This document shows positions 1-32,000 of a stretch of 32,000 nucleotides of DNA, piece after piece. A program made the position numbers and the translations under genes. Location: contig SUPR01000030.1 in NCBI GenBank assembly GCA_005191425.1, forward strand, positions 1-32,000, read 5' to 3'. Positions within the stretch are counted from its first letter, which is position 1. The number at the start of each line of letters is the position of its first letter. The stretch is from Candidatus Helarchaeota ASGARD archaeon Hel_GB_B (GTDB taxonomy: Archaea; Asgardarchaeota; Lokiarchaeia; Helarchaeales; HEL-GB-B). A model generated the notes under the pieces. It was not told where the DNA came from. It saw only the letters and a list, made by a program, of their open reading frames with translations, and ran no database searches.

Positions 1-313
1 TTAGATAATTTTATGAAATATTTCTTATTTAAATGTTTCCGTTAATATTATAAGACTTTTTTCCCAACAAAATTTAATTTTTTAATGAATATTTTATTTT
101 CAATTTTTTTAAATATTTTAACTTAATTTAATTATTAATATCGTTATTTCATTTTTAAATCTCCAAATTATCTACTATCTAAATATTATCCCAATACTAT
201 TTATATATGCAAATTAACTAAAAATCATGTTTTATTTTTTTATTAGAAAAATTTTTGAAAATATTTCTTTTTATATTTAGTAATTTTTTTCTTTAATGAA
301 TTAGGTGCCTTTT

Positions 314-1618
314 ATGAAGGAAAGAATATATACAAATGAAGCCATTAATTTTAAAGATGGTTCAACAGTAAAATTGCTTGGATGGATACATACTATCCGA
401 GAACTTGGCAAAATCATTTTCTGGCAACTCCGCGATGCTAAAGGTATCGTCCAAATCGTTATTATCAACCCTAAAAAAAGAGATGATATTGAATTAATTA
501 AAAAAATAAAAAATGAATTCGTCGTCGAAATCATTGGGACTATTTCTCACAATGAAAAAGCTCCAAATGGCGTTGAAATTTTACTTGAGTCCGTCAATAT
601 TATCGCGCCTGCAGTTAGTCCCTTACCATTTAGCGTCGATGATAAAACTCCAGCTAATTTCGATACCCGCCTAAAATACCGATATCTCGATATTAGAAGA
701 CTTAAAGTCCACGCTATTTTTAAAGTCAGGGGCGCTGTCATCGAAGGGGCCCGTGAATATTTTAAATCCAATGATTTCACTGAAATCCATACCCCAAAAA
801 TTATTTCGGTCGGCGCTGAAGGCGGTACTACTTTATTCCCCGTCTACTATTTCGGAAAAGAAGTTTATCTCGCTCAAAGTCCTCAATTCTATAAACAACT
901 CGCTATCCTGGGTTTTGAAAAAGTCTTTGAAATTGCACCATTCTTCAGAGCAGAAAAGTCCCGGACCAGAAGACACCTGGCTGAATCCTGGGGAATTGAT
1001 GTCGAAGTCGCCTTCGCTAATGAACAAGACCTGATGGACATTCAAGAAGACCTCCTAATTTCTATCTTTAAATACGTCAAAAAATCGTGCCCCAATGAAT
1101 TAAAATTGTATAATATTGACTTGAATATCCCCAAAAAACCATTCCCAAGGATCACTTTCCATGAAGCAGCAAAAATCGCCCTCGAACATGGAATTAAAGT
1201 AGACCTAAATTCTGACCTATCTGCTGAAGCCGAAGCAATCGTCAGGTCTAAATTTGACTCACCATTCTTTATTACTGAATTTCCTCTTAGTTGCATCGCC
1301 TTTTATTACGGACCTCATGAAAAAGACCCCTCTCTTTCCTATAAACTTGACCTCTTGTTCCCAGGTAAAAATGGACTCGAATTGAGCTCTGGAGGACGTA
1401 GGTGCACTGACCCAAATGTCTTGATCGAGCGAGCTAAAAAAGCCGGCATTAATCCCGATTCACTTGGCTGGTACCTTGAAATGTTTAAAGTCGGTGGAAT
1501 ACCACCTCACTCAGGCTTCGGTATGGGCATCGATAGACTCGTTATGATGATCCTGAGACTCCCTAATGTCCAAGAAGCTGTCCTATGCCCAAGGACTATA
1601 GATATACTTAGCCCATAA
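314..1618 (+). CDS. aspS: Archaeal-type aspartyl-tRNA synthetase, probably non-discriminating (Asp/Asn)
   Basis: N-terminal OB fold (GWIHTIRELG), LAQSPQFYKQ with the Asp-specifying Lys, motif 2 FRAEKSRTRRHLAE, motif 3 PPHSGFGMGIDRL. His in WIH and Pro in KAP match the non-discriminating signature. The ORF track starts at GTG 305; ATG 314 is preferred. Confidence 0.92.
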   Translation: MKERIYTNEAINFKDGSTVKLLGWIHTIRELGKIIFWQLRDAKGIVQIVIINPKKRDDIELIKKIKNEFVVEIIGTISHNEKAPNGVEILLESVNIIAPAVSPLPFSVDDKTPANFDTRLKYRYLDIRRLKVHAIFKVRGAVIEGAREYFKSNDFTEIHTPKIISVGAEGGTTLFPVYYFGKEVYLAQSPQFYKQLAILGFEKVFEIAPFFRAEKSRTRRHLAESWGIDVEVAFANEQDLMDIQEDLLISIFKYVKKSCPNELKLYNIDLNIPKKPFPRITFHEAAKIALEHGIKVDLNSDLSAEAEAIVRSKFDSPFFITEFPLSCIAFYYGPHEKDPSLSYKLDLLFPGKNGLELSSGGRRCTDPNVLIERAKKAGINPDSLGWYLEMFKVGGIPPHSGFGMGIDRLVMMILRLPNVQEAVLCPRTIDILSP

Positions 1619-2698
1619 TCATTTCACTTGATAAAAACTCTTTATTATCTATATTTAATCCTAAAAAATATTCTAAACAAAATTTAATAACCACTAAATT
1701 CCCCCGCATATCCTCTTTAATAAAATCCCTAATATAAACATCTGAAACGATCCCCCATATAAAATCTTTTTGTGTTTTAATTTTTTCAGGGTTCTACAAT
1801 CCACCGCTAATATAAAATGGTAATTTTCAAATAAAACGGTATAAATTAAATTCTTTATAAGTAATCGTAGATTTAAACATAAAATAAGAAGATCTTATAA
1901 AAATTATGGAGCAATTCATTGCCTTTTTAAGTATTTTCTTTACCAATTCCAGAAATTCTCACCTTGTTAAATAAAAGTTTAAAATTAATTTCTAAAAAGA
2001 CTCTGCTCTATTACCACCAAAATTGAGCAACATTTTGAGTGTACTAAATTTTTATTTAACAATATTAGATGTCATTTATTTATTTTCAAATACTATGAAA
2101 ATAATTTCCAGTATTTCACTAATATAATAATTATTATTCTTAATTGGATTGATTTAATTGAATTTTCTATGGCGTAGTTACATTTTTTTTATTTTTACAT
2201 TTTTGGACTCTCCTGTAATATTAAAGTTCATGATTTTATCAAACCTTACATCAATACATTTTTGTCCTGGTCTATGATTAATATAACATAAAAAATTGTC
2301 CCGCCAATTCTACTAAGAGTTTCATTTTTAAAAACAATATTACTGCTCCTTTTAGATGCCCATACCTACCTTTTCCACGCAAAATTATAAATATGTACTA
2401 TTATTTATTTAAATAAAGTATGTCCAGACGGACTACTGCAATTAAGCATTAATAATATGTTTTTCAAACCAATTCTACTATTTTTAAATAATTTTAAAAG
2501 GAACTGGGCCATTTTATCGATAATTTTTTGAAATATATGACTGATACCTATTTAAAATTAAGTATTCTGACCTTTTATAATAAACTTGTGATTAGACCAA
2601 TAAGAATCAGAATTCTTAAAGTATGTTTATAATAATCAAGGAATATGTAAAGAGAAATTAGTTTAAATTTATTAAAATTTAATAAAAAAGCGAATATT

Positions 2699-3685
2699 AT
2701 GAAAAACGATTACGATCTTTTTGTTGAGAAAAGACATTTGATTGATTATATATATCTTTTAAGAGCCTTAAAGTTATCTAAACCAGGTATTATTAAATTA
2801 TTTAAAGATCCGAAAATTACAATTTCCCATTTTAAAGATTTTGAACGAGATAAAATTGTTAAATATCTTTCAACAAAGAAAAACTATTTTAAAAATTATG
2901 AAAAAATAGAAAAATTATTTACTTTAGAATATTGCAACGAAAATTATAAAAGAATTGAAGACATGGTGAATTTTTGTGAATTGAATGATATAAAAATATA
3001 CAAAGCTTATGATAATAAAATTCCAAAAATATTTAAAAATTTAAGTGTTAATAATAGGGATTTAATTTTTATAAAAGGTAGTATTTTGGATTTAGATTTA
3101 AAGTCATATTCTATATGTGGAAGTAGAACTCCGACCCCTATTGCTCTTCAAAAGACTCGCAAAATTGCTCGATATTTGTCTTCTAATAATTTTACCTTAA
3201 TCAATGGATTCGCTAGGGGTATTGATATTGAAGCTTTTAAAGGGACTGCCGATGTAAATGGTAGATATATAGCTATTTTAGCTTCAGGTATTGAGAATAT
3301 TTATCCTCCTGAACATAAAAAATTTGTAAAATATATTGTAAATAATGGTGCATTGGTCTCTCAAAGATTAATCTGGAAGCAGGTAAATAAATTATCATTA
3401 CAAATTCGCAATAGATTATCCGCTAAACTTTCTCTTGGTACTATTTTCATCGAAGGTAATTATAAATCTGGTACAAAATGGCAGCTAAAGTTTGCTAAAG
3501 AAGCAGATAAACCAATATTTTATCTTGAACCTGAAAATTGGGACAATCCAAATTCTCATATACTTAATATCGTAAAAAATGAGGGTGGACATAAAATTAA
3601 TAAGGATTTATCTAATTTAGATGAAATTAAATCTATACTCGAGAAAAAATATCTCGATACTAATATTCATAGGAGAAATAAATAA
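2699..3685 (+). CDS. dprA: DprA/SMF (SLOG family) DNA-processing protein
   Basis: Motifs SICGSRTPT, INGFARGID, AILASGIENIYPPEH, RNRLSAKLS, IEGNYKSGT; about 100 aa Lys-rich N-terminal extension. Confidence 0.88.
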   Translation: MKNDYDLFVEKRHLIDYIYLLRALKLSKPGIIKLFKDPKITISHFKDFERDKIVKYLSTKKNYFKNYEKIEKLFTLEYCNENYKRIEDMVNFCELNDIKIYKAYDNKIPKIFKNLSVNNRDLIFIKGSILDLDLKSYSICGSRTPTPIALQKTRKIARYLSSNNFTLINGFARGIDIEAFKGTADVNGRYIAILASGIENIYPPEHKKFVKYIVNNGALVSQRLIWKQVNKLSLQIRNRLSAKLSLGTIFIEGNYKSGTKWQLKFAKEADKPIFYLEPENWDNPNSHILNIVKNEGGHKINKDLSNLDEIKSILEKKYLDTNIHRRNK

Positions 3686-3914
3686 AATTGGGTAAAAGTT
3701 CATGGAAATAAAATGAAATATCCACTCAATTCTACGTCATTTCGTCCTTGATATAAGTTTTTAATAAAAACATCTCAAATATGCTCTATGTAATATTTTT
3801 TTTAGAAACTTATTTTCTCTAAATTTTAGAAAATTAATTGAAATTTGTTTATCTATAATTTCTTTAGTAAAATTATTATATTTTTTTCAAATTTATTTTA
3901 TTCAGGTTTTAATT

Positions 3915-4880
3915 ATGACATACTTAATTTTTAACGGTGTTATTTTTCTTATTATAGGGATTTTTTTAATAATACTATCAAGCAATTTAGCCGTGGTGCA
4001 TTCAATAAAACTTTCTAGTGCTTTAGGAATATCTTCATTGATAGTTGGTATAGTTTTTGTAGGTATCGGGACCAATATGCCCGAAATTCTTAACTCAATC
4101 ATTTCATGTGCGTTAGGTCATGGAGATATCGATGCAGGAGATTCTATTGGGTCTGTACTAGCTCAACTAACCCTTGTTTTTGGTTTAATCCCTATCATTG
4201 GTCGCCGATTTTTTAAGATCGATAAAAAAGAAATCTTAATTATAGGTAGCTGCGTTATCCTTGCTCTTTTTCTTGTATATGCTGTAGTTGAAAAAGGCTT
4301 TTTTACCAGACTTGATGCCTTATTCTTAATTTTAAGTACACCCATCTACATGCTTATTACCAAATTGTTTTCAAGTAAAGGAACTTTGGACGACATTAAA
4401 AAAGAAACAATCGAAATTAAATATAAAGACAAAAAATCCAAAAAATTTCACTTATTTATCGCTATTTTAGGCTTTATAGGTGTTGGTGGAGGGTCTTATA
4501 TTATCATTAATTCAATTATCGAATTGTCATCCGTTCTTAATATCTACGAATATAATATCTCATTCTATATCGCTGCTATTGGGACCTCGCTTCCTGAATT
4601 ATCTGTCGATATTACCGCAATTCGTAAAAAAGAATATAAATTATTAATAGGAGACATTTTCGGAAGCTGTATTATTGACGCCAGCCTGTCAATTAGTATA
4701 GGCCAATTCTTTTTCCCACAATCTGTATCAGCTGACCTCGCTTCCACTACCATTATTTTTACTTTAATTGCATCTTCTTTGGTCATTTTTTTGCTCGTGA
4801 TCAGAGGTAAAGTTGATAGAAAATCCGGAATTATCTTTATAATTATTTATTTCTTTTCCTATTTGTTATTTTTTATTTAA
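3915..4880 (+). CDS. Sodium/calcium exchanger family antiporter (CaCA, YrbG-like)
   Basis: Two alpha-repeats GIGTNMPE and AIGTSLPE, GDSIGS / GDIFGS, about 10 hydrophobic segments. Confidence 0.9.
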   Translation: MTYLIFNGVIFLIIGIFLIILSSNLAVVHSIKLSSALGISSLIVGIVFVGIGTNMPEILNSIISCALGHGDIDAGDSIGSVLAQLTLVFGLIPIIGRRFFKIDKKEILIIGSCVILALFLVYAVVEKGFFTRLDALFLILSTPIYMLITKLFSSKGTLDDIKKETIEIKYKDKKSKKFHLFIAILGFIGVGGGSYIIINSIIELSSVLNIYEYNISFYIAAIGTSLPELSVDITAIRKKEYKLLIGDIFGSCIIDASLSISIGQFFFPQSVSADLASTTIIFTLIASSLVIFLLVIRGKVDRKSGIIFIIIYFFSYLLFFI

Positions 4881-5040
4881 TTTTTTATTTAATTTATAAT
4901 TTCAATAGAGTTTTAATGAAATGAATTTATTTTTTATTTTCCATCAATAAAATTACACACCCCCTCTTATTTAAATTTGTTAACCTTTTTTTTGTTGTAA
5001 TTTTGTTAAAAAAAAAATAGCTGATAGATATGAATTAAAG

Positions 5041-5339
5041 ATAGGACATGTTAAATTAGCCATTAAATATTATTCTTTAGAGATATTGGAGTTTATAAAA
5101 AAATAGGAGCAACCCCGCTGTTGATATTAATCCAATGAGTTCAAGTATTGTTAAAGCAATATAAGAATACATTAGAATATTTCAAGCATTATTATCATGG
5201 ATTTATAAAATTAGGGCTAAAATTTTCAGATTTAACAAAGATGTGGTATTATCATTCCTTAGAAGATGTTGACAACACTCTAAAAAAATTGGAAAAGAAA
5301 ATAAACGTTAAGAAATCTTTTTTAATTTCATTTTTCTAA
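5041..5339 (+). pseudogene. Possible decayed TPR-repeat gene remnant
   Basis: Stop-interrupted frames read IGHVKLAIKYYSLEILE and YKNTLEYFKHYYHGFIKLG, resembling TPR helices. No proper start codon. Confidence 0.25.
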
Positions 5340-5598
5340 AAGGATACAAATTTATTTATATATTAATTAGAGATAAGAATTTAAAAAAATTTGAAAATTT
5401 GGAAGATTTGTCTTTAATGTGAAAAATTTAATTTTTTAATTCAATGATTAAGCTAATTAACTCAAGTTTTTATTTAAAAAATAAAAAAAATACATATTAA
5501 ATGTATATTTATATAAATGATTAAATATTGACGTCCTTAACTTTTTGTTTATTTTATTCAACTTTATTTTGGTTTATTCTTTTTTCTCTAATTCTTAC

Positions 5599-7323
5599 TT
5601 ACTTTTTCTTTTTTCCATATTTAAAATATAATACCAATCCTACTGCAGCCGCTGATATTACAATAATTAAAATATATATCCACGTCGTTGATATTGTTTG
5701 TAATGATGCTGATTGTAAATCTACTTTTACATAATTTGTATAATTAACGTTTCCCGCCGAGTCGACCAGCCAAATGTATATAGTATGATTTCCGCTATCG
5801 AGCATATTAACTATAATTTGACTGATATTTACTCCTGCAACGTAGGTACCGTCTTTATTTGAACTTGGTGGAGAATCTACCTTATAATACACTCCTATTA
5901 TCCCTGATAAATCATTTGGGTTAGTCCAACTTATTACGAACGAATTCATATACGAAACAACTTGATTTACCTTTACGTCCGTTATCTTTCCTATGGATAT
6001 ATCTTTATAAAAATTCCATGACGGAGCTGACCCATTATTTATATTATTTAAATCGTCCCAGGCTTTGAAATATATTACGTGTAATCCTTCGGTCAATGAA
6101 TTCCAAATAGAACTCGATACCTTAAAGTTTGTGGTAACTTTATTTCCTGGATTGTCTGTGAATATTGCAGTCCAGCCAGTCGTATTAAAACCTGATGGTG
6201 TATATGAATCTATTTTATAATAAGCGTCGTCTAGTGAAAAAGAATCCGTAAAATTTACCTGGACCGTGGGCGGAGAATTGTAATAATTGCCATTCGTTAT
6301 ATTGAACGAAATAGACGGACTCGTTGTATCTATCTTAATAATTGAAGTATTACCTTGAATACCCAAGTTACCGTTAAGATTTTTTGCTCTAAATCTTATA
6401 GTATTAAATACGTCAGAGTCTTGCCCAAAAGGCACCGCATTTACTTTTGCATATAGCCACCCAGTATCTCCATTTTCTGCCAAGTTAGTACACAGTGGGT
6501 CTTCATAGACGCCATCTACTTGAGCCCAATTGTTAGGACTCACTGAACCAGTTGTCGAATAAGCGTATTGAACCGAGGAGATATTGATACCATCTTTTTC
6601 AAGACAAAATTTTGCGACGACTGTTGGAGTCTGATTTTTAGACCACCCAATTGGAGTATAAATTGAAAAAGAATCTAATTTACTATACATAACCAGAAAC
6701 GCGTCATTATTGCCTGCTCCAAAACTATAAGTTTCTCCATTAATATACACGTTATTATCCCCGTCCACTGCTACACCACAACCATCATCTTTAGCCGAAC
6801 CGCCCCAAGTTAAGTTCCACAACTGGACACCGTTTGGATTATATTTCGCCAATAATGCATCACCTCCACCACCCGCCGTATATCCATTAATATACACGTT
6901 GTTCTCCCCGTCCACCGCCACATCATAACCATAATCGCTAGACGCACCGCCCCACGTCACGTTCCATAACCGAAGTCCACTTGGATCATACTTTACCAGA
7001 AACGCGTCATCACTGCCCGCTCCAAAACTATAAGTCTCTCCACTAATATACACGTTGTTCTCACCGTCCACCACCACTCCATAACCATTATCGATAGACC
7101 AACCGCCCCACGTTGTATTATATTCCTTTAAATATAAATTATTGTCTTCTAACGTTGATAACTTAATTTTCCCATCTTTATAACTGTGACTATCATTTGG
7201 ATTATTATTGGACACTCCAGCACTCATTAAAGATTGATCATTGAAATATAGTATTGAATAGGTCGATAACATAAGTAAGATTGTAAATGCAAATATTAAA
7301 ACCTTTAAATTTTTAATTTTCAT
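5599..7323 (-). CDS. Secreted, C-terminally anchored surface protein with three SBBP-type beta-propeller repeats and Ig-like domains
   Basis: N-terminal basic plus hydrophobic signal (KIKNLKVLIFAFTILLML), three repeats of WGG..D.G..V.VDG.NNVYI.G.T...DA.L..Y, Ig-like DTTSP linkers, C-terminal TM helix followed by KYGKKKK. The ORF track starts at GTG 7332; ATG 7323 is preferred. Confidence 0.8.
   Translation of the reverse strand: MKIKNLKVLIFAFTILLMLSTYSILYFNDQSLMSAGVSNNNPNDSHSYKDGKIKLSTLEDNNLYLKEYNTTWGGWSIDNGYGVVVDGENNVYISGETYSFGAGSDDAFLVKYDPSGLRLWNVTWGGASSDYGYDVAVDGENNVYINGYTAGGGGDALLAKYNPNGVQLWNLTWGGSAKDDGCGVAVDGDNNVYINGETYSFGAGNNDAFLVMYSKLDSFSIYTPIGWSKNQTPTVVAKFCLEKDGINISSVQYAYSTTGSVSPNNWAQVDGVYEDPLCTNLAENGDTGWLYAKVNAVPFGQDSDVFNTIRFRAKNLNGNLGIQGNTSIIKIDTTSPSISFNITNGNYYNSPPTVQVNFTDSFSLDDAYYKIDSYTPSGFNTTGWTAIFTDNPGNKVTTNFKVSSSIWNSLTEGLHVIYFKAWDDLNNINNGSAPSWNFYKDISIGKITDVKVNQVVSYMNSFVISWTNPNDLSGIIGVYYKVDSPPSSNKDGTYVAGVNISQIIVNMLDSGNHTIYIWLVDSAGNVNYTNYVKVDLQSASLQTISTTWIYILIIVISAAAVGLVLYFKYGKKKK
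6690..7112. repeat. Intragenic tandem repeats encoding three propeller blades
   Basis: Near-identical DNA blocks recur: ACCAGAAACGCGTCAT (about 6692 and 6995), CCAAAACTATAAGT and TAATATACACGTT. Confidence 0.85.
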
Positions 7324-7983
7324 TCTTCTCACTTTACATATTATTCCTTTATTTTATATTATATTTTATATTATAATTTACCAATTTTTATATAAAAGTA
7401 CTTTCACAAATCCTATTTAATTTTTTGATTTAAATAACCATTCGATGAAATAAAGTTCTTATTTTCATTTTTTAAACCTCTTATACTTCTATTATATTAC
7501 TTCTATTTATTTCCTCTTTATATGATATTGAATGCTTTTGTAAATTCCAATACTTTTTTTGTCACAGATTCTTTTCTTTTAATTTTTTCAACTCTTTCTT
7601 TTTTTCACCTCCTTTCTATTTAGTTTAATACTAACCAACATCGACCTTCTTACCATTATCTTCCCCAATTTCCCCCTTTTTTTATCTCCTTTACAAACCC
7701 CAAAAATTCTCTTATCGCTAAATAAAAATTTAAAGTTAATTTCCAGTGAAAAAAAAGTATCCAGATGTTAAAAAATCTCTTCTACTTTTATCAAACAATT
7801 TTCTATAATAACTTCAAAAAAAGAAAAAAACGTCATTTTTTATGATATTTAATCCATCTTGTTCCATTTGTCCGATTTCTAATTGATAATAAAAACTTTT
7901 TAATAAATTTATAATGAATACCCAAATTAACCATAGAAATTTTTGAAATATTTGATGGTTTCCTTATTATTTCCCATTTTTTA

Positions 7984-9420
7984 CTATTTAACTTTAAATC
8001 CATATTTTTTTAATGAATTTTTCATGTCATTTTTAAAGGATTCAGGGGTACCTTCTAAAAATGCTCCTACCATATCTATACCCTCTACAATATCCGAATT
8101 TCTTGACTTTGCCTTCTGTTCTGCCATTGTCCCAATAGCTATTTTTGCAATTTGCCTAAAATGCTCCGGCGTTTCTAATATAATCTTGTCGAATATTTCT
8201 TTTATCCTTGGTTCCCATCTCATCCCTTCAGATTTCTCACTTTTTTTAATTTCCTCTTTCGGTTCAATCCCAAACTCTCGTCCTGTGGTTAAGTCTTTTA
8301 GATATGTTTTTAATATTGCTACATATGATTTAACTCTCTCTTCATCTCTTATTATTGCTTTCTGCGCCCATTTAGAACAATAATCACATTCATCACACAT
8401 CGCATTACAGTTCTGATTCTTGAAAAATTCAATAAACCCATCTAACTTTGTATTATCAATTATAATTTTTGATTTTTGTTCTAAATCCAAGCATTTCCTC
8501 ATCCCTTCAATTGGATCCTTCTGATATGTCCCTTCCGCTGAAATAGAAATAGCCTGTATAATATCAATTAAATTTCCTTTATACTCCCGATTTGAATACG
8601 CATTAACTGACCTAATTATCCAATTCGTTGGCATTCTACGCCCTGCTATCTTAAAATTTTTTATCCCTATTCTCTCATAATGCACCAAATCTTCAGGCCT
8701 TATCCACCTACATTTTATTAACTCCACTGGATCTGAATATTTTATAATACTACAATTTAATATACACGTATCTATATACTTACCTTTCATTGGGTGGTCA
8801 GTTTGCGAAGAATGCCCCATAAGGTTATAATGATAAAGCCGAAATGGACACTGAAATAAACACCCATCCGTTAATAGTAAATTTAACTCACAATTGTATT
8901 TTCTAAGCGCTTTTTGCATCTTCTCTAAAGTCTTAAAATCCCTATTTATCATAGCATCCGGTGTTATCTCTGATGCTCCTAACTCAGCATAAAATTTTGC
9001 CCGATTGACCGAATTCACCGTTGCAATTGTCGATACCCTTATTTTTAATTCTGGAAATTGCTCATGTATTATTTGTATCAAAAATGGTATCGTCACTATT
9101 ACATAATCTGATCCTATATTAACTATCCACTCGAGATACTCTATTATCTTTCTATAATACCCCTTGTCATATTCTATATTTCCTAAACATGGCGCATTTA
9201 ATAAATAAGCAAATTTCATCCTATTTTTGTGTACTTCCTTTATGTATTCAGTAATTTCCTCCTCTGAAACCTCGGGTAATAAAAATGACGGCCTACCTCC
9301 ACCTATCGGCGTATTTGGCGCACTACCATACAAGTCTCTAACCGGATATTTTATTATTTTCTCAATAAGTTCTGGATCCCAATTTGTCGCTACAGTAAAT
9401 CGTGCCATATATATCTCCAT
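7984..9420 (-). CDS. Peptidase U32 family protein (probable Fe-S enzyme) with a C-terminal PCP_red-like helical domain
   Basis: AYLLNAPCLGN, RVSTIATVNS, GCLFQCPFRLYHYN..CILNC, WIRPEDL..Y...GIKNFKIAGR, extra CNAMCDECDYC, tail WEPRIKEIFDKIILETPEHFRQIAK. Alternative start ATG 9408 has GGAG upstream. Confidence 0.82.
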   Translation of the reverse strand: MEIYMARFTVATNWDPELIEKIIKYPVRDLYGSAPNTPIGGGRPSFLLPEVSEEEITEYIKEVHKNRMKFAYLLNAPCLGNIEYDKGYYRKIIEYLEWIVNIGSDYVIVTIPFLIQIIHEQFPELKIRVSTIATVNSVNRAKFYAELGASEITPDAMINRDFKTLEKMQKALRKYNCELNLLLTDGCLFQCPFRLYHYNLMGHSSQTDHPMKGKYIDTCILNCSIIKYSDPVELIKCRWIRPEDLVHYERIGIKNFKIAGRRMPTNWIIRSVNAYSNREYKGNLIDIIQAISISAEGTYQKDPIEGMRKCLDLEQKSKIIIDNTKLDGFIEFFKNQNCNAMCDECDYCSKWAQKAIIRDEERVKSYVAILKTYLKDLTTGREFGIEPKEEIKKSEKSEGMRWEPRIKEIFDKIILETPEHFRQIAKIAIGTMAEQKAKSRNSDIVEGIDMVGAFLEGTPESFKNDMKNSLKKYGFKVK

Positions 9421-9986
9421 TAATCTTTTTTCATTTTTTTATTTTCTAACAAATTATTTTTGACTATTCTATAGCCTTTTTGGCTACTTTTTTATTATAT
9501 CTATTCAATATTCTTATTTTTTTAACCATTTATATGGTGCCCTACTCATTTATCTCGCTATTTAAAGATTTTTTAATGTAAAAATTAATATGAAATCTAA
9601 AATCTATTTTCTCATCTGCTCAATTTATCTTTATAAAAATAACTCAGGATTTCTTTTCATTATAGCTATAAATGCCCTTAATTACCTATTTAGACCTATT
9701 ATTTTATTTTTTTATTATTTTTCGCAACATCTTGCTCAATGTCCCTTCTATACCTCACTTATTTTTACTAATATTTGTAAAATCTTCCTTAATTTTATCT
9801 CACTGAAAATGAAATAAAATTATTTATATATTGTTAAAATACAAGACATTTTGAAAAAACTCGATTAACATTGAGACATATTATGTCTGGTGCTAATTGA
9901 TATCTATTTATCCCAGCAAGATATCTCCTCTCATTTATTTAAACTTTACGTATTTAGGTATCTATATAAATTAGGGTGCTAAATCC

Positions 9987-10412
9987 ATGGAAAGCGAGAT
10001 TGGGGAAAGTATTCCCAAAAAACCCGGGAAAATTAAAAGATTTGGCAGATTTCTGTCCAAAGTTGGCAAAAAAGTACTCCCTGCAGTCGCCGATATTGCT
10101 ACAGGTGTATTTATTGGCCCCGCAGTCGCCCCTATCACTCAATTTATTGCCTCCAAATTGACCAACTATGGTATTTCAATTGATGAAGCAGAATTAACAA
10201 CACTCCCAGAATCCTTTAGTAATTTAAAATCACTTCAAACTCTAAATTTAAGATATAATAGATTAGATACTCTCCCGGAATCGTTATGCAATTTACCAAA
10301 CCTTAAAGAAATAATGATTACCAAAAATATGTTAGGAACTCAAGCAAATTCTATTATCAAAAAATGCAAAAAGAAGGGTATTAAAATCAATGATCCAGAC
10401 GAAAGATATTAA
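9987..10412 (+). CDS. Short leucine-rich-repeat protein with a cationic amphipathic N-terminal helix
   Basis: LTTLPESFSNLKSLQTLNLRYNRLDTLPESLCNLPNLKEI matches the LRR consensus LxxLxLxxN; N-terminus KRFGRFLSKVGKKVLPAVADIA. Confidence 0.8.
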   Translation: MESEIGESIPKKPGKIKRFGRFLSKVGKKVLPAVADIATGVFIGPAVAPITQFIASKLTNYGISIDEAELTTLPESFSNLKSLQTLNLRYNRLDTLPESLCNLPNLKEIMITKNMLGTQANSIIKKCKKKGIKINDPDERY

Positions 10413-10579
10413 TTTTTATGTCTTTTATTAAAAAAATTTAATATTTGTTTTCTTTTCCTGTAAAATTTAATATCATCCCAAAATTTAATCTTTAATAAAC
10501 TTCATAATTCTTTTAGATTTATGCCTAAATTTTCTTAAATAAAAAAATAAATATTGAATTTTATTCTATCTTCTTAAAT

Positions 10580-11029
10580 TCAATCTCTCGCTGCTGACGC
10601 CTGTAAAATTCCGCCAAATAACCCTGCTATAAATATTACTACAGATATTGAATGCACTATTCCTCCTGAAGCATATACAGGCAGCCCATTATAAATTGCC
10701 ATTACATTTACAAATATATCAAATGTAAGAAATAAGATTGCACCTATTAATACTGAATATCCGCCCTTCCAAAAACCTATGATTGCTCCTATTGTCAATA
10801 AAATTGAACTTATTATCCAAATTATTATTCCTGCTAACCAGCAATATGCAAATAGTGAGTAAGTTGACATATATCCAATTACTTCAGTCCACCTTGTAAA
10901 ATAGTATCCCAATAAATAGTGTGATGATGGGACCCCAACAAAACTTGGAGAAACTAAACCAGTTACTACCGCTAAAATGCCCGCAAATATAGCTACAAAA
11001 CCGCCAAATACAGTCCTAAATCCGCCCAT
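10580..11029 (-). CDS. Hypothetical membrane protein (about 4 TM)
   Basis: 149 aa ORF with four long Gly-rich hydrophobic stretches. Confidence 0.7.
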   Translation of the reverse strand: MGGFRTVFGGFVAIFAGILAVVTGLVSPSFVGVPSSHYLLGYYFTRWTEVIGYMSTYSLFAYCWLAGIIIWIISSILLTIGAIIGFWKGGYSVLIGAILFLTFDIFVNVMAIYNGLPVYASGGIVHSISVVIFIAGLFGGILQASAARD

Positions 11030-11536
11030 TAGCTTATACCTTCTAATTTATTTTTTAATTTAAATTTCTGTTTTTTCTTTTTTGTTTTCTATTTCTAAAT
11101 TTTTTATTTTTTGACTTAATTTTTATAATTTTTATTGTTAGTATTTAGATAGAATTTTTTAATAAAAAGTTTCCGAATTAATGCTCCCATTACATTCCAA
11201 TATCCTAATTAAGAAATTAAATAAGTTTCAGGTGATTTTTTAGATATTAGCATATTTTCTAATTATTCATTACTTTTTTGCGTATATTGAAATTGGTATA
11301 TTATTTATATTCCATAACTCATTTACAATTAGAAATTCCCTTAAATTTCGTCCTTATATGGAAATTTTGTCTAAATTTTTGCTGCTAAAAAAGCGTAAAG
11401 TGCCAATAAAAAGATTCAATTTTAAGACTTCAGGACACTATAAATTTCAATATAAAGATAAGAAATAGAAGAAAATATGAGAAATAAATAGAGTTTTACC
11501 TATCAATTGATTTTACTGTACTTGGTTCTTTAAAGG

Positions 11537-11968
11537 TCATAGAAAATTCAAAATTTCTATTATTTCATCTTTAAACCGGTCTTTCATTTGATTTATCCTT
11601 AAAATGAAGTTTTCAATTATTTTAATTTGTTTTTGAATTTCTTTATTTTTTTTGTTATTTTCTATTTTCTCAATTAAATCTTTAAAATTATCGTTTATTT
11701 TGTTCACAGGGCAGATATATTTTTTTCTTAGTTTTCCATCACTCCAAAAATAGTGGTAATAATAGGGGCCATGTAATGATACACCATTATTACACCTGCA
11801 ACCTTTTTTTCCGCATTTTACATATTCGTAAATAAGAATACCAGATTCGCTGTCCTTAATTTGCAACATTAAATTTTTCCGTTTTTGAGTTAAGTCATCT
11901 AGTTTTTCATTTAATTTATTCAATAAATTGATTAAGTCCTCATCCCTTAATACTGTTTTTGATAACAT
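11537..11968 (-). CDS. DUF6788-like Zn-binding protein flanked by coiled coils
   Basis: Motif YVKCGKKGCRCNNGVSLHGPYYY..W.DGKLRKKYI matches the CGK..C.C...HGPY signature of DUF6788. Confidence 0.72.
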   Translation of the reverse strand: MLSKTVLRDEDLINLLNKLNEKLDDLTQKRKNLMLQIKDSESGILIYEYVKCGKKGCRCNNGVSLHGPYYYHYFWSDGKLRKKYICPVNKINDNFKDLIEKIENNKKNKEIQKQIKIIENFILRINQMKDRFKDEIIEILNFL

Positions 11969-12175
11969 TTTCTAATTATCACTTATAAAGTTTATTAATA
12001 AATAATAATAAATAAATTAATACTTTACATAAGATATTAATCATTTAAAAATTATTCGGTATTTAAAAACCCTTATATACATATTACATAGATTGTTTAT
12101 AAACCCATGGTTTATTTATAAACTATTTTTAAATATATATAAATCTCATACTTATATATTAAATATTGTGTAGTT

Positions 12176-12197
12176 CCCTCCTATATTTCCACTCCAA
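12176..12197 (-). promoter_or_regulatory. Degenerate ORB-like element
   Basis: Minus strand TTGGAGTGGAAATATAGGAGGG has the GTGGAAAT core and a G-rich tail but lacks the TCC part. Confidence 0.35.
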
Positions 12198-12353
12198 GTA
12201 TTATACTGAACCTGAAGTATCTTTTATCTAAATAATTTTAATATTATATTTAACTTATTAGACAAATTGATATTTAAATTACTTATTTAATTTACCTATT
12301 GAAATATAATTTTTTAATATAAAAAAAAATAAAGCATTATAATTTTTTGAAAT

Positions 12354-12374
12354 CTCCAGAGGAAATTAAGGGGT
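12354..12374 (+). promoter_or_regulatory. Origin recognition box (ORB) with G-string
   Basis: CTCCAGAGGAAATTAAGGGGT matches the archaeal Orc1/Cdc6 ORB pattern TCCA.nGGAAA...GGGG. Confidence 0.7.
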
Positions 12375-12418
12375 AAGGGAATTATTAGACAAATAAAACA
12401 TAGGCAAAAAAAGAATAA

Positions 12419-12441
12419 ACTCCCTAATTTCCATTGGAAAC
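12419..12441 (-). promoter_or_regulatory. Inverted origin recognition box (ORB) with G-string
   Basis: Minus strand GTTTCCAATGGAAATTAGGGAGT faces the first ORB across a 44-bp A-rich spacer. Confidence 0.65.
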
Positions 12442-12912
12442 ATTTTTGAAAAAATAAAAAAATAAAAAACTAAACCCAAATTTGAAGAAAAAATAAAGAA
12501 AAAAATGCATTCATAATGTAAAAAAAGATAGATAAATAGTCAAATCTTCCGAATTATAATGCAATAAAATAAAAATCAATCGTAAATAGGAAGTAATCTT
12601 GTGTAATATTATCAACTTTTCATTATTGACTTTACATAAGATAATAAGTGATTAATTTTTTTTTACGATAAAGATGACCTGGTATTATTTTAGACATAAA
12701 ATAATAATTAATTTAGAAAAAAAATCAGATAAAGTCAGGAAGATAAAAAAAAGAGTTAGATATGGAAAAAGGTCTTTCTATCATTACCTAGTAAAATGAA
12801 AATCTGTTATAAAAAGGATTAGATCTTATGTAATATAACAATTTTCACATTGCCAACTTTACATAAGAAAATGGGTTTATTTTTAGCATTTCATAATAAG
12901 AGATACCTGGAA

Positions 12913-13710
12913 CTATTTTGAGCTAAAAAATTTAATGGGTTCATTAGAAGGGACAAAAATGGATTTAATTTCAGGGATTTCAATTTGGAGGTCATGAGTT
13001 ACGAATTGTTCAAGGATAATATTAAGCCAATTATAAGGTAAAATGCAGATATTAATGTTGTAATCTTCTGCGAATCGGGCTTTAAAAAAGTCAATAGAGG
13101 AGCAGATGAGGGTATTGATATCTTGGTAGTAGCATTGAGCGATGAAATTTTCGGTAGGGGGGTCTTCAAGGTAGACCAAGATTTTATCGACAGGGAAGTT
13201 AATATTGTTATAGGGGGACACGTAGTTAATATATTTGAGGTTAAATTTAGTCTGGATGATATCGAGTAGTTGATTAAAATTCAGGTTATTTTGGTGGGGT
13301 TCAAAGATACGTCCTGAATCTTGGTTGTTAAAGTGGAAGACATTGACCATTTCAAGGTTAAGAATAGAGCCGATGCGTTCATGGATACCATAAGGTACAG
13401 AGAAAAAATCTTTAGGAATTTCTAGAATAACGACTTTTTTATCACGAAGGAATTTTAATTTTTGGTAGAGGTCATCAATTATATTAGGGCGAGACCAGGT
13501 ATGGAATAATAATAACAGGTCAGCTTTTTCTTCGATGAGAGTAGAGATAGCATTATAATTAAAATCAGGGGAAACGATACATTTGTTAATAGAGAATTTT
13601 TTAAGGTCATTAAGGTGAGTGGAACCAAATTTAATAATAGATTGGGGGTTTAATTCAATTATTTGGAGAATTTTTTTAAGTTTAGAGATGAACTCAGCTA
13701 AATTAATCAT
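12913..13710 (-). CDS. NIF3-like (YbgI/Nif3 fold) protein, metal ligands largely lost
   Basis: KCIVSPDFNYNAISTLIEEKADLLLLFHT aligns with the Nif3 N-terminal pattern (V..D....I..A....ADLL..HH). The length and C-terminal layout fit, but the HH, HTxLD and GH..SE motifs are degenerate. Confidence 0.6.
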   Translation of the reverse strand: MINLAEFISKLKKILQIIELNPQSIIKFGSTHLNDLKKFSINKCIVSPDFNYNAISTLIEEKADLLLLFHTWSRPNIIDDLYQKLKFLRDKKVVILEIPKDFFSVPYGIHERIGSILNLEMVNVFHFNNQDSGRIFEPHQNNLNFNQLLDIIQTKFNLKYINYVSPYNNINFPVDKILVYLEDPPTENFIAQCYYQDINTLICSSIDFFKARFAEDYNINICILPYNWLNIILEQFVTHDLQIEIPEIKSIFVPSNEPIKFFSSK

Positions 13711-13996
13711 ATAAAAACATCCTTAAGAGGGAAGTATAAACATGAACTTAAGAGTGATTAATCAAGTAAAGACTAAGGAAAAGGATTTTAAAAACTTAAT
13801 GATACGAGATAAAAGTGAAAGAAGGGGCAATGAAAGTAGGTAAACAAAAAAAATGTAATAAAGACGGGAACAAACATTTCAAACAAAAGATAAGGACGGA
13901 TAGAGCAGAAATAAAAGAAAAGAAAGAAAAATAATAAAATAGTAGAAATTATTGAGATTTAAAAATTAATTAAGATAAGAGATCAGTTGATATTCA

Positions 13997-14190
13997 ATGA
14001 AAATAAATGATTTATTTTTTGAATTATCTCATGAGGGGCGTTAATTTCTCTGAAATTGGGAGAAATAATAGATTATAATCAGTGTATATACGGTAAATCG
14101 GAACAATTTTTAAGGTGGACGAAAAAACTTTTCAATTACTTTTGGGAGAAATCAGAACATATAAAGCCATCGGATTTTTTGGTCAAATAA
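13997..14190 (+). pseudogene. Internally deleted remnant of a winged-helix/DUF1724-type transcription regulator
   Basis: MKINDLFFELSHEGR* (typical N-terminal LFFELS..R), then in another frame DYNQCIYGKSEQFLRWTKKLFNYFWEKS (typical C-terminal W...LF.Y.W..S). The middle of the gene is missing. Confidence 0.45.
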
Positions 14191-14363
14191 GAGGGCAAGT
14201 GGTAATAATTTTAATTTGAAAATTAAGAAAGTGAATGTTAAAAGTTGTGATAGACCAGTGGATACCGATTAAAAAAAGAATTGGAATAATATAAATAATA
14301 TAAATACTAAAAAGTAATAGAATAGAGACAAACAAATTTTATAAAAAGTAATGACGATCAGCA

Positions 14364-15071
14364 ATGACAGAAGATGAAGATAAAGAGAAAACCGAGGCAT
14401 ATAAGAAGTTTGCCGACAAATTGAAGATTGAGCAGTTAAAAGGAGAAGGAGAAAGGATTCAAGCGCTAAGAAAATTGGTACAAGAGTTTGAAAAAAATTA
14501 TGGTACGGATATTAAGTTAATGCCAGCGGAAATGCAAAATAAATATAGAGAAATGAGGAAACAAGCGGGTCTACCTGAAATTTCTGAAATAGAAGTAATT
14601 GGTCCAATGTCTGAAAAAAAAGAAAACACACCAGCAAATTTGGCTAACATTATATTAAAGTTAGGGATAGGTAGAAAGGACAAGACAGGTGGGCTTATGT
14701 TGCTCTCAGAACTAATTATGTTGTTAAGGACACAGACACCGCTGAAAAAAGTAAAAATAGGAGAAGTCAAAAGAGTATTAAAGAGATTAGAGAAAGAAGG
14801 GCTTATATCCGGCTTAAAAAGATTAAACTCAGGGGTAGAAATAGTTGAATTTTTACCGACCGGGTTTAACAAAGACCAAAACATAATATTATCATTAGCG
14901 TCATCAAATGGGGTTCTTACCTTAGAAGAAATTATGCTTAAATTAAATTGGGCGCAAGAGAGAGTTTTAAGAGTGTTGAAAACATTAGAAAAATCTAATA
15001 TTGCTAAAAGAGACCATAGTTATGCAGCCGGTCAAAAATGGTATTTTCCAGGGTTAATTAAAGACTCATAA
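14364..15071 (+). CDS. vps22: ESCRT-II Vps22/Vps36-like (EAP30/Snf8) protein
   Basis: Collinear with eukaryotic Snf8: LVQEFEKNYGTDIK..., KTGGLMLLSEL, FNKDQNIILSLA..NGVLTLEEIM.KLNWAQERV.RVL..L, terminal KWYFPGL; tandem winged helices. Confidence 0.85.
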   Translation: MTEDEDKEKTEAYKKFADKLKIEQLKGEGERIQALRKLVQEFEKNYGTDIKLMPAEMQNKYREMRKQAGLPEISEIEVIGPMSEKKENTPANLANIILKLGIGRKDKTGGLMLLSELIMLLRTQTPLKKVKIGEVKRVLKRLEKEGLISGLKRLNSGVEIVEFLPTGFNKDQNIILSLASSNGVLTLEEIMLKLNWAQERVLRVLKTLEKSNIAKRDHSYAAGQKWYFPGLIKDS

Positions 15072-15176
15072 ATATTTTAAATATTTATAATAATAAGCTT
15101 TAAAAAAATCAATTTTTAAGAATATTTGATTAAATGAATTAAAATGATGGTAAAATACTATAAAAAAATTTTTGGA

Positions 15177-16193
15177 ATGTCAGGGGCACCAGTACATGAA
15201 ATAATAATTGAAGAATCAATAAAATTATTACCTGAAGAAATTCAGCAATTTTTATCTGAAAAAATAGACGGGAATAAAATTCCGCCCATAGCAACATTGG
15301 ACCACCACGAAAATTGGAGGATAATAAAGAAATTAGATACGATGTCATTATCTGATTTAATAATTGAAGGAGGGAGAGCAGAGGACCAATCATATAGGGC
15401 TAAAAAATATTATGTTGATGACCGGCCAATGAGTTCAATTTTTGGTGTTTCAGTCCCAAGTCTGACCCACTATTGGTGTTATGAATTATATAAATCAGTT
15501 AAAAAGGACGTGGGGTTAATTACGGTTAAAAATGTTAAGACGCCGTTTTGGTGGGTGCCTGGGGTAAATGTTATTATAGAAAAAATTCTTCAAATGCTGT
15601 CTAAAAAGAATATACCTTATCAAAGTGCACTTTCTAGGGCGTTAATTTATTGGGAAGATGATATATTTTATTATAGAGAAAAATACAATGACCCGTCACA
15701 TAGAGCAGAAATTTTTCTAATTTTAGGTCGGATATTACATTTATTAACAGATATAGGGGTCCCAGCCCATATTCATTGCGATACGCACATACCATATTTT
15801 GACCCAGATTCTTACGAATTTAATGTTGGATTTTGGATGAATGAACATAAAAGGATATGGAAGGTAAGAGGGGACGAACAAATCTTTTTTAATGATAAAT
15901 GGGAAAGTATTCTCTTATATTTCAACCGATATGCGGAGATATCTTCATTATTTGATTCTGATGATGTAGATGGGTTTGGAAAAGGAAAACCTTATAGATG
16001 GCCTAAAAAGGAAAGACTTGGGATATCTGGATATTTAAGTCAATCAGCTTGTAAACAAATAGGAAATATATTAATACCGCTAGCTTTCAGAATTACAGCG
16101 GGTATAATTTTATTATTTTTTAAGATATTTTTTCCAAGTTTTTGGAAAGACAATCGAGATAAATTTTTAAAGAATACTACTGATCAATTATAA
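15177..16193 (+). CDS. Zn-dependent phospholipase C / P1-nuclease superfamily protein, apparently cytosolic
   Basis: Ligand pattern VHEII, EDQS, THYW, LGRILHLLTDIGVPAH, DSYE; no signal peptide. The ORF track opens at 15144; ATG 15177 puts the first His near the N-terminus, as expected for the family. Confidence 0.7.
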   Translation: MSGAPVHEIIIEESIKLLPEEIQQFLSEKIDGNKIPPIATLDHHENWRIIKKLDTMSLSDLIIEGGRAEDQSYRAKKYYVDDRPMSSIFGVSVPSLTHYWCYELYKSVKKDVGLITVKNVKTPFWWVPGVNVIIEKILQMLSKKNIPYQSALSRALIYWEDDIFYYREKYNDPSHRAEIFLILGRILHLLTDIGVPAHIHCDTHIPYFDPDSYEFNVGFWMNEHKRIWKVRGDEQIFFNDKWESILLYFNRYAEISSLFDSDDVDGFGKGKPYRWPKKERLGISGYLSQSACKQIGNILIPLAFRITAGIILLFFKIFFPSFWKDNRDKFLKNTTDQL

Positions 16194-16286
16194 GATATGA
16201 TGAATGAAATCAACTTATGATTTTGCTCCCACATATTATTTAGATAATATTTACTTTTTAATTGTGTGTCTCTAAAATACAATAAT

Positions 16287-16997
16287 ATGAACGAAAACAC
16301 TCTTTTTGATGTACGAAGCCTTTATATTTTAAAGGACGGAGTGCCAGTTTTTCATTGGCATTATATTAATGACAAAGAATTGAATATAGAAAAAGAAGAG
16401 AAAGATTCGGTTTTAATTTCTGGCTTTTTAAGTGCAATTGTAGTATTTGCAAATGAAATAGGGATCGGAGAGCCCAAGAGTTATTTGACAGATGACATCA
16501 AATTTTCCTTTTTGAATAAAAATGGTTTTCTATTTGTAATTTCTATTGAAAAGGACATCCCTGACGAACAAGCCTATGATTTTTTGAATATAGTTTCCAA
16601 GACATTTATCAAATTATATGATGTAGGTGATTTTCATAACTTACAAGCGATAAATTTCGATGAATTTAAAGAATATTTATTTGAAATAATAAAGAAATTC
16701 AATATAAAAAATATAACAAATGAAAAAATAAATGAGGATGAGATTATAAAAGAAATCCCAAATAAGAGCAATATATATAAAAATTTAATTCCAAAATGCT
16801 ATATTGATTTAGAAAGAAATAAACACTTTTCTAGTTTAAGGCGTACTTTATTTAAATTAATTGATGGGAATATTTCGATATATAATATTGCCCAGAAAAT
16901 GAACTATAACCCACAGGACATTTATTATACACTACGGTCATATGAAAAATTTGGATATATTCAGATCAAAAAAATTGATAATAATGAAGAATCCTAA
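16287..16997 (+). CDS. Longin-domain protein with a C-terminal winged-helix domain
   Basis: SLYILKDGVPVF, LISGFLSAIVVFANEIG, FSFL..NGFLFVI (Asgard longin pattern); C-terminal LFKLIDGNISIYNIAQKMNY..QDIYYTLRSYEKFGYI. The ORF track starts at 16266. Confidence 0.72.
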   Translation: MNENTLFDVRSLYILKDGVPVFHWHYINDKELNIEKEEKDSVLISGFLSAIVVFANEIGIGEPKSYLTDDIKFSFLNKNGFLFVISIEKDIPDEQAYDFLNIVSKTFIKLYDVGDFHNLQAINFDEFKEYLFEIIKKFNIKNITNEKINEDEIIKEIPNKSNIYKNLIPKCYIDLERNKHFSSLRRTLFKLIDGNISIYNIAQKMNYNPQDIYYTLRSYEKFGYIQIKKIDNNEES

Positions 16998-17139
16998 AGA
17001 AAAAGGGCATAAAAATGTAAATAAATAAGGAAAAAAAGTACGAACAAAAAACAAATTTTTTAAAAAATAAACCAAGGTTTTAAGATAAAAGATAGTTTTA
17101 GATGGTATAAAAAAGGTAAACTAGAAATCAAGGGGAGTC

Positions 17140-17334
17140 GAGAAAATATATTTATGCAGAAGCGATAAGGCTCTTCCGTGTTCGGGATGGGTAACGGGTG
17201 TTTCCCTTCACCTATGATCGTGATTAAAGTCACAACCATCCTAAGTTCCCATACACTCTCGTAGTATAGTACAGTTAGGACCGCGTGAAGGCTTAATTCG
17301 GCGTCTTATTACTTCTTTTGCATTATATTTCCTC
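17140..17334 (-). other. RNA processing stem enclosing the 5S gene, with one canonical and one relaxed BHB motif
   Basis: Leader and trailer pair as GAGGAAAUAUA/UAUAUUUUCUC, AUGC/GCAU with AAA bulges on opposite strands, AGAAG/CUUCU and AUAAG/CUUAU. Confidence 0.85.
17173..17296 (-). rRNA. rrf: 5S rRNA gene, circularly permuted (3' half 17296-17230, linker CUUUAA, 5' half 17223-17173)
   Basis: Rejoining the halves gives a 118-nt canonical archaeal 5S: UCACGAUCAUAGGUGAAGGGAAACACCCGUUACCCAUCCCGAACACGGAAG+UUAAGCCUUCACGCGGUCCUAACUGUACUAUACUACGAGAGUGUAUGGGAACUUAGGAUGGUUGUGA. Helices I, II, III and the loop E arm all pair, and the conserved CCGAAC loop C is present. Confidence 0.92.
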
Positions 17335-17864
17335 AAACAGGAAATAAAACGATTTTAAAGGTGTATAGCTTAAATTTTAAGTTATAAATTAAATTAAGAT
17401 TATAAATTACCATAAATAATGAAATTTAAAGTTTTTCTATATAAAAATGAATTATGCAAATTTCAAGTGAAAATTAAATTTTTATGATCAAATGTACATT
17501 TTTAAGACAAATAAAATAAAAAAAATAAATGGTAAAAGAAATTAATTGGAAAAATATATTAATTTTAGAAGTATTAATAAAAATAATTAATGGGATTTGG
17601 AAAACTCCATAAATAAAAATAAATTAAGATTATTCGGGGTTAAAGAATTTTTAAAAGATAGATAAAGGCTATAAATATTAGGAAGTTTCAATAGAAATTG
17701 GAAAATAATTAGATAAAATTTAAATTTCACCAAAAAATATTAATGAATAAAAAAGTAAAAAAATTTAAATAAAATAGATTATATGAAAAAAAGAATTAAT
17801 TTTTAAAAACTTATGAAATAAATACTAAAAATCAATTGGTTAAAATAATTGGAGTAAAGTAATA

Positions 17865-18989
17865 ATGACATTTGGAACCGATAATATATGGACAATGGTA
17901 TATAATGCTATTTTTCTTTTAGTTATAATAATATTTTCATTATATGGACAAAAATTACAGAGTCTTTTTTGGTTGCAATCGATAAAGAATGCTGTAGAAG
18001 AATTAAAATCAATGACATTAAAAGCTAGGGATTTACTTGTAGAAAAAATAAAGGAAATAGGGAAACCAAAAAAAGATCCAAAAGCAGCAGTAAATTCTTT
18101 TCTGGAATTTTTCACAGTTACACCGGTAGATTTAGACCCCGCAGGAGTTATTCAAAGGTTAGAGCATGTATTAGATGTCAGAAAAAATCGTTGGGAAGAG
18201 CAAGTAAAACAGATGGCGCCAGAAGCTAATGAGGTATATGCGGCAAATATTGAGAATGCATTAGAAGCTGCACTTGGGCTCCATCAAATTTTTAAAACTG
18301 TAAGGCATTATTATATTTTAGGTAAAAAGTCAAAAAGCCTAATGGTGATTATGCAGATTCAGATGCAGTTGTCATTAATAATGCAACAAGCTAAAGCAGT
18401 AGAAAATGCTTTAAATGCCTTTATAGAAGGTAAGCCTATTGGTGATAGCGTAGGGCCTTTAGTAGTAACTAAATTGGTCCAAAATTATGGCTCTGAAGGT
18501 AATCCCGTTAAGAAAATTGAAGACTATACAAAAGAAATAAATCTTTATGAATTAAACATTGAGGGCAGAAATGCATTTATTATAAGAGCAAAGGGGCCAG
18601 GTGCAACAGTAGGAAAGCCGGGTGAAGCAATTAAAAAACTATTAAATGAGAAAAAAAATATTTCAAGGTTATTTATGGTGGATGCTGGGTTGAAATTAGA
18701 AGGAGAGAAAACAGGTGCGGTAATTGAAGGTGTAGGTGCGGTAATTGGTGGTTTTGGAGTAGAAAAATACAAAATAGAAGAAGCAGCTGGAGTAAAAAAC
18801 AAATTACCAATGGACGGGTATGTAATAAAAGAATCAATTGAGGATGCTTATGGTCCAATGAAAAAAGAGATTGCTGATGGTGCCGATAAAGCCGTAAAAT
18901 TATTGATCCAAGGAATAAAAGAACGAACTTTAGAGAACGACAATATTATAATTGCTGGAATTGGAAATTGTTGCGGTATAGGCGATTAA
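17865..18989 (+). CDS. DUF1512 family protein (conserved archaeal, N-terminal TM)
   Basis: PVDLDPAGVIQRLEHVL, GDSVGPLV, GPGATVGKPG, MVDAGLKLEGEKTG.V.EGVG.VIGG.G.EKYKIE. Confidence 0.85.
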   Translation: MTFGTDNIWTMVYNAIFLLVIIIFSLYGQKLQSLFWLQSIKNAVEELKSMTLKARDLLVEKIKEIGKPKKDPKAAVNSFLEFFTVTPVDLDPAGVIQRLEHVLDVRKNRWEEQVKQMAPEANEVYAANIENALEAALGLHQIFKTVRHYYILGKKSKSLMVIMQIQMQLSLIMQQAKAVENALNAFIEGKPIGDSVGPLVVTKLVQNYGSEGNPVKKIEDYTKEINLYELNIEGRNAFIIRAKGPGATVGKPGEAIKKLLNEKKNISRLFMVDAGLKLEGEKTGAVIEGVGAVIGGFGVEKYKIEEAAGVKNKLPMDGYVIKESIEDAYGPMKKEIADGADKAVKLLIQGIKERTLENDNIIIAGIGNCCGIGD

Positions 18990-19005
18990 GTTAGGGTGTA
19001 GGTTC

Positions 19006-19404
19006 TTGTCTGAAGAGAAAAATGTTAAATTATCATCAAGAATTTTAAAAGCATTAGGATTATTCCTAATGATTGTTTTTGTTATTATAATGTATATTGG
19101 GTTTATTTCAAACCCTATGGATTTAAACCTAATAATTTTAGGAATGAGTGGGCTATTTATAAGCGTACTTCTACAATCTCTAGCGGCAAAAGGTGTTGTT
19201 AAGCCAGAATTTGTTATGATATCAGAAATTAAATGTTCAAGTCCAAAATGCGACTTCCATAAATTTCGGTTGTTCAAGGAAGGAGATTATGTATATAAAA
19301 AGTTTGGCGTTTGTGAGAAATGTTCAACGGGTAAAATGTTAATACAAAACATTATCCAAATGAATGAAAAGGAATTTAAAAAGATTATTTCAAATCCGAA
19401 ATAA
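19006..19404 (+). CDS. Two-TM membrane protein with a C-terminal Zn ribbon
   Basis: Two hydrophobic helices, then CSSPKC...CEKC and FKEGDYVYK; TTG start 16 bp after the DUF1512 stop. Confidence 0.75.
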   Translation: MSEEKNVKLSSRILKALGLFLMIVFVIIMYIGFISNPMDLNLIILGMSGLFISVLLQSLAAKGVVKPEFVMISEIKCSSPKCDFHKFRLFKEGDYVYKKFGVCEKCSTGKMLIQNIIQMNEKEFKKIISNPK

Positions 19405-19416
19405 ATTGAAAAATAT

Positions 19417-19899
19417 TTAATTGGACGATTTTTTTATAATATTACCTTTCCTATCTATTTCTCCAGCTCTTATTCTTGTTGAGGATATTGGTATTTTGTC
19501 TTTTGAGTATAAAAGAGGGATAACAATAATTACTAACGGGACAAGTCCTTTTTTAGTCCTAATTTCATTAATTTTTAAAGCTCCTTGATAAGTATCAGTA
19601 CTTACGACAATAGCATCTTGGTCTTTATCGGTAATTGCGGTGCCAAAATTATCTTTAAGAGTGGTAATAATTGCTCTTTCATATAAATTATTTTTTTTCA
19701 AATAAGAGATCAAGTTATTCTTTCTAATTTTAAAAACAGGGATCTTATTTGAGTATTTTTTATTTTTTATCATGTCGTCAATAGTAATTGCAATAACAAC
19801 TTTTTCTCCCAAATCAAACGCTGTTTTAAGTAATTTTTCATGTCCAATATGGAACTGAGAAAATGTGCCTGCCACTCCTACTCTATTAAATGGTCTCAT
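19417..19899 (-). CDS. coaD: Archaeal phosphopantetheine adenylyltransferase
   Basis: GTFSQFHIGH (HxGH), DNFGTA, AIVVSTDT...A.KINEIR.KKGL.PL, ISSTRIR.GEID. The ORF track starts at 19932; ATG 19899 is preferred. Confidence 0.9.
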   Translation of the reverse strand: MRPFNRVGVAGTFSQFHIGHEKLLKTAFDLGEKVVIAITIDDMIKNKKYSNKIPVFKIRKNNLISYLKKNNLYERAIITTLKDNFGTAITDKDQDAIVVSTDTYQGALKINEIRTKKGLVPLVIIVIPLLYSKDKIPISSTRIRAGEIDRKGNIIKKSSN

Positions 19900-20000
19900 C
19901 TTAATTTCATACCAGTAAATGGACGGAAGCAATCAAGATAAAAGAAAATAAATTAAAATCAGTATATGTTACTATGGACTACTCTGATAAAAAAAAGAGA

Positions 20001-20468
20001 TTAAATATTATCCAAATCGCCCAAGGCTGATTTTAAATCTTCTTCTTCATCACTTAGAGCTCCACTTTCAAATGGTGGTTGTTCGCCTAAGAATTCGCTC
20101 AATACTTTCTCTAGTTCAGATGAAGCGGATTTCATTACTAATCTAATCATCCCAATGTTTACGTCTTTATCACTGATTAAACATAAAACGCCTGACCCAC
20201 ATGATGCTGCGAAAATTTTGCCATCATCGAATTCAGAGGTTACTATATTTAAATTTCCAATATCCAATGACCTACCCTGTTCTTCACTAGCACAAAATAC
20301 GGCTGAAGCAATAGCTCCGATCCCATCAACGTCCACGGGATAATAGGAAAATTTAGAAACATGAGCTATTGTTAATCCCGTCCTATCTGCTAAGATAACT
20401 TTTTTGATACCCGGTTCGCTCTTTATAATTCTCGCGAGAATTTTATCGAACGCTTTTACATCCATCAT
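20001..20468 (-). CDS. Roadblock/LC7 (MglB-like) domain protein with an acidic C-terminal tail
   Basis: VILADRTGLTIA, DGIGAIASAVF..SE.QG..L.IG.L....SEF..GKIF; tail SDEEEDLKSALGDLDNI. Confidence 0.85.
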   Translation of the reverse strand: MMDVKAFDKILARIIKSEPGIKKVILADRTGLTIAHVSKFSYYPVDVDGIGAIASAVFCASEEQGRSLDIGNLNIVTSEFDDGKIFAASCGSGVLCLISDKDVNIGMIRLVMKSASSELEKVLSEFLGEQPPFESGALSDEEEDLKSALGDLDNI

Positions 20469-20717
20469 TTATGAAACACCAAATTATGAAATTCATAAAA
20501 CATATTTTAACAATCATTTATGAGTGTTATGTTGATTAATAATTTAATTATTATAATTTATTGAGTTATATTAAACTTTTTAATTTTTTTATTTTTCTTA
20601 AATGATCGATTTTTAGTCGATTTTGGTAAGTTTAAAAGTTTACGAGGCAATGAGGGAAGATATTTAAGCTAAAATTTTATATATAAATGAATAATATGGA
20701 ACGGAATTGGAACATTG

Positions 20718-23700
20718 CTAATCTTCAATAATTTTGTAATAACCTTCTTTTGGTTGATAAAGTACGCCATGCATTCTAAGAGTATTTAATTCTGATTCGA
20801 CTTGTTCTTCCGAAATTCTAAGCCTACTGGCAGCTTCTTTAATCTCTTCAATCGAAACAGCTTGACCACCTTTTCTTTCTGTTAATTCTCGAATTAATTG
20901 ATTAATTTGGTCTAAACGTCTTCTATGAGTAGTAGTGATACCCGTTTCTATTGCATCGATATCTGAGACACCAGTCTCCTGGTCAATCCCAACCTGTCCT
21001 AAAGAATAAGTCATTAATTGGATCACTGATTGAGCATCTTCAGCAGTTACTTCTTCATGTAATAAAACTTTAGCTCTTGCTTCAGCAAGTCGTATTAATG
21101 CCTCTAAATATCGAGCTGTAATCGGAATTGGTGTCTCTGGATCTGCGCCCGCAATTCGAGTTTGTAAATAAAACTGTTTAATTACTTCTATTGCTTCTTT
21201 GGTTATTCGAGGTTTACAATTTTTCTTAGCATAATAGATATAATTTTTTAAAAGTTCATGATCAATTGGTGGTTCTTGGGGTGTTTCTTCAGAACTTAAT
21301 ATAAAATTTGCCATTCGTTCATCATTTGTAGGACTTGGTTGGTCCCTAATTAAAAATATTAAATCAAATCTCGATAAAATAGTCGGCGGTAATTTCTTAA
21401 TATTCTCCGCAACTGTTTTATATGGGTCATATCTACCTTGAAATGGGTTGGCTGCAGCTAGAATTGACGTCCTTGAATTTAACGTAGCTATTATTCCTGC
21501 TTTTGCTATACTGACCGTATTGTGCAATATGACACCGTGGCTAACAAAATTATGATTTGGTTCAATAGTTATATCATATACCCAAGGAGTAAAATATTCT
21601 TCTTCATTTTTAATTTTCTGAATATCAACAATTTTCAGAAATTTTATGTCTGATTTTATTAACTTTTGGACTGACTTTACTGAACCAATGGTTTTTTCGA
21701 TTTTTTTAATTAAAATATCGATGTTGTCCTTATTTAAACAATTGTCATTATTTTGGTTAATATTCTCAATTAATTCCGAATTTGGGATTAAGTTATTAAC
21801 TATTAATGAAATTTCTGGTTTCAAATTTAAATATGAACTGGATGAATAAGGTGTATTCAAAAGTTTTTTGAGTTTTTGCTGGATTTTGTAGAGTTTATTA
21901 ACTGCCTCGTTTAATAATTTTAGAGCTAGCTCTTTTGTCATTTTAGGCTTGTTTATACCAGTAAATTTAGATAGTGTAGATGAATTTGAACAGATTTTTT
22001 CAGTAATTTTTGTGATTAAATTTTCAATAGGGACGGGAATTGTATCATATTTAAATTGGTCATAGAAAATATCTTTTAAAGCTGGAGTTTGAGGCTCTTT
22101 CTGGTCGAACTGAAGAAATATTTCCTGGACAAATTTTTGAAGTGAGCATGGCGATATAAACAGTTTATGTCTTCTGTTCTCAAATTTGATATAGCTTGAA
22201 ATACCTAATTTTAATAATAAATCTTGCAAATCTTCGCAAATTACTTTTTTCTGACACACAAAGTATATTTTTTGCTCAAAAATTTCTCCAATAGTCCTAA
22301 AAGTAGCGGTTAAAAAAGATTTGGCTATTTCTTTACTTGCACCCAGTATTTTTGATGGGACACGTTTATTATTATTATCCATTAATTCAGGAAAATTTAT
22401 TTTGAACCAGTAATAGAGGTCATAAGAGTCATAATAGACTACTGTATAGTCAATCAGATTTAATTTCTGAATTGGTATTATTCCAAATAAATCATTTAAA
22501 AGCCGGGCGACCTCATTTATTATATTTTTAGATAAATTTGAAAACTGAATTTGAGTTGAAATATCTGAATTTAAATTACCAGAAGTGAAAAAATGTCCAA
22601 CAAGTTCAGCTACCTCTAATGTTAGGAGATTTGGCTCTTTTTTTACCTGTAATTTAGTTATAAAATTATGGTCTAACGCAATTGGTTTCGTAGAATTAGG
22701 TAAATAACGAGGGGCTGGTATATAATCACCTATTGAGCAATTTTCTGCTTTAACACAGTCTATATTGAGTCCATTTAATTTAAATACAGGGTGTTCTGGA
22801 GTAACAATTATTGACCTACCATTTGAAAATTCTATCTTGTAAAAATTGCTTGGAGCTATATGTCGGCTTAATCTATTTATCCTACTTTTATAAATTTGTT
22901 CAAAATCTGTAGTATATAGTCCTATATCTTGAAATGGAAGTATTTCACAATTAATACCTTTGACCACTTCTTTTGGACGCGATTCAATTGCGTCATCAAT
23001 GAATTCGCCAATTTTAATTTTTCTTCCGTCAATAAGTAAAATTTCAGTATTTGGGTGGAAACATAGTTGTTCCATGGACTCATGAATAGAAATACGATCT
23101 TCGGGCCTCATTTTATCAAATTCATCAATGGCAGCCAGACCTTGATCTGCTAATACGAGTACTCCTGCTTCAAGTGAGAGATTTCCTGTATCTTTATCTC
23201 TTAATACGCTCGCGGTTAAGCCAGCCGCACTTGTACCTTTACCACTTGTATATATCCCTCTTGGTGCTATTAATGCTGCACTTTTTAGGATTTGACTATT
23301 ATGGAAAATTACATGACCATTGGCAAGGATAAAATGGTTATTCTCAGTCCCTATATCATATACATATTCAAACTCATTTTCTAATTTAGTTATTGAAATA
23401 ATTTTGTCCCAAAAAACATTTTTGTTTATTGAAGTTCCTAAAATCTTGGCATCTTGATACTTTTTATTTAAGTTATGAGTACATCTCTTTAAAGCCAGGA
23501 TTGTTCCTAGACATTCGGATAATACTTTTTGATTATTAAAATCAAGTAATTTAGGTTGAATAAATCTTTGAGGGATGGTACCTAAAGAAATACCCGTTCT
23601 ATTTATTTCCGTGTCTAATAGATTAAGCTTATTATAAGAATAGACATGGTGTTCCCGCTTTACTCTCAAATATAAATTTTTTTGTTCTTTATTATTTATA

Positions 23701-25760
23701 AAATAACATAATTTAAAAAATTTGACCAAGTCGCTTTTTAATATTAATAATTTATAGTCAATAACATTATTTCTTTTATGTGATTTTGTACTGACTTTAA
23801 TAATACTCTGTATTCCAAGTAAATTTAATAAATCTCTTAAATTTAACAATAATCTTTTTGATTTTGATCGGATTCCAAGTACATTTCTCTTGTTTATTTT
23901 ACTTTTTCCTGAGAAATAACCTGAAATAAATCCCTGTAAGAAGGGTCTAGGTGCATAGAAAAAGAGTTCTGGAACGCTTTTAACACCATTAAAATAAAAA
24001 AGTTTCTTGAATACCTCCCTAATAACAACGGAACGATATTTTATAATGTTTTTGTACGTAGTATAACTTTTGAAATTTAGTTTAAAATCTTTTTCTAATT
24101 GTATTTTAATATCTTCATCGAAATATGATATGCTTATGCCATCCTTTTCTATCCGGCCATTTGCTAAAAATAATCCAAAAATTCTGCCCAGTGATTCAGT
24201 TAAACATAATTTGTCCAAGTCAATATTTTTTTGATTTCCTCTTAAAGTCCTATTTTTTTTATAATTAATTAAATTTTCAAGCTGATTTGTTCTTTTATTT
24301 AAGAGATCGGAAATTTCAATTAATTTGACTTCTTTAAAGGAGTCAATTTTCCTTGATATTGGTAAATAATCACCTAATTCAAGGTCAGACATATTTCTTA
24401 ATATTAACTTACCATTTTTTAAAGTAGTAAATGAATGGTTACCTGTCGCCTTAATTATAATACCTGATTGAAGTTTAATTTCATAAATTTCTAAACTTTT
24501 ATGTCTGCTTACTTCTAATATCTTGGAAATTTCTGGTCTAAAATAATCAAAATTAAATGATTGAGTATAAAAATCTTCTAGTCCTTTTAAGTCTAAAATT
24601 TCAGTGTCTTTATATTTAATTATTCGATTTTTATATTTACTTAATAAAGTGTCAACAAAATTACCGATTTTGTATTTTATTTTCCAATCATCAAGGGAAT
24701 TATTATAGAGGTAAATTTCTTCATTATAATGGACACTCTTACCAACTCCTGGATCGCCTACTAAAAGGACATGGATTTGACCTCTTCTTGTGGTGCCATC
24801 TTTTCTCAACCTAGATACACCCGAAAAAAGTTGTAATAAAACTGCCTCCTTAATTTCTTCAAGTCCATAAATTGAAGGTGCCACTGATTTAATTAATTTA
24901 CGGTATACCCACGGGTCATTTGCTAGTTGTTTTATTTCTTCTTCTTGTTCCGCCGTAATCTGTAAATTTTCTATTTCAACTTCTTGTTTCTCGATGTGAT
25001 TGATATCTATAAAGGTTTTAAAAATAGTTAATTTTCCTTGTTGAGATGATTCTTGCTTCGCTTTCAAAATTCCAACGATATTAACTCTATCGCCTGGCCT
25101 TGCTAAATCGACAATATCTTCTAATAAATAACCGTCCATAAATCTGGGCATTTGTCCAGGAGGTAGTTCTTCAGGTTTTTCTTGAACCCGGATTTTCTGC
25201 CAATCAATGTATGTAGATCGTTCTAATAACAATTTAAATGGGCCCTTTTTATTACATTGTGGACAAATTAATGGTTTTGTAAATTCATTATCTTCTTGGT
25301 CAACAGGAATTATTGCTTCATTACAACTTAAACACTTGAATACCCCTCGTATCATTAATGGGACTACTTTATTAACTCTTGTTAAAATACCACTTATTTG
25401 GATCAATTTGCCGATGTGATTTGCCCTAATTTTTCGCAGATTAATTCTATTGGTAGGTTCAAGATTTCTAAACCTAGCATGAAATTTGTCTACCTGGTAC
25501 GCATATTCTTCGCTAATTATTCTCAATCTGTGCTTTATCGCAAGTGATGCCATTTCAATATAAAATTCAGGAGATTCTAACAACTTTCTTGCCAATTCCG
25601 AATCAAATCTCAATAAATCATCATAATCAATTGTAAGCGAGATACTTGCACTTAATTCCATTTGTCCTATCATATCATCATATTTTCTAGAACCATTTTC
25701 ATCTATATAATCGCTAAAAAATGTTTCAAATCTGGCTACAATATCGGCAGAATCTTCCAT
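20718..25760 (-). CDS. mcm: MCM replicative helicase precursor with two inteins (685 aa after splicing)
   Basis: Zn finger CLSC..CPQC, Walker A GDPGVGK/SQ, Walker B IDEFDKM, AAANP, arginine finger LSRFDL, C-terminal winged helix; SD-like GAGGT at 25769-25773. Confidence 0.97.
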   Translation of the reverse strand: MEDSADIVARFETFFSDYIDENGSRKYDDMIGQMELSASISLTIDYDDLLRFDSELARKLLESPEFYIEMASLAIKHRLRIISEEYAYQVDKFHARFRNLEPTNRINLRKIRANHIGKLIQISGILTRVNKVVPLMIRGVFKCLSCNEAIIPVDQEDNEFTKPLICPQCNKKGPFKLLLERSTYIDWQKIRVQEKPEELPPGQMPRFMDGYLLEDIVDLARPGDRVNIVGILKAKQESSQQGKLTIFKTFIDINHIEKQEVEIENLQITAEQEEEIKQLANDPWVYRKLIKSVAPSIYGLEEIKEAVLLQLFSGVSRLRKDGTTRRGQIHVLLVGDPGVGKSVHYNEEIYLYNNSLDDWKIKYKIGNFVDTLLSKYKNRIIKYKDTEILDLKGLEDFYTQSFNFDYFRPEISKILEVSRHKSLEIYEIKLQSGIIIKATGNHSFTTLKNGKLILRNMSDLELGDYLPISRKIDSFKEVKLIEISDLLNKRTNQLENLINYKKNRTLRGNQKNIDLDKLCLTESLGRIFGLFLANGRIEKDGISISYFDEDIKIQLEKDFKLNFKSYTTYKNIIKYRSVVIREVFKKLFYFNGVKSVPELFFYAPRPFLQGFISGYFSGKSKINKRNVLGIRSKSKRLLLNLRDLLNLLGIQSIIKVSTKSHKRNNVIDYKLLILKSDLVKFFKLCYFINNKEQKNLYLRVKREHHVYSYNKLNLLDTEINRTGISLGTIPQRFIQPKLLDFNNQKVLSECLGTILALKRCTHNLNKKYQDAKILGTSINKNVFWDKIISITKLENEFEYVYDIGTENNHFILANGHVIFHNSQILKSAALIAPRGIYTSGKGTSAAGLTASVLRDKDTGNLSLEAGVLVLADQGLAAIDEFDKMRPEDRISIHESMEQLCFHPNTEILLIDGRKIKIGEFIDDAIESRPKEVVKGINCEILPFQDIGLYTTDFEQIYKSRINRLSRHIAPSNFYKIEFSNGRSIIVTPEHPVFKLNGLNIDCVKAENCSIGDYIPAPRYLPNSTKPIALDHNFITKLQVKKEPNLLTLEVAELVGHFFTSGNLNSDISTQIQFSNLSKNIINEVARLLNDLFGIIPIQKLNLIDYTVVYYDSYDLYYWFKINFPELMDNNNKRVPSKILGASKEIAKSFLTATFRTIGEIFEQKIYFVCQKKVICEDLQDLLLKLGISSYIKFENRRHKLFISPCSLQKFVQEIFLQFDQKEPQTPALKDIFYDQFKYDTIPVPIENLITKITEKICSNSSTLSKFTGINKPKMTKELALKLLNEAVNKLYKIQQKLKKLLNTPYSSSSYLNLKPEISLIVNNLIPNSELIENINQNNDNCLNKDNIDILIKKIEKTIGSVKSVQKLIKSDIKFLKIVDIQKIKNEEEYFTPWVYDITIEPNHNFVSHGVILHNTVSIAKAGIIATLNSRTSILAAANPFQGRYDPYKTVAENIKKLPPTILSRFDLIFLIRDQPSPTNDERMANFILSSEETPQEPPIDHELLKNYIYYAKKNCKPRITKEAIEVIKQFYLQTRIAGADPETPIPITARYLEALIRLAEARAKVLLHEEVTAEDAQSVIQLMTYSLGQVGIDQETGVSDIDAIETGITTTHRRRLDQINQLIRELTERKGGQAVSIEEIKEAASRLRISEEQVESELNTLRMHGVLYQPKEGYYKIIED
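21519..23063 (-). mobile_element. MCM intein 2 (515 aa) with a degenerate LAGLIDADG homing endonuclease
   Basis: Begins CFHPNTE after MEQL and ends VYDITIEPNHNFVSHGVILHN before TVSIAKAG; block B TPEHPVF. Confidence 0.93.
23298..24737 (-). mobile_element. MCM intein 1 (480 aa, Ser-initiated) in the Walker A motif, with a degenerate LAGLIDADG homing endonuclease
   Basis: Begins SVHYNEE after GDPGVGK and ends VYDIGTENNHFILANGHVIFHN before SQIL; block B TGNHSF. Confidence 0.93.
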
Positions 25761-26503
25761 TTCTCAATACCTCATTTGAACCTTATTGGTTATTCAAAAT
25801 TTAAATAATTTGGAGACTTATTTAAAAATAAAAACTTAAAATTTAGTCTAAAATTAGTTATTTAAGTTATTTTTATTTATTTCTACTTAAATCCATTAAT
25901 GATATACCACAAAATTTTTAATAAACATAGTATATAAAAGAAATTTCGATATAAATTAAAAATTAGAATTTCTATATTTTTAAATTGGACGAATTAGAAT
26001 TTTGTCGATTAAAAAGTATTAATATAATTCATTAAATCATGGACTTAAATTAAAAATTTATAAAATTTTTTATATCCTCATAAATTTTATAGTTTAATCT
26101 TGGCTATTCTTGTATTATAACCAAAATAATTATTTAACAAATAGTTTTTATTGCCCCCAACTTATTAAATTTAAAGTGAACAGTTAAATTTTTTTGCTAC
26201 ATTAAGTGTTTAAGATATTTTTAAATTAAAAATAAAATCGTAAATTTTATGAGTTGTCTGGCTTTTTTAGTAAAAATTTTAACAACCTAATTTTGAAATT
26301 TAACGTCATATAGTGTCTTAAAATGAAATATTAACTTCAAGCTACACATTTTAAATTTAAAAATAAATTTTTTGGTTGCAATAAAATAAATGGTCGCAAG
26401 TACTATTTCAAGAATATTATTGAATAGAATAAAGAACTATCTACTTAATTTTTTGGATGCATTTTCAGTTGATGAACTGAGATCAATCTAAACAATAGAT
26501 TTT

Positions 26504-26857
26504 TTATAATTGTGACGCGTTTTGGATCAATCCTTGGTTTAATTGCTTGGCCACTGAAAGATCAATGTTCGGTATTATCTTTTGGATCTTTTCAATAGTG
26601 CTATTAATCCCTAACTTTTGTAAGTCTTTAAATTGTTTAAACTCTATTTTAGCAACTAATTTCTTTGAACTTGACCCATTTTGAATATATAGCTGTAGTT
26701 TATCTTCCAATGGTTCTACCCAAATTTTTATTTTTTCCTGTTCTTTTTTCATTTCTTTGAATTTATTTTGAAATTTTTCATCGTCTAAAGTAAAAATTTC
26801 ATCATCTTCATCAAAAATCTCTTCGTCTATTGTTTCATTATTTAAATTCACTGTCAT
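26504..26857 (-). CDS. Hypothetical protein with an acidic N-terminus
   Basis: 117 aa ORF with ATG preceded by GAGGA; DEEIFDEDDEIF tract. Confidence 0.65.
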   Translation of the reverse strand: MTVNLNNETIDEEIFDEDDEIFTLDDEKFQNKFKEMKKEQEKIKIWVEPLEDKLQLYIQNGSSSKKLVAKIEFKQFKDLQKLGINSTIEKIQKIIPNIDLSVAKQLNQGLIQNASQL

Positions 26858-27462
26858 TTCCTCATTTAAATTAATTTCTAATTTAAATTTGTTTTAAAAT
26901 ATAGCATTAAAAAATTGTTTCCAATATTTTTCACTAGCAGATTATATAAAAATCTTTCTTCAAATATTTAGCCATTTTAGATGAAATGTATATTTTATGG
27001 GCATAAATATCCATATAATTCTTCAAGTTATGCATGTTATATTCCGTCAAATTTCTAATATGAATTTGAAAATCATATATTATTCTTTTTTTTACTCAAA
27101 CTTAAATTCTTTTTGGAGATTTTTAATTTTGCTTAATTATCGGGTTTTCTCCAATATTTTCAGAATAATTAGATGAATAGAGTAAAATGCTTTTATTTTT
27201 AAATTTTTTGTTTAAAAAATGATTTACTCTTACAAAATTTAATATATTTAATTGACAATAAATTATCAATAATTTAAGGAATAATTTCTTATAATTTTAA
27301 TGGAAATTTTTAGATAAAAATTTAGAGTTAATAATAATTTCTTTTTTATTACTCAATTTTTATTTGGGATTTACAAAACAATTATTTTATAAAACCTATA
27401 AACTAATCCGGGGATTTTTATTGAACCTTCAAAACCCGCCTAATTGATTGATCTTTTAACAA

Positions 27463-27615
27463 TTATTCAGGTGGAAATAATATTTTATATGCCTCTTTAT
27501 ATGTTAAATTAAATTCTTTAGCCACTAATTTTATAGCAGTTTTGAAGTCATTAGACTTTAGATATTCGTTAAATTTCAAAAGACATTTATTCCAAAATTC
27601 TTTATTTTTCTCCAT
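27463..27615 (-). CDS. Small 50 aa protein, possible HTH (not in the ORF track)
   Basis: Translated by hand: MEKNKEFWNKCLLKFNEYLKSNDFKTAIKLVAKEFNLTYKEAYKILFPPE*; amphipathic helices with an AIKLVAKEFNL..KEAY HTH-like pattern. Confidence 0.45.
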   Translation of the reverse strand: MEKNKEFWNKCLLKFNEYLKSNDFKTAIKLVAKEFNLTYKEAYKILFPPE

Positions 27616-27795
27616 ATTCTAACTCATCATATCTCATTTTTCTTTTATACATGAAGTAAACATTAATTTAATAAAAATATAAAATATGTTAAATTATTTT
27701 ATAAAATATGTTTAAATTATTTTTATTATAAGAAAATCTTTATTTTAGAATTATTATAAGTAGCTATCAATTGTATATTATTGGTGTAAATTAAC

Positions 27796-28710
27796 TTGGA
27801 TAAAAAACAAGTATTGACTCAAATCTTGAATGAAGTTAAAAATTTAAATTTGAATAATTTAATGATAATTAGGACAAACGGGAATTTATTGGCTAACAAT
27901 TTTCCTGAGCGGGCTAAAATTTATATTAAAAATATTATAAATAAATATAAGAACATTCCCGTAAACAATTATGTAAGGGCGAATGTTGCCAATAATTTAA
28001 ATTTAATTCTCTACAAAATAAGTACCAATATTTTTCTCGTCTGTCTTACAGTTGAAGATGAAAATAAGGTTGTAAATATTTTTAAGACGATTTCTAAGAA
28101 ATTCAACTATATATTGTATGAATTATATAATGGTACACAAAATAAAAATAGGCCGCCAGTTTCTAAATTTATTAAATATATTATATTTTCACAAGCTGGC
28201 GATTTAGGACCTACACCTGTAGCTTGGGATCCTAGTAATATTGATGACCAAGAAAAATTTGAAATTTCTGCTAAATCCATACTTGTACTCAGTGCTGGTT
28301 TAGACCAAACCAATCGTACTTCTATGGACCACACTACTTCAATAATCCCATTTACCAACTTAAATTGTATTGGGCTTGTTTATACTTTTTCTATTCCATC
28401 TTATCAAGCTCGAGGAAATAGTCTTGATGCAGCGATTAGTGTTCTTGTCCACAAACAATTTAAAAAGTTGCTCTTAAATAAGCTTGAACAGATCGAGACT
28501 GAATTATATGAGATTACAAGACATATCATTTCTGGTGAAAATCCCTCAAAATTACTCATTATATTGAGACAAAGTATTGAACAAATTCTATCTAAAACTG
28601 ATAATCTTCAAACACATACTCAAACTTTAACTAATAATTTAAAACAAATTATGATGTCCGAAATCAAAAAAATTCAAGAGAAAAAGCCATATTCTACCCT
28701 TCTGTATTAA
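27796..28710 (+). CDS. Roadblock/longin-like N-domain fused to a uDENN-like domain
   Basis: N-domain LMIIRTNGNLLA...LILYKIS.NIFLVC; C-domain IIFSQAGDLGPTPV..P, IIPFTNLNCIGLVYTF, ARG...AAISVLV (uDENN/Npr2-like 'F....GP' pattern). TTG start. Confidence 0.6.
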   Translation: MDKKQVLTQILNEVKNLNLNNLMIIRTNGNLLANNFPERAKIYIKNIINKYKNIPVNNYVRANVANNLNLILYKISTNIFLVCLTVEDENKVVNIFKTISKKFNYILYELYNGTQNKNRPPVSKFIKYIIFSQAGDLGPTPVAWDPSNIDDQEKFEISAKSILVLSAGLDQTNRTSMDHTTSIIPFTNLNCIGLVYTFSIPSYQARGNSLDAAISVLVHKQFKKLLLNKLEQIETELYEITRHIISGENPSKLLIILRQSIEQILSKTDNLQTHTQTLTNNLKQIMMSEIKKIQEKKPYSTLLY

Positions 28711-28755
28711 ATTTTTTATTGAATAAATTAATTTTTTATCGTGATGTGATTTTTA

Positions 28756-29313
28756 ATGAATAATTTTATTTTTAAATGGCAGAACCGCCCGGTTAATGTT
28801 AAATTTCTAAAAGACCTACCTGAAATTTCTTTATTTCTATCTAAGTTTGGTCCTTTCAAAAAAGACGAAGATGCAAAAGTACCATACTGGATGGCAAAAA
28901 TATTATACCAAGAACATGTCATCCAGTTTATTGACCCAATTTATTATGATATAGATGAGTTGTTAAAACTTGAACGAATTGAACAAGAAGACACCAGAAT
29001 TCATAATATTGACAAAGAGTTTTATGTTAAAATAAAAGAAACTTTTTCACAATTACTTAATGAAATCAAAAATATGGACAAATTCTCGATTAATACTAAA
29101 TATATACAAAAACAAGAACGTATGGAGTCTCTCTTTATTGATATATTTTCTCGTAGACTTTACAAAATCCTTCGTATCGCCAGTAAAGGTGCTAACCAAT
29201 CACAATATCTCGACAACTTTACTGGTGAAGAATTACTTCTTTATAACCAGCTTCAAAAAATTATTAAAAGTTGGACTGAAGATTTTATAGAAATCAATAA
29301 AAAGAAATATTGA
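28756..29313 (+). CDS. gins23: GINS complex subunit, Gins23 (Psf2/Psf3-like) type
   Basis: N-terminal B-domain VNVKFLKDLPE..GPFKK....VPYWMAKIL, then helical A-domain RRLYKILRIA...FTGEELLLY. Confidence 0.82.
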   Translation: MNNFIFKWQNRPVNVKFLKDLPEISLFLSKFGPFKKDEDAKVPYWMAKILYQEHVIQFIDPIYYDIDELLKLERIEQEDTRIHNIDKEFYVKIKETFSQLLNEIKNMDKFSINTKYIQKQERMESLFIDIFSRRLYKILRIASKGANQSQYLDNFTGEELLLYNQLQKIIKSWTEDFIEINKKKY

Positions 29314-29412
29314 TTTATTATTATTGTTTTTATTCAGTTTCTTTAGTCGATTAAATTAAATTAAATTAATTTATTTAATCTTATTACATTAAACTATGAG
29401 GATATTTTGATA

Positions 29413-30198
29413 ATGAACGGAAAAATTGCACGGCTGAGAAGAATCAGCCGGAATAATAAGTATTTAATAATTCCAATGGACCATGGAGTAACCGTCGGGC
29501 CATTACCTGGTCTGATTGATATTGAAAAAACTATTGCTCAAGTTTCTGAATCTGCAACTGCTGTCCTCCTTCATAAAGGAGTAATTCGAGCATTAAAAGC
29601 TATTCCAGACATTGGTATCATTATGCATCTATCGGGCAGTACTGTCTTGAGTACCGAACCTAACTGGAAAGTCCAAGTGGGCTCTGTCGAAGAGGCTATT
29701 AGATTAGGCGTCGATGCAATTTCTATTCATATTAATTTAGGCAATGCACGTGAGTCCTATATGCTTCAACATATTGGAGAAATCTCTGAGAAATGCGATT
29801 TATGGCAAATACCACTTATAAGTATGATCTATCCACGTGGGGAAAATATTAAAGACCCTTATTCTCCTGAAATTCTGGCACACGTAGTCCGGTTAGGTGC
29901 TGAGCTGGGCTCTGATATAATCAAAACATATTATACCGGGGATCCAAATACTTTTGAAAAAGTCATTGAGGCGAGCTTTAAACCTGTTATAGTTGCTGGT
30001 GGCCCAAAAACAGAAACTGAACAAGAATTCTTGGAAATGATTAAAGGTGCTACTGATGCCGGTGTATCTGGTGTTGCTATCGGTAGAAATGTCTTTAGTA
30101 GCAATAATCCTGCAGCTATGGTCAAAGCAATATCTTCGATTCTTTATGATAATTTTTCTGTTAAGGAAGCACTTGAGTTTATTAAAAATCCTTCGTAA
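29413..30198 (+). CDS. aroA': 2-amino-3,7-dideoxy-D-threo-hept-6-ulosonate synthase (class I aldolase, MJ0400-like)
   Basis: PMDHGVTVGP, LHKG, VEEAIRLG.DA.S.H.N.G, YPRG, GSDIIKT (Schiff-base Lys), AGGPK, GRNVF; directly upstream of DHQ synthase II. The ORF track starts at 29407. Confidence 0.9.
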   Translation: MNGKIARLRRISRNNKYLIIPMDHGVTVGPLPGLIDIEKTIAQVSESATAVLLHKGVIRALKAIPDIGIIMHLSGSTVLSTEPNWKVQVGSVEEAIRLGVDAISIHINLGNARESYMLQHIGEISEKCDLWQIPLISMIYPRGENIKDPYSPEILAHVVRLGAELGSDIIKTYYTGDPNTFEKVIEASFKPVIVAGGPKTETEQEFLEMIKGATDAGVSGVAIGRNVFSSNNPAAMVKAISSILYDNFSVKEALEFIKNPS

Positions 30199-30221
30199 CA
30201 AAATATTGAAGTGGAGTTCTC

Positions 30222-31292
30222 ATGAAAAAAATCATTTTAAGATTAAAAGGTCCCTGGGAATTTGTGAAACAAATAGCCTCTGAAGCTATAATTAACGGAT
30301 TAAATCATTTTATTGCTGACTCTGAAATCATTCCTAAAATTAGAGAGTTTGGGAATTCTCATATTTATTCTTATTCAGACCAAAACGCACCTGATTTTAT
30401 CATTAAAAAGGTCAGTTCAAATGGTGCATTACCCGAAAATTTTTTACCGAATTTTGGACTTGAAATGGAGATTAAAAATAAAGATGATGAACTATACATT
30501 TATAAAATTGCTAGAAAATCTCCTGATTTTATTATCGTTCACGCACTTGATTGGATGGTAATACCACTTGAAAATCTTATTGCTAATTTACATAATTTTG
30601 ATATTAATTTATATGCAGAAGCTCATAGTATCGATGAAATTAAACTTGCATTTGAGATCCTTGAATTAGGGACTGATGGTGTTGTTTTTACCCCTGATAA
30701 TGTCAATGATATTTCTAAAATTAAAGACCTCATTAAGTCTAAAATATCATTACAGCTTTCTGTTGCTAAGGTCATAGAGAAAAAGGAAGTAGGGACTGGA
30801 GATCGAGTTTGTATTGATACCTGTTCTCTTCTGAAACCTGGAGAGGGTATGCTGATAGGGTCTCAGTCAAGAGGTATGTTTTTAATTCATGGCGAAACTA
30901 TTGAAACTGAATTTGTAGCATCGCGTCCATTTAGAGTTAATGCTGGTTCTGTATCTGCTTACATTCTTTTACCTAATGGTAAAACTCAATATCTATCTGA
31001 AATCGAAACCGGGTCTGAAGTCCTAATTGTTAACTCTGATGGGTCTTGTAGGACTGCTATTGTTGGTAGGTCTAAAATAGAAAGCCGTCCTATGATGTTA
31101 ATTAAAGCTCAGATTAATAATGACACTCTTAAAACAATTGTCCAAAATGCTGAAACTATTCGACTTGTTTCAAAAGATGGCACTCCTATTTCTATCTCTA
31201 AACTTCAACCTAATGATGAGATTCTTGTCTATTATACTGCAGGTGGAAGACATTTTGGAACCTTAATAAATGAAACCATTATTGAAAAATGA
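30222..31292 (+). CDS. aroB': 3-dehydroquinate synthase II (MJ1249-like)
   Basis: WMVIPLENLIA, LELGTDGV, GDRVCIDTCSLL.PGEG.LIGS, RPFRVNAG, YLSE...G, Q.AETIRL, GRHFG. Confidence 0.93.
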   Translation: MKKIILRLKGPWEFVKQIASEAIINGLNHFIADSEIIPKIREFGNSHIYSYSDQNAPDFIIKKVSSNGALPENFLPNFGLEMEIKNKDDELYIYKIARKSPDFIIVHALDWMVIPLENLIANLHNFDINLYAEAHSIDEIKLAFEILELGTDGVVFTPDNVNDISKIKDLIKSKISLQLSVAKVIEKKEVGTGDRVCIDTCSLLKPGEGMLIGSQSRGMFLIHGETIETEFVASRPFRVNAGSVSAYILLPNGKTQYLSEIETGSEVLIVNSDGSCRTAIVGRSKIESRPMMLIKAQINNDTLKTIVQNAETIRLVSKDGTPISISKLQPNDEILVYYTAGGRHFGTLINETIIEK

Positions 31293-31996
31293 TCGCAATG
31301 ATTTGTGTTTCAATTGCAAACAATAATGTCAAAGATATGATTGAAAATGCTAAAAAAGCGATCAAACTTGGTGCTAATTTTTTAGAGTTTCGGCTTGATT
31401 ACCTTCAAGATATTTCGCCTAATACACTGTCAGAACTTAAACCATTATCTCAGCAATCGATACCTATAGTTTTTACATGCCGTAAGGCTTCTGAAGGTGC
31501 TCATTTTAAAATAGATGAACCAACCAGACTTAAAATTATTGAAAATCTAGTGTCATTACACCCCGATTTTGTTGATTTAGAGATTAATATAAATAAAAAT
31601 AAACTCTCTCAATTAATTTCATTATTCCACAAGCACGACATTAAAATTATTCTTTCTTACCATAATTTCAAAAATACGCCACCCCTCAACAAATTAGACC
31701 CTATTATTAGTTCTATGTTTTCTTTAAAACCAGAAGTTATTAAAATTGTACTAATGGCTAACAACAAATTTGATAATCTTACCGCTTTTAATATATTAGA
31801 AAAATATTCCACTAATTACTATGAGATTATTTCATTTTGTATGGGCTCTAAAGGTACTATATCCCGGTTATTATGTCCTTTTCTGGGCTCAAAATTCACT
31901 TTTGCTTCTCTCGATAATCCAACTGCTCCTGGCCAAATCTCAATCTCCCAGATGAAAAAAATATATAAAATACTTATCCCTCTAATAACCACTTAA
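31289..31996 (+). CDS. aroD: Type I 3-dehydroquinate dehydratase
   Basis: EFRLDYL, FTCRKASEG, ILSYHNF, VIKIV, FCMGSKG.ISR, APGQ; ATGA overlap with the aroB' stop. Confidence 0.93.
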   Translation: MIAMICVSIANNNVKDMIENAKKAIKLGANFLEFRLDYLQDISPNTLSELKPLSQQSIPIVFTCRKASEGAHFKIDEPTRLKIIENLVSLHPDFVDLEININKNKLSQLISLFHKHDIKIILSYHNFKNTPPLNKLDPIISSMFSLKPEVIKIVLMANNKFDNLTAFNILEKYSTNYYEIISFCMGSKGTISRLLCPFLGSKFTFASLDNPTAPGQISISQMKKIYKILIPLITT

Positions 31997-32000
31997 AATT

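What the first reader, a model, noticed from the sequence alone, without database searches (positions are those of the whole stretch)
12150..12460. Candidate chromosomal replication origin with no adjacent orc1/cdc6
Two ORBs (12354-12374 plus strand, 12441-12419 minus strand) share TCCA..GGAAATTA.GGG and point their G-strings inward across a 44-bp A-rich spacer. This is the established layout of archaeal Orc1/Cdc6 origins. A third degenerate box lies at 12197-12176. Strand composition flips at about 12.3 kb: to the left the plus strand is C/T-rich (aspS codons end in C; minus-strand U32 codons end in G/A); to the right it is G/A-rich (minus-strand Nif3-like codons end in C). That polarity is what an origin produces. 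Most characterised archaeal origins sit next to their initiator gene, but none is present in these 32 kb. mcm and gins23 lie 8-17 kb away. The skew was judged by eye from sampled lines.
Basis: partly seen in the sequence, partly recalled or inferred. Interest (0 to 1): 0.75.

Follow-up and report, generated by a model that had tools for sequence, protein, structure and literature searches.

The report
Likely Asgard chromosome replication origin
A 945-base gene-free stretch in this Asgard archaeon carries the classic archaeal origin-recognition boxes around a very AT-rich core, exactly where the strand composition flips, so it is very probably a chromosomal replication origin. As in most Asgard genomes sampled here, it does not sit next to its initiator gene.

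Summary
ORB1 (12354-12374, +), ORB2 (12441-12419, -) and the degenerate ORB3 (12197-12174, -) exist as described. ORB1 is the best match in the whole 3.54-Mb MAG to the published pan-archaeal ORB motif (18/20).

The largest GC-skew up-jump in the assembly falls at 12250. The flip also shows at third codon positions of genes on both strands and in intergenic DNA.

Independent support:
- The ORBs are kept in a same-genus genome and carry no SNPs in strain variants.
- Relatives of the same order have the same architecture.
- An Orc1-1-type initiator is encoded on another contig (C114).

Two corrections:
- The canonical core is ORB3(-)/156-bp 12.8%-GC spacer/ORB1(+), with G-strings pointing outward. 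Outward pairs outnumber inward ones 37 to 2 in 120 public archaeal ORB loci. The 44-bp ORB1/ORB2 pair is the unusual one.
- The skew is local. It decays and reverses within about 20 kb, and eight weaker ORB-less up-jumps exist elsewhere.

The missing neighbour gene fits a pattern. Only 1 of 18 Asgard ORB-pair loci has orc1 within 1.5 kb, against 19 of 35 in other archaea.

Verdict: a probable Orc1-1/ORB origin (about 0.7) and a new member of a known kind. No binding or firing was shown. The same stretch was flagged independently in an overlapping window of this scan.

The parts
11969..12912 (.). Gene-free intergenic region (944 bp, 20% GC) that holds the whole candidate origin
   Evidence: ORF list: only low-complexity ORFs of 41 aa or fewer. 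No Rfam family or tRNA. Only 2.9% of intergenic gaps in the MAG are this long; the median is 122 bp.
12174..12197 (-). ORB3: degenerate origin recognition box, the left arm of the outward (canonical) pair
   Evidence: 15/20 to the Common motif and PWM score 14.3. Its dyad half faces the AT-rich spacer. The equivalent box in same-genus G001 is better, about 17/20 by my hand count of the letters. No strain SNP inside 12175-12200.
12198..12353 (.). Candidate duplex-unwinding element: 156 bp at 12.8% GC (core 12225-12345 at 9.1% GC)
   Evidence: Among the 2-3 least stable 100-150-bp windows of the contig. Flanked by inverted ORBs with G-strings distal, as in 37 of 39 inverted pairs in other archaea. 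The dyad-to-dyad distance is 159 bp here and 155-177 bp in G001, G002, G005 and G006.
12354..12374 (+). ORB1: best ORB of the genome, the right arm of the canonical pair
   Evidence: 18/20 to the Ori-Finder 2 Common motif and the only hit of 18/20 or better in 3.54 Mb. With the 15 bp to its left, it is the best-conserved non-coding block against same-genus G001, apart from the promoter block. No strain SNP.
12375..12418 (.). 44-bp A-rich spacer between ORB1 and ORB2 (22.7% GC)
   Evidence: Holds the second copy of the 13-nt repeat TTATTAGACAAAT. No strain SNP.
12419..12441 (-). ORB2: outer box facing ORB1 (the inward pair)
   Evidence: 16/20 to the Common motif and PWM score 29.3. An outer inward-facing ORB also occurs in G001 (about 270 bp away) and on both sides in G005 (about 216-220 bp away).
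12255..12267 (+). 13-nt exact direct repeat TTATTAGACAAAT, copy 1 (inside the AT-rich core); copy 2 is at 12382-12394
   Evidence: the repeat finder family D4. The ATTAGAC..AAT core is kept in G001. Function unknown.
12025..12868 (.). Second repeat family TTACA(T/C)AAGA: half-sites at 12025-12034(+), 12597-12606(-), 12632-12641(+), 12824-12833(-) and 12859-12868(+). Four of them form two 47-bp arm-spacer-arm units.
   Evidence: TTACATAAGA occurs 11 times in the MAG and 4 of these are here, plus one variant. The 12-mer CTTTACATAAGA occurs 3 times in the MAG, all here. The motif is kept upstream of the DUF6788 gene in G001.
1..12197 (.). Left arm of the strand-asymmetry domain: the plus strand is C- and T-rich in genes of both orientations and in spacers
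   Evidence: The residual neutral-site skew is -0.12 to -0.44 out to the contig end.
12442..25760 (.). Right arm of the domain: the plus strand is G- and A-rich, fading with distance and reversed beyond about 26 kb
   Evidence: One search gives a slope of -0.044 per kb, r=-0.89, p=2e-7 over 19 genes.
11537..11968 (-). Left neighbour gene, DUF6788 family, transcribed away from the origin
   Evidence: Pfam PF20586, E=2.4e-14. The neighbour is kept in same-genus G001 but not at the ORB clusters of G003 or G005.
12913..13710 (-). Right neighbour gene, weak NIF3/DUF34 match, with its 3' end facing the origin. Its coding strand is strongly C-rich at third positions.
   Evidence: Pfam E=1.6e-4, below the curated cut-off. 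Plus-sense GC3 skew is +0.77.
20718..25760 (-). MCM helicase gene interrupted by inteins, 8.3 kb from the ORBs
   Evidence: Pfam domains MCM, MCM_OB, MCM_lid, Intein_splicing and LAGLIDADG_3.
28756..29313 (+). GINS23-like gene, 16.3 kb from the ORBs
   Evidence: Weak Pfam matches to PSF2_N, Sld5 and Gins51_C.

Best explanation
This is a chromosomal replication origin of the conserved archaeal oriC1 type.

Shown here:
- Two origin recognition boxes in inverted orientation, ORB3(-) and ORB1(+), flank a 156-bp stretch of 12.8% GC.
- A third box, ORB2(-), lies 44 bp outside ORB1.
- The genome encodes an Orc1-1-type initiator on contig C114.

Inferred by analogy with Sulfolobus oriC1:
- Monomers of that Orc1-1 bind each box with a fixed polarity.
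- They recruit the MCM helicase, encoded 8 kb away, onto the AT-rich stretch.
- The stretch melts and two forks leave in opposite directions.

The strand-composition switch exactly at the boxes is read as the mutational trace of those diverging forks: the leading strand is G- and A-rich on both sides.

The initiator gene is not a neighbour of the origin. In my sample this is the usual state in Asgard archaea.

The TTACATAAGA repeats and the 13-nt repeat may bind accessory factors, as the ucm/UBP pair does in Sulfolobus. This is speculative.
For: (1) ORB1 is the best match of the whole MAG to a motif published independently of this window (18/20). ORB2 (16/20) lies 44 bp away, with P about 1e-3 for the pair. 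This is the only ORB+GGG cluster in the genome.

(2) That motif is archaeal and origin-linked. An exact-match scan of 185,579 species genomes returned 119 archaeal rows out of 120. Of the 35 non-Asgard loci with an outward pair, 19 have an orc1-like gene within 1.5 kb.

(3) The architecture is canonical. The outward pair flanks a low-GC spacer, as in 37 of 39 inverted pairs elsewhere. It matches the ORB3-DUE-ORB2 core of Sulfolobus oriC1, where both boxes are essential in vivo (PMC12141716).

(4) Conservation. Same-genus G001 keeps ORB3, ORB1 and ORB2 while the rest of the spacer has diverged. G002, G005 and G006 of the same order have outward pairs 169-177 bp apart. A strict outward-pair pattern occurs exactly once per genome in 17 other genomes of the phylum, against one hit for the reversed control.

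(5) Strain variants in three other metagenomes carry 18-21 SNPs across the intergenic region. None falls in 12333-12496 or inside ORB3. Their contigs bridge the switch, so it is not an assembly join.

(6) Skew. The largest raw GC-skew up-jump of the assembly is at 12250. It is seen in genes on both strands and in spacers, with leading-strand-G polarity. The ORB pair on G006:C3 shows the same flip.

(7) The cognate-type initiator exists. The Orc1 on C114 matches the ORB-bound crystal-structure proteins 2QBY_A (354 bits) and 2V1U_A (331 bits). In G005 and G006 its ortholog lies 14 kb and 8 kb from the ORB cluster. G005:C6 also carries homologs of genes from C108 and C114 within 100 kb.

(8) The contig is chromosomal: it carries aspS, MCM and GINS.
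Against: No experiment and no marker-frequency data were available; the public runs are held only as contigs.

The skew is local. It fades by about +12 kb and is reversed from about +14 to +24 kb. The genome shows no replichore-scale strand-independent skew.

Eight other abrupt up-jumps lack ORBs. The skew signal is therefore not specific to ORB sites, and its cause is not established.

The four-ORB cluster of G005 shows no skew jump, and G003 shows none either.

ORB3 alone is not significant (15/20).

The MAG is 93.7% complete in 182 contigs. Other ORB clusters, or an orc1-linked origin, could lie in unassembled DNA.
Confidence: 0.7

Rival explanations
1. The boxes are genuine Orc1 binding sites, but the locus does not fire. 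It would be either a dormant or relic origin, or an Orc1-dependent regulatory site, for example for the divergent DUF6788 gene. The active origin(s) would lie elsewhere.
For: Archaeal genomes often hold more ORB clusters than active origins. In Haloarcula hispanica only five of eight predicted origins support replication, and a downstream ORB cluster acts as a negative regulator (PMC4010727). No initiator gene is adjacent. The G005 and G003 ORB clusters show no skew.
Against: This is the only ORB cluster in 93.7% of the genome, and no ORBs flank any of the orc1 genes. It has the full outward-pair-plus-AT-rich-core architecture at a conserved 155-177-bp spacing. The strongest skew switch of the assembly is centred on it. 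The boxes lie about 390 bp from the only promoter in the spacer.
Confidence: 0.15
2. The composition switch is not a replication trace. It could be an inversion or translocation breakpoint, or the product of strong divergent transcription. The ORB-like boxes would then lie there by coincidence or mark some other boundary.
For: The pattern along the contig is minus, then plus, then minus (0-12 kb, 12.5-25 kb, 26-36.6 kb). An inversion inside one replichore would give exactly this. Gene order against G005 is heavily rearranged, with single genes flipped in place. Most genes on either side point away from the switch. Eight other up-jumps have no ORB.
Against: There is no background replichore skew for an inversion to disturb: opposite-strand neighbours correlate at r=0.03. 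Genes pointing towards the switch (aspS, the LRR gene, the NIF3-like gene) carry the same plus-strand bias, which transcription does not explain. Abrupt jumps above 0.5 are all upward, 9 against 0; random inversions would give both signs. The chance that the best ORB pair falls within about 1.5 kb of one of 9 such sites in about 3 Mb is about 0.005. The G006:C3 ORB pair flips as well.
Confidence: 0.08
3. The boxes are chance matches, or a small mobile or palindromic element, in AT-rich spacer DNA.
For: ORB1 alone (18/20) is expected about 0.4 times per genome by chance, and hits of 16/20 occur at the Markov expectation.
Against: The pair P is about 1e-3. The full pattern occurs only here. The boxes are conserved in G001 and across the order at syntenic or architecture-matched sites. 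They are SNP-free in strain variants. They coincide with the top skew jump. No other copies of the arms exist, as a mobile element would leave.
Confidence: 0.02

Closest known systems
Sulfolobus/Saccharolobus oriC1 (ORB3-DUE-ORB2 core bound by Orc1-1; Robinson et al. 2004; Samson et al. 2013, PMC3607249; Dhanaraju et al. 2025, PMC12141716)
   Same: Both have ORBs of the pan-archaeal consensus and two boxes in inverted orientation flanking a highly AT-rich stretch. The core is 130 bp there and 156 bp between the boxes here. Both have a third ORB nearby and an initiator of the same Orc1-1 clade (2QBY_A, 354 bits). Both have extra short repeated motifs in or beside the core: ucm there, TTACATAAGA and TTATTAGACAAAT here.
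   Different: The orc1-1 gene is immediately adjacent there and is absent from this 36.6-kb contig. The extra ORB here faces ORB1 at 44 bp (inward). No UBP/ucm homology is shown. Nothing here has been tested in vivo or in vitro.
Predicted ORB origins of Methanomassiliicoccales and the 'Archaea consensus ORB' (Borrel et al. 2014, PMC4153887; Ori-Finder 2, PMC4164010)
   Same: The box sequences are nearly the same (GTTCCAGTGGAAATGG-AGGGGT there). Inverted pairs are spaced 39-256 bp. Both are predictions from sequence alone.
   Different: Those pairs lie directly up- or downstream of orc1/cdc6.1. Here, and in 17 of 18 Asgard loci sampled, no orc1 lies within 1.5 kb.
Skew N-domains at eukaryotic replication origins (Touchon et al. 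2005; Huvet et al. 2007; cited from my own knowledge, not read here)
   Same: Both show an abrupt upward jump of strand asymmetry at the origin, followed by a roughly linear decline to negative values (r=-0.89 over 22 kb). Genome-wide, abrupt jumps are only upward (9 against 0).
   Different: The scale is tens of kb rather than about a megabase. Most of this genome is flat. The other jump sites are weak, carry no ORB, and are unverified as origins.

Membership tests
Archaeal Orc1/Cdc6-ORB origin (oriC1 type) | Repeated boxes matching the ORB consensus (TCCA-N-T-G/T-GAAA-Y-R-AA-GGGGT) | tested here: met
   ORB1 scores 18/20 (best in the genome), ORB2 16/20 and ORB3 15/20 against the published Common motif.
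Archaeal Orc1/Cdc6-ORB origin (oriC1 type) | [quoted passage not shown] | tested here: met
   ORB3(-), a 156-bp spacer at 12.8% GC, then ORB1(+). This orientation is the same as in 37 of 39 inverted pairs in public archaeal ORB loci.
Archaeal Orc1/Cdc6-ORB origin (oriC1 type) | Located directly adjacent to an orc1/cdc6 gene. Reviews list this as typical (PMC4010727, PMC3528665), but it is not mechanistically required. | tested here: not met
   No Orc1 match on contig C108. The neighbours are DUF6788 and NIF3-like genes. The same holds in 17 of 18 Asgard loci, against 19 of 35 adjacent in other archaea.
Archaeal Orc1/Cdc6-ORB origin (oriC1 type) | Genome encodes an Orc1-1-clade initiator able to read ORBs | tested here: met
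   C114:23277-24389 scores 402.6 bits to TIGR02928. It matches 2QBY_A at E=9e-105 and 2V1U_A at E=9e-98.
Archaeal Orc1/Cdc6-ORB origin (oriC1 type) | Strand-composition (skew) switch with leading-strand polarity at the site | tested here: met
   The top raw GC-skew up-jump of the assembly is at 12250. It is strand-independent. However, it is local rather than replichore-wide.
Archaeal Orc1/Cdc6-ORB origin (oriC1 type) | Specific Orc1 binding to the boxes | not testable with these tools
   Needs EMSA, footprinting or ChIP with the C114 protein.
Archaeal Orc1/Cdc6-ORB origin (oriC1 type) | Replication initiates here in vivo (marker frequency, 2D gels, initiation-point mapping) | not testable with these tools
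   All 17 public runs listed for the stretch are stored as contigs without usable depth.

The most novel reading that the evidence does not exclude
This Asgard archaeon replicates from several fixed initiation sites with dispersed termination, rather than from one bacterial-style origin.

Its genome shows only abrupt upward jumps of strand asymmetry: 9 loci above 0.5 against 0 downward. Each jump is followed by a gradual decline. This is the sawtooth signature known from eukaryotic origins.

Only the strongest of these sites, the one in this window, is specified by canonical ORBs. The others would use other Orc1 paralogs or no fixed sequence.

Together with the phylum-wide separation of origin and initiator gene, this would place a eukaryote-like replication programme inside Asgard archaea.
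Probability: 0.12. Interest if true: 0.85.

Novelty: new member of a known kind. Interest (0 to 1): 0.55.

Why it matters
Asgard archaea are the closest known prokaryotic relatives of eukaryotes. Their replication proteins have been surveyed in detail (PMC12680538), but none of the reviews or genome papers I could search describes where their chromosomes start replicating.

This locus gives a concrete, testable origin:
- three defined boxes;
- a defined unwinding stretch;
- a named candidate initiator (the Orc1-1 on C114);
- a helicase gene 8 kb away.

The same architecture recurs once per genome across the phylum.

Two side results could matter more than the origin itself.

First, origin and initiator gene are usually unlinked in Asgard genomes, unlike in most other archaea.

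Second, the strand asymmetry around the origin is local and sawtooth-shaped. This bears on how many origins these organisms use and how forks terminate.

Tried and rejected
- Whole-contig cumulative skew as a stand-alone test. The contig is only 36.6 kb, and raw skew partly follows gene orientation. I replaced it with GC3, intergenic and genome-wide jump scans.
- Marker frequency from reads. All runs holding the stretch are Logan contigs, so depth is one figure per contig and gives no verdict.
- ORBs next to the genome's own orc1 genes (C114, C182, C151, C131, C147). None were found.
- Replichore-scale skew in the near-complete relative G005. The 314-kb contig C6 rises steadily, but this is entirely gene-orientation bias. 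There is no strand-independent GC3 component and no jump at its four-ORB cluster.
- Local synteny of the ORB clusters among G000, G003 and G005. There is none; only neighbourhood-scale (100-kb) sharing.
- Joining C108 to C114 through shared contig ends. There is no overlap.
- A shared motif at the eight other skew jumps. No ORB and no shared 9-mer were found.
- Fetching Sulfolobus oriC1 with the published ucm oligo, to read box polarity directly. There were 0 exact hits. I replaced this with the 120-locus orientation survey.
- Hidden genes or RNAs in the spacer. No Rfam family, no tRNA and no credible small ORF. The bacterial-type promoter and terminator scan was uninformative.
- One Pfam call failed on a coordinate slip and was not repeated, as it was not needed.
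Full report
**What the window is.** The window is the first 32 kb of a 36.6-kb contig (C108). The contig belongs to a 3.54-Mb, 182-contig, 28%-GC MAG that is 93.7% complete. Pfam finds eukaryote-signature domains on the contig: EAP30/Vps36, Longin and Roadblock/LC7. It also finds aspS, a DprA-like gene, an intein-containing MCM and a GINS23-like gene. This is therefore chromosomal DNA of an Asgard archaeon. Near-identical DNA occurs in marine-sediment and hydrothermal-vent metagenomes.

**Observation.** To avoid circularity I scored them with a motif published from other archaea. This is the Ori-Finder 2 'Common' ORB, TCCA[CG]T[TG]GAAA[TC][GA]AAGGGGT (PMC4164010). It is close to the 'Archaea consensus ORB' quoted in PMC4153887.
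- ORB1 scores 18/20. It is the single best hit in the MAG, where about 0.4 such hits are expected.
- ORB2 scores 16/20 and is one of 22 such hits.
- A second hit within 100 bp of the best one has P of about 1e-3.
- ORB3 scores 15/20 and is not significant alone.
- No other ORB+GGG pair lies within 400 bp anywhere in the MAG. None of the five orc1/cdc6-like genes (C114, C182, C151, C131, C147) has ORBs beside it.

**The motif really marks archaeal origins.** The 120 rows returned were 119 archaeal and one Chloroflexia MAG. They span Euryarchaeota, Thaumarchaeota, DPANN and Asgard. Thirty-seven of those loci carry an outward ORB pair. Among the 35 non-Asgard ones, 19 have an orc1-like gene within 1.5 kb.

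**Layout.** In those 120 loci, adjacent inverted ORB pairs are almost always 'outward'. A minus-strand box comes first, then a low-GC spacer, then a plus-strand box, with the G-strings distal. The count is 37 outward against 2 inward.

The canonical core here is ORB3(-) 12174-12197, then 156 bp at 12.8% GC (core 9.1%), then ORB1(+) 12354-12374. That spacer is among the least stable stretches of the contig. This mirrors the ORB3-DUE-ORB2 core of Sulfolobus oriC1, where both boxes are individually essential (PMC12141716).

ORB2 is an extra box facing ORB1 across 44 bp. An outer inward-facing box recurs in this lineage. G001 has one about 270 bp out, and G005 has one on both sides, about 216-220 bp out. 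This looks like a lineage habit rather than an accident.

**Conservation.**
- Same-genus G001 (contig C320) keeps the DUF6788 neighbour gene and all three boxes. ORB1 with the 15 bp to its left is the best-conserved non-coding block apart from the promoter block.
- Same-order genomes carry the same box sequence, and the reversed control pattern is almost absent. Outward pairs sit 169-177 bp apart, dyad to dyad, in G002:C64, G005:C6 and G006:C1.
- A strict outward-pair pattern of 18 fixed bases with a 140-170-bp gap occurs exactly once per genome in 17 other genomes of 399 in the phylum. The reversed control hits one genome. Sixteen of the 18 fetched loci (these 17 genomes plus the G005 locus) have clearly low-GC spacers.
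- Contigs from three other metagenomes are about 98% identical strain variants. They carry 18-21 SNPs across the spacer, but none in 12333-12496 (ORB1, the 44-bp spacer, ORB2) and none inside ORB3. They also bridge the locus, which excludes a chimeric join.

**Skew.** A scan of 7,858 positions with +-5-kb windows puts the largest GC-skew up-jump of the assembly at C108:12250. Its size is 0.57 (4.4 SD), and the next is 0.43. Part of this is divergent gene orientation, but a strand-independent part is plain.
- Plus-sense GC3 skew on the left is -0.54 and -0.50 for plus-strand genes and -0.70 for a minus-strand gene.
- On the right it is +0.77 for the minus-strand NIF3-like gene and +0.33 to +0.46 for plus-strand genes.
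- Spacers flip too. G/C counts are 33/109 at 7.3-8.0 kb and 121/50 at 13.7-14.4 kb, and A/T flips in the same sense.

The polarity is that of a G- and A-rich leading strand. The ORB pair on G006:C3 shows the same flip. The four-ORB cluster of G005 and the G003 clusters do not.

**What does not fit a simple single-origin picture.**
- The asymmetry is local. Right of the boxes it falls roughly linearly, with slope -0.044 per kb, r=-0.89 and p=2e-7. It reaches -0.54 by 35 kb.
- Genome-wide there is no strand-independent skew. Opposite-strand neighbour genes correlate at r=0.03.
- In a signal built from corrected GC3 plus intergenic bases, abrupt jumps above 0.5 are all upward: 9 loci against 0. 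An up-jump keeps its sign under reverse complementation, so this is a real polarity.
- The eight other sites are weak dipoles of about +-0.2-0.3 within +-6 kb. They lack ORBs and share no 9-mer.

Possible readings are several origins with dispersed termination, a gradient of single-strand exposure near origins, or rearranged remnants. I could not decide between them. Other first-stage readers independently noted such flips on other pieces of this genome.

**Initiator.** The C114 protein (433 aa) scores 402.6 bits to TIGR02928. It matches the two ORB-bound crystal-structure proteins, S. solfataricus Orc1-1 (2QBY_A, 354 bits) and A. pernix ORC1 (2V1U_A, 331 bits). The right kind of reader is therefore encoded, but not here.

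In G005 its ortholog lies 14 kb from the ORB cluster and a second paralog lies 25 kb away on the other side. In G006 the ortholog is 8 kb from ORBs on the same contig. The first 110 kb of G005:C6 also holds homologs of genes from C108 (MCM and others), C114, C182 and C166. The origin, orc1-1 and mcm thus share a neighbourhood that has been shuffled.

Across the phylum, only 1 of 18 outward-pair loci has an orc1-like gene within 1.5 kb. The Thorarchaeota and Hodarchaeaceae loci from the public scan have none either. In other archaea the figure is 19 of 35. Fisher P is about 3e-4 to 7e-4, not corrected for relatedness, and the flanks were limited to 1.5 kb.

**Other elements in the spacer.**
- TTACATAAGA occurs 11 times in the MAG, 4 of them here plus one variant. 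The 12-mer CTTTACATAAGA occurs only here, 3 of 3. Four half-sites form two 47-bp arm-spacer-arm units at 12596-12642 and 12823-12869.
- A 13-nt exact repeat sits once in the AT-rich core and once in the 44-bp spacer.
- There is no Rfam family, no tRNA and no credible small ORF.

These repeats may be accessory-factor sites, by analogy with the Sulfolobus ucm. No homology with the ucm is shown.

**Literature.** Reviews of archaeal origins describe ORBs flanking an AT-rich element next to the initiator gene as the norm (PMC4010727, PMC3528665). Asgard-focused reviews, the 2025 Asgard replisome study and the circularised-genome papers describe no chromosomal ORB origin. One paper only picks a skew minimum to set base 1. 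Within the searchable library this is therefore undescribed. I cannot exclude subscription papers.

**Verdict.** This is a probable (about 0.7) Orc1-1/ORB replication origin. It is a new member of a well-known kind, sits in a lineage where origins have not been described, and has an unlinked initiator gene. No binding or initiation has been shown. The local sawtooth skew and the extra up-jumps are unexplained and are the most interesting loose end.

Noticed in passing
G000 contigs C127:~13.5k, C95:~31k, C115:~7k, C93:~21k, C99:~12k, C105:~5-6k, C9:~4k, C131:~4k: There are eight further abrupt upward jumps of strand-independent G/C asymmetry with origin polarity, but no downward jump of similar size (9 against 0 above 0.5). 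None has an ORB, and several lie between convergent genes. Contigs C134, C117, C16, C1 and the end of C122 carry strong one-sided asymmetry up to their ends.
   Followed up: partly
window 12025-12868: A locus-specific repeat, TTACATAAGA, has 5 half-sites here out of 18 loose matches in the genome. Four of them form two 47-bp arm-25 nt-arm units right of the ORBs. One half-site sits in the conserved promoter block of the DUF6788 gene.
   Followed up: partly
Asgard phylum sample, loci L163-L180, L074, L091: Canonical outward ORB pairs occur once per genome in 17 other Asgard genomes. Only one locus (G044:C1) has an orc1-like gene within 1.5 kb, whereas about half of such loci in other archaea do. 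In the large sister family (f4) the 3' part of the box reads GGAGT rather than GGGGT. Many of those spacers also hold a conserved GGnCCCCAnT-like element.
   Followed up: partly
L016 (G003:C23) 10047-10105 and 10209-13712: In a same-order genome, two tandem ORBs lie directly upstream of the small subunit of DNA polymerase D (DNA_pol_E_B domain), followed by an RPA/SSB-like gene. This recalls the Pyrococcus origin neighbourhood, but without cdc6.
   Followed up: no
G000:C108 30222-36608 versus G005:C6 94586-101686: Seven homologous genes keep their order between the two genomes, but three of them are individually flipped. In G000 all of them lie on the plus strand.
   Followed up: no
window 20718-25760: The MCM gene encodes 1,680 aa because inteins interrupt it (two Intein_splicing stretches and one LAGLIDADG domain). 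The G005 ortholog region is much shorter.
   Followed up: no
G000:C131:10609-11592: An Orc1/Cdc6-like reading frame (208 bits to TIGR02928) is interrupted by 8 stop codons. It is probably a decayed paralog, and it lies 6.6 kb from one of the minor skew jumps.
   Followed up: no
window 12674-12799 (+): A 41-aa, very basic ORF lies between the two 47-bp repeat units. It is probably spurious but was not tested.
   Followed up: no
G000:C95 ~31083-31313 (L040 7083-7313): 69-nt tandem repeats (23-aa units, LRR-like) lie in a minus-strand gene at the C95 skew jump. Repeat-rich genes with odd composition may contribute to that jump.
   Followed up: no

What the first reader, a model, noticed from the sequence alone, without database searches (positions are those of the whole stretch)
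17173..17296. Genomically encoded, circularly permuted archaeal 5S rRNA gene
Seen in the sequence: on the minus strand the 3' half of 5S (UUAAGCC...GGUUGUGA, 67 nt) comes first. A 6-nt linker CUUUAA follows, then the 5' half (UCACGAUC...CCGAACACGGAAG, 51 nt). The linker closes helix I as a hairpin, so the native ends are joined and the new ends lie between helix III and loop B. Each half occurs once and every helix pairs, so it looks functional rather than decayed. Established precedents: permuted tRNA genes (Cyanidioschyzon, Thermofilum), permuted SRP RNA (Thermoproteus), permuted organellar 5S (brown algal mitochondria), and circular rRNA intermediates in archaea. I know of no permuted 5S gene on an archaeal chromosome. 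Inference: the RNA matures through a circle, and either stays circular with a capped helix I or is reopened in the linker. Standard linear 5S models would report only fragments, so such genes could be overlooked in Asgard genomes.
Basis: partly seen in the sequence, partly recalled or inferred. Interest (0 to 1): 0.97.

Follow-up and report, generated by a model that had tools for sequence, protein, structure and literature searches.

The report
Permuted, ring-forming Asgard 5S rRNA gene
This Asgard archaeon encodes its only detectable 5S ribosomal RNA with the two halves in swapped order between tRNA-splicing cut signals, so the transcript must be cut out and joined into a ring to restore a normal 5S; RNA from a related Asgard archaeon shows exactly such a ring.

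Summary
Minus strand 17296-17173 reads 3' part of 5S (67 nt), a 6-nt cap closing helix I, then the 5' part (51 nt).

- **Detection:** Rfam finds only two sub-threshold half-hits here and no other 5S in the genome. After rotation, a profile of canonical Asgard 5S gives one full-length hit.
- **Flanks:** They form two nested bulge-helix-bulge (BHB) splice motifs.
- **Enzymes:** The genome encodes two splicing-endonuclease subunits and RtcB ligase.
- **Conservation:** The fold and the BHB covary across relatives. A permuted-gene model hits 97 of 151 sampled Asgard genomes, including closed ones. Canonical 5S is confined to a few families.
- **RNA:** In metatranscriptomes, the homologous gene of Atabeyarchaeum is covered only between the predicted cut sites. 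One contig wraps around (123 + 30 nt), showing the predicted junction and a retained helix-I cap.

No RNA run holds this genome's own locus. Whether the ring itself sits in the ribosome is not shown.

No paper I could search describes this. This scan has noted it before on other DNA (110 notes, at least 80 genomes).

The parts
17424..17437 (-). Candidate archaeal BRE/TATA promoter (GAAAAAC-TTTAAAT)
   Evidence: This block is conserved between this genome and the same-genus genome G001 in otherwise diverged upstream DNA. The promoter role is inferred, not tested.
17324..17336 (-). Outermost processing helix, 5' strand (13 bp with 17138-17150)
   Evidence: It is the base of the minimum-free-energy fold of the precursor (z = -4.3).
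17317..17323 (-). Outer BHB, 5' half: central-helix strand AUGC (17323-17320) and bulge AAA (17319-17317). Predicted cut between 17318 and 17317.
   Evidence: G001 has GUAC/GUAC at the same place, so all four pairs are changed and kept.
17303..17316 (-). Spacer helix, 5' strand (AGAAG, UA, AUAAG, A, C), between the two BHBs
   Evidence: It pairs with 17158-17171. It is 21 nt from the outer cut to the inner cut.
17296..17302 (-). Inner BHB, 5' half: central-helix strand GCCG (17302-17299) and bulge AAU (17298-17296). Predicted cut between 17297 and 17296.
   Evidence: The first pair of the central helix is a G.A mismatch here. G001 has UCCG/CGGA, a perfect 4 bp.
17230..17296 (-). 3' part of 5S rRNA (67 nt): loop B side, helix II 3' strand, helices V and IV with loops E and D, helix I 3' strand
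17224..17229 (-). CUUUAA loop capping helix I (joins the ancestral 3' and 5' ends)
17173..17223 (-). 5' part of 5S rRNA (51 nt): helix I 5' strand, loop A, helix II 5' strand, helix III and loop C
17172..17178 (-). Inner BHB, 3' half: central-helix strand CGGA (17178-17175, which is also the helix III 3' strand) and bulge AGA (17174-17172). Predicted cut between 17173 and 17172.
17158..17171 (-). Spacer helix, 3' strand
17151..17157 (-). Outer BHB, 3' half: central-helix strand GCAU (17157-17154) and bulge AAA (17153-17151). Predicted cut between 17152 and 17151.
   Evidence: The outer cuts would release 166 nt.
17138..17150 (-). Outermost processing helix, 3' strand
17109..17114 (-). T6 tract, candidate archaeal terminator
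   Evidence: Seen in the sequence. Inferred only.

Best explanation
This is the functional, single-copy 5S rRNA gene of a Helarchaeales-type Asgard archaeon, encoded in circularly permuted order.

1. It is transcribed on the minus strand from its own promoter as a precursor of about 200-300 nt.
2. The flanks of the precursor pair into a long stem that holds two nested bulge-helix-bulge motifs.
3. The tRNA-splicing endonuclease cuts two nucleotides into each 3-nt bulge. This genome has two EndA-type subunits.
4. RtcB joins the ends.
5. The inner cuts release window 17296-17173 as a 124-nt ring. The new junction GGAAG|UUAAG rebuilds the loop B / helix III region of a normal 5S. The old 5S termini stay joined by the CUUUAA cap on helix I.
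6. The outer BHB probably acts first or in parallel, releasing a 166-nt form from which two 21-nt spacers (42 nt in all) are removed.

Shown here: the permutation, the conserved fold, the BHB geometry, the enzymes, and, in a relative, the ligated junction in RNA. Inferred: that this genome's own transcript is processed the same way (about 0.85), and that the closed ring, not a reopened linear form, is what sits in the ribosome (about 0.6).
For: - **Layout and detection:** The layout is. Rfam gives two half-hits and the genome holds no other 5S. The rotated sequence gives one full-length profile hit of 59 bits, and all 27 permuted relatives tested do the same.
- **Fold in the f1-f3 group:** The permuted fold with a capped helix I has 92.0% of cells paired. 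21 of 34 pairs have changes on both sides, 0 of 500 shuffles reach this, and slid controls give 32-44%.
- **Fold in the f4 group:** 93.3% of cells are paired.
- **BHB and outer helix:** 91.8% of cells are paired, and 11 of 14 pairs have changes on both sides.
- **The cut rule restores a canonical 5S everywhere:** Cutting after the second bulge nucleotide gives 119-124 nt in every lineage. This holds in a subclade whose breakpoint has moved 17 nt into loop C, and with 1-2 nt differences of breakpoint between classes.
- **Second, outer BHB:** It is canonical (13-bp helix, 4-bp helix, two AAA bulges, 6-bp helix). It is conserved with four compensatory pairs in the same-genus genome.
- **Enzymes:** Two EndA genes and one RtcB gene are present.
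- **Phylum-wide distribution:** The permuted model hits 97 of 151 genomes, including single-contig genomes that have no RF00001 hit above the cut-off.
- **RNA in a relative (Atabeyarchaeum deiterrae, L135):** RNA contigs of three metatranscriptomes cover only 3558-3680, the span between the predicted cuts. A 153-nt contig wraps 3680 to 3558 (123 + k-1). Loose ends read CACGGA|AGUUAAG. Contigs run through the helix-I cap.
- **Independent DNA:** Metagenome runs of nine studies hold part or most of this window's locus.
Against: - No RNA data exist for this organism.
- Its inner BHB is relaxed. It has a G.A mismatch in the central helix and an A.C mismatch next to the closing pair of the flanking helix.
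- Its cap is an unremarkable hexaloop, not a UNCG tetraloop.
- The genome is 93.7% complete in 182 contigs, so an unassembled canonical 5S cannot be strictly excluded here. It is excluded in closed genomes of relatives.
- Assembled RNA contigs show that junction-spanning and cap-spanning molecules exist. They do not show that these are the same molecules, or that they are the ribosomal form.
- I could not run Infernal RF00001 on the rotated sequence. A profile HMM stood in for it.
Confidence: 0.8

Rival explanations
1. The ring is only an intermediate. After ligation the helix-I cap is cut, as happens with permuted tRNAs, and the ribosome receives an ordinary linear 5S of about 118 nt.
For: Permuted tRNA genes mature this way (Soma et al. 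2007, cited in PMC4267664). Circular pre-16S and pre-23S rRNAs are classically described as reopened (PMC12918454). This genome's cap is a plain 6-nt loop.
Against: The cap is a very stable UNCG-type tetraloop in most lineages. It varies freely in sequence and length, so no conserved nuclease site is visible. RNA contigs of the relative run uninterrupted through the cap in several species variants. No 5S end-maturation signal is evident. The circular SRP RNA of Thermoproteus stays circular.
Confidence: 0.15
2. The precursor is cut at the BHB but not ligated. The mature 5S is then a linear, permuted RNA with its ends in loop B / helix III, as in the permuted mitochondrial 5S of brown algae.
For: Permuted linear 5S exists in organelles (PMC4267664). 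Nothing measures ligation in this organism.
Against: Junction-spanning RNA is seen in three runs for the relative. RtcB is present. The breakpoint drifts by 1-17 nt between lineages while the ligated product stays canonical. That is expected if the break is erased.
Confidence: 0.04
3. In this genus only the outer, canonical BHB is used. The product is a 166-nt ring in which 5S carries a 42-nt helical extension at the loop B / helix III site.
For: The outer BHB is textbook and the inner one is imperfect in this genome.
Against: The inner BHB is perfect in the same-genus genome and conserved in every other lineage. In Atabeyarchaeum, which also has an extra outer site, the RNA ends at the inner site. 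An insertion there would disrupt a conserved 5S region.
Confidence: 0.06
4. It is a decayed pseudogene or an assembly artefact, and the real 5S lies in an unassembled part of the genome.
For: The genome is a 182-contig draft.
Against: The same arrangement, with compensatory changes, occurs in about 100 genomes, including closed chromosomes that have no canonical 5S. The locus occurs in independent metagenome runs. The homologue is abundant in RNA.
Confidence: 0.01

Closest known systems
Permuted, circularised SRP RNA of Thermoproteus tenax (Plagens et al. 2015, eLife, PMC4731332; abstract read)
   Same: It is a chromosomal gene for a universal structured RNA encoded in permuted order. Its termini lie in a motif cut by the tRNA-splicing endonuclease. 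The ends are ligated to a functional, stable circular RNA. The canonical gene is undetectable by standard models.
   Different: The RNA is different (5S rRNA, a ribosome component). The distribution is different: most of a phylum rather than a few species. This locus has two nested BHBs. Function of the ring in the ribosome is not yet shown.
Circularly permuted tRNA genes (Cyanidioschyzon merolae, Soma et al. 2007; cited in PMC4267664)
   Same: The 3' half is encoded upstream of the 5' half. A BHB-like motif is formed by the flanks. A circular RNA arises by cut and ligation.
   Different: There the circle is an intermediate that is reopened at the joined native ends by the normal tRNA end-processing enzymes. 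Here the native ends are closed by a short stable cap with no evident processing signal.
Permuted mitochondrial 5S rRNA of brown algae (Valach et al. 2014, PMC4267664)
   Same: In this 5S, helix I is replaced or closed by a hairpin and the ends lie elsewhere. It too was missed by standard 5S models.
   Different: It is organellar. It is permuted in the final linear product. It has no BHB and no ligation, and the termini lie at the junction of domains alpha and gamma.
Circular archaeal rRNAs: circular pre-16S and pre-23S, permuted 23S of Pyrococcus, circular mature 23S (PMC7758197 and PMC12918454)
   Same: Excision at a BHB in a processing stem is followed by ligation. A circular rRNA may reside in the ribosome.
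   Different: Those genes are collinear, and circularisation joins the native ends. PMC12918454 explicitly says that 5S is not known to be circularised. Here the gene order itself is permuted, so ligation is needed to build the canonical sequence.

Membership tests
5S rRNA (Rfam RF00001) | Scores above the family's gathering threshold (38 bits) as one collinear match | tested here: not met
   The best hits are 24.0 and 19.9 bits, two partial matches. This is expected for a permuted gene.
5S rRNA (Rfam RF00001) | Full-length sequence likeness to canonical 5S once the two parts are put in canonical order | tested here: met
   A profile HMM of 14 canonical Asgard 5S genes gives one hit, model 6-109, 59.0 bits, E 3e-19 on the rotated sequence. 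The native order gives two half-hits. Infernal itself could not be run on the rotated sequence.
5S rRNA (Rfam RF00001) | Five helices (I-V) supported by covariation, with conserved loop C (CCGAAC) and loop E (GUAC / GGGAA) motifs | tested here: met
   92.0% and 93.3% of cells are paired. 21 of 34 and 17 of 33 pairs have changes on both sides. 0 of 500 shuffles reach these values. The motifs are visible.
5S rRNA (Rfam RF00001) | It is the 5S of the ribosome (incorporated, binds uL18 and uL5) | not testable with these tools
   Indirect evidence only: there is no other 5S in this genome or in closed relatives.
Bulge-helix-bulge substrates of the archaeal splicing endonuclease | 4-bp central helix flanked by two 3-nt bulges on opposite strands, each 3' of its central-helix strand, with flanking helices | tested here: met
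   The outer motif is canonical: 13 bp, then AUGC/GCAU with AAA and AAA bulges, then 6 bp. The inner motif has the right geometry but a G.A mismatch in the central helix; it is perfect in G001. The motif covaries across seven genomes.
Bulge-helix-bulge substrates of the archaeal splicing endonuclease | Endonuclease and RtcB ligase are encoded by the organism | tested here: met
   PF01974 gives two loci (98.6 and 75.1 bits). PF01139 gives one locus (568.5 bits).
Bulge-helix-bulge substrates of the archaeal splicing endonuclease | RNA is actually cut two nucleotides into each bulge and the ends are joined | tested here: inconclusive
   This is met for the homologous gene of Atabeyarchaeum: RNA covers only 3558-3680 and shows the junction CACGGA|AGUUAAG. 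No RNA run holds this window's locus.
Permuted genes matured into stable circular RNA (Thermoproteus SRP RNA type) | The mature functional molecule is the closed circle | not testable with these tools
   A circular unitig and cap-spanning contigs in a relative are compatible with this. They do not show which form is in the ribosome.

The most novel reading that the evidence does not exclude
[quoted passage not shown] It is made from a permuted gene by the tRNA-splicing machinery. The permutation is old within the phylum, and breakpoints later moved because ligation erases them. This would be the first cellular 5S rRNA with no ends. It would also explain why 5S genes were reported as undetectable in closed Asgard genomes.
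Probability: 0.55. Interest if true: 0.93.

Novelty: new variant of a known kind. Interest (0 to 1): 0.88.

Why it matters
- **A universal molecule:** 5S rRNA is universal, and its gene is assumed to be collinear in all cells.
- **An unexplained gap:** A paper on closed Heimdallarchaeum genomes states that 5S genes could not be predicted (PMC8813620). MAG quality standards count 5S. The permuted layout explains that gap and gives a search model.
- **A wider job for the splicing machinery:** The tRNA-splicing machinery would be essential for making a ribosome component across most of a phylum.
- **A testable case:** It makes a ring-shaped ribosomal RNA testable in the archaeal lineage nearest to eukaryotes.

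Tried and rejected
- **RNAalifold on the mixed alignment A1:** It found only the three hairpins. Helices II and V were shifted between the two groups, so I counted pairs on two separate alignments.
- **Unconstrained BHB scans:** These were swamped by chance matches in AT-rich flanks. Anchoring on the 5S ends was needed.
- **Minimum-free-energy folds of this sequence:** Linear or circular, they give helices I, IV and V but not II and III. The comparative evidence carries those two helices.
- **RNA for this locus:** No RNA holder is listed.
- **Nanopore RNA run X18:** Nothing was laid.
- **Pattern scan of all genomes, non-Asgard matches:** It also matched four Thermoplasmata or 'Euryarchaeota' MAGs. 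I checked two of them, and Rfam shows ordinary collinear 5S genes there (74-80 bits). The match came from a CCAUAG motif just downstream, so that was a false lead. One 'Nanopelagicaceae' record carries a Lokiarchaeia-type sequence and is probably misbinned.
- **The sigma-70 and terminator scan:** It does not apply to archaea.
- **Literature:** Eight full-text searches found no description of a permuted or circular archaeal 5S. Subscription journals are not covered.
- **Infernal on the rotated sequence:** It could not be run, because the tools take only stored references. An HMM test replaced it.

Full report
**What is in the sequence**

On the minus strand, 17296-17230 reads the 3' two-thirds of a 5S rRNA. 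This covers the loop B side, helix II 3' strand, helices V and IV with the GUAC/GGGAA loop E signature, and helix I 3' strand GGUUGUGA. Positions 17229-17224 are CUUUAA. Positions 17223-17173 read the 5' third: helix I 5' strand UCACGAUC, loop A CAUAG, helix II 5' strand, and helix III with loop C CCCAUCCCGAAC, ending CACGGAAG.

**Detection by standard models**

- Rfam at gathering threshold reports nothing in the 32-kb window.
- With relaxed thresholds it reports two adjacent partial RF00001 matches of 24.0 and 19.9 bits. The cut-off is 38.
- The whole assembly has 3.54 Mb in 182 contigs and is 93.7% complete. It holds no other RF00001 match.
- It holds one match to my permuted model.

I could not feed a rotated sequence to Infernal. 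Instead I built a profile HMM from 14 collinear 5S genes of other Asgard families and ran nhmmer.

- The native locus gives two half-hits in swapped order: model 50-109 upstream and model 5-61 downstream.
- The rotated sequence gives one hit over model 6-109, 59.0 bits, E 3e-19.
- All 27 permuted relatives I had extracted behave the same way.

**It is a conserved, folded RNA**

Among 41 genomes of the same class (this one included), 31 had only sub-threshold RF00001 hits, often as adjacent pairs. Only one family had ordinary 5S genes. I extracted the loci, aligned them, and counted pairs for the 5S fold written in permuted order, with helix I closed by a loop.

| Alignment | Genomes | Cells paired | Pairs changed on both sides | Shuffles reaching this | Slid controls |
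|---|---|---|---|---|---|
| A3 | This genome and six others from three families | 92.0% | 21 of 34 | 0 of 500 | 32-44% |
| A2 | Eleven genomes of a fourth family | 93.3% | 17 of 33 | 0 of 500 | 34-46% |

Helix I is capped mostly by 4-nt loops, commonest UUCG, also UACG and UCCG. This genome has a 6-nt loop.

Immediately outside the 124 nt, the 5' flank GCCG pairs with CGGA at the end of the 5' part. Each strand is followed by a 3-nt bulge (AAU, AGA), and then by a helix formed by the two flanks. This is the geometry of the archaeal bulge-helix-bulge motif, with each bulge 3' of its central-helix strand.

In pre-tRNAs the endonuclease cuts after the second bulge nucleotide. That is established knowledge, and it is consistent with positions 37|38 of tRNA introns. 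It also gives a ligated junction GGAAG|UUAAG, the canonical 5S sequence.

- In this genome the first pair of the central helix is G.A. The same-genus genome G001 has U-A there.
- Across the seven genomes of alignment A3, the 4-bp helix plus 10 bp of flank helix are 91.8% paired. 11 of 14 pairs have changes on both sides.
- The rule restores a canonical 5S of 119-124 nt in every lineage examined.
- It also holds in a Lokiarchaeia subclade whose breakpoint has moved 17 nt into loop C. There the flank reads CUGG-AA|CCAUCCGAAC and the other end reads ACCCGG-UC|A.
- It holds in other classes whose breakpoint differs by one or two nucleotides.

A breakpoint that wanders while the ligated product stays constant is what one expects if ligation erases the break.

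**Peculiar to this genus: a second, outer BHB**

It lies 21 nt outside each inner cut. It consists of a 13-bp helix, AUGC/GCAU, two AAA bulges and a 6-bp helix. G001 has GUAC/GUAC at the same place. The precursor's minimum-free-energy fold is built on this stem (-64 kcal/mol, z = -4.3). The outer cuts would release 166 nt. The inner cuts then remove two 21-nt spacers, 42 nt in all.

**Enzymes**

The genome encodes two EndA-family proteins (98.6 and 75.1 bits to PF01974) and one RtcB (568.5 bits to PF01139). Two EndA paralogues suggest a heteromeric enzyme. From my own knowledge, that type accepts relaxed BHBs. Earlier notes of this scan list BHB introns in protein-coding genes of this genome. 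I did not check those.

**Distribution**

A covariance model of the permuted gene matches 97 of 151 sampled Asgard genomes, most at 60-138 bits, in nearly every family sampled. RF00001 exceeds its cut-off in 49 of the same 151, concentrated in a few families (26/26, 17/19, 3/5) where the permuted model finds nothing or only weak cross-hits. Six single-contig genomes have the permuted gene and no RF00001 hit above the cut-off.

I then ran an exact pattern that can only match the permuted order over one genome per prokaryote species. It gave 107 stretches. Among the 80 listed by name were:

- Heimdallarchaeum aukensis and H. endolithica (closed; two matches in the latter)
- two closed Atabeyarchaeia chromosomes
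- Odinarchaeia and Hermodarchaeota
- Helarchaeota Hel_GB_A
- Loki_b31 and Loki_b32
- Asgardarchaeum abyssi

The paper that published the closed Heimdallarchaeum genomes states that 5S genes could not be predicted by any approach (PMC8813620).

**RNA**

No RNA run holds this window's locus. DNA runs of nine studies do hold part or most of it. For the homologous gene of Atabeyarchaeum deiterrae (L135), three metatranscriptome runs hold it. Their contigs, laid on the locus, show the following:

- They cover 3558-3680 only, with nothing on either flank.
- Those ends are exactly two nucleotides into the AGA and GAU bulges of its BHB.
- One contig is 153 nt long. It runs 3558-3680 and then starts again at 3558. 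153 is 123 + 30, the length of a circular unitig if, as I assume from my own knowledge, these contigs were assembled with words of 31 letters.
- Loose ends at both borders read the other border, giving CACGGA|AGUUAAG.
- Contigs of the exact sequence and of variant species run through the helix-I cap.

So in a relative the RNA exists in the ligated form, without flanks and with the cap retained. Contigs cannot show that junction and cap lie on the same molecules, nor give stoichiometry.

**What this means for this locus**

| Claim | My odds |
|---|---|
| The gene is the organism's real 5S gene | About 0.97 |
| Its transcript is cut at the BHB and ligated into a 124-nt ring | About 0.85 |
| The ring, not a reopened linear form, is the ribosomal 5S | About 0.6 |

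Support for the third claim is indirect:

- The stable, sequence-variable caps and the cap-spanning RNA contigs.
- The Thermoproteus SRP RNA precedent (PMC4731332).
- From my own memory and unchecked: engineered E. coli ribosomes that tolerate a 5S whose native ends are joined by a loop.

**Known and new**

The mechanism (permuted gene, BHB, ligation) is known for tRNAs and for the SRP RNA of Thermoproteus. Circular 23S rRNA in archaeal ribosomes was reported in 2025-2026, and that paper says 5S is not circularised (PMC12918454). Permuted 5S is known only from brown-algal mitochondria. There it is linear and unligated (PMC4267664). Eight full-text searches found no report of a permuted or circular archaeal 5S.

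This scan has flagged the same thing on other DNA, with 110 notes in at least 80 genomes. Those follow-ups reached the same reading. A look-up for earlier notes mentioning metatranscriptome junction evidence found none. The nested double BHB of this genus did not appear in the notes returned to me either, but I ran no look-up for it.

Noticed in passing
L006, L007, L013, L015, L017, L022, L068 (Lokiarchaeia relatives): A second breakpoint type. The permuted gene starts 17 nt earlier, in loop C, yet the BHB rule still restores the same canonical 5S. This suggests repeated re-permutation, for example through tandem duplicates.
   Followed up: partly
L031, L046, L051, L052 (loop C); L006, L017, L022, L024 (helix IV region); L025 (helix I cap): Insertions of about 30 nt lie inside otherwise normal permuted 5S genes. 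By eye, the loop C one folds as a BHB-type intron (UCCG/CGGG central helix, AAG and AAC bulges). These 5S genes may therefore be both permuted and intron-bearing.
   Followed up: partly
L135:3681-3725 and L092 (Atabeyarchaeia): The 5' flank carries the CGUG-ARA half-site twice, separated by a 29-nt hairpin-bearing insert. The RNA begins at the inner site, so an extra excision step or alternative pairing exists there. This loosely parallels the double BHB of this window.
   Followed up: partly
window 14364-15071 (+), 16266-16997 (+), 20001-20468 (-), 17865-18989 (+): The neighbours are typical Asgard 'eukaryotic signature' genes: an EAP30/Vps36-like winged-helix protein, a weak Longin-domain match (24.5 bits, just under Pfam's 26.2 cut-off), and a Roadblock/LC7 protein. 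There is also a DUF1512 protein. None is obviously linked to 5S.
   Followed up: no
window 20718-25760 (-): A 1680-aa open reading frame, not examined.
   Followed up: no
G000 contigs C36:44408-44659 and C98:28593-28853 (L169, L170): There are two separate EndA-family genes (open frames of 192 and 218 aa). This suggests a heteromeric splicing endonuclease, the type reported to accept relaxed BHB motifs.
   Followed up: no
L104:6109-6191, L118:5874-5956, L094, L132 (Thermoplasmata-type MAGs): In L104 and L118, ordinary collinear 5S genes (74-80 bits) are followed directly by a short hairpin and a CCAUAGCGGC motif resembling a 5S start. This made them match my permuted-order pattern. L094 and L132 look the same but were not run against Rfam. 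What the downstream element is remains unexplained.
   Followed up: partly
Asgard families f10, f15, f19, f5, f13, f29: Collinear 5S genes persist in a minority of Asgard families, including one family inside the otherwise permuted class of this genome. The gene order has therefore switched more than once. The direction of the switches is unknown.
   Followed up: no
L128 (record labelled Nanopelagicaceae bacterium) and L076 (labelled Thorarchaeota): Both carry a Lokiarchaeia-type permuted 5S nearly identical to loci of family f4. They are probably misbinned or mislabelled contigs.
   Followed up: no

Follow-up and report, generated by a model that had tools for sequence, protein, structure and literature searches.

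A permuted 5S rRNA gene and the inner bulge-helix-bulge

The window, by which we mean the whole 32,000-nucleotide stretch of Helarchaeales DNA analysed here, carries a stand-alone 5S rRNA gene that lies antisense between two protein genes, one with a Longin domain and the other encoding a DUF1512 protein. The genes of the window include Longin, Roadblock/LC7 and Vps22/36-like members. No 16S, 23S, Rfam-passing rRNA or tRNA was found within the 32 kb, and the 5S gene is not part of a 16S-23S(-5S) operon. The 16S and 23S genes, which were sought as in-genome controls for bulge-helix-bulge (BHB) motifs, are absent from the assembly.

Read on the minus strand between 17345 and 17130, the gene consists of a leader, the 3' part of the 5S, a 10-bp helix I capped by CUUUAA, the 5' part of the 5S and a trailer. 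At a permissive threshold the RF00001 model matched the two halves in swapped order, the 3' part at 17316-17227 (19.9 bits) and the 5' part at 17225-17125 (24 bits). Because the gene order is permuted, neither half reaches the RF00001 cut-off of 38 bits, and the window is without a 5S at the Rfam gathering score. These two half matches are the only 5S-like hits in the 3.54-Mb, 93.7%-complete genome, and no canonical 5S was found in it. When circularised in silico, the sequence aligns colinearly and over its full length with canonical Asgard 5S rRNAs. The first-pass annotation had described a BHB stem that encloses a 5S gene; leader and trailer do surround one, and that gene is circularly permuted. 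The elements of the locus are listed here from upstream to downstream.

17352-17359, minus strand: TATA-like box TTTAAAAT, a candidate promoter about 20-25 nt upstream of the outer helix
17324-17336, minus strand: outer helix, leader (5') strand, 13 nt, partner of 17150-17138 (the 11 bp described earlier correspond to 17324-17334)
17320-17323, minus strand: central 4-bp helix of the outer BHB, 5' strand AUGC, paired with GCAU
17317-17319, minus strand: outer BHB, 3-nt bulge AAA of the 5' strand, unpaired in the fold, predicted cut 17318/17317
17303-17316, minus strand: spacer helix between the two BHBs, 5' strand, 14 nt, paired with 17158-17171
17299-17302, minus strand: central helix of the inner BHB, 5' strand GCCG, paired with CGGA, with a G.A pair at one end
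17296-17298, minus strand: inner BHB, bulge AAU of the 5' strand, predicted cut 17297/17296, which would make U17296 the first 5S nucleotide past the junction
17173-17296, minus strand: circularly permuted 5S rRNA, 124 nt (3' part 17296-17230, CUUUAA cap 17229-17224, 5' part 17223-17173)
17175-17178, minus strand: central helix of the inner BHB, 3' strand CGGA, part of 5S helix III and in competition with the native helix III
17172-17174, minus strand: inner BHB, bulge AGA of the 3' strand, predicted cut 17173/17172, which would leave ...CACGGAAG as the 5S end
17158-17171, minus strand: spacer helix, trailer (3') strand, paired with 17316-17303
17154-17157, minus strand: central helix of the outer BHB, 3' strand GCAU, paired with AUGC
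17151-17153, minus strand: outer BHB, 3-nt bulge AAA of the 3' strand, unpaired with a probability of at least 0.99, predicted cut 17152/17151
17138-17150, minus strand: outer helix, trailer (3') strand, partner of 17336-17324
17109-17114, minus strand: T6 run, a candidate archaeal terminator about 25 nt past the stem

The putative promoter and terminator were both read from the sequence, and the assignment of the TATA-like box is weak because the region is AT-rich. A scan with a bacterial-type promoter and terminator model gave nothing useful, such a model not being applicable to archaea. If transcription started within 17324-17336, the outer helix would be shorter than drawn.

The inner BHB sits 21 nt inside the outer BHB on each strand. 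Candidate motifs were enumerated under a rule that asked for 4 central bp and 3-nt bulges and placed each cut behind bulge nucleotide 2, and each enumerated product was circularised in silico and scored against an HMM of canonical 5S built from the one family of the class that has normal 5S genes. In the window the circular product of the inner BHB scored 40.1 bits against 30.3 bits for the next candidate, a lead of 10 bits. Joining G17173 to U17296 would give ...CACGGAAG-UUAAGCC..., and the junction GGAAG-UUAAGCC is canonical and aligns to canonical 5S without a gap. Cuts at the outer BHB would leave 42 extra nucleotides in loop B and would not restore a canonical 5S; they would release 166 nt around the 124-nt 5S, that is, a pre-rRNA longer than the mature RNA. 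The predicted ends of the 5S are consequently those of the inner BHB and not those of the outer one. Forcing the inner BHB costs +2.4 kcal/mol, and its pairs have a probability of at most 0.01 in the window. In many lineages with a single BHB the inner-type motif is likewise not the dominant fold (forcing it costs 0-3.5 kcal/mol), so this handicap does not set the window apart.

Geometry, fold and candidate enzymes of the outer motif

The outer motif has the hBHBh' geometry, with two 3-nt bulges on opposite strands, a centre of exactly 4 bp and helices on both sides. The 11-bp core of its outer helix pairs GAGGAAAUAUA (17334-17324) with UAUAUUUUCUC (17150-17140) through a single G-U, and the pairs U17335-G17139 and U17336-A17138 extend it to 13 bp. 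Read inward, the spacer helix comprises AGAAG/CUUCU, a U-G pair, an A.C mismatch, AUAAG/CUUAU, a second A.C mismatch and a C-G pair, which make up its 14 positions. The first-pass annotation had drawn an 11-bp outer helix with one G-U, an AUGC/GCAU central helix (17323-17320 with 17157-17154), AAA bulges on opposite strands (17319-17317 and 17153-17151) and the AGAAG/CUUCU and AUAAG/CUUAU pairings further in, and had read the whole as the canonical substrate geometry of the archaeal splicing endonuclease EndA. Each of these elements is present in the sequence, the central helix and the unpaired bulges recur in the computed fold, and the reading of the geometry is supported.

RNAfold was run on the minus strand from 17345 to 17130, and the outer stem is the minimum-free-energy structure of this region (-64 kcal/mol, z = -3.97 against dinucleotide shuffles). 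Because four A residues stand in a row on the 5' strand (17319-17316), the minimum-free-energy fold picks a 5-bp central helix; the canonical 4-bp register can be imposed at a cost of 0.0 kcal/mol. Ensemble probabilities are 0.93-0.97 for the four central pairs, and the bulges are unpaired.

Both strands were scanned under strict criteria, namely 13 bp or more in the outer helix, 6 bp or more in the inner one and 90-300 nt between the halves. The outer-BHB site was the sole match in the 32-kb window, and a motif of this quality is expected 0.035 times per block-shuffled window. Loose criteria, with minimum lengths of 6 bp for the outer and 4 bp for the inner helix, gave 66 motifs in the window against 32 per shuffle, a count that is uninformative because the DNA has 29% GC, so that only the strict criteria single out the site. 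The second-best BHB-shaped match of the window is on the minus strand at 26904/26719, with 11 bp or more in its outer and 5 bp or more in its inner helix. It was rejected as chance; it lies in A-rich coding sequence and its fold has z = +0.25.

The genome encodes two EndA homologues with PF01974/PF02778 matches (192 and 198 aa) and one RtcB (483 aa). The 192-aa protein carries both Pfam domains and the Tyr/His/Lys motifs, and its best solved relatives, with 3p1z_B at the top alongside 3ajv_B, 2cv8 and 2zyz_B, are catalytic subunits of crenarchaeal heterotetramers. Its sequence marks it as a catalytic subunit of the crenarchaeal type, and in the 198-aa paralogue the His is seemingly missing. 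We infer that the two proteins form a heterotetramer. Among the forms of EndA, the heterotetramer is the least strict in its recognition of BHBs. An enzyme of this type cleaves the BHB of a permuted SRP RNA, which is circular in the cell (Plagens et al. 2015, PMC4731332).

Two motifs in one clade, one motif elsewhere

GTDB holds only one congener of the window genome (G001), and the DUF1512 gene, a syntenic neighbour of the 5S, was therefore traced through public assemblies. This route yielded a 98%-identical strain, present in four assemblies, and two further species whose DUF1512 proteins are 78% and 75% identical. DNA-pattern scans of metagenomes and genomes returned G001-like and G003-like loci only, and at two loci (L122 and L123) no recognisable 5S was found beside the DUF1512 gene. 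Four species keep both BHBs with an invariant 21/21-nt offset. In all four the bulges are 3 nt long on both strands and the central helix of the outer BHB has 4 bp, with the following sequences.

Window: outer central helix AUGC/GCAU, 5'/3' bulges AAA/AAA
G001: outer central helix GUAC/GUAC, 5'/3' bulges AAU/AUA
Species 3: outer central helix UUAC/GUAA, 5'/3' bulges AAA/AUA
Species 4: outer central helix GUGU/GCAC, 5'/3' bulges AAA/AUA

Given five distinct sequences (the four species and the 98% strain), RNAalifold, unprompted, recovered the outer and spacer helices as well as the 4-bp helix with its two bulges, and double changes occur in 17 of the pairs that it predicted. The first central pair of the outer BHB occurs as three types (A-U, G-C and U-A), and the pairs of the outer helix (columns 9-21 with 195-207) show G-U to A-U and double changes among the four species. 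In register, pairing holds in 146 of 155 stem cells; with the 3' partner displaced by 1-3 columns the number drops to 61-89. The outer central helix is paired in all 20 of its 20 alignment cells. The two A.C mismatches in the spacer of the window are A-U or G-U in relatives, and the inner central helix reads UCCG/CGGA in two sister species. Ungapped identity is 0.71-0.77 inside the stem versus 0.20-0.55 outside it; between the two best-compared species the intergenic DNA beyond the outer helix is unalignable, and similarity starts and stops at that helix. Compensatory changes in four species and a homology bounded by the outer helix bear out the earlier claim of selection on the flanks. Because the four species are close kin, this covariation rests on few independent events. 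In the G001 ensemble the outer BHB has a probability of only about 0.22 and lies 1.2 kcal/mol above the minimum, and the fourth species has a 2x2 internal loop in the outer helix, two pairs from the bulge.

The 98% strain (L115-L118) differs from the window at three places in the 215-column alignment of the 5S locus. A change of A17230 to G turns an A-U at the top of helix I into a G-U, a change of G17139 to A turns a U-G of the outer helix into a U-A, with the pair kept in both cases, and the third change lies upstream of the stem. Two observations concern other genes of the window. The Longin-domain gene of G001 (L006, about 502-1244) matches the window gene at 16266-16997 in two blocks, residues 7-138 and 170-237, with about 740 nt of extra DNA between them, which may point to an additional domain, to an insertion or to a gene that has been split. 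A 1680-aa open reading frame lies at 20718-25760 on the minus strand of the window, and in precomputed Pfam hits for the same gene of the 98% strain MCM domains are interrupted by two intein-splicing domains.

Permuted 5S genes with an inner-type BHB extend well beyond this clade. Of the 42 loci resolved in the class, 39 gave a canonical BHB directly under the enumeration rule, usually with a lead of 6-7 bits over the runner-up. For the remaining three, namely the window, G001 and G003, a solution emerged when a single mismatch was tolerated in the adjoining or the central helix. A clear BHB solution was also obtained at 17 loci of other Asgard classes; 23 of the 40 loci in the phylum sample were without a clear single BHB solution under the 5S HMM and were left out. 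The equivalent inner-type BHB is thus found at 57 further Asgard loci (40 in the class and 17 in other classes), most of them with a perfect 4-bp central helix, and the predicted products are 119-131 nt long, or about 150 nt where the 5S has an insertion. The break points vary by lineage, falling in loop B (GGAAG|UU, GGAA|GUU or GGA|AG) or in loop C (CCGGUC|CCAUCC), and the restored sequence is always canonical. Rfam-passing 5S genes were present in 10 of 121 genomes of the class, eight of them in one family and two resembling bacterial contamination, and in 51 of 151 genomes of the phylum sample.

A comparable or strong second, outer BHB was found neither at the other 40 loci of the class nor at the 17 loci of other classes, where none was symmetric. 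Hits to a second BHB in the class numbered 11 of 42 loci, including the two strong ones of genus g1, against 6.8 expected, and the others are weak and at chance level. The other lineages have one BHB and a plain leader-trailer helix of 8-16 bp. In a genome of the sister family (G005) a helix nearly identical to the outermost one of the window (GAGGAAAUAAUAU/AUAUUAUUUUCUC) abuts the single BHB directly, which suggests from the sequences that the clade gained a 21+21-nt module in a pre-existing stem. The earlier expectation of covarying flanks at homologous loci consequently holds for the four species of the clade and not for the 57 other resolved Asgard loci, from which the outer motif is absent.

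Several features of the wider set stand apart from the nested motif. The loop-C break belongs to one genus group (family f4, genus g7; L025, L026, L058 and others), and the break lies in loop B elsewhere (cf. L024, L040 and L054). The loop-B break of Helarchaeales (GGAAG|UU) lies 1 nt away from that of family f4 (GGAA|GUU), and in other classes the break reads GGA|AG (L083, L087 and L091); it seems that the BHB either slides or arises anew between lineages. At three loci (L030, L035 and L064) the product is 150 nt long, and its 3' domain contains an insert of about 30 nt (in L030, GUUACAAC...GUUGUAAG) that could be an expansion hairpin or a further intron. A closed 4.4-Mb genome from the family with canonical 5S genes carries three of them in tandem, spaced by about 375 nt (G054:C1:1399892-1400758). 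The only Rfam-passing 5S genes of family f4 (L013 in G048 and L022 in G072) lie just downstream of a bacterial-looking 23S 3' end, and their contigs are probably contaminants in these MAGs.

Predicted processing of the transcript and its implications

On balance, we regard the 17140-17334 stem as a genuine, selected and canonical BHB, the outer of two nested motifs and most likely a second EndA site, with the inner motif restoring the 5S. In the predicted pathway, EndA would cut the inner bulges after nucleotide 2 and RtcB would join G17173 to U17296 into the 124-nt canonical 5S. Were EndA to cut all four bulges and RtcB to ligate the ends, the products would be the 124-nt 5S, a 21+21-nt hairpin (or a 42-nt circle) and a ligated leader-trailer. 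Should the outer BHB be cut first, RtcB would seal a 166-nt circular pre-5S (17317 to 17152), in which the 42 nt between the BHBs would form a hairpin capped by GCAUAAA, and the inner BHB would then resemble an ordinary tRNA-type intron BHB. An outer cut made second, or together with the inner one, would only trim the leader-trailer duplex. Since either order would yield the same 5S, the outer motif would be accessory, and since the 57 other resolved loci manage with a single BHB, it would be dispensable for the pathway. Taken together, the comparisons suggest that the outer BHB is probably a genuine second EndA site of a clade-specific and accessory kind.

The outer-first order, with its larger circular pre-5S, is compatible with the anatomy. 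It fits because the outer site is thermodynamically favoured and the inner one must displace the native helix III, a handicap that is the same in many single-BHB lineages. We speculate that the outer BHB locks the AU-rich stem as an exonuclease-proof hairpin while the inner site, in competition with the native helix III, forms. Short loops close helix I (in several relatives, UUCG), and the sequence shows no evident signal for opening it again. Because helix I would stay closed by its small loop, a circular product is likely, and the mature 5S may be a covalent circle.

As the pathway does not need the outer BHB, the motif could be structural only. On that account, which we consider improbable but deserving of some weight, it would be a stem extension that clamps leader to trailer and thereby helps the inner BHB to form, with bulges that are tolerated or bind something else and that EndA does not cut. 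The use of one BHB and a plain leader-trailer helix in every other lineage agrees with it, as does the helix of G005 that abuts the inner BHB directly, and the inner BHB is weak enough (a G.A pair, an AU-rich flank and the cost of +2.4 kcal/mol) for an extra stem to be of help. A structural extension has no need, however, for two exact 3-nt bulges on opposite strands and 4 bp apart, kept in four species despite changes in the helix sequence. Bulges would make such a support weaker and not stronger, and the geometry is that of the EndA recognition element, which the cell would use 21 nt away.

A neutral relic, in which a 21+21-nt insertion or the remains of an old processing site or intron are BHB-shaped without function in a young clade, is distinctly less plausible. 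The confinement of the motif to one small clade, the insertion into an existing stem suggested by G005 and the close relatedness of the four species are what such a relic would leave. It accords poorly with the divergence of the flanking intergenic DNA beyond recognition around a stem of preserved identity, with the seven stem pairs that carry double compensatory changes and with the unbroken central helix. Neither of the 21-mers of the module has another copy in the genome (at three mismatches the A-rich one has 3 hits versus 1 for a reversed control), so an origin from a repeat or a mobile element is rejected. The weakest alternative, that swapped halves and stem arose by misassembly of a normal 5S, has the fragmentation of the MAG into 182 contigs in its favour and is scarcely conceivable. 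The first-pass annotation had already argued from the stem against an artefact, and the identical arrangement with the same Longin-domain and DUF1512 neighbours recurs in independent assemblies (two NCBI MAGs, a JGI metagenome and an ENA assembly), in contigs of DNA from three public runs of different studies and in three further species, and the genome lacks a canonical 5S.

Within the reading of the outer motif as a second EndA site, a strictly sequential use of both motifs can be envisaged. EndA and RtcB would act on the outer BHB to give the 166-nt circular pre-5S, the 42-nt hairpin would then be spliced out like a tRNA intron, and the result would be a closed, end-less 124-nt 5S that functions in the ribosome. 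We offer this complete scheme tentatively and think it rather unlikely.

The individual elements of the proposed pathway have counterparts in other systems. Circularly permuted tRNA genes have reportedly been described in Cyanidioschyzon merolae, by Soma et al. in 2007, and in Thermofilum pendens, by Chan et al. in 2011. They resemble the Helarchaeales gene in that the 3' half lies upstream of the 5' half, and the order is restored in a circular intermediate that arises through a BHB at the transcript ends. RNase P and tRNase Z re-open the permuted tRNAs at their natural ends. The 5S differs in that a short loop, which is a UUCG tetraloop in several relatives, caps its helix I, with no evident signal for re-opening.

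The SRP RNA of Thermoproteus tenax and T. uzoniensis (PMC4731332) is likewise a universal structured RNA whose gene has swapped halves and a leader-trailer BHB, and it was reported missing until the permutation was recognised. In Thermoproteus a heterotetramer-type EndA cuts, RtcB is thought to ligate, and the continuity of the natural ends leads to a circle. It has one BHB against the two nested ones here, and it is an SRP RNA of Thermoproteus against a 5S rRNA of Asgard archaea; cleavage and circularity are experimental results in Thermoproteus (PMC4731332) and predictions for the Helarchaeales 5S. The processing stems of archaeal pre-16S and pre-23S rRNA carry BHBs that lead to circular pre-rRNAs (reviewed in PMC8339473; PMC12918454). 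Here again a leader-trailer BHB surrounds an rRNA and EndA and RtcB make a circle larger than the mature RNA, as the outer BHB would, but the Helarchaeales 5S is stand-alone and permuted and has a second BHB inside the first. The permuted mitochondrial 5S rRNAs (Valach et al. 2014, PMC4267664) share the closure of the natural ends and the presence of new ends elsewhere. They differ in being organellar, no BHB, EndA or ligation has been proposed for them, and the molecule stays permuted, whereas the Helarchaeales BHB predicts exact restoration. The permuted 23S rRNA of Pyrococcus furiosus (Birkedal et al. 2020, PMC7758197) is a BHB-circularised rRNA whose topology also differs from its gene order; in Pyrococcus a colinear gene gives a permuted RNA, whereas in Helarchaeales a permuted gene would give a colinear or circular RNA.

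Archaeal 5S rRNA has been stated not to be processed by BHB cleavage and circularisation (PMC12918454). The permuted loci contrast with this view, as they would yield a normal 5S only after cutting and rejoining of the EndA/RtcB type. Full-text searches of the literature found no published description of permuted 5S genes in archaea. Standard rRNA finders miss such genes, which bears on the MAG quality standards that require a 5S gene. Beyond the permuted 5S itself, the novelty of this locus is the nested double BHB on one stem, that is, two EndA-type sites conserved by compensatory change and unseen at the other 57 loci examined. If both sites are used, the locus would represent a natural two-step, twintron-like BHB pathway on a circular intermediate, and it would help to show how EndA selects between two sites, one perfect and one relaxed, that are separated by only 14 bp. 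Should the sequential scheme be true, it would be the first case of a circular 5S rRNA, and also the first in which an intron is taken out of a circular precursor.

Follow-up and report, generated by a model that had tools for sequence, protein, structure and literature searches.

The fold that brings together the leader and trailer of the 5S rRNA locus in the window (the whole 32,000-nt stretch of archaeal DNA that was analysed) is probably a functional recognition site for the splicing endonuclease. It lies on a circularly permuted 5S transcript, which EndA would cut and RtcB would ligate, and the resulting 124-nt circle would be the mature 5S rRNA. Four kinds of direct observation were available for this reading, namely the sequence itself, the covariation among relatives, the fit of the junction and the enzyme genes of the genome.

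The genome (3.54 Mb, 93.7% complete) was searched with Rfam at relaxed thresholds, and its sole 5S-like locus was a permuted gene on the minus strand. At the curated gathering thresholds no Rfam match was obtained within the window; the threshold of RF00001 is 38 bits, and the two genomic halves of the gene scored 24.0 and 19.9 bits, each below this value. The halves stood in swapped order and their normal ends were fused by a cap, which is the gene order expected of a permuted RNA gene of the Thermoproteus SRP RNA type, repaired by splicing-type circularisation. The parts of the gene were as follows:

17230 to 17296, minus strand: 3' part of the 5S, encoded first, comprising loop B, the helix II 3' strand, helices IV and V and the helix I 3' strand (scored 19.9 bits against the Rfam 5S model, below threshold; aligns to normal 5S genes).
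17224 to 17229, minus strand: hexaloop CUUUAA capping helix I, at the position of both ends in normal 5S (sequence reading).
17173 to 17223, minus strand: 5' part of the 5S, encoded second, comprising the helix I 5' strand, loop A, helices II and III and loop C (scored 24.0 bits against the Rfam 5S model, below threshold; aligns to normal 5S genes).

The 3' part (17296 to 17230) began with UUAAGCC and finished with the helix I 3' strand, and the 5' part (17223 to 17173) terminated in CACGGAAG. The helix I cap in most relatives was a 4-nt loop, mainly UUCG and also UCCG, UACG or UUAG. A TATA-like UUUAAAAU was present at 17352 to 17359 (minus strand) in an AT-rich region, about 15 nt upstream of the outermost leader–trailer helix, and a U-run, CCUUUUUUAUACC, lay at 17100 to 17113 (minus strand), about 25 nt downstream of this helix. 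These two elements may act as promoter and terminator for a short transcript that stands alone.

Two nested motifs were formed by the leader and trailer of this gene. The inner one had been proposed in the preliminary description as a relaxed bulge–helix–bulge (BHB) motif with pairing between GCCG and CGGA, and its parts were assigned as follows:

17299 to 17302, minus strand: GCCG, the central-helix strand on the leader side, which copies the helix III 5' strand as a decoy (sequence; orthologue covariation).
17296 to 17298, minus strand: leader 3-nt "bulge" AAU, located in a loop with no helix 3' of the bulge; predicted cut between 17297 and 17296 (AAU in six orthologues, AAA in one).
17175 to 17178, minus strand: trailer strand of the central helix, CGGA, of which 17176 to 17178 are the helix III 3' strand in the mature fold (sequence; Rfam alignment; orthologues).
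17172 to 17174, minus strand: trailer 3-nt bulge AGA between two helices; predicted cut between 17173 and 17172 (exactly 3 nt in seven of seven orthologues).
17303 to 17316, minus strand: leader strand of the helix common to both motifs, which flanks the inner motif on its outer side and the outer motif on its inner side (paired with 17171 to 17158 at 12 of 14 positions).
17158 to 17171, minus strand: trailer strand of the common helix (orthologue comparison).

All of the bases named for the pairing of 17302 to 17299 with 17178 to 17175 were recovered at these coordinates. The leader read G17302 C17301 C17300 G17299, then A17298 A17297 U17296 and next UAAGCC, and the trailer read C17178 G17177 G17176 A17175, then A17174 G17173 A17172 and next GCCUUAUC. 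Hence, the central helix consisted of the Watson–Crick pairs C17301–G17176, C17300–G17177 and G17299–C17178 plus G17302.A17175. Both 3-nt bulges were present as described, each on the 3' side of its strand, which is the polarity of a bulge–helix–bulge motif. The estimate of about 1 bp for the helix on the 5S side was also borne out, only U17295–A17179 being able to pair there. The helix on the other side had been under-read; it spanned 14 positions beyond the trailer bulge, with 12 pairs and two A.C mismatches, one of which was at the second position.

The class of the motif was evaluated according to these helices. A strict hBHBh' motif has a central helix of exactly 4 bp, where the window had three Watson–Crick pairs plus G.A. 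It has two opposite 3-nt bulges 3' of the central strands, and both were found, with 3 nt in the seven orthologues. It also has flanking helices of at least 2 bp on each side; the outer helix had 12 pairs over 14 positions, and the 5S side had only U17295–A17179, so the inner motif is no strict member of the class. The relaxed definition (hBH, or bulge–helix–loop) involves a 4-bp central helix, at least one bulge of 3 nt between helices and a symmetric cut site in a loop (PMC4731332; PMC6379350). According to the orthologue comparison, the central helix, the 3-nt bulge between helices and the symmetrically placed cut site in the loop were all present. The designation of the motif as relaxed was appropriate, because the 5S-side helix measured 0–1 bp in all seven orthologues. 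An alternative central helix, UAAG (17295 to 17292) with CUUA (17169 to 17166), was also considered; it fitted the window and L006, was missing in L007, L008, L009 and L010, and would leave two extra nucleotides at the junction, and it was rejected.

EndA cuts between the second and third bulge nucleotides. Cuts predicted by this rule, between 17297 and 17296 and between 17173 and 17172, gave a 124-nt piece whose joined ends, GGAAG-UUAAG, matched the Rfam 5S consensus CggAAguUAAG. The products of all seven orthologues were spliced in silico, re-opened at the helix I cap and compared with two conventional 5S genes of a sister family (58–65 bits, Rfam); all seven aligned over their full length, and no gap occurred at the junction. 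The exact restoration of the 5S junction, as claimed in the preliminary description, was thus confirmed at the level of the predicted product. Any alternative pair of cut positions would add nucleotides to the 5S product or remove them from it. The rule of cutting after the second bulge nucleotide is indirectly supported here by its agreement with the junction fit.

The possibility of a chance resemblance was evaluated with relatives of the window. Support from the window sequence alone was weak, with three Watson–Crick pairs and one G.A, and a loose scan returned about 12 motif-like matches per shuffled sequence. The layout was common to seven orthologues from three families of the order (the window, L006, L007, L097, L008, L009 and L010). 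The MAFFT alignment of the orthologue flanks (A1) was free of gaps, and the counts covered the 4 central and 14 outer pairs in the seven orthologues. Paired cells amounted to 107 of 126 (84.9%), versus 33–41% in six shifted registers, and the observed pairing was reached by none of 2000 column shuffles. Double compensatory changes occurred in 15 of the 18 helix pairs, including all 14 pairs of the shared helix. Moreover, a register shift at the trailer bulge destroyed the pairing in the seven orthologues. The first central pair was G.A in the window, U–A in L006 and L133, G.U in L007 and L097 and G–C in L008, L009 and L010; a C-to-U change in L009 retained a G.U pair. The central helix was paired at all four positions in nine of the ten relatives examined in the family and order, and L134 carried the G.A of the window. 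In other words, the window sequence by itself did not rise above chance, and the decisive answer came from the relatives.

Thermodynamic folding was evaluated with ViennaRNA. The pairing probability in the window was 0.01 for the inner central helix and about 0 for native helix III, and the mature circle was not folded into the native 5S structure by single-sequence thermodynamics. The method was therefore regarded as uninformative rather than contrary, because native helix III and the mature fold were missed as well. The motif lay within the minimum-energy structure in four of six orthologues when leader and trailer were cofolded and in three of seven when the full precursor was folded.

The EndA subunit type, which the preliminary description had left to be read from the genome, appeared from the gene sequences to be (alpha-beta)2. 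The catalytic subunit (192 aa) was closest to the alpha subunit of the Aeropyrum pernix heterotetramer (E 2.5e-42); its alignment was gap-free through the Crenarchaea-specific loop of the A. pernix EndA, and the Lys44 equivalent was retained. A second paralogue (198 aa) had Ala at the position of the catalytic His of M. jannaschii and was taken as the structural subunit because this His is missing. By homology, the genome thus probably encodes a two-subunit (alpha-beta)2 endonuclease with the loop that gives broad specificity. Relaxed motifs are cut efficiently only by (alpha-beta)2 and epsilon2 enzymes (PMC6379350). Cleavage at the leader site, which has no flanking helix on the 5S side, would depend on this homology-derived specificity. 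The RtcB ligase was also encoded (568 bits).

The proposed mechanism can be outlined from these results; its cleavage, ligation and circularity, as well as the order of its steps, are predicted from sequence. The long leader–trailer helix would stack on the 4-bp central helix, which is composed of the decoy GCCG and the helix III 3' strand CGGA. The trailer cut site would then be held in a true 3-nt bulge between helices and the leader cut site in the matching 3 nt of an open loop, and EndA would cleave after the second nucleotide on both sides. RtcB would ligate 17173 to 17296, giving GGAAG-UUAAG. The joined product would be a 124-nt covalent circle, because helix I is closed by a loop, and this circle would represent the mature 5S rRNA. 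Once the leader is removed, 17176 to 17178 would pair as helix III with C17197 C17196 G17195, their partners in the Rfam alignment.

The competition between the leader and helix III for the same CGG, which had been pointed out in the preliminary description, was therefore present. The two pairings are mutually exclusive because both use 17176 to 17178, and precursor and product would fold differently there because the central helix uses the helix III 3' strand. The preliminary description had further interpreted this exclusion as a refolding switch. The exclusion itself stood, but it follows from the position of the motif, and a regulatory role was not supported. The forced motif and forced helix III differed in energy by only 1–3 kcal/mol.

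The outer motif is located 21 nt further out on each side and comprised the following parts:

17324 to 17336, minus strand: 5' strand of the outermost helix, 13 pairs with 17150 to 17138 (read, cofolded and scanned, with at least 12 pairs in the scan).
17320 to 17323, minus strand: leader strand of the central 4-bp helix, AUGC, pairing with GCAU at 17157 to 17154.
17317 to 17319, minus strand: leader 3-nt bulge AAA; predicted cut between 17318 and 17317 (the A-run allows a register slip of one nucleotide).
17154 to 17157, minus strand: trailer strand of the central helix, GCAU (scan; relatives).
17151 to 17153, minus strand: trailer 3-nt bulge AAA; predicted cut between 17152 and 17151 (sequence; scan).
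17138 to 17150, minus strand: 3' strand of the outermost helix (sequence; cofold; scan).

The outer motif (17336 to 17138) was a strict BHB motif, with the central helix AUGC/GCAU, the bulges AAA and AAA and flanks of at least 12 and 6 consecutive pairs. Two further species of the family (L133 and L134) were recovered via the neighbouring gene. The outer central helix in the relatives was GUAC/GUAC (L006), UUAC/GUAA (L133) and GUGU/GCAC (L134), and the 3-nt bulges were retained; the L134 motif was ambiguous, its outermost helix being weak. The canonical outer motif was thus confined to the family of the window, where it was clear in three species and ambiguous in the fourth. It was not found by scanning in five orthologues of two sister families, whose stems were irregular, and the weak A/U-rich candidates in L010 occurred at close to the chance rate. 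The outer motif is under selection in the family of the window, because its central helix covaries while the 3-nt bulges are kept. Three strain-level relatives (L136, L137 and L138), whose neighbouring protein was 98% identical, differed from the window by A17230 to G, at the final position of the helix I 3' strand, and by one changed position in the outermost helix (17139 in the window); both motifs were otherwise identical.

The preliminary description had suggested that the relaxed inner motif may need prior cleavage of the outer BHB and that splicing proceeds in two nested steps. As a general rule the first claim failed, because five orthologues had an equally relaxed inner motif and no canonical outer motif. 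Nested two-step processing is plausible in the family of the window, given that the outer central helix covaries. The outer motif could also release a 166-nt circle in this family, within which the inner motif would behave as a hairpin intron. Either cutting order would give the same 124-nt product and a 42-nt by-product.

A stricter version of this scheme would require the two steps in sequence: the relaxed inner motif would be cut efficiently only after outer excision and circularisation had made the shared helix a closed hairpin. This version is doubtful. The selection on the outer motif speaks for it, and two of four family members, versus none of the five orthologues lacking the canonical outer motif, had an inner central helix weakened to 3 bp plus G.A, which gives a weak hint of outer-first dependence; these counts are small and the species are related. 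Three loci from other Asgard families, described below, also appear to need two rounds of splicing. Against a strict order, the primary transcript already contains the whole inner motif, and relatives manage with an equally relaxed inner motif and no outer one. A fuller ordered scheme is similarly tentative: the outer motif would yield the 166-nt circle, the inner motif would be removed as a hairpin intron and the closed 124-nt 5S would enter the ribosome, while the leader decoy would delay the folding of helix III and loop C to the final step, as a checkpoint that stops 5S-binding proteins from being bound by unspliced RNA.

The three loci concerned are L119 (G051, family f16) and L118 and L125 (both family f8). 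The best leader–trailer motif of each would give a circle of 151–153 nt with a hairpin insert of about 30 nt adjoining the junction, and the leader strand occurred there a second time (as CGUG AGA in L119). Once the first ligation is made, this repeat, the stem of the hairpin and the original trailer strand (CACG) would build a new motif, and cutting there would give the exact 5S junction. Obligatory two-round splicing looks like the route indicated by these sequences.

The fate of the circle was considered as well. The circle could be an intermediate, and opening it within or close to the helix I cap would produce a linear 5S rRNA of the conventional kind. Precedents exist, since the transcripts of permuted tRNA genes are circularised and then opened at their normal ends (according to work cited in PMC10085705), and several archaea convert circular 16S and 23S intermediates back to the linear form (PMC12918454). 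This outcome is nevertheless unlikely for the 5S rRNA: no processing signal was visible at the cap, no handle of the RNase P or RNase Z type was present for 5S, and most caps in the phylum sample were 4-nt loops (mainly UUCG; UCCG, UACG), which suit a stable closed hairpin more than a cleavage site. Alternatively, the inner motif could be cut and its ends left unjoined, giving a linear permuted 5S with ends at the border of helix III and loop B that is held together by helices II and III, in the manner of the permuted mitochondrial 5S rRNAs. With helix I closed by a loop, one break elsewhere in the molecule would be topologically tolerable, linear 5S rRNAs of permuted type are known from organelles (PMC4267664), and ligation is a predicted step. 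However, the EndA products (2',3'-cyclic phosphate and 5'-OH) are natural substrates of the encoded RtcB, a break point that varies by lineage is easier to tolerate if ligation erases the break, and a 2-bp closing helix in the Rfam alignment (A17201–U17296 and C17200–G17173) spans the break, so this outcome is quite improbable. The stable helix I cap, the lineage-variable break and the suitability of the EndA ends for RtcB together favour ligation into a lasting circle. Finally, sole use of the outer motif, with the functional 5S being the 166-nt circle with a hairpin of 42 nt where helix III meets loop B and the inner "motif" being only the base of this hairpin, would agree with the canonical form and the covariation of the outer motif in the family, but it is highly improbable because the five orthologues of two sister families without a canonical outer motif retain the inner one, its trailer bulge measuring exactly 3 nt, because the leader decoy covaries with the trailer nucleotide (unneeded under outer-only use) and because the inner cuts restore the exact 5S length.

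The distribution of the inner motif was examined beyond the order. The preliminary description had treated it as the second of the two motifs; this ranking did not hold, since the inner motif was conserved in all three families of the order and had homologues in most Asgard families searched. An Rfam 5S search of 40 relatives found conventional 5S genes in one family of the class only. A large sister family had the same permuted design, and the central helix was paired at four of four positions in all 20 loci parsed. The central helix was CUGG/CCAG or CCGG/CCGG in loci with the break GGAA-G and CYGG/CCGG in loci with the break inside loop C. The leader strand is complementary to the trailer (CUGG/CCAG) and not identical to it; therefore, it is probably kept for pairing and is no leftover of a duplication. 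In the phylum sample, a conventional above-threshold 5S was present in only 51 of 151 genomes, concentrated in the families f5, f10, f13, f15, f19, f26 and f27, and most other families had paired sub-threshold half matches to 5S. Permuted 5S loci were also found in 11 further Asgard families, in which a blind scan for the best helix and central helix gave the exact 8-nt GAAC-UAAG spacing in 10 of 15 loci. Several of these loci are strict motifs, as their 5S-side helix measures 3 bp.

In Odin-type and some other lineages (L117, L123, L129 and L131), the homologous motif was strict, with a 3-bp 5S-side helix of GUU with GAC or GAU and the break GGA-AG. The relaxed form in the order of the window therefore looks derived. 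The break points differed by lineage and were GGAAG-U (window), GGAA-G, GGA-AG or inside loop C. Judged from these comparisons, the inner motif is the local, relaxed version of a putative phylum-wide ancestral signal with a break point shifted by 1–2 nt. A clade of family f4 (L015, L016, L098, L099, L102 and others) had the 5S broken in loop C (CCCGGUC-CCAUCC), and its decoy mimicked the other helix III strand. In many f4 leaders, the outermost helix was separated from a 3-bp helix beside the motif by a small hairpin with a UUCG cap. The permuted 5S was about 150 nt instead of about 120 nt in L110 and L130 (insertion in loop C) and in L015, L099, L102, L104 and L105 (insertion elsewhere), with hairpin-like insertions of about 30 nt, which may be mini-introns or expansion segments in the 5S body. 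A scan of genome contigs with a 17-nt pattern returned bacterial contigs only, presumably with ordinary 5S genes, and a metagenome scan returned only the species of L006.

Among known systems, the closest is the SRP RNA of Thermoproteus tenax and T. uzoniensis, which is encoded by a permuted gene and becomes a functional circle after a BHB-type cut (Plagens et al., 2015, PMC4731332). In both cases a structural RNA other than tRNA is encoded with its 3' part first, the leader and trailer form a BHB motif, the cut is assigned to a heterotetrameric endonuclease of relaxed specificity, and RtcB is proposed to close the circle. The present case differs in that the RNA is 5S rRNA and its processing is predicted from sequence, that two nested motifs occur in the family of the window and that the arrangement spans much of a phylum, whereas the SRP RNA case involves few species. 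Moreover, a refold would be needed for the 5S rRNA, unlike the SRP RNA, because the central helix borrows a strand of mature helix III. The relaxed bulge–helix–loop substrates (PMC6379350) also have a central helix of 4 bp and combine a single true 3-nt bulge with a second cut site that lies in a loop, and they require endonucleases of the (alpha-beta)2 or epsilon2 type that carry a specificity loop. In the 5S locus, by contrast, the substrate is an rRNA, and the piece between the cuts would be retained while the leader and trailer would be discarded.

The outer motif resembles the processing stems of archaeal 16S and 23S rRNAs, in which a motif in the leader–trailer helices leads to excision and circularisation by the tRNA-splicing machinery (PMC12918454; PMC7758197). 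Those genes are collinear, however, and their ligation junction lies outside the conserved rRNA core. The 5S rRNA was stated not to use the circularisation route in the archaeal species studied (PMC12918454). Permuted tRNA genes (Cyanidioschyzon merolae, Soma et al., 2007; some Crenarchaeota), as far as they are cited in PMC10085705 and PMC6379350, likewise have the 3' half first and a terminal motif that leads to a circular intermediate. According to the same citations, tRNA circles are re-opened by RNase P and RNase Z, whereas the 5S ends are fused by a short loop that shows no processing signal. In permuted organellar 5S rRNAs, helix I is likewise closed and the termini lie at other positions (Valach et al., 2014, PMC4267664), but they are mitochondrial and linear, with no splicing motif or ligation proposed (PMC4267664). 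A 2023 survey of natural RNA permutations listed 5S for organelles only (PMC10085705). Circular 5S molecules in Sulfolobus and Halobacterium came from normal genes and were read as degradation products (PMC12558985), and the authors of the closed Heimdallarchaeum genomes could predict no 5S gene (PMC8813620). No description of permuted archaeal 5S genes was found in the literature searched, the coverage of which was incomplete.

The inner motif would be the mechanistic key to the missing Asgard 5S, with tRNA-splicing enzymes able to restore a back-to-front gene to the nucleotide. The leader decoy for one helix III strand is a design that covaries across most Asgard families sampled. If this reading is true, a covalently circular 5S rRNA is predicted for ribosomes of the archaea that are most closely related to eukaryotes, and the motif defines exact cut sites and a junction sequence that can be tested in RNA data. 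The nested motifs would furthermore be a natural case for studies of endonuclease specificity. In practical terms, permuted 5S genes are missed by rRNA finders and by genome-quality standards that require 5S.

The genomic context of the locus was also recorded. The organism is an Asgard archaeon: the genome encoded a eukaryote-type actin (446 bits), and the adjoining DUF1512 protein was 98% identical to one labelled Candidatus Helarchaeota, a label with which a weak MCR-alpha-like match agrees. The 5S locus was flanked by an EAP30/Vps36-family (ESCRT-II-like) gene (Pfam, 43.9 bits) and by a near-threshold Longin-domain match (24.5 bits versus a cut-off of 26.2), at 14364 to 15071 and 16266 to 16997 of the window, respectively. 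Both EAP30/Vps36 and Longin are eukaryote-signature proteins.
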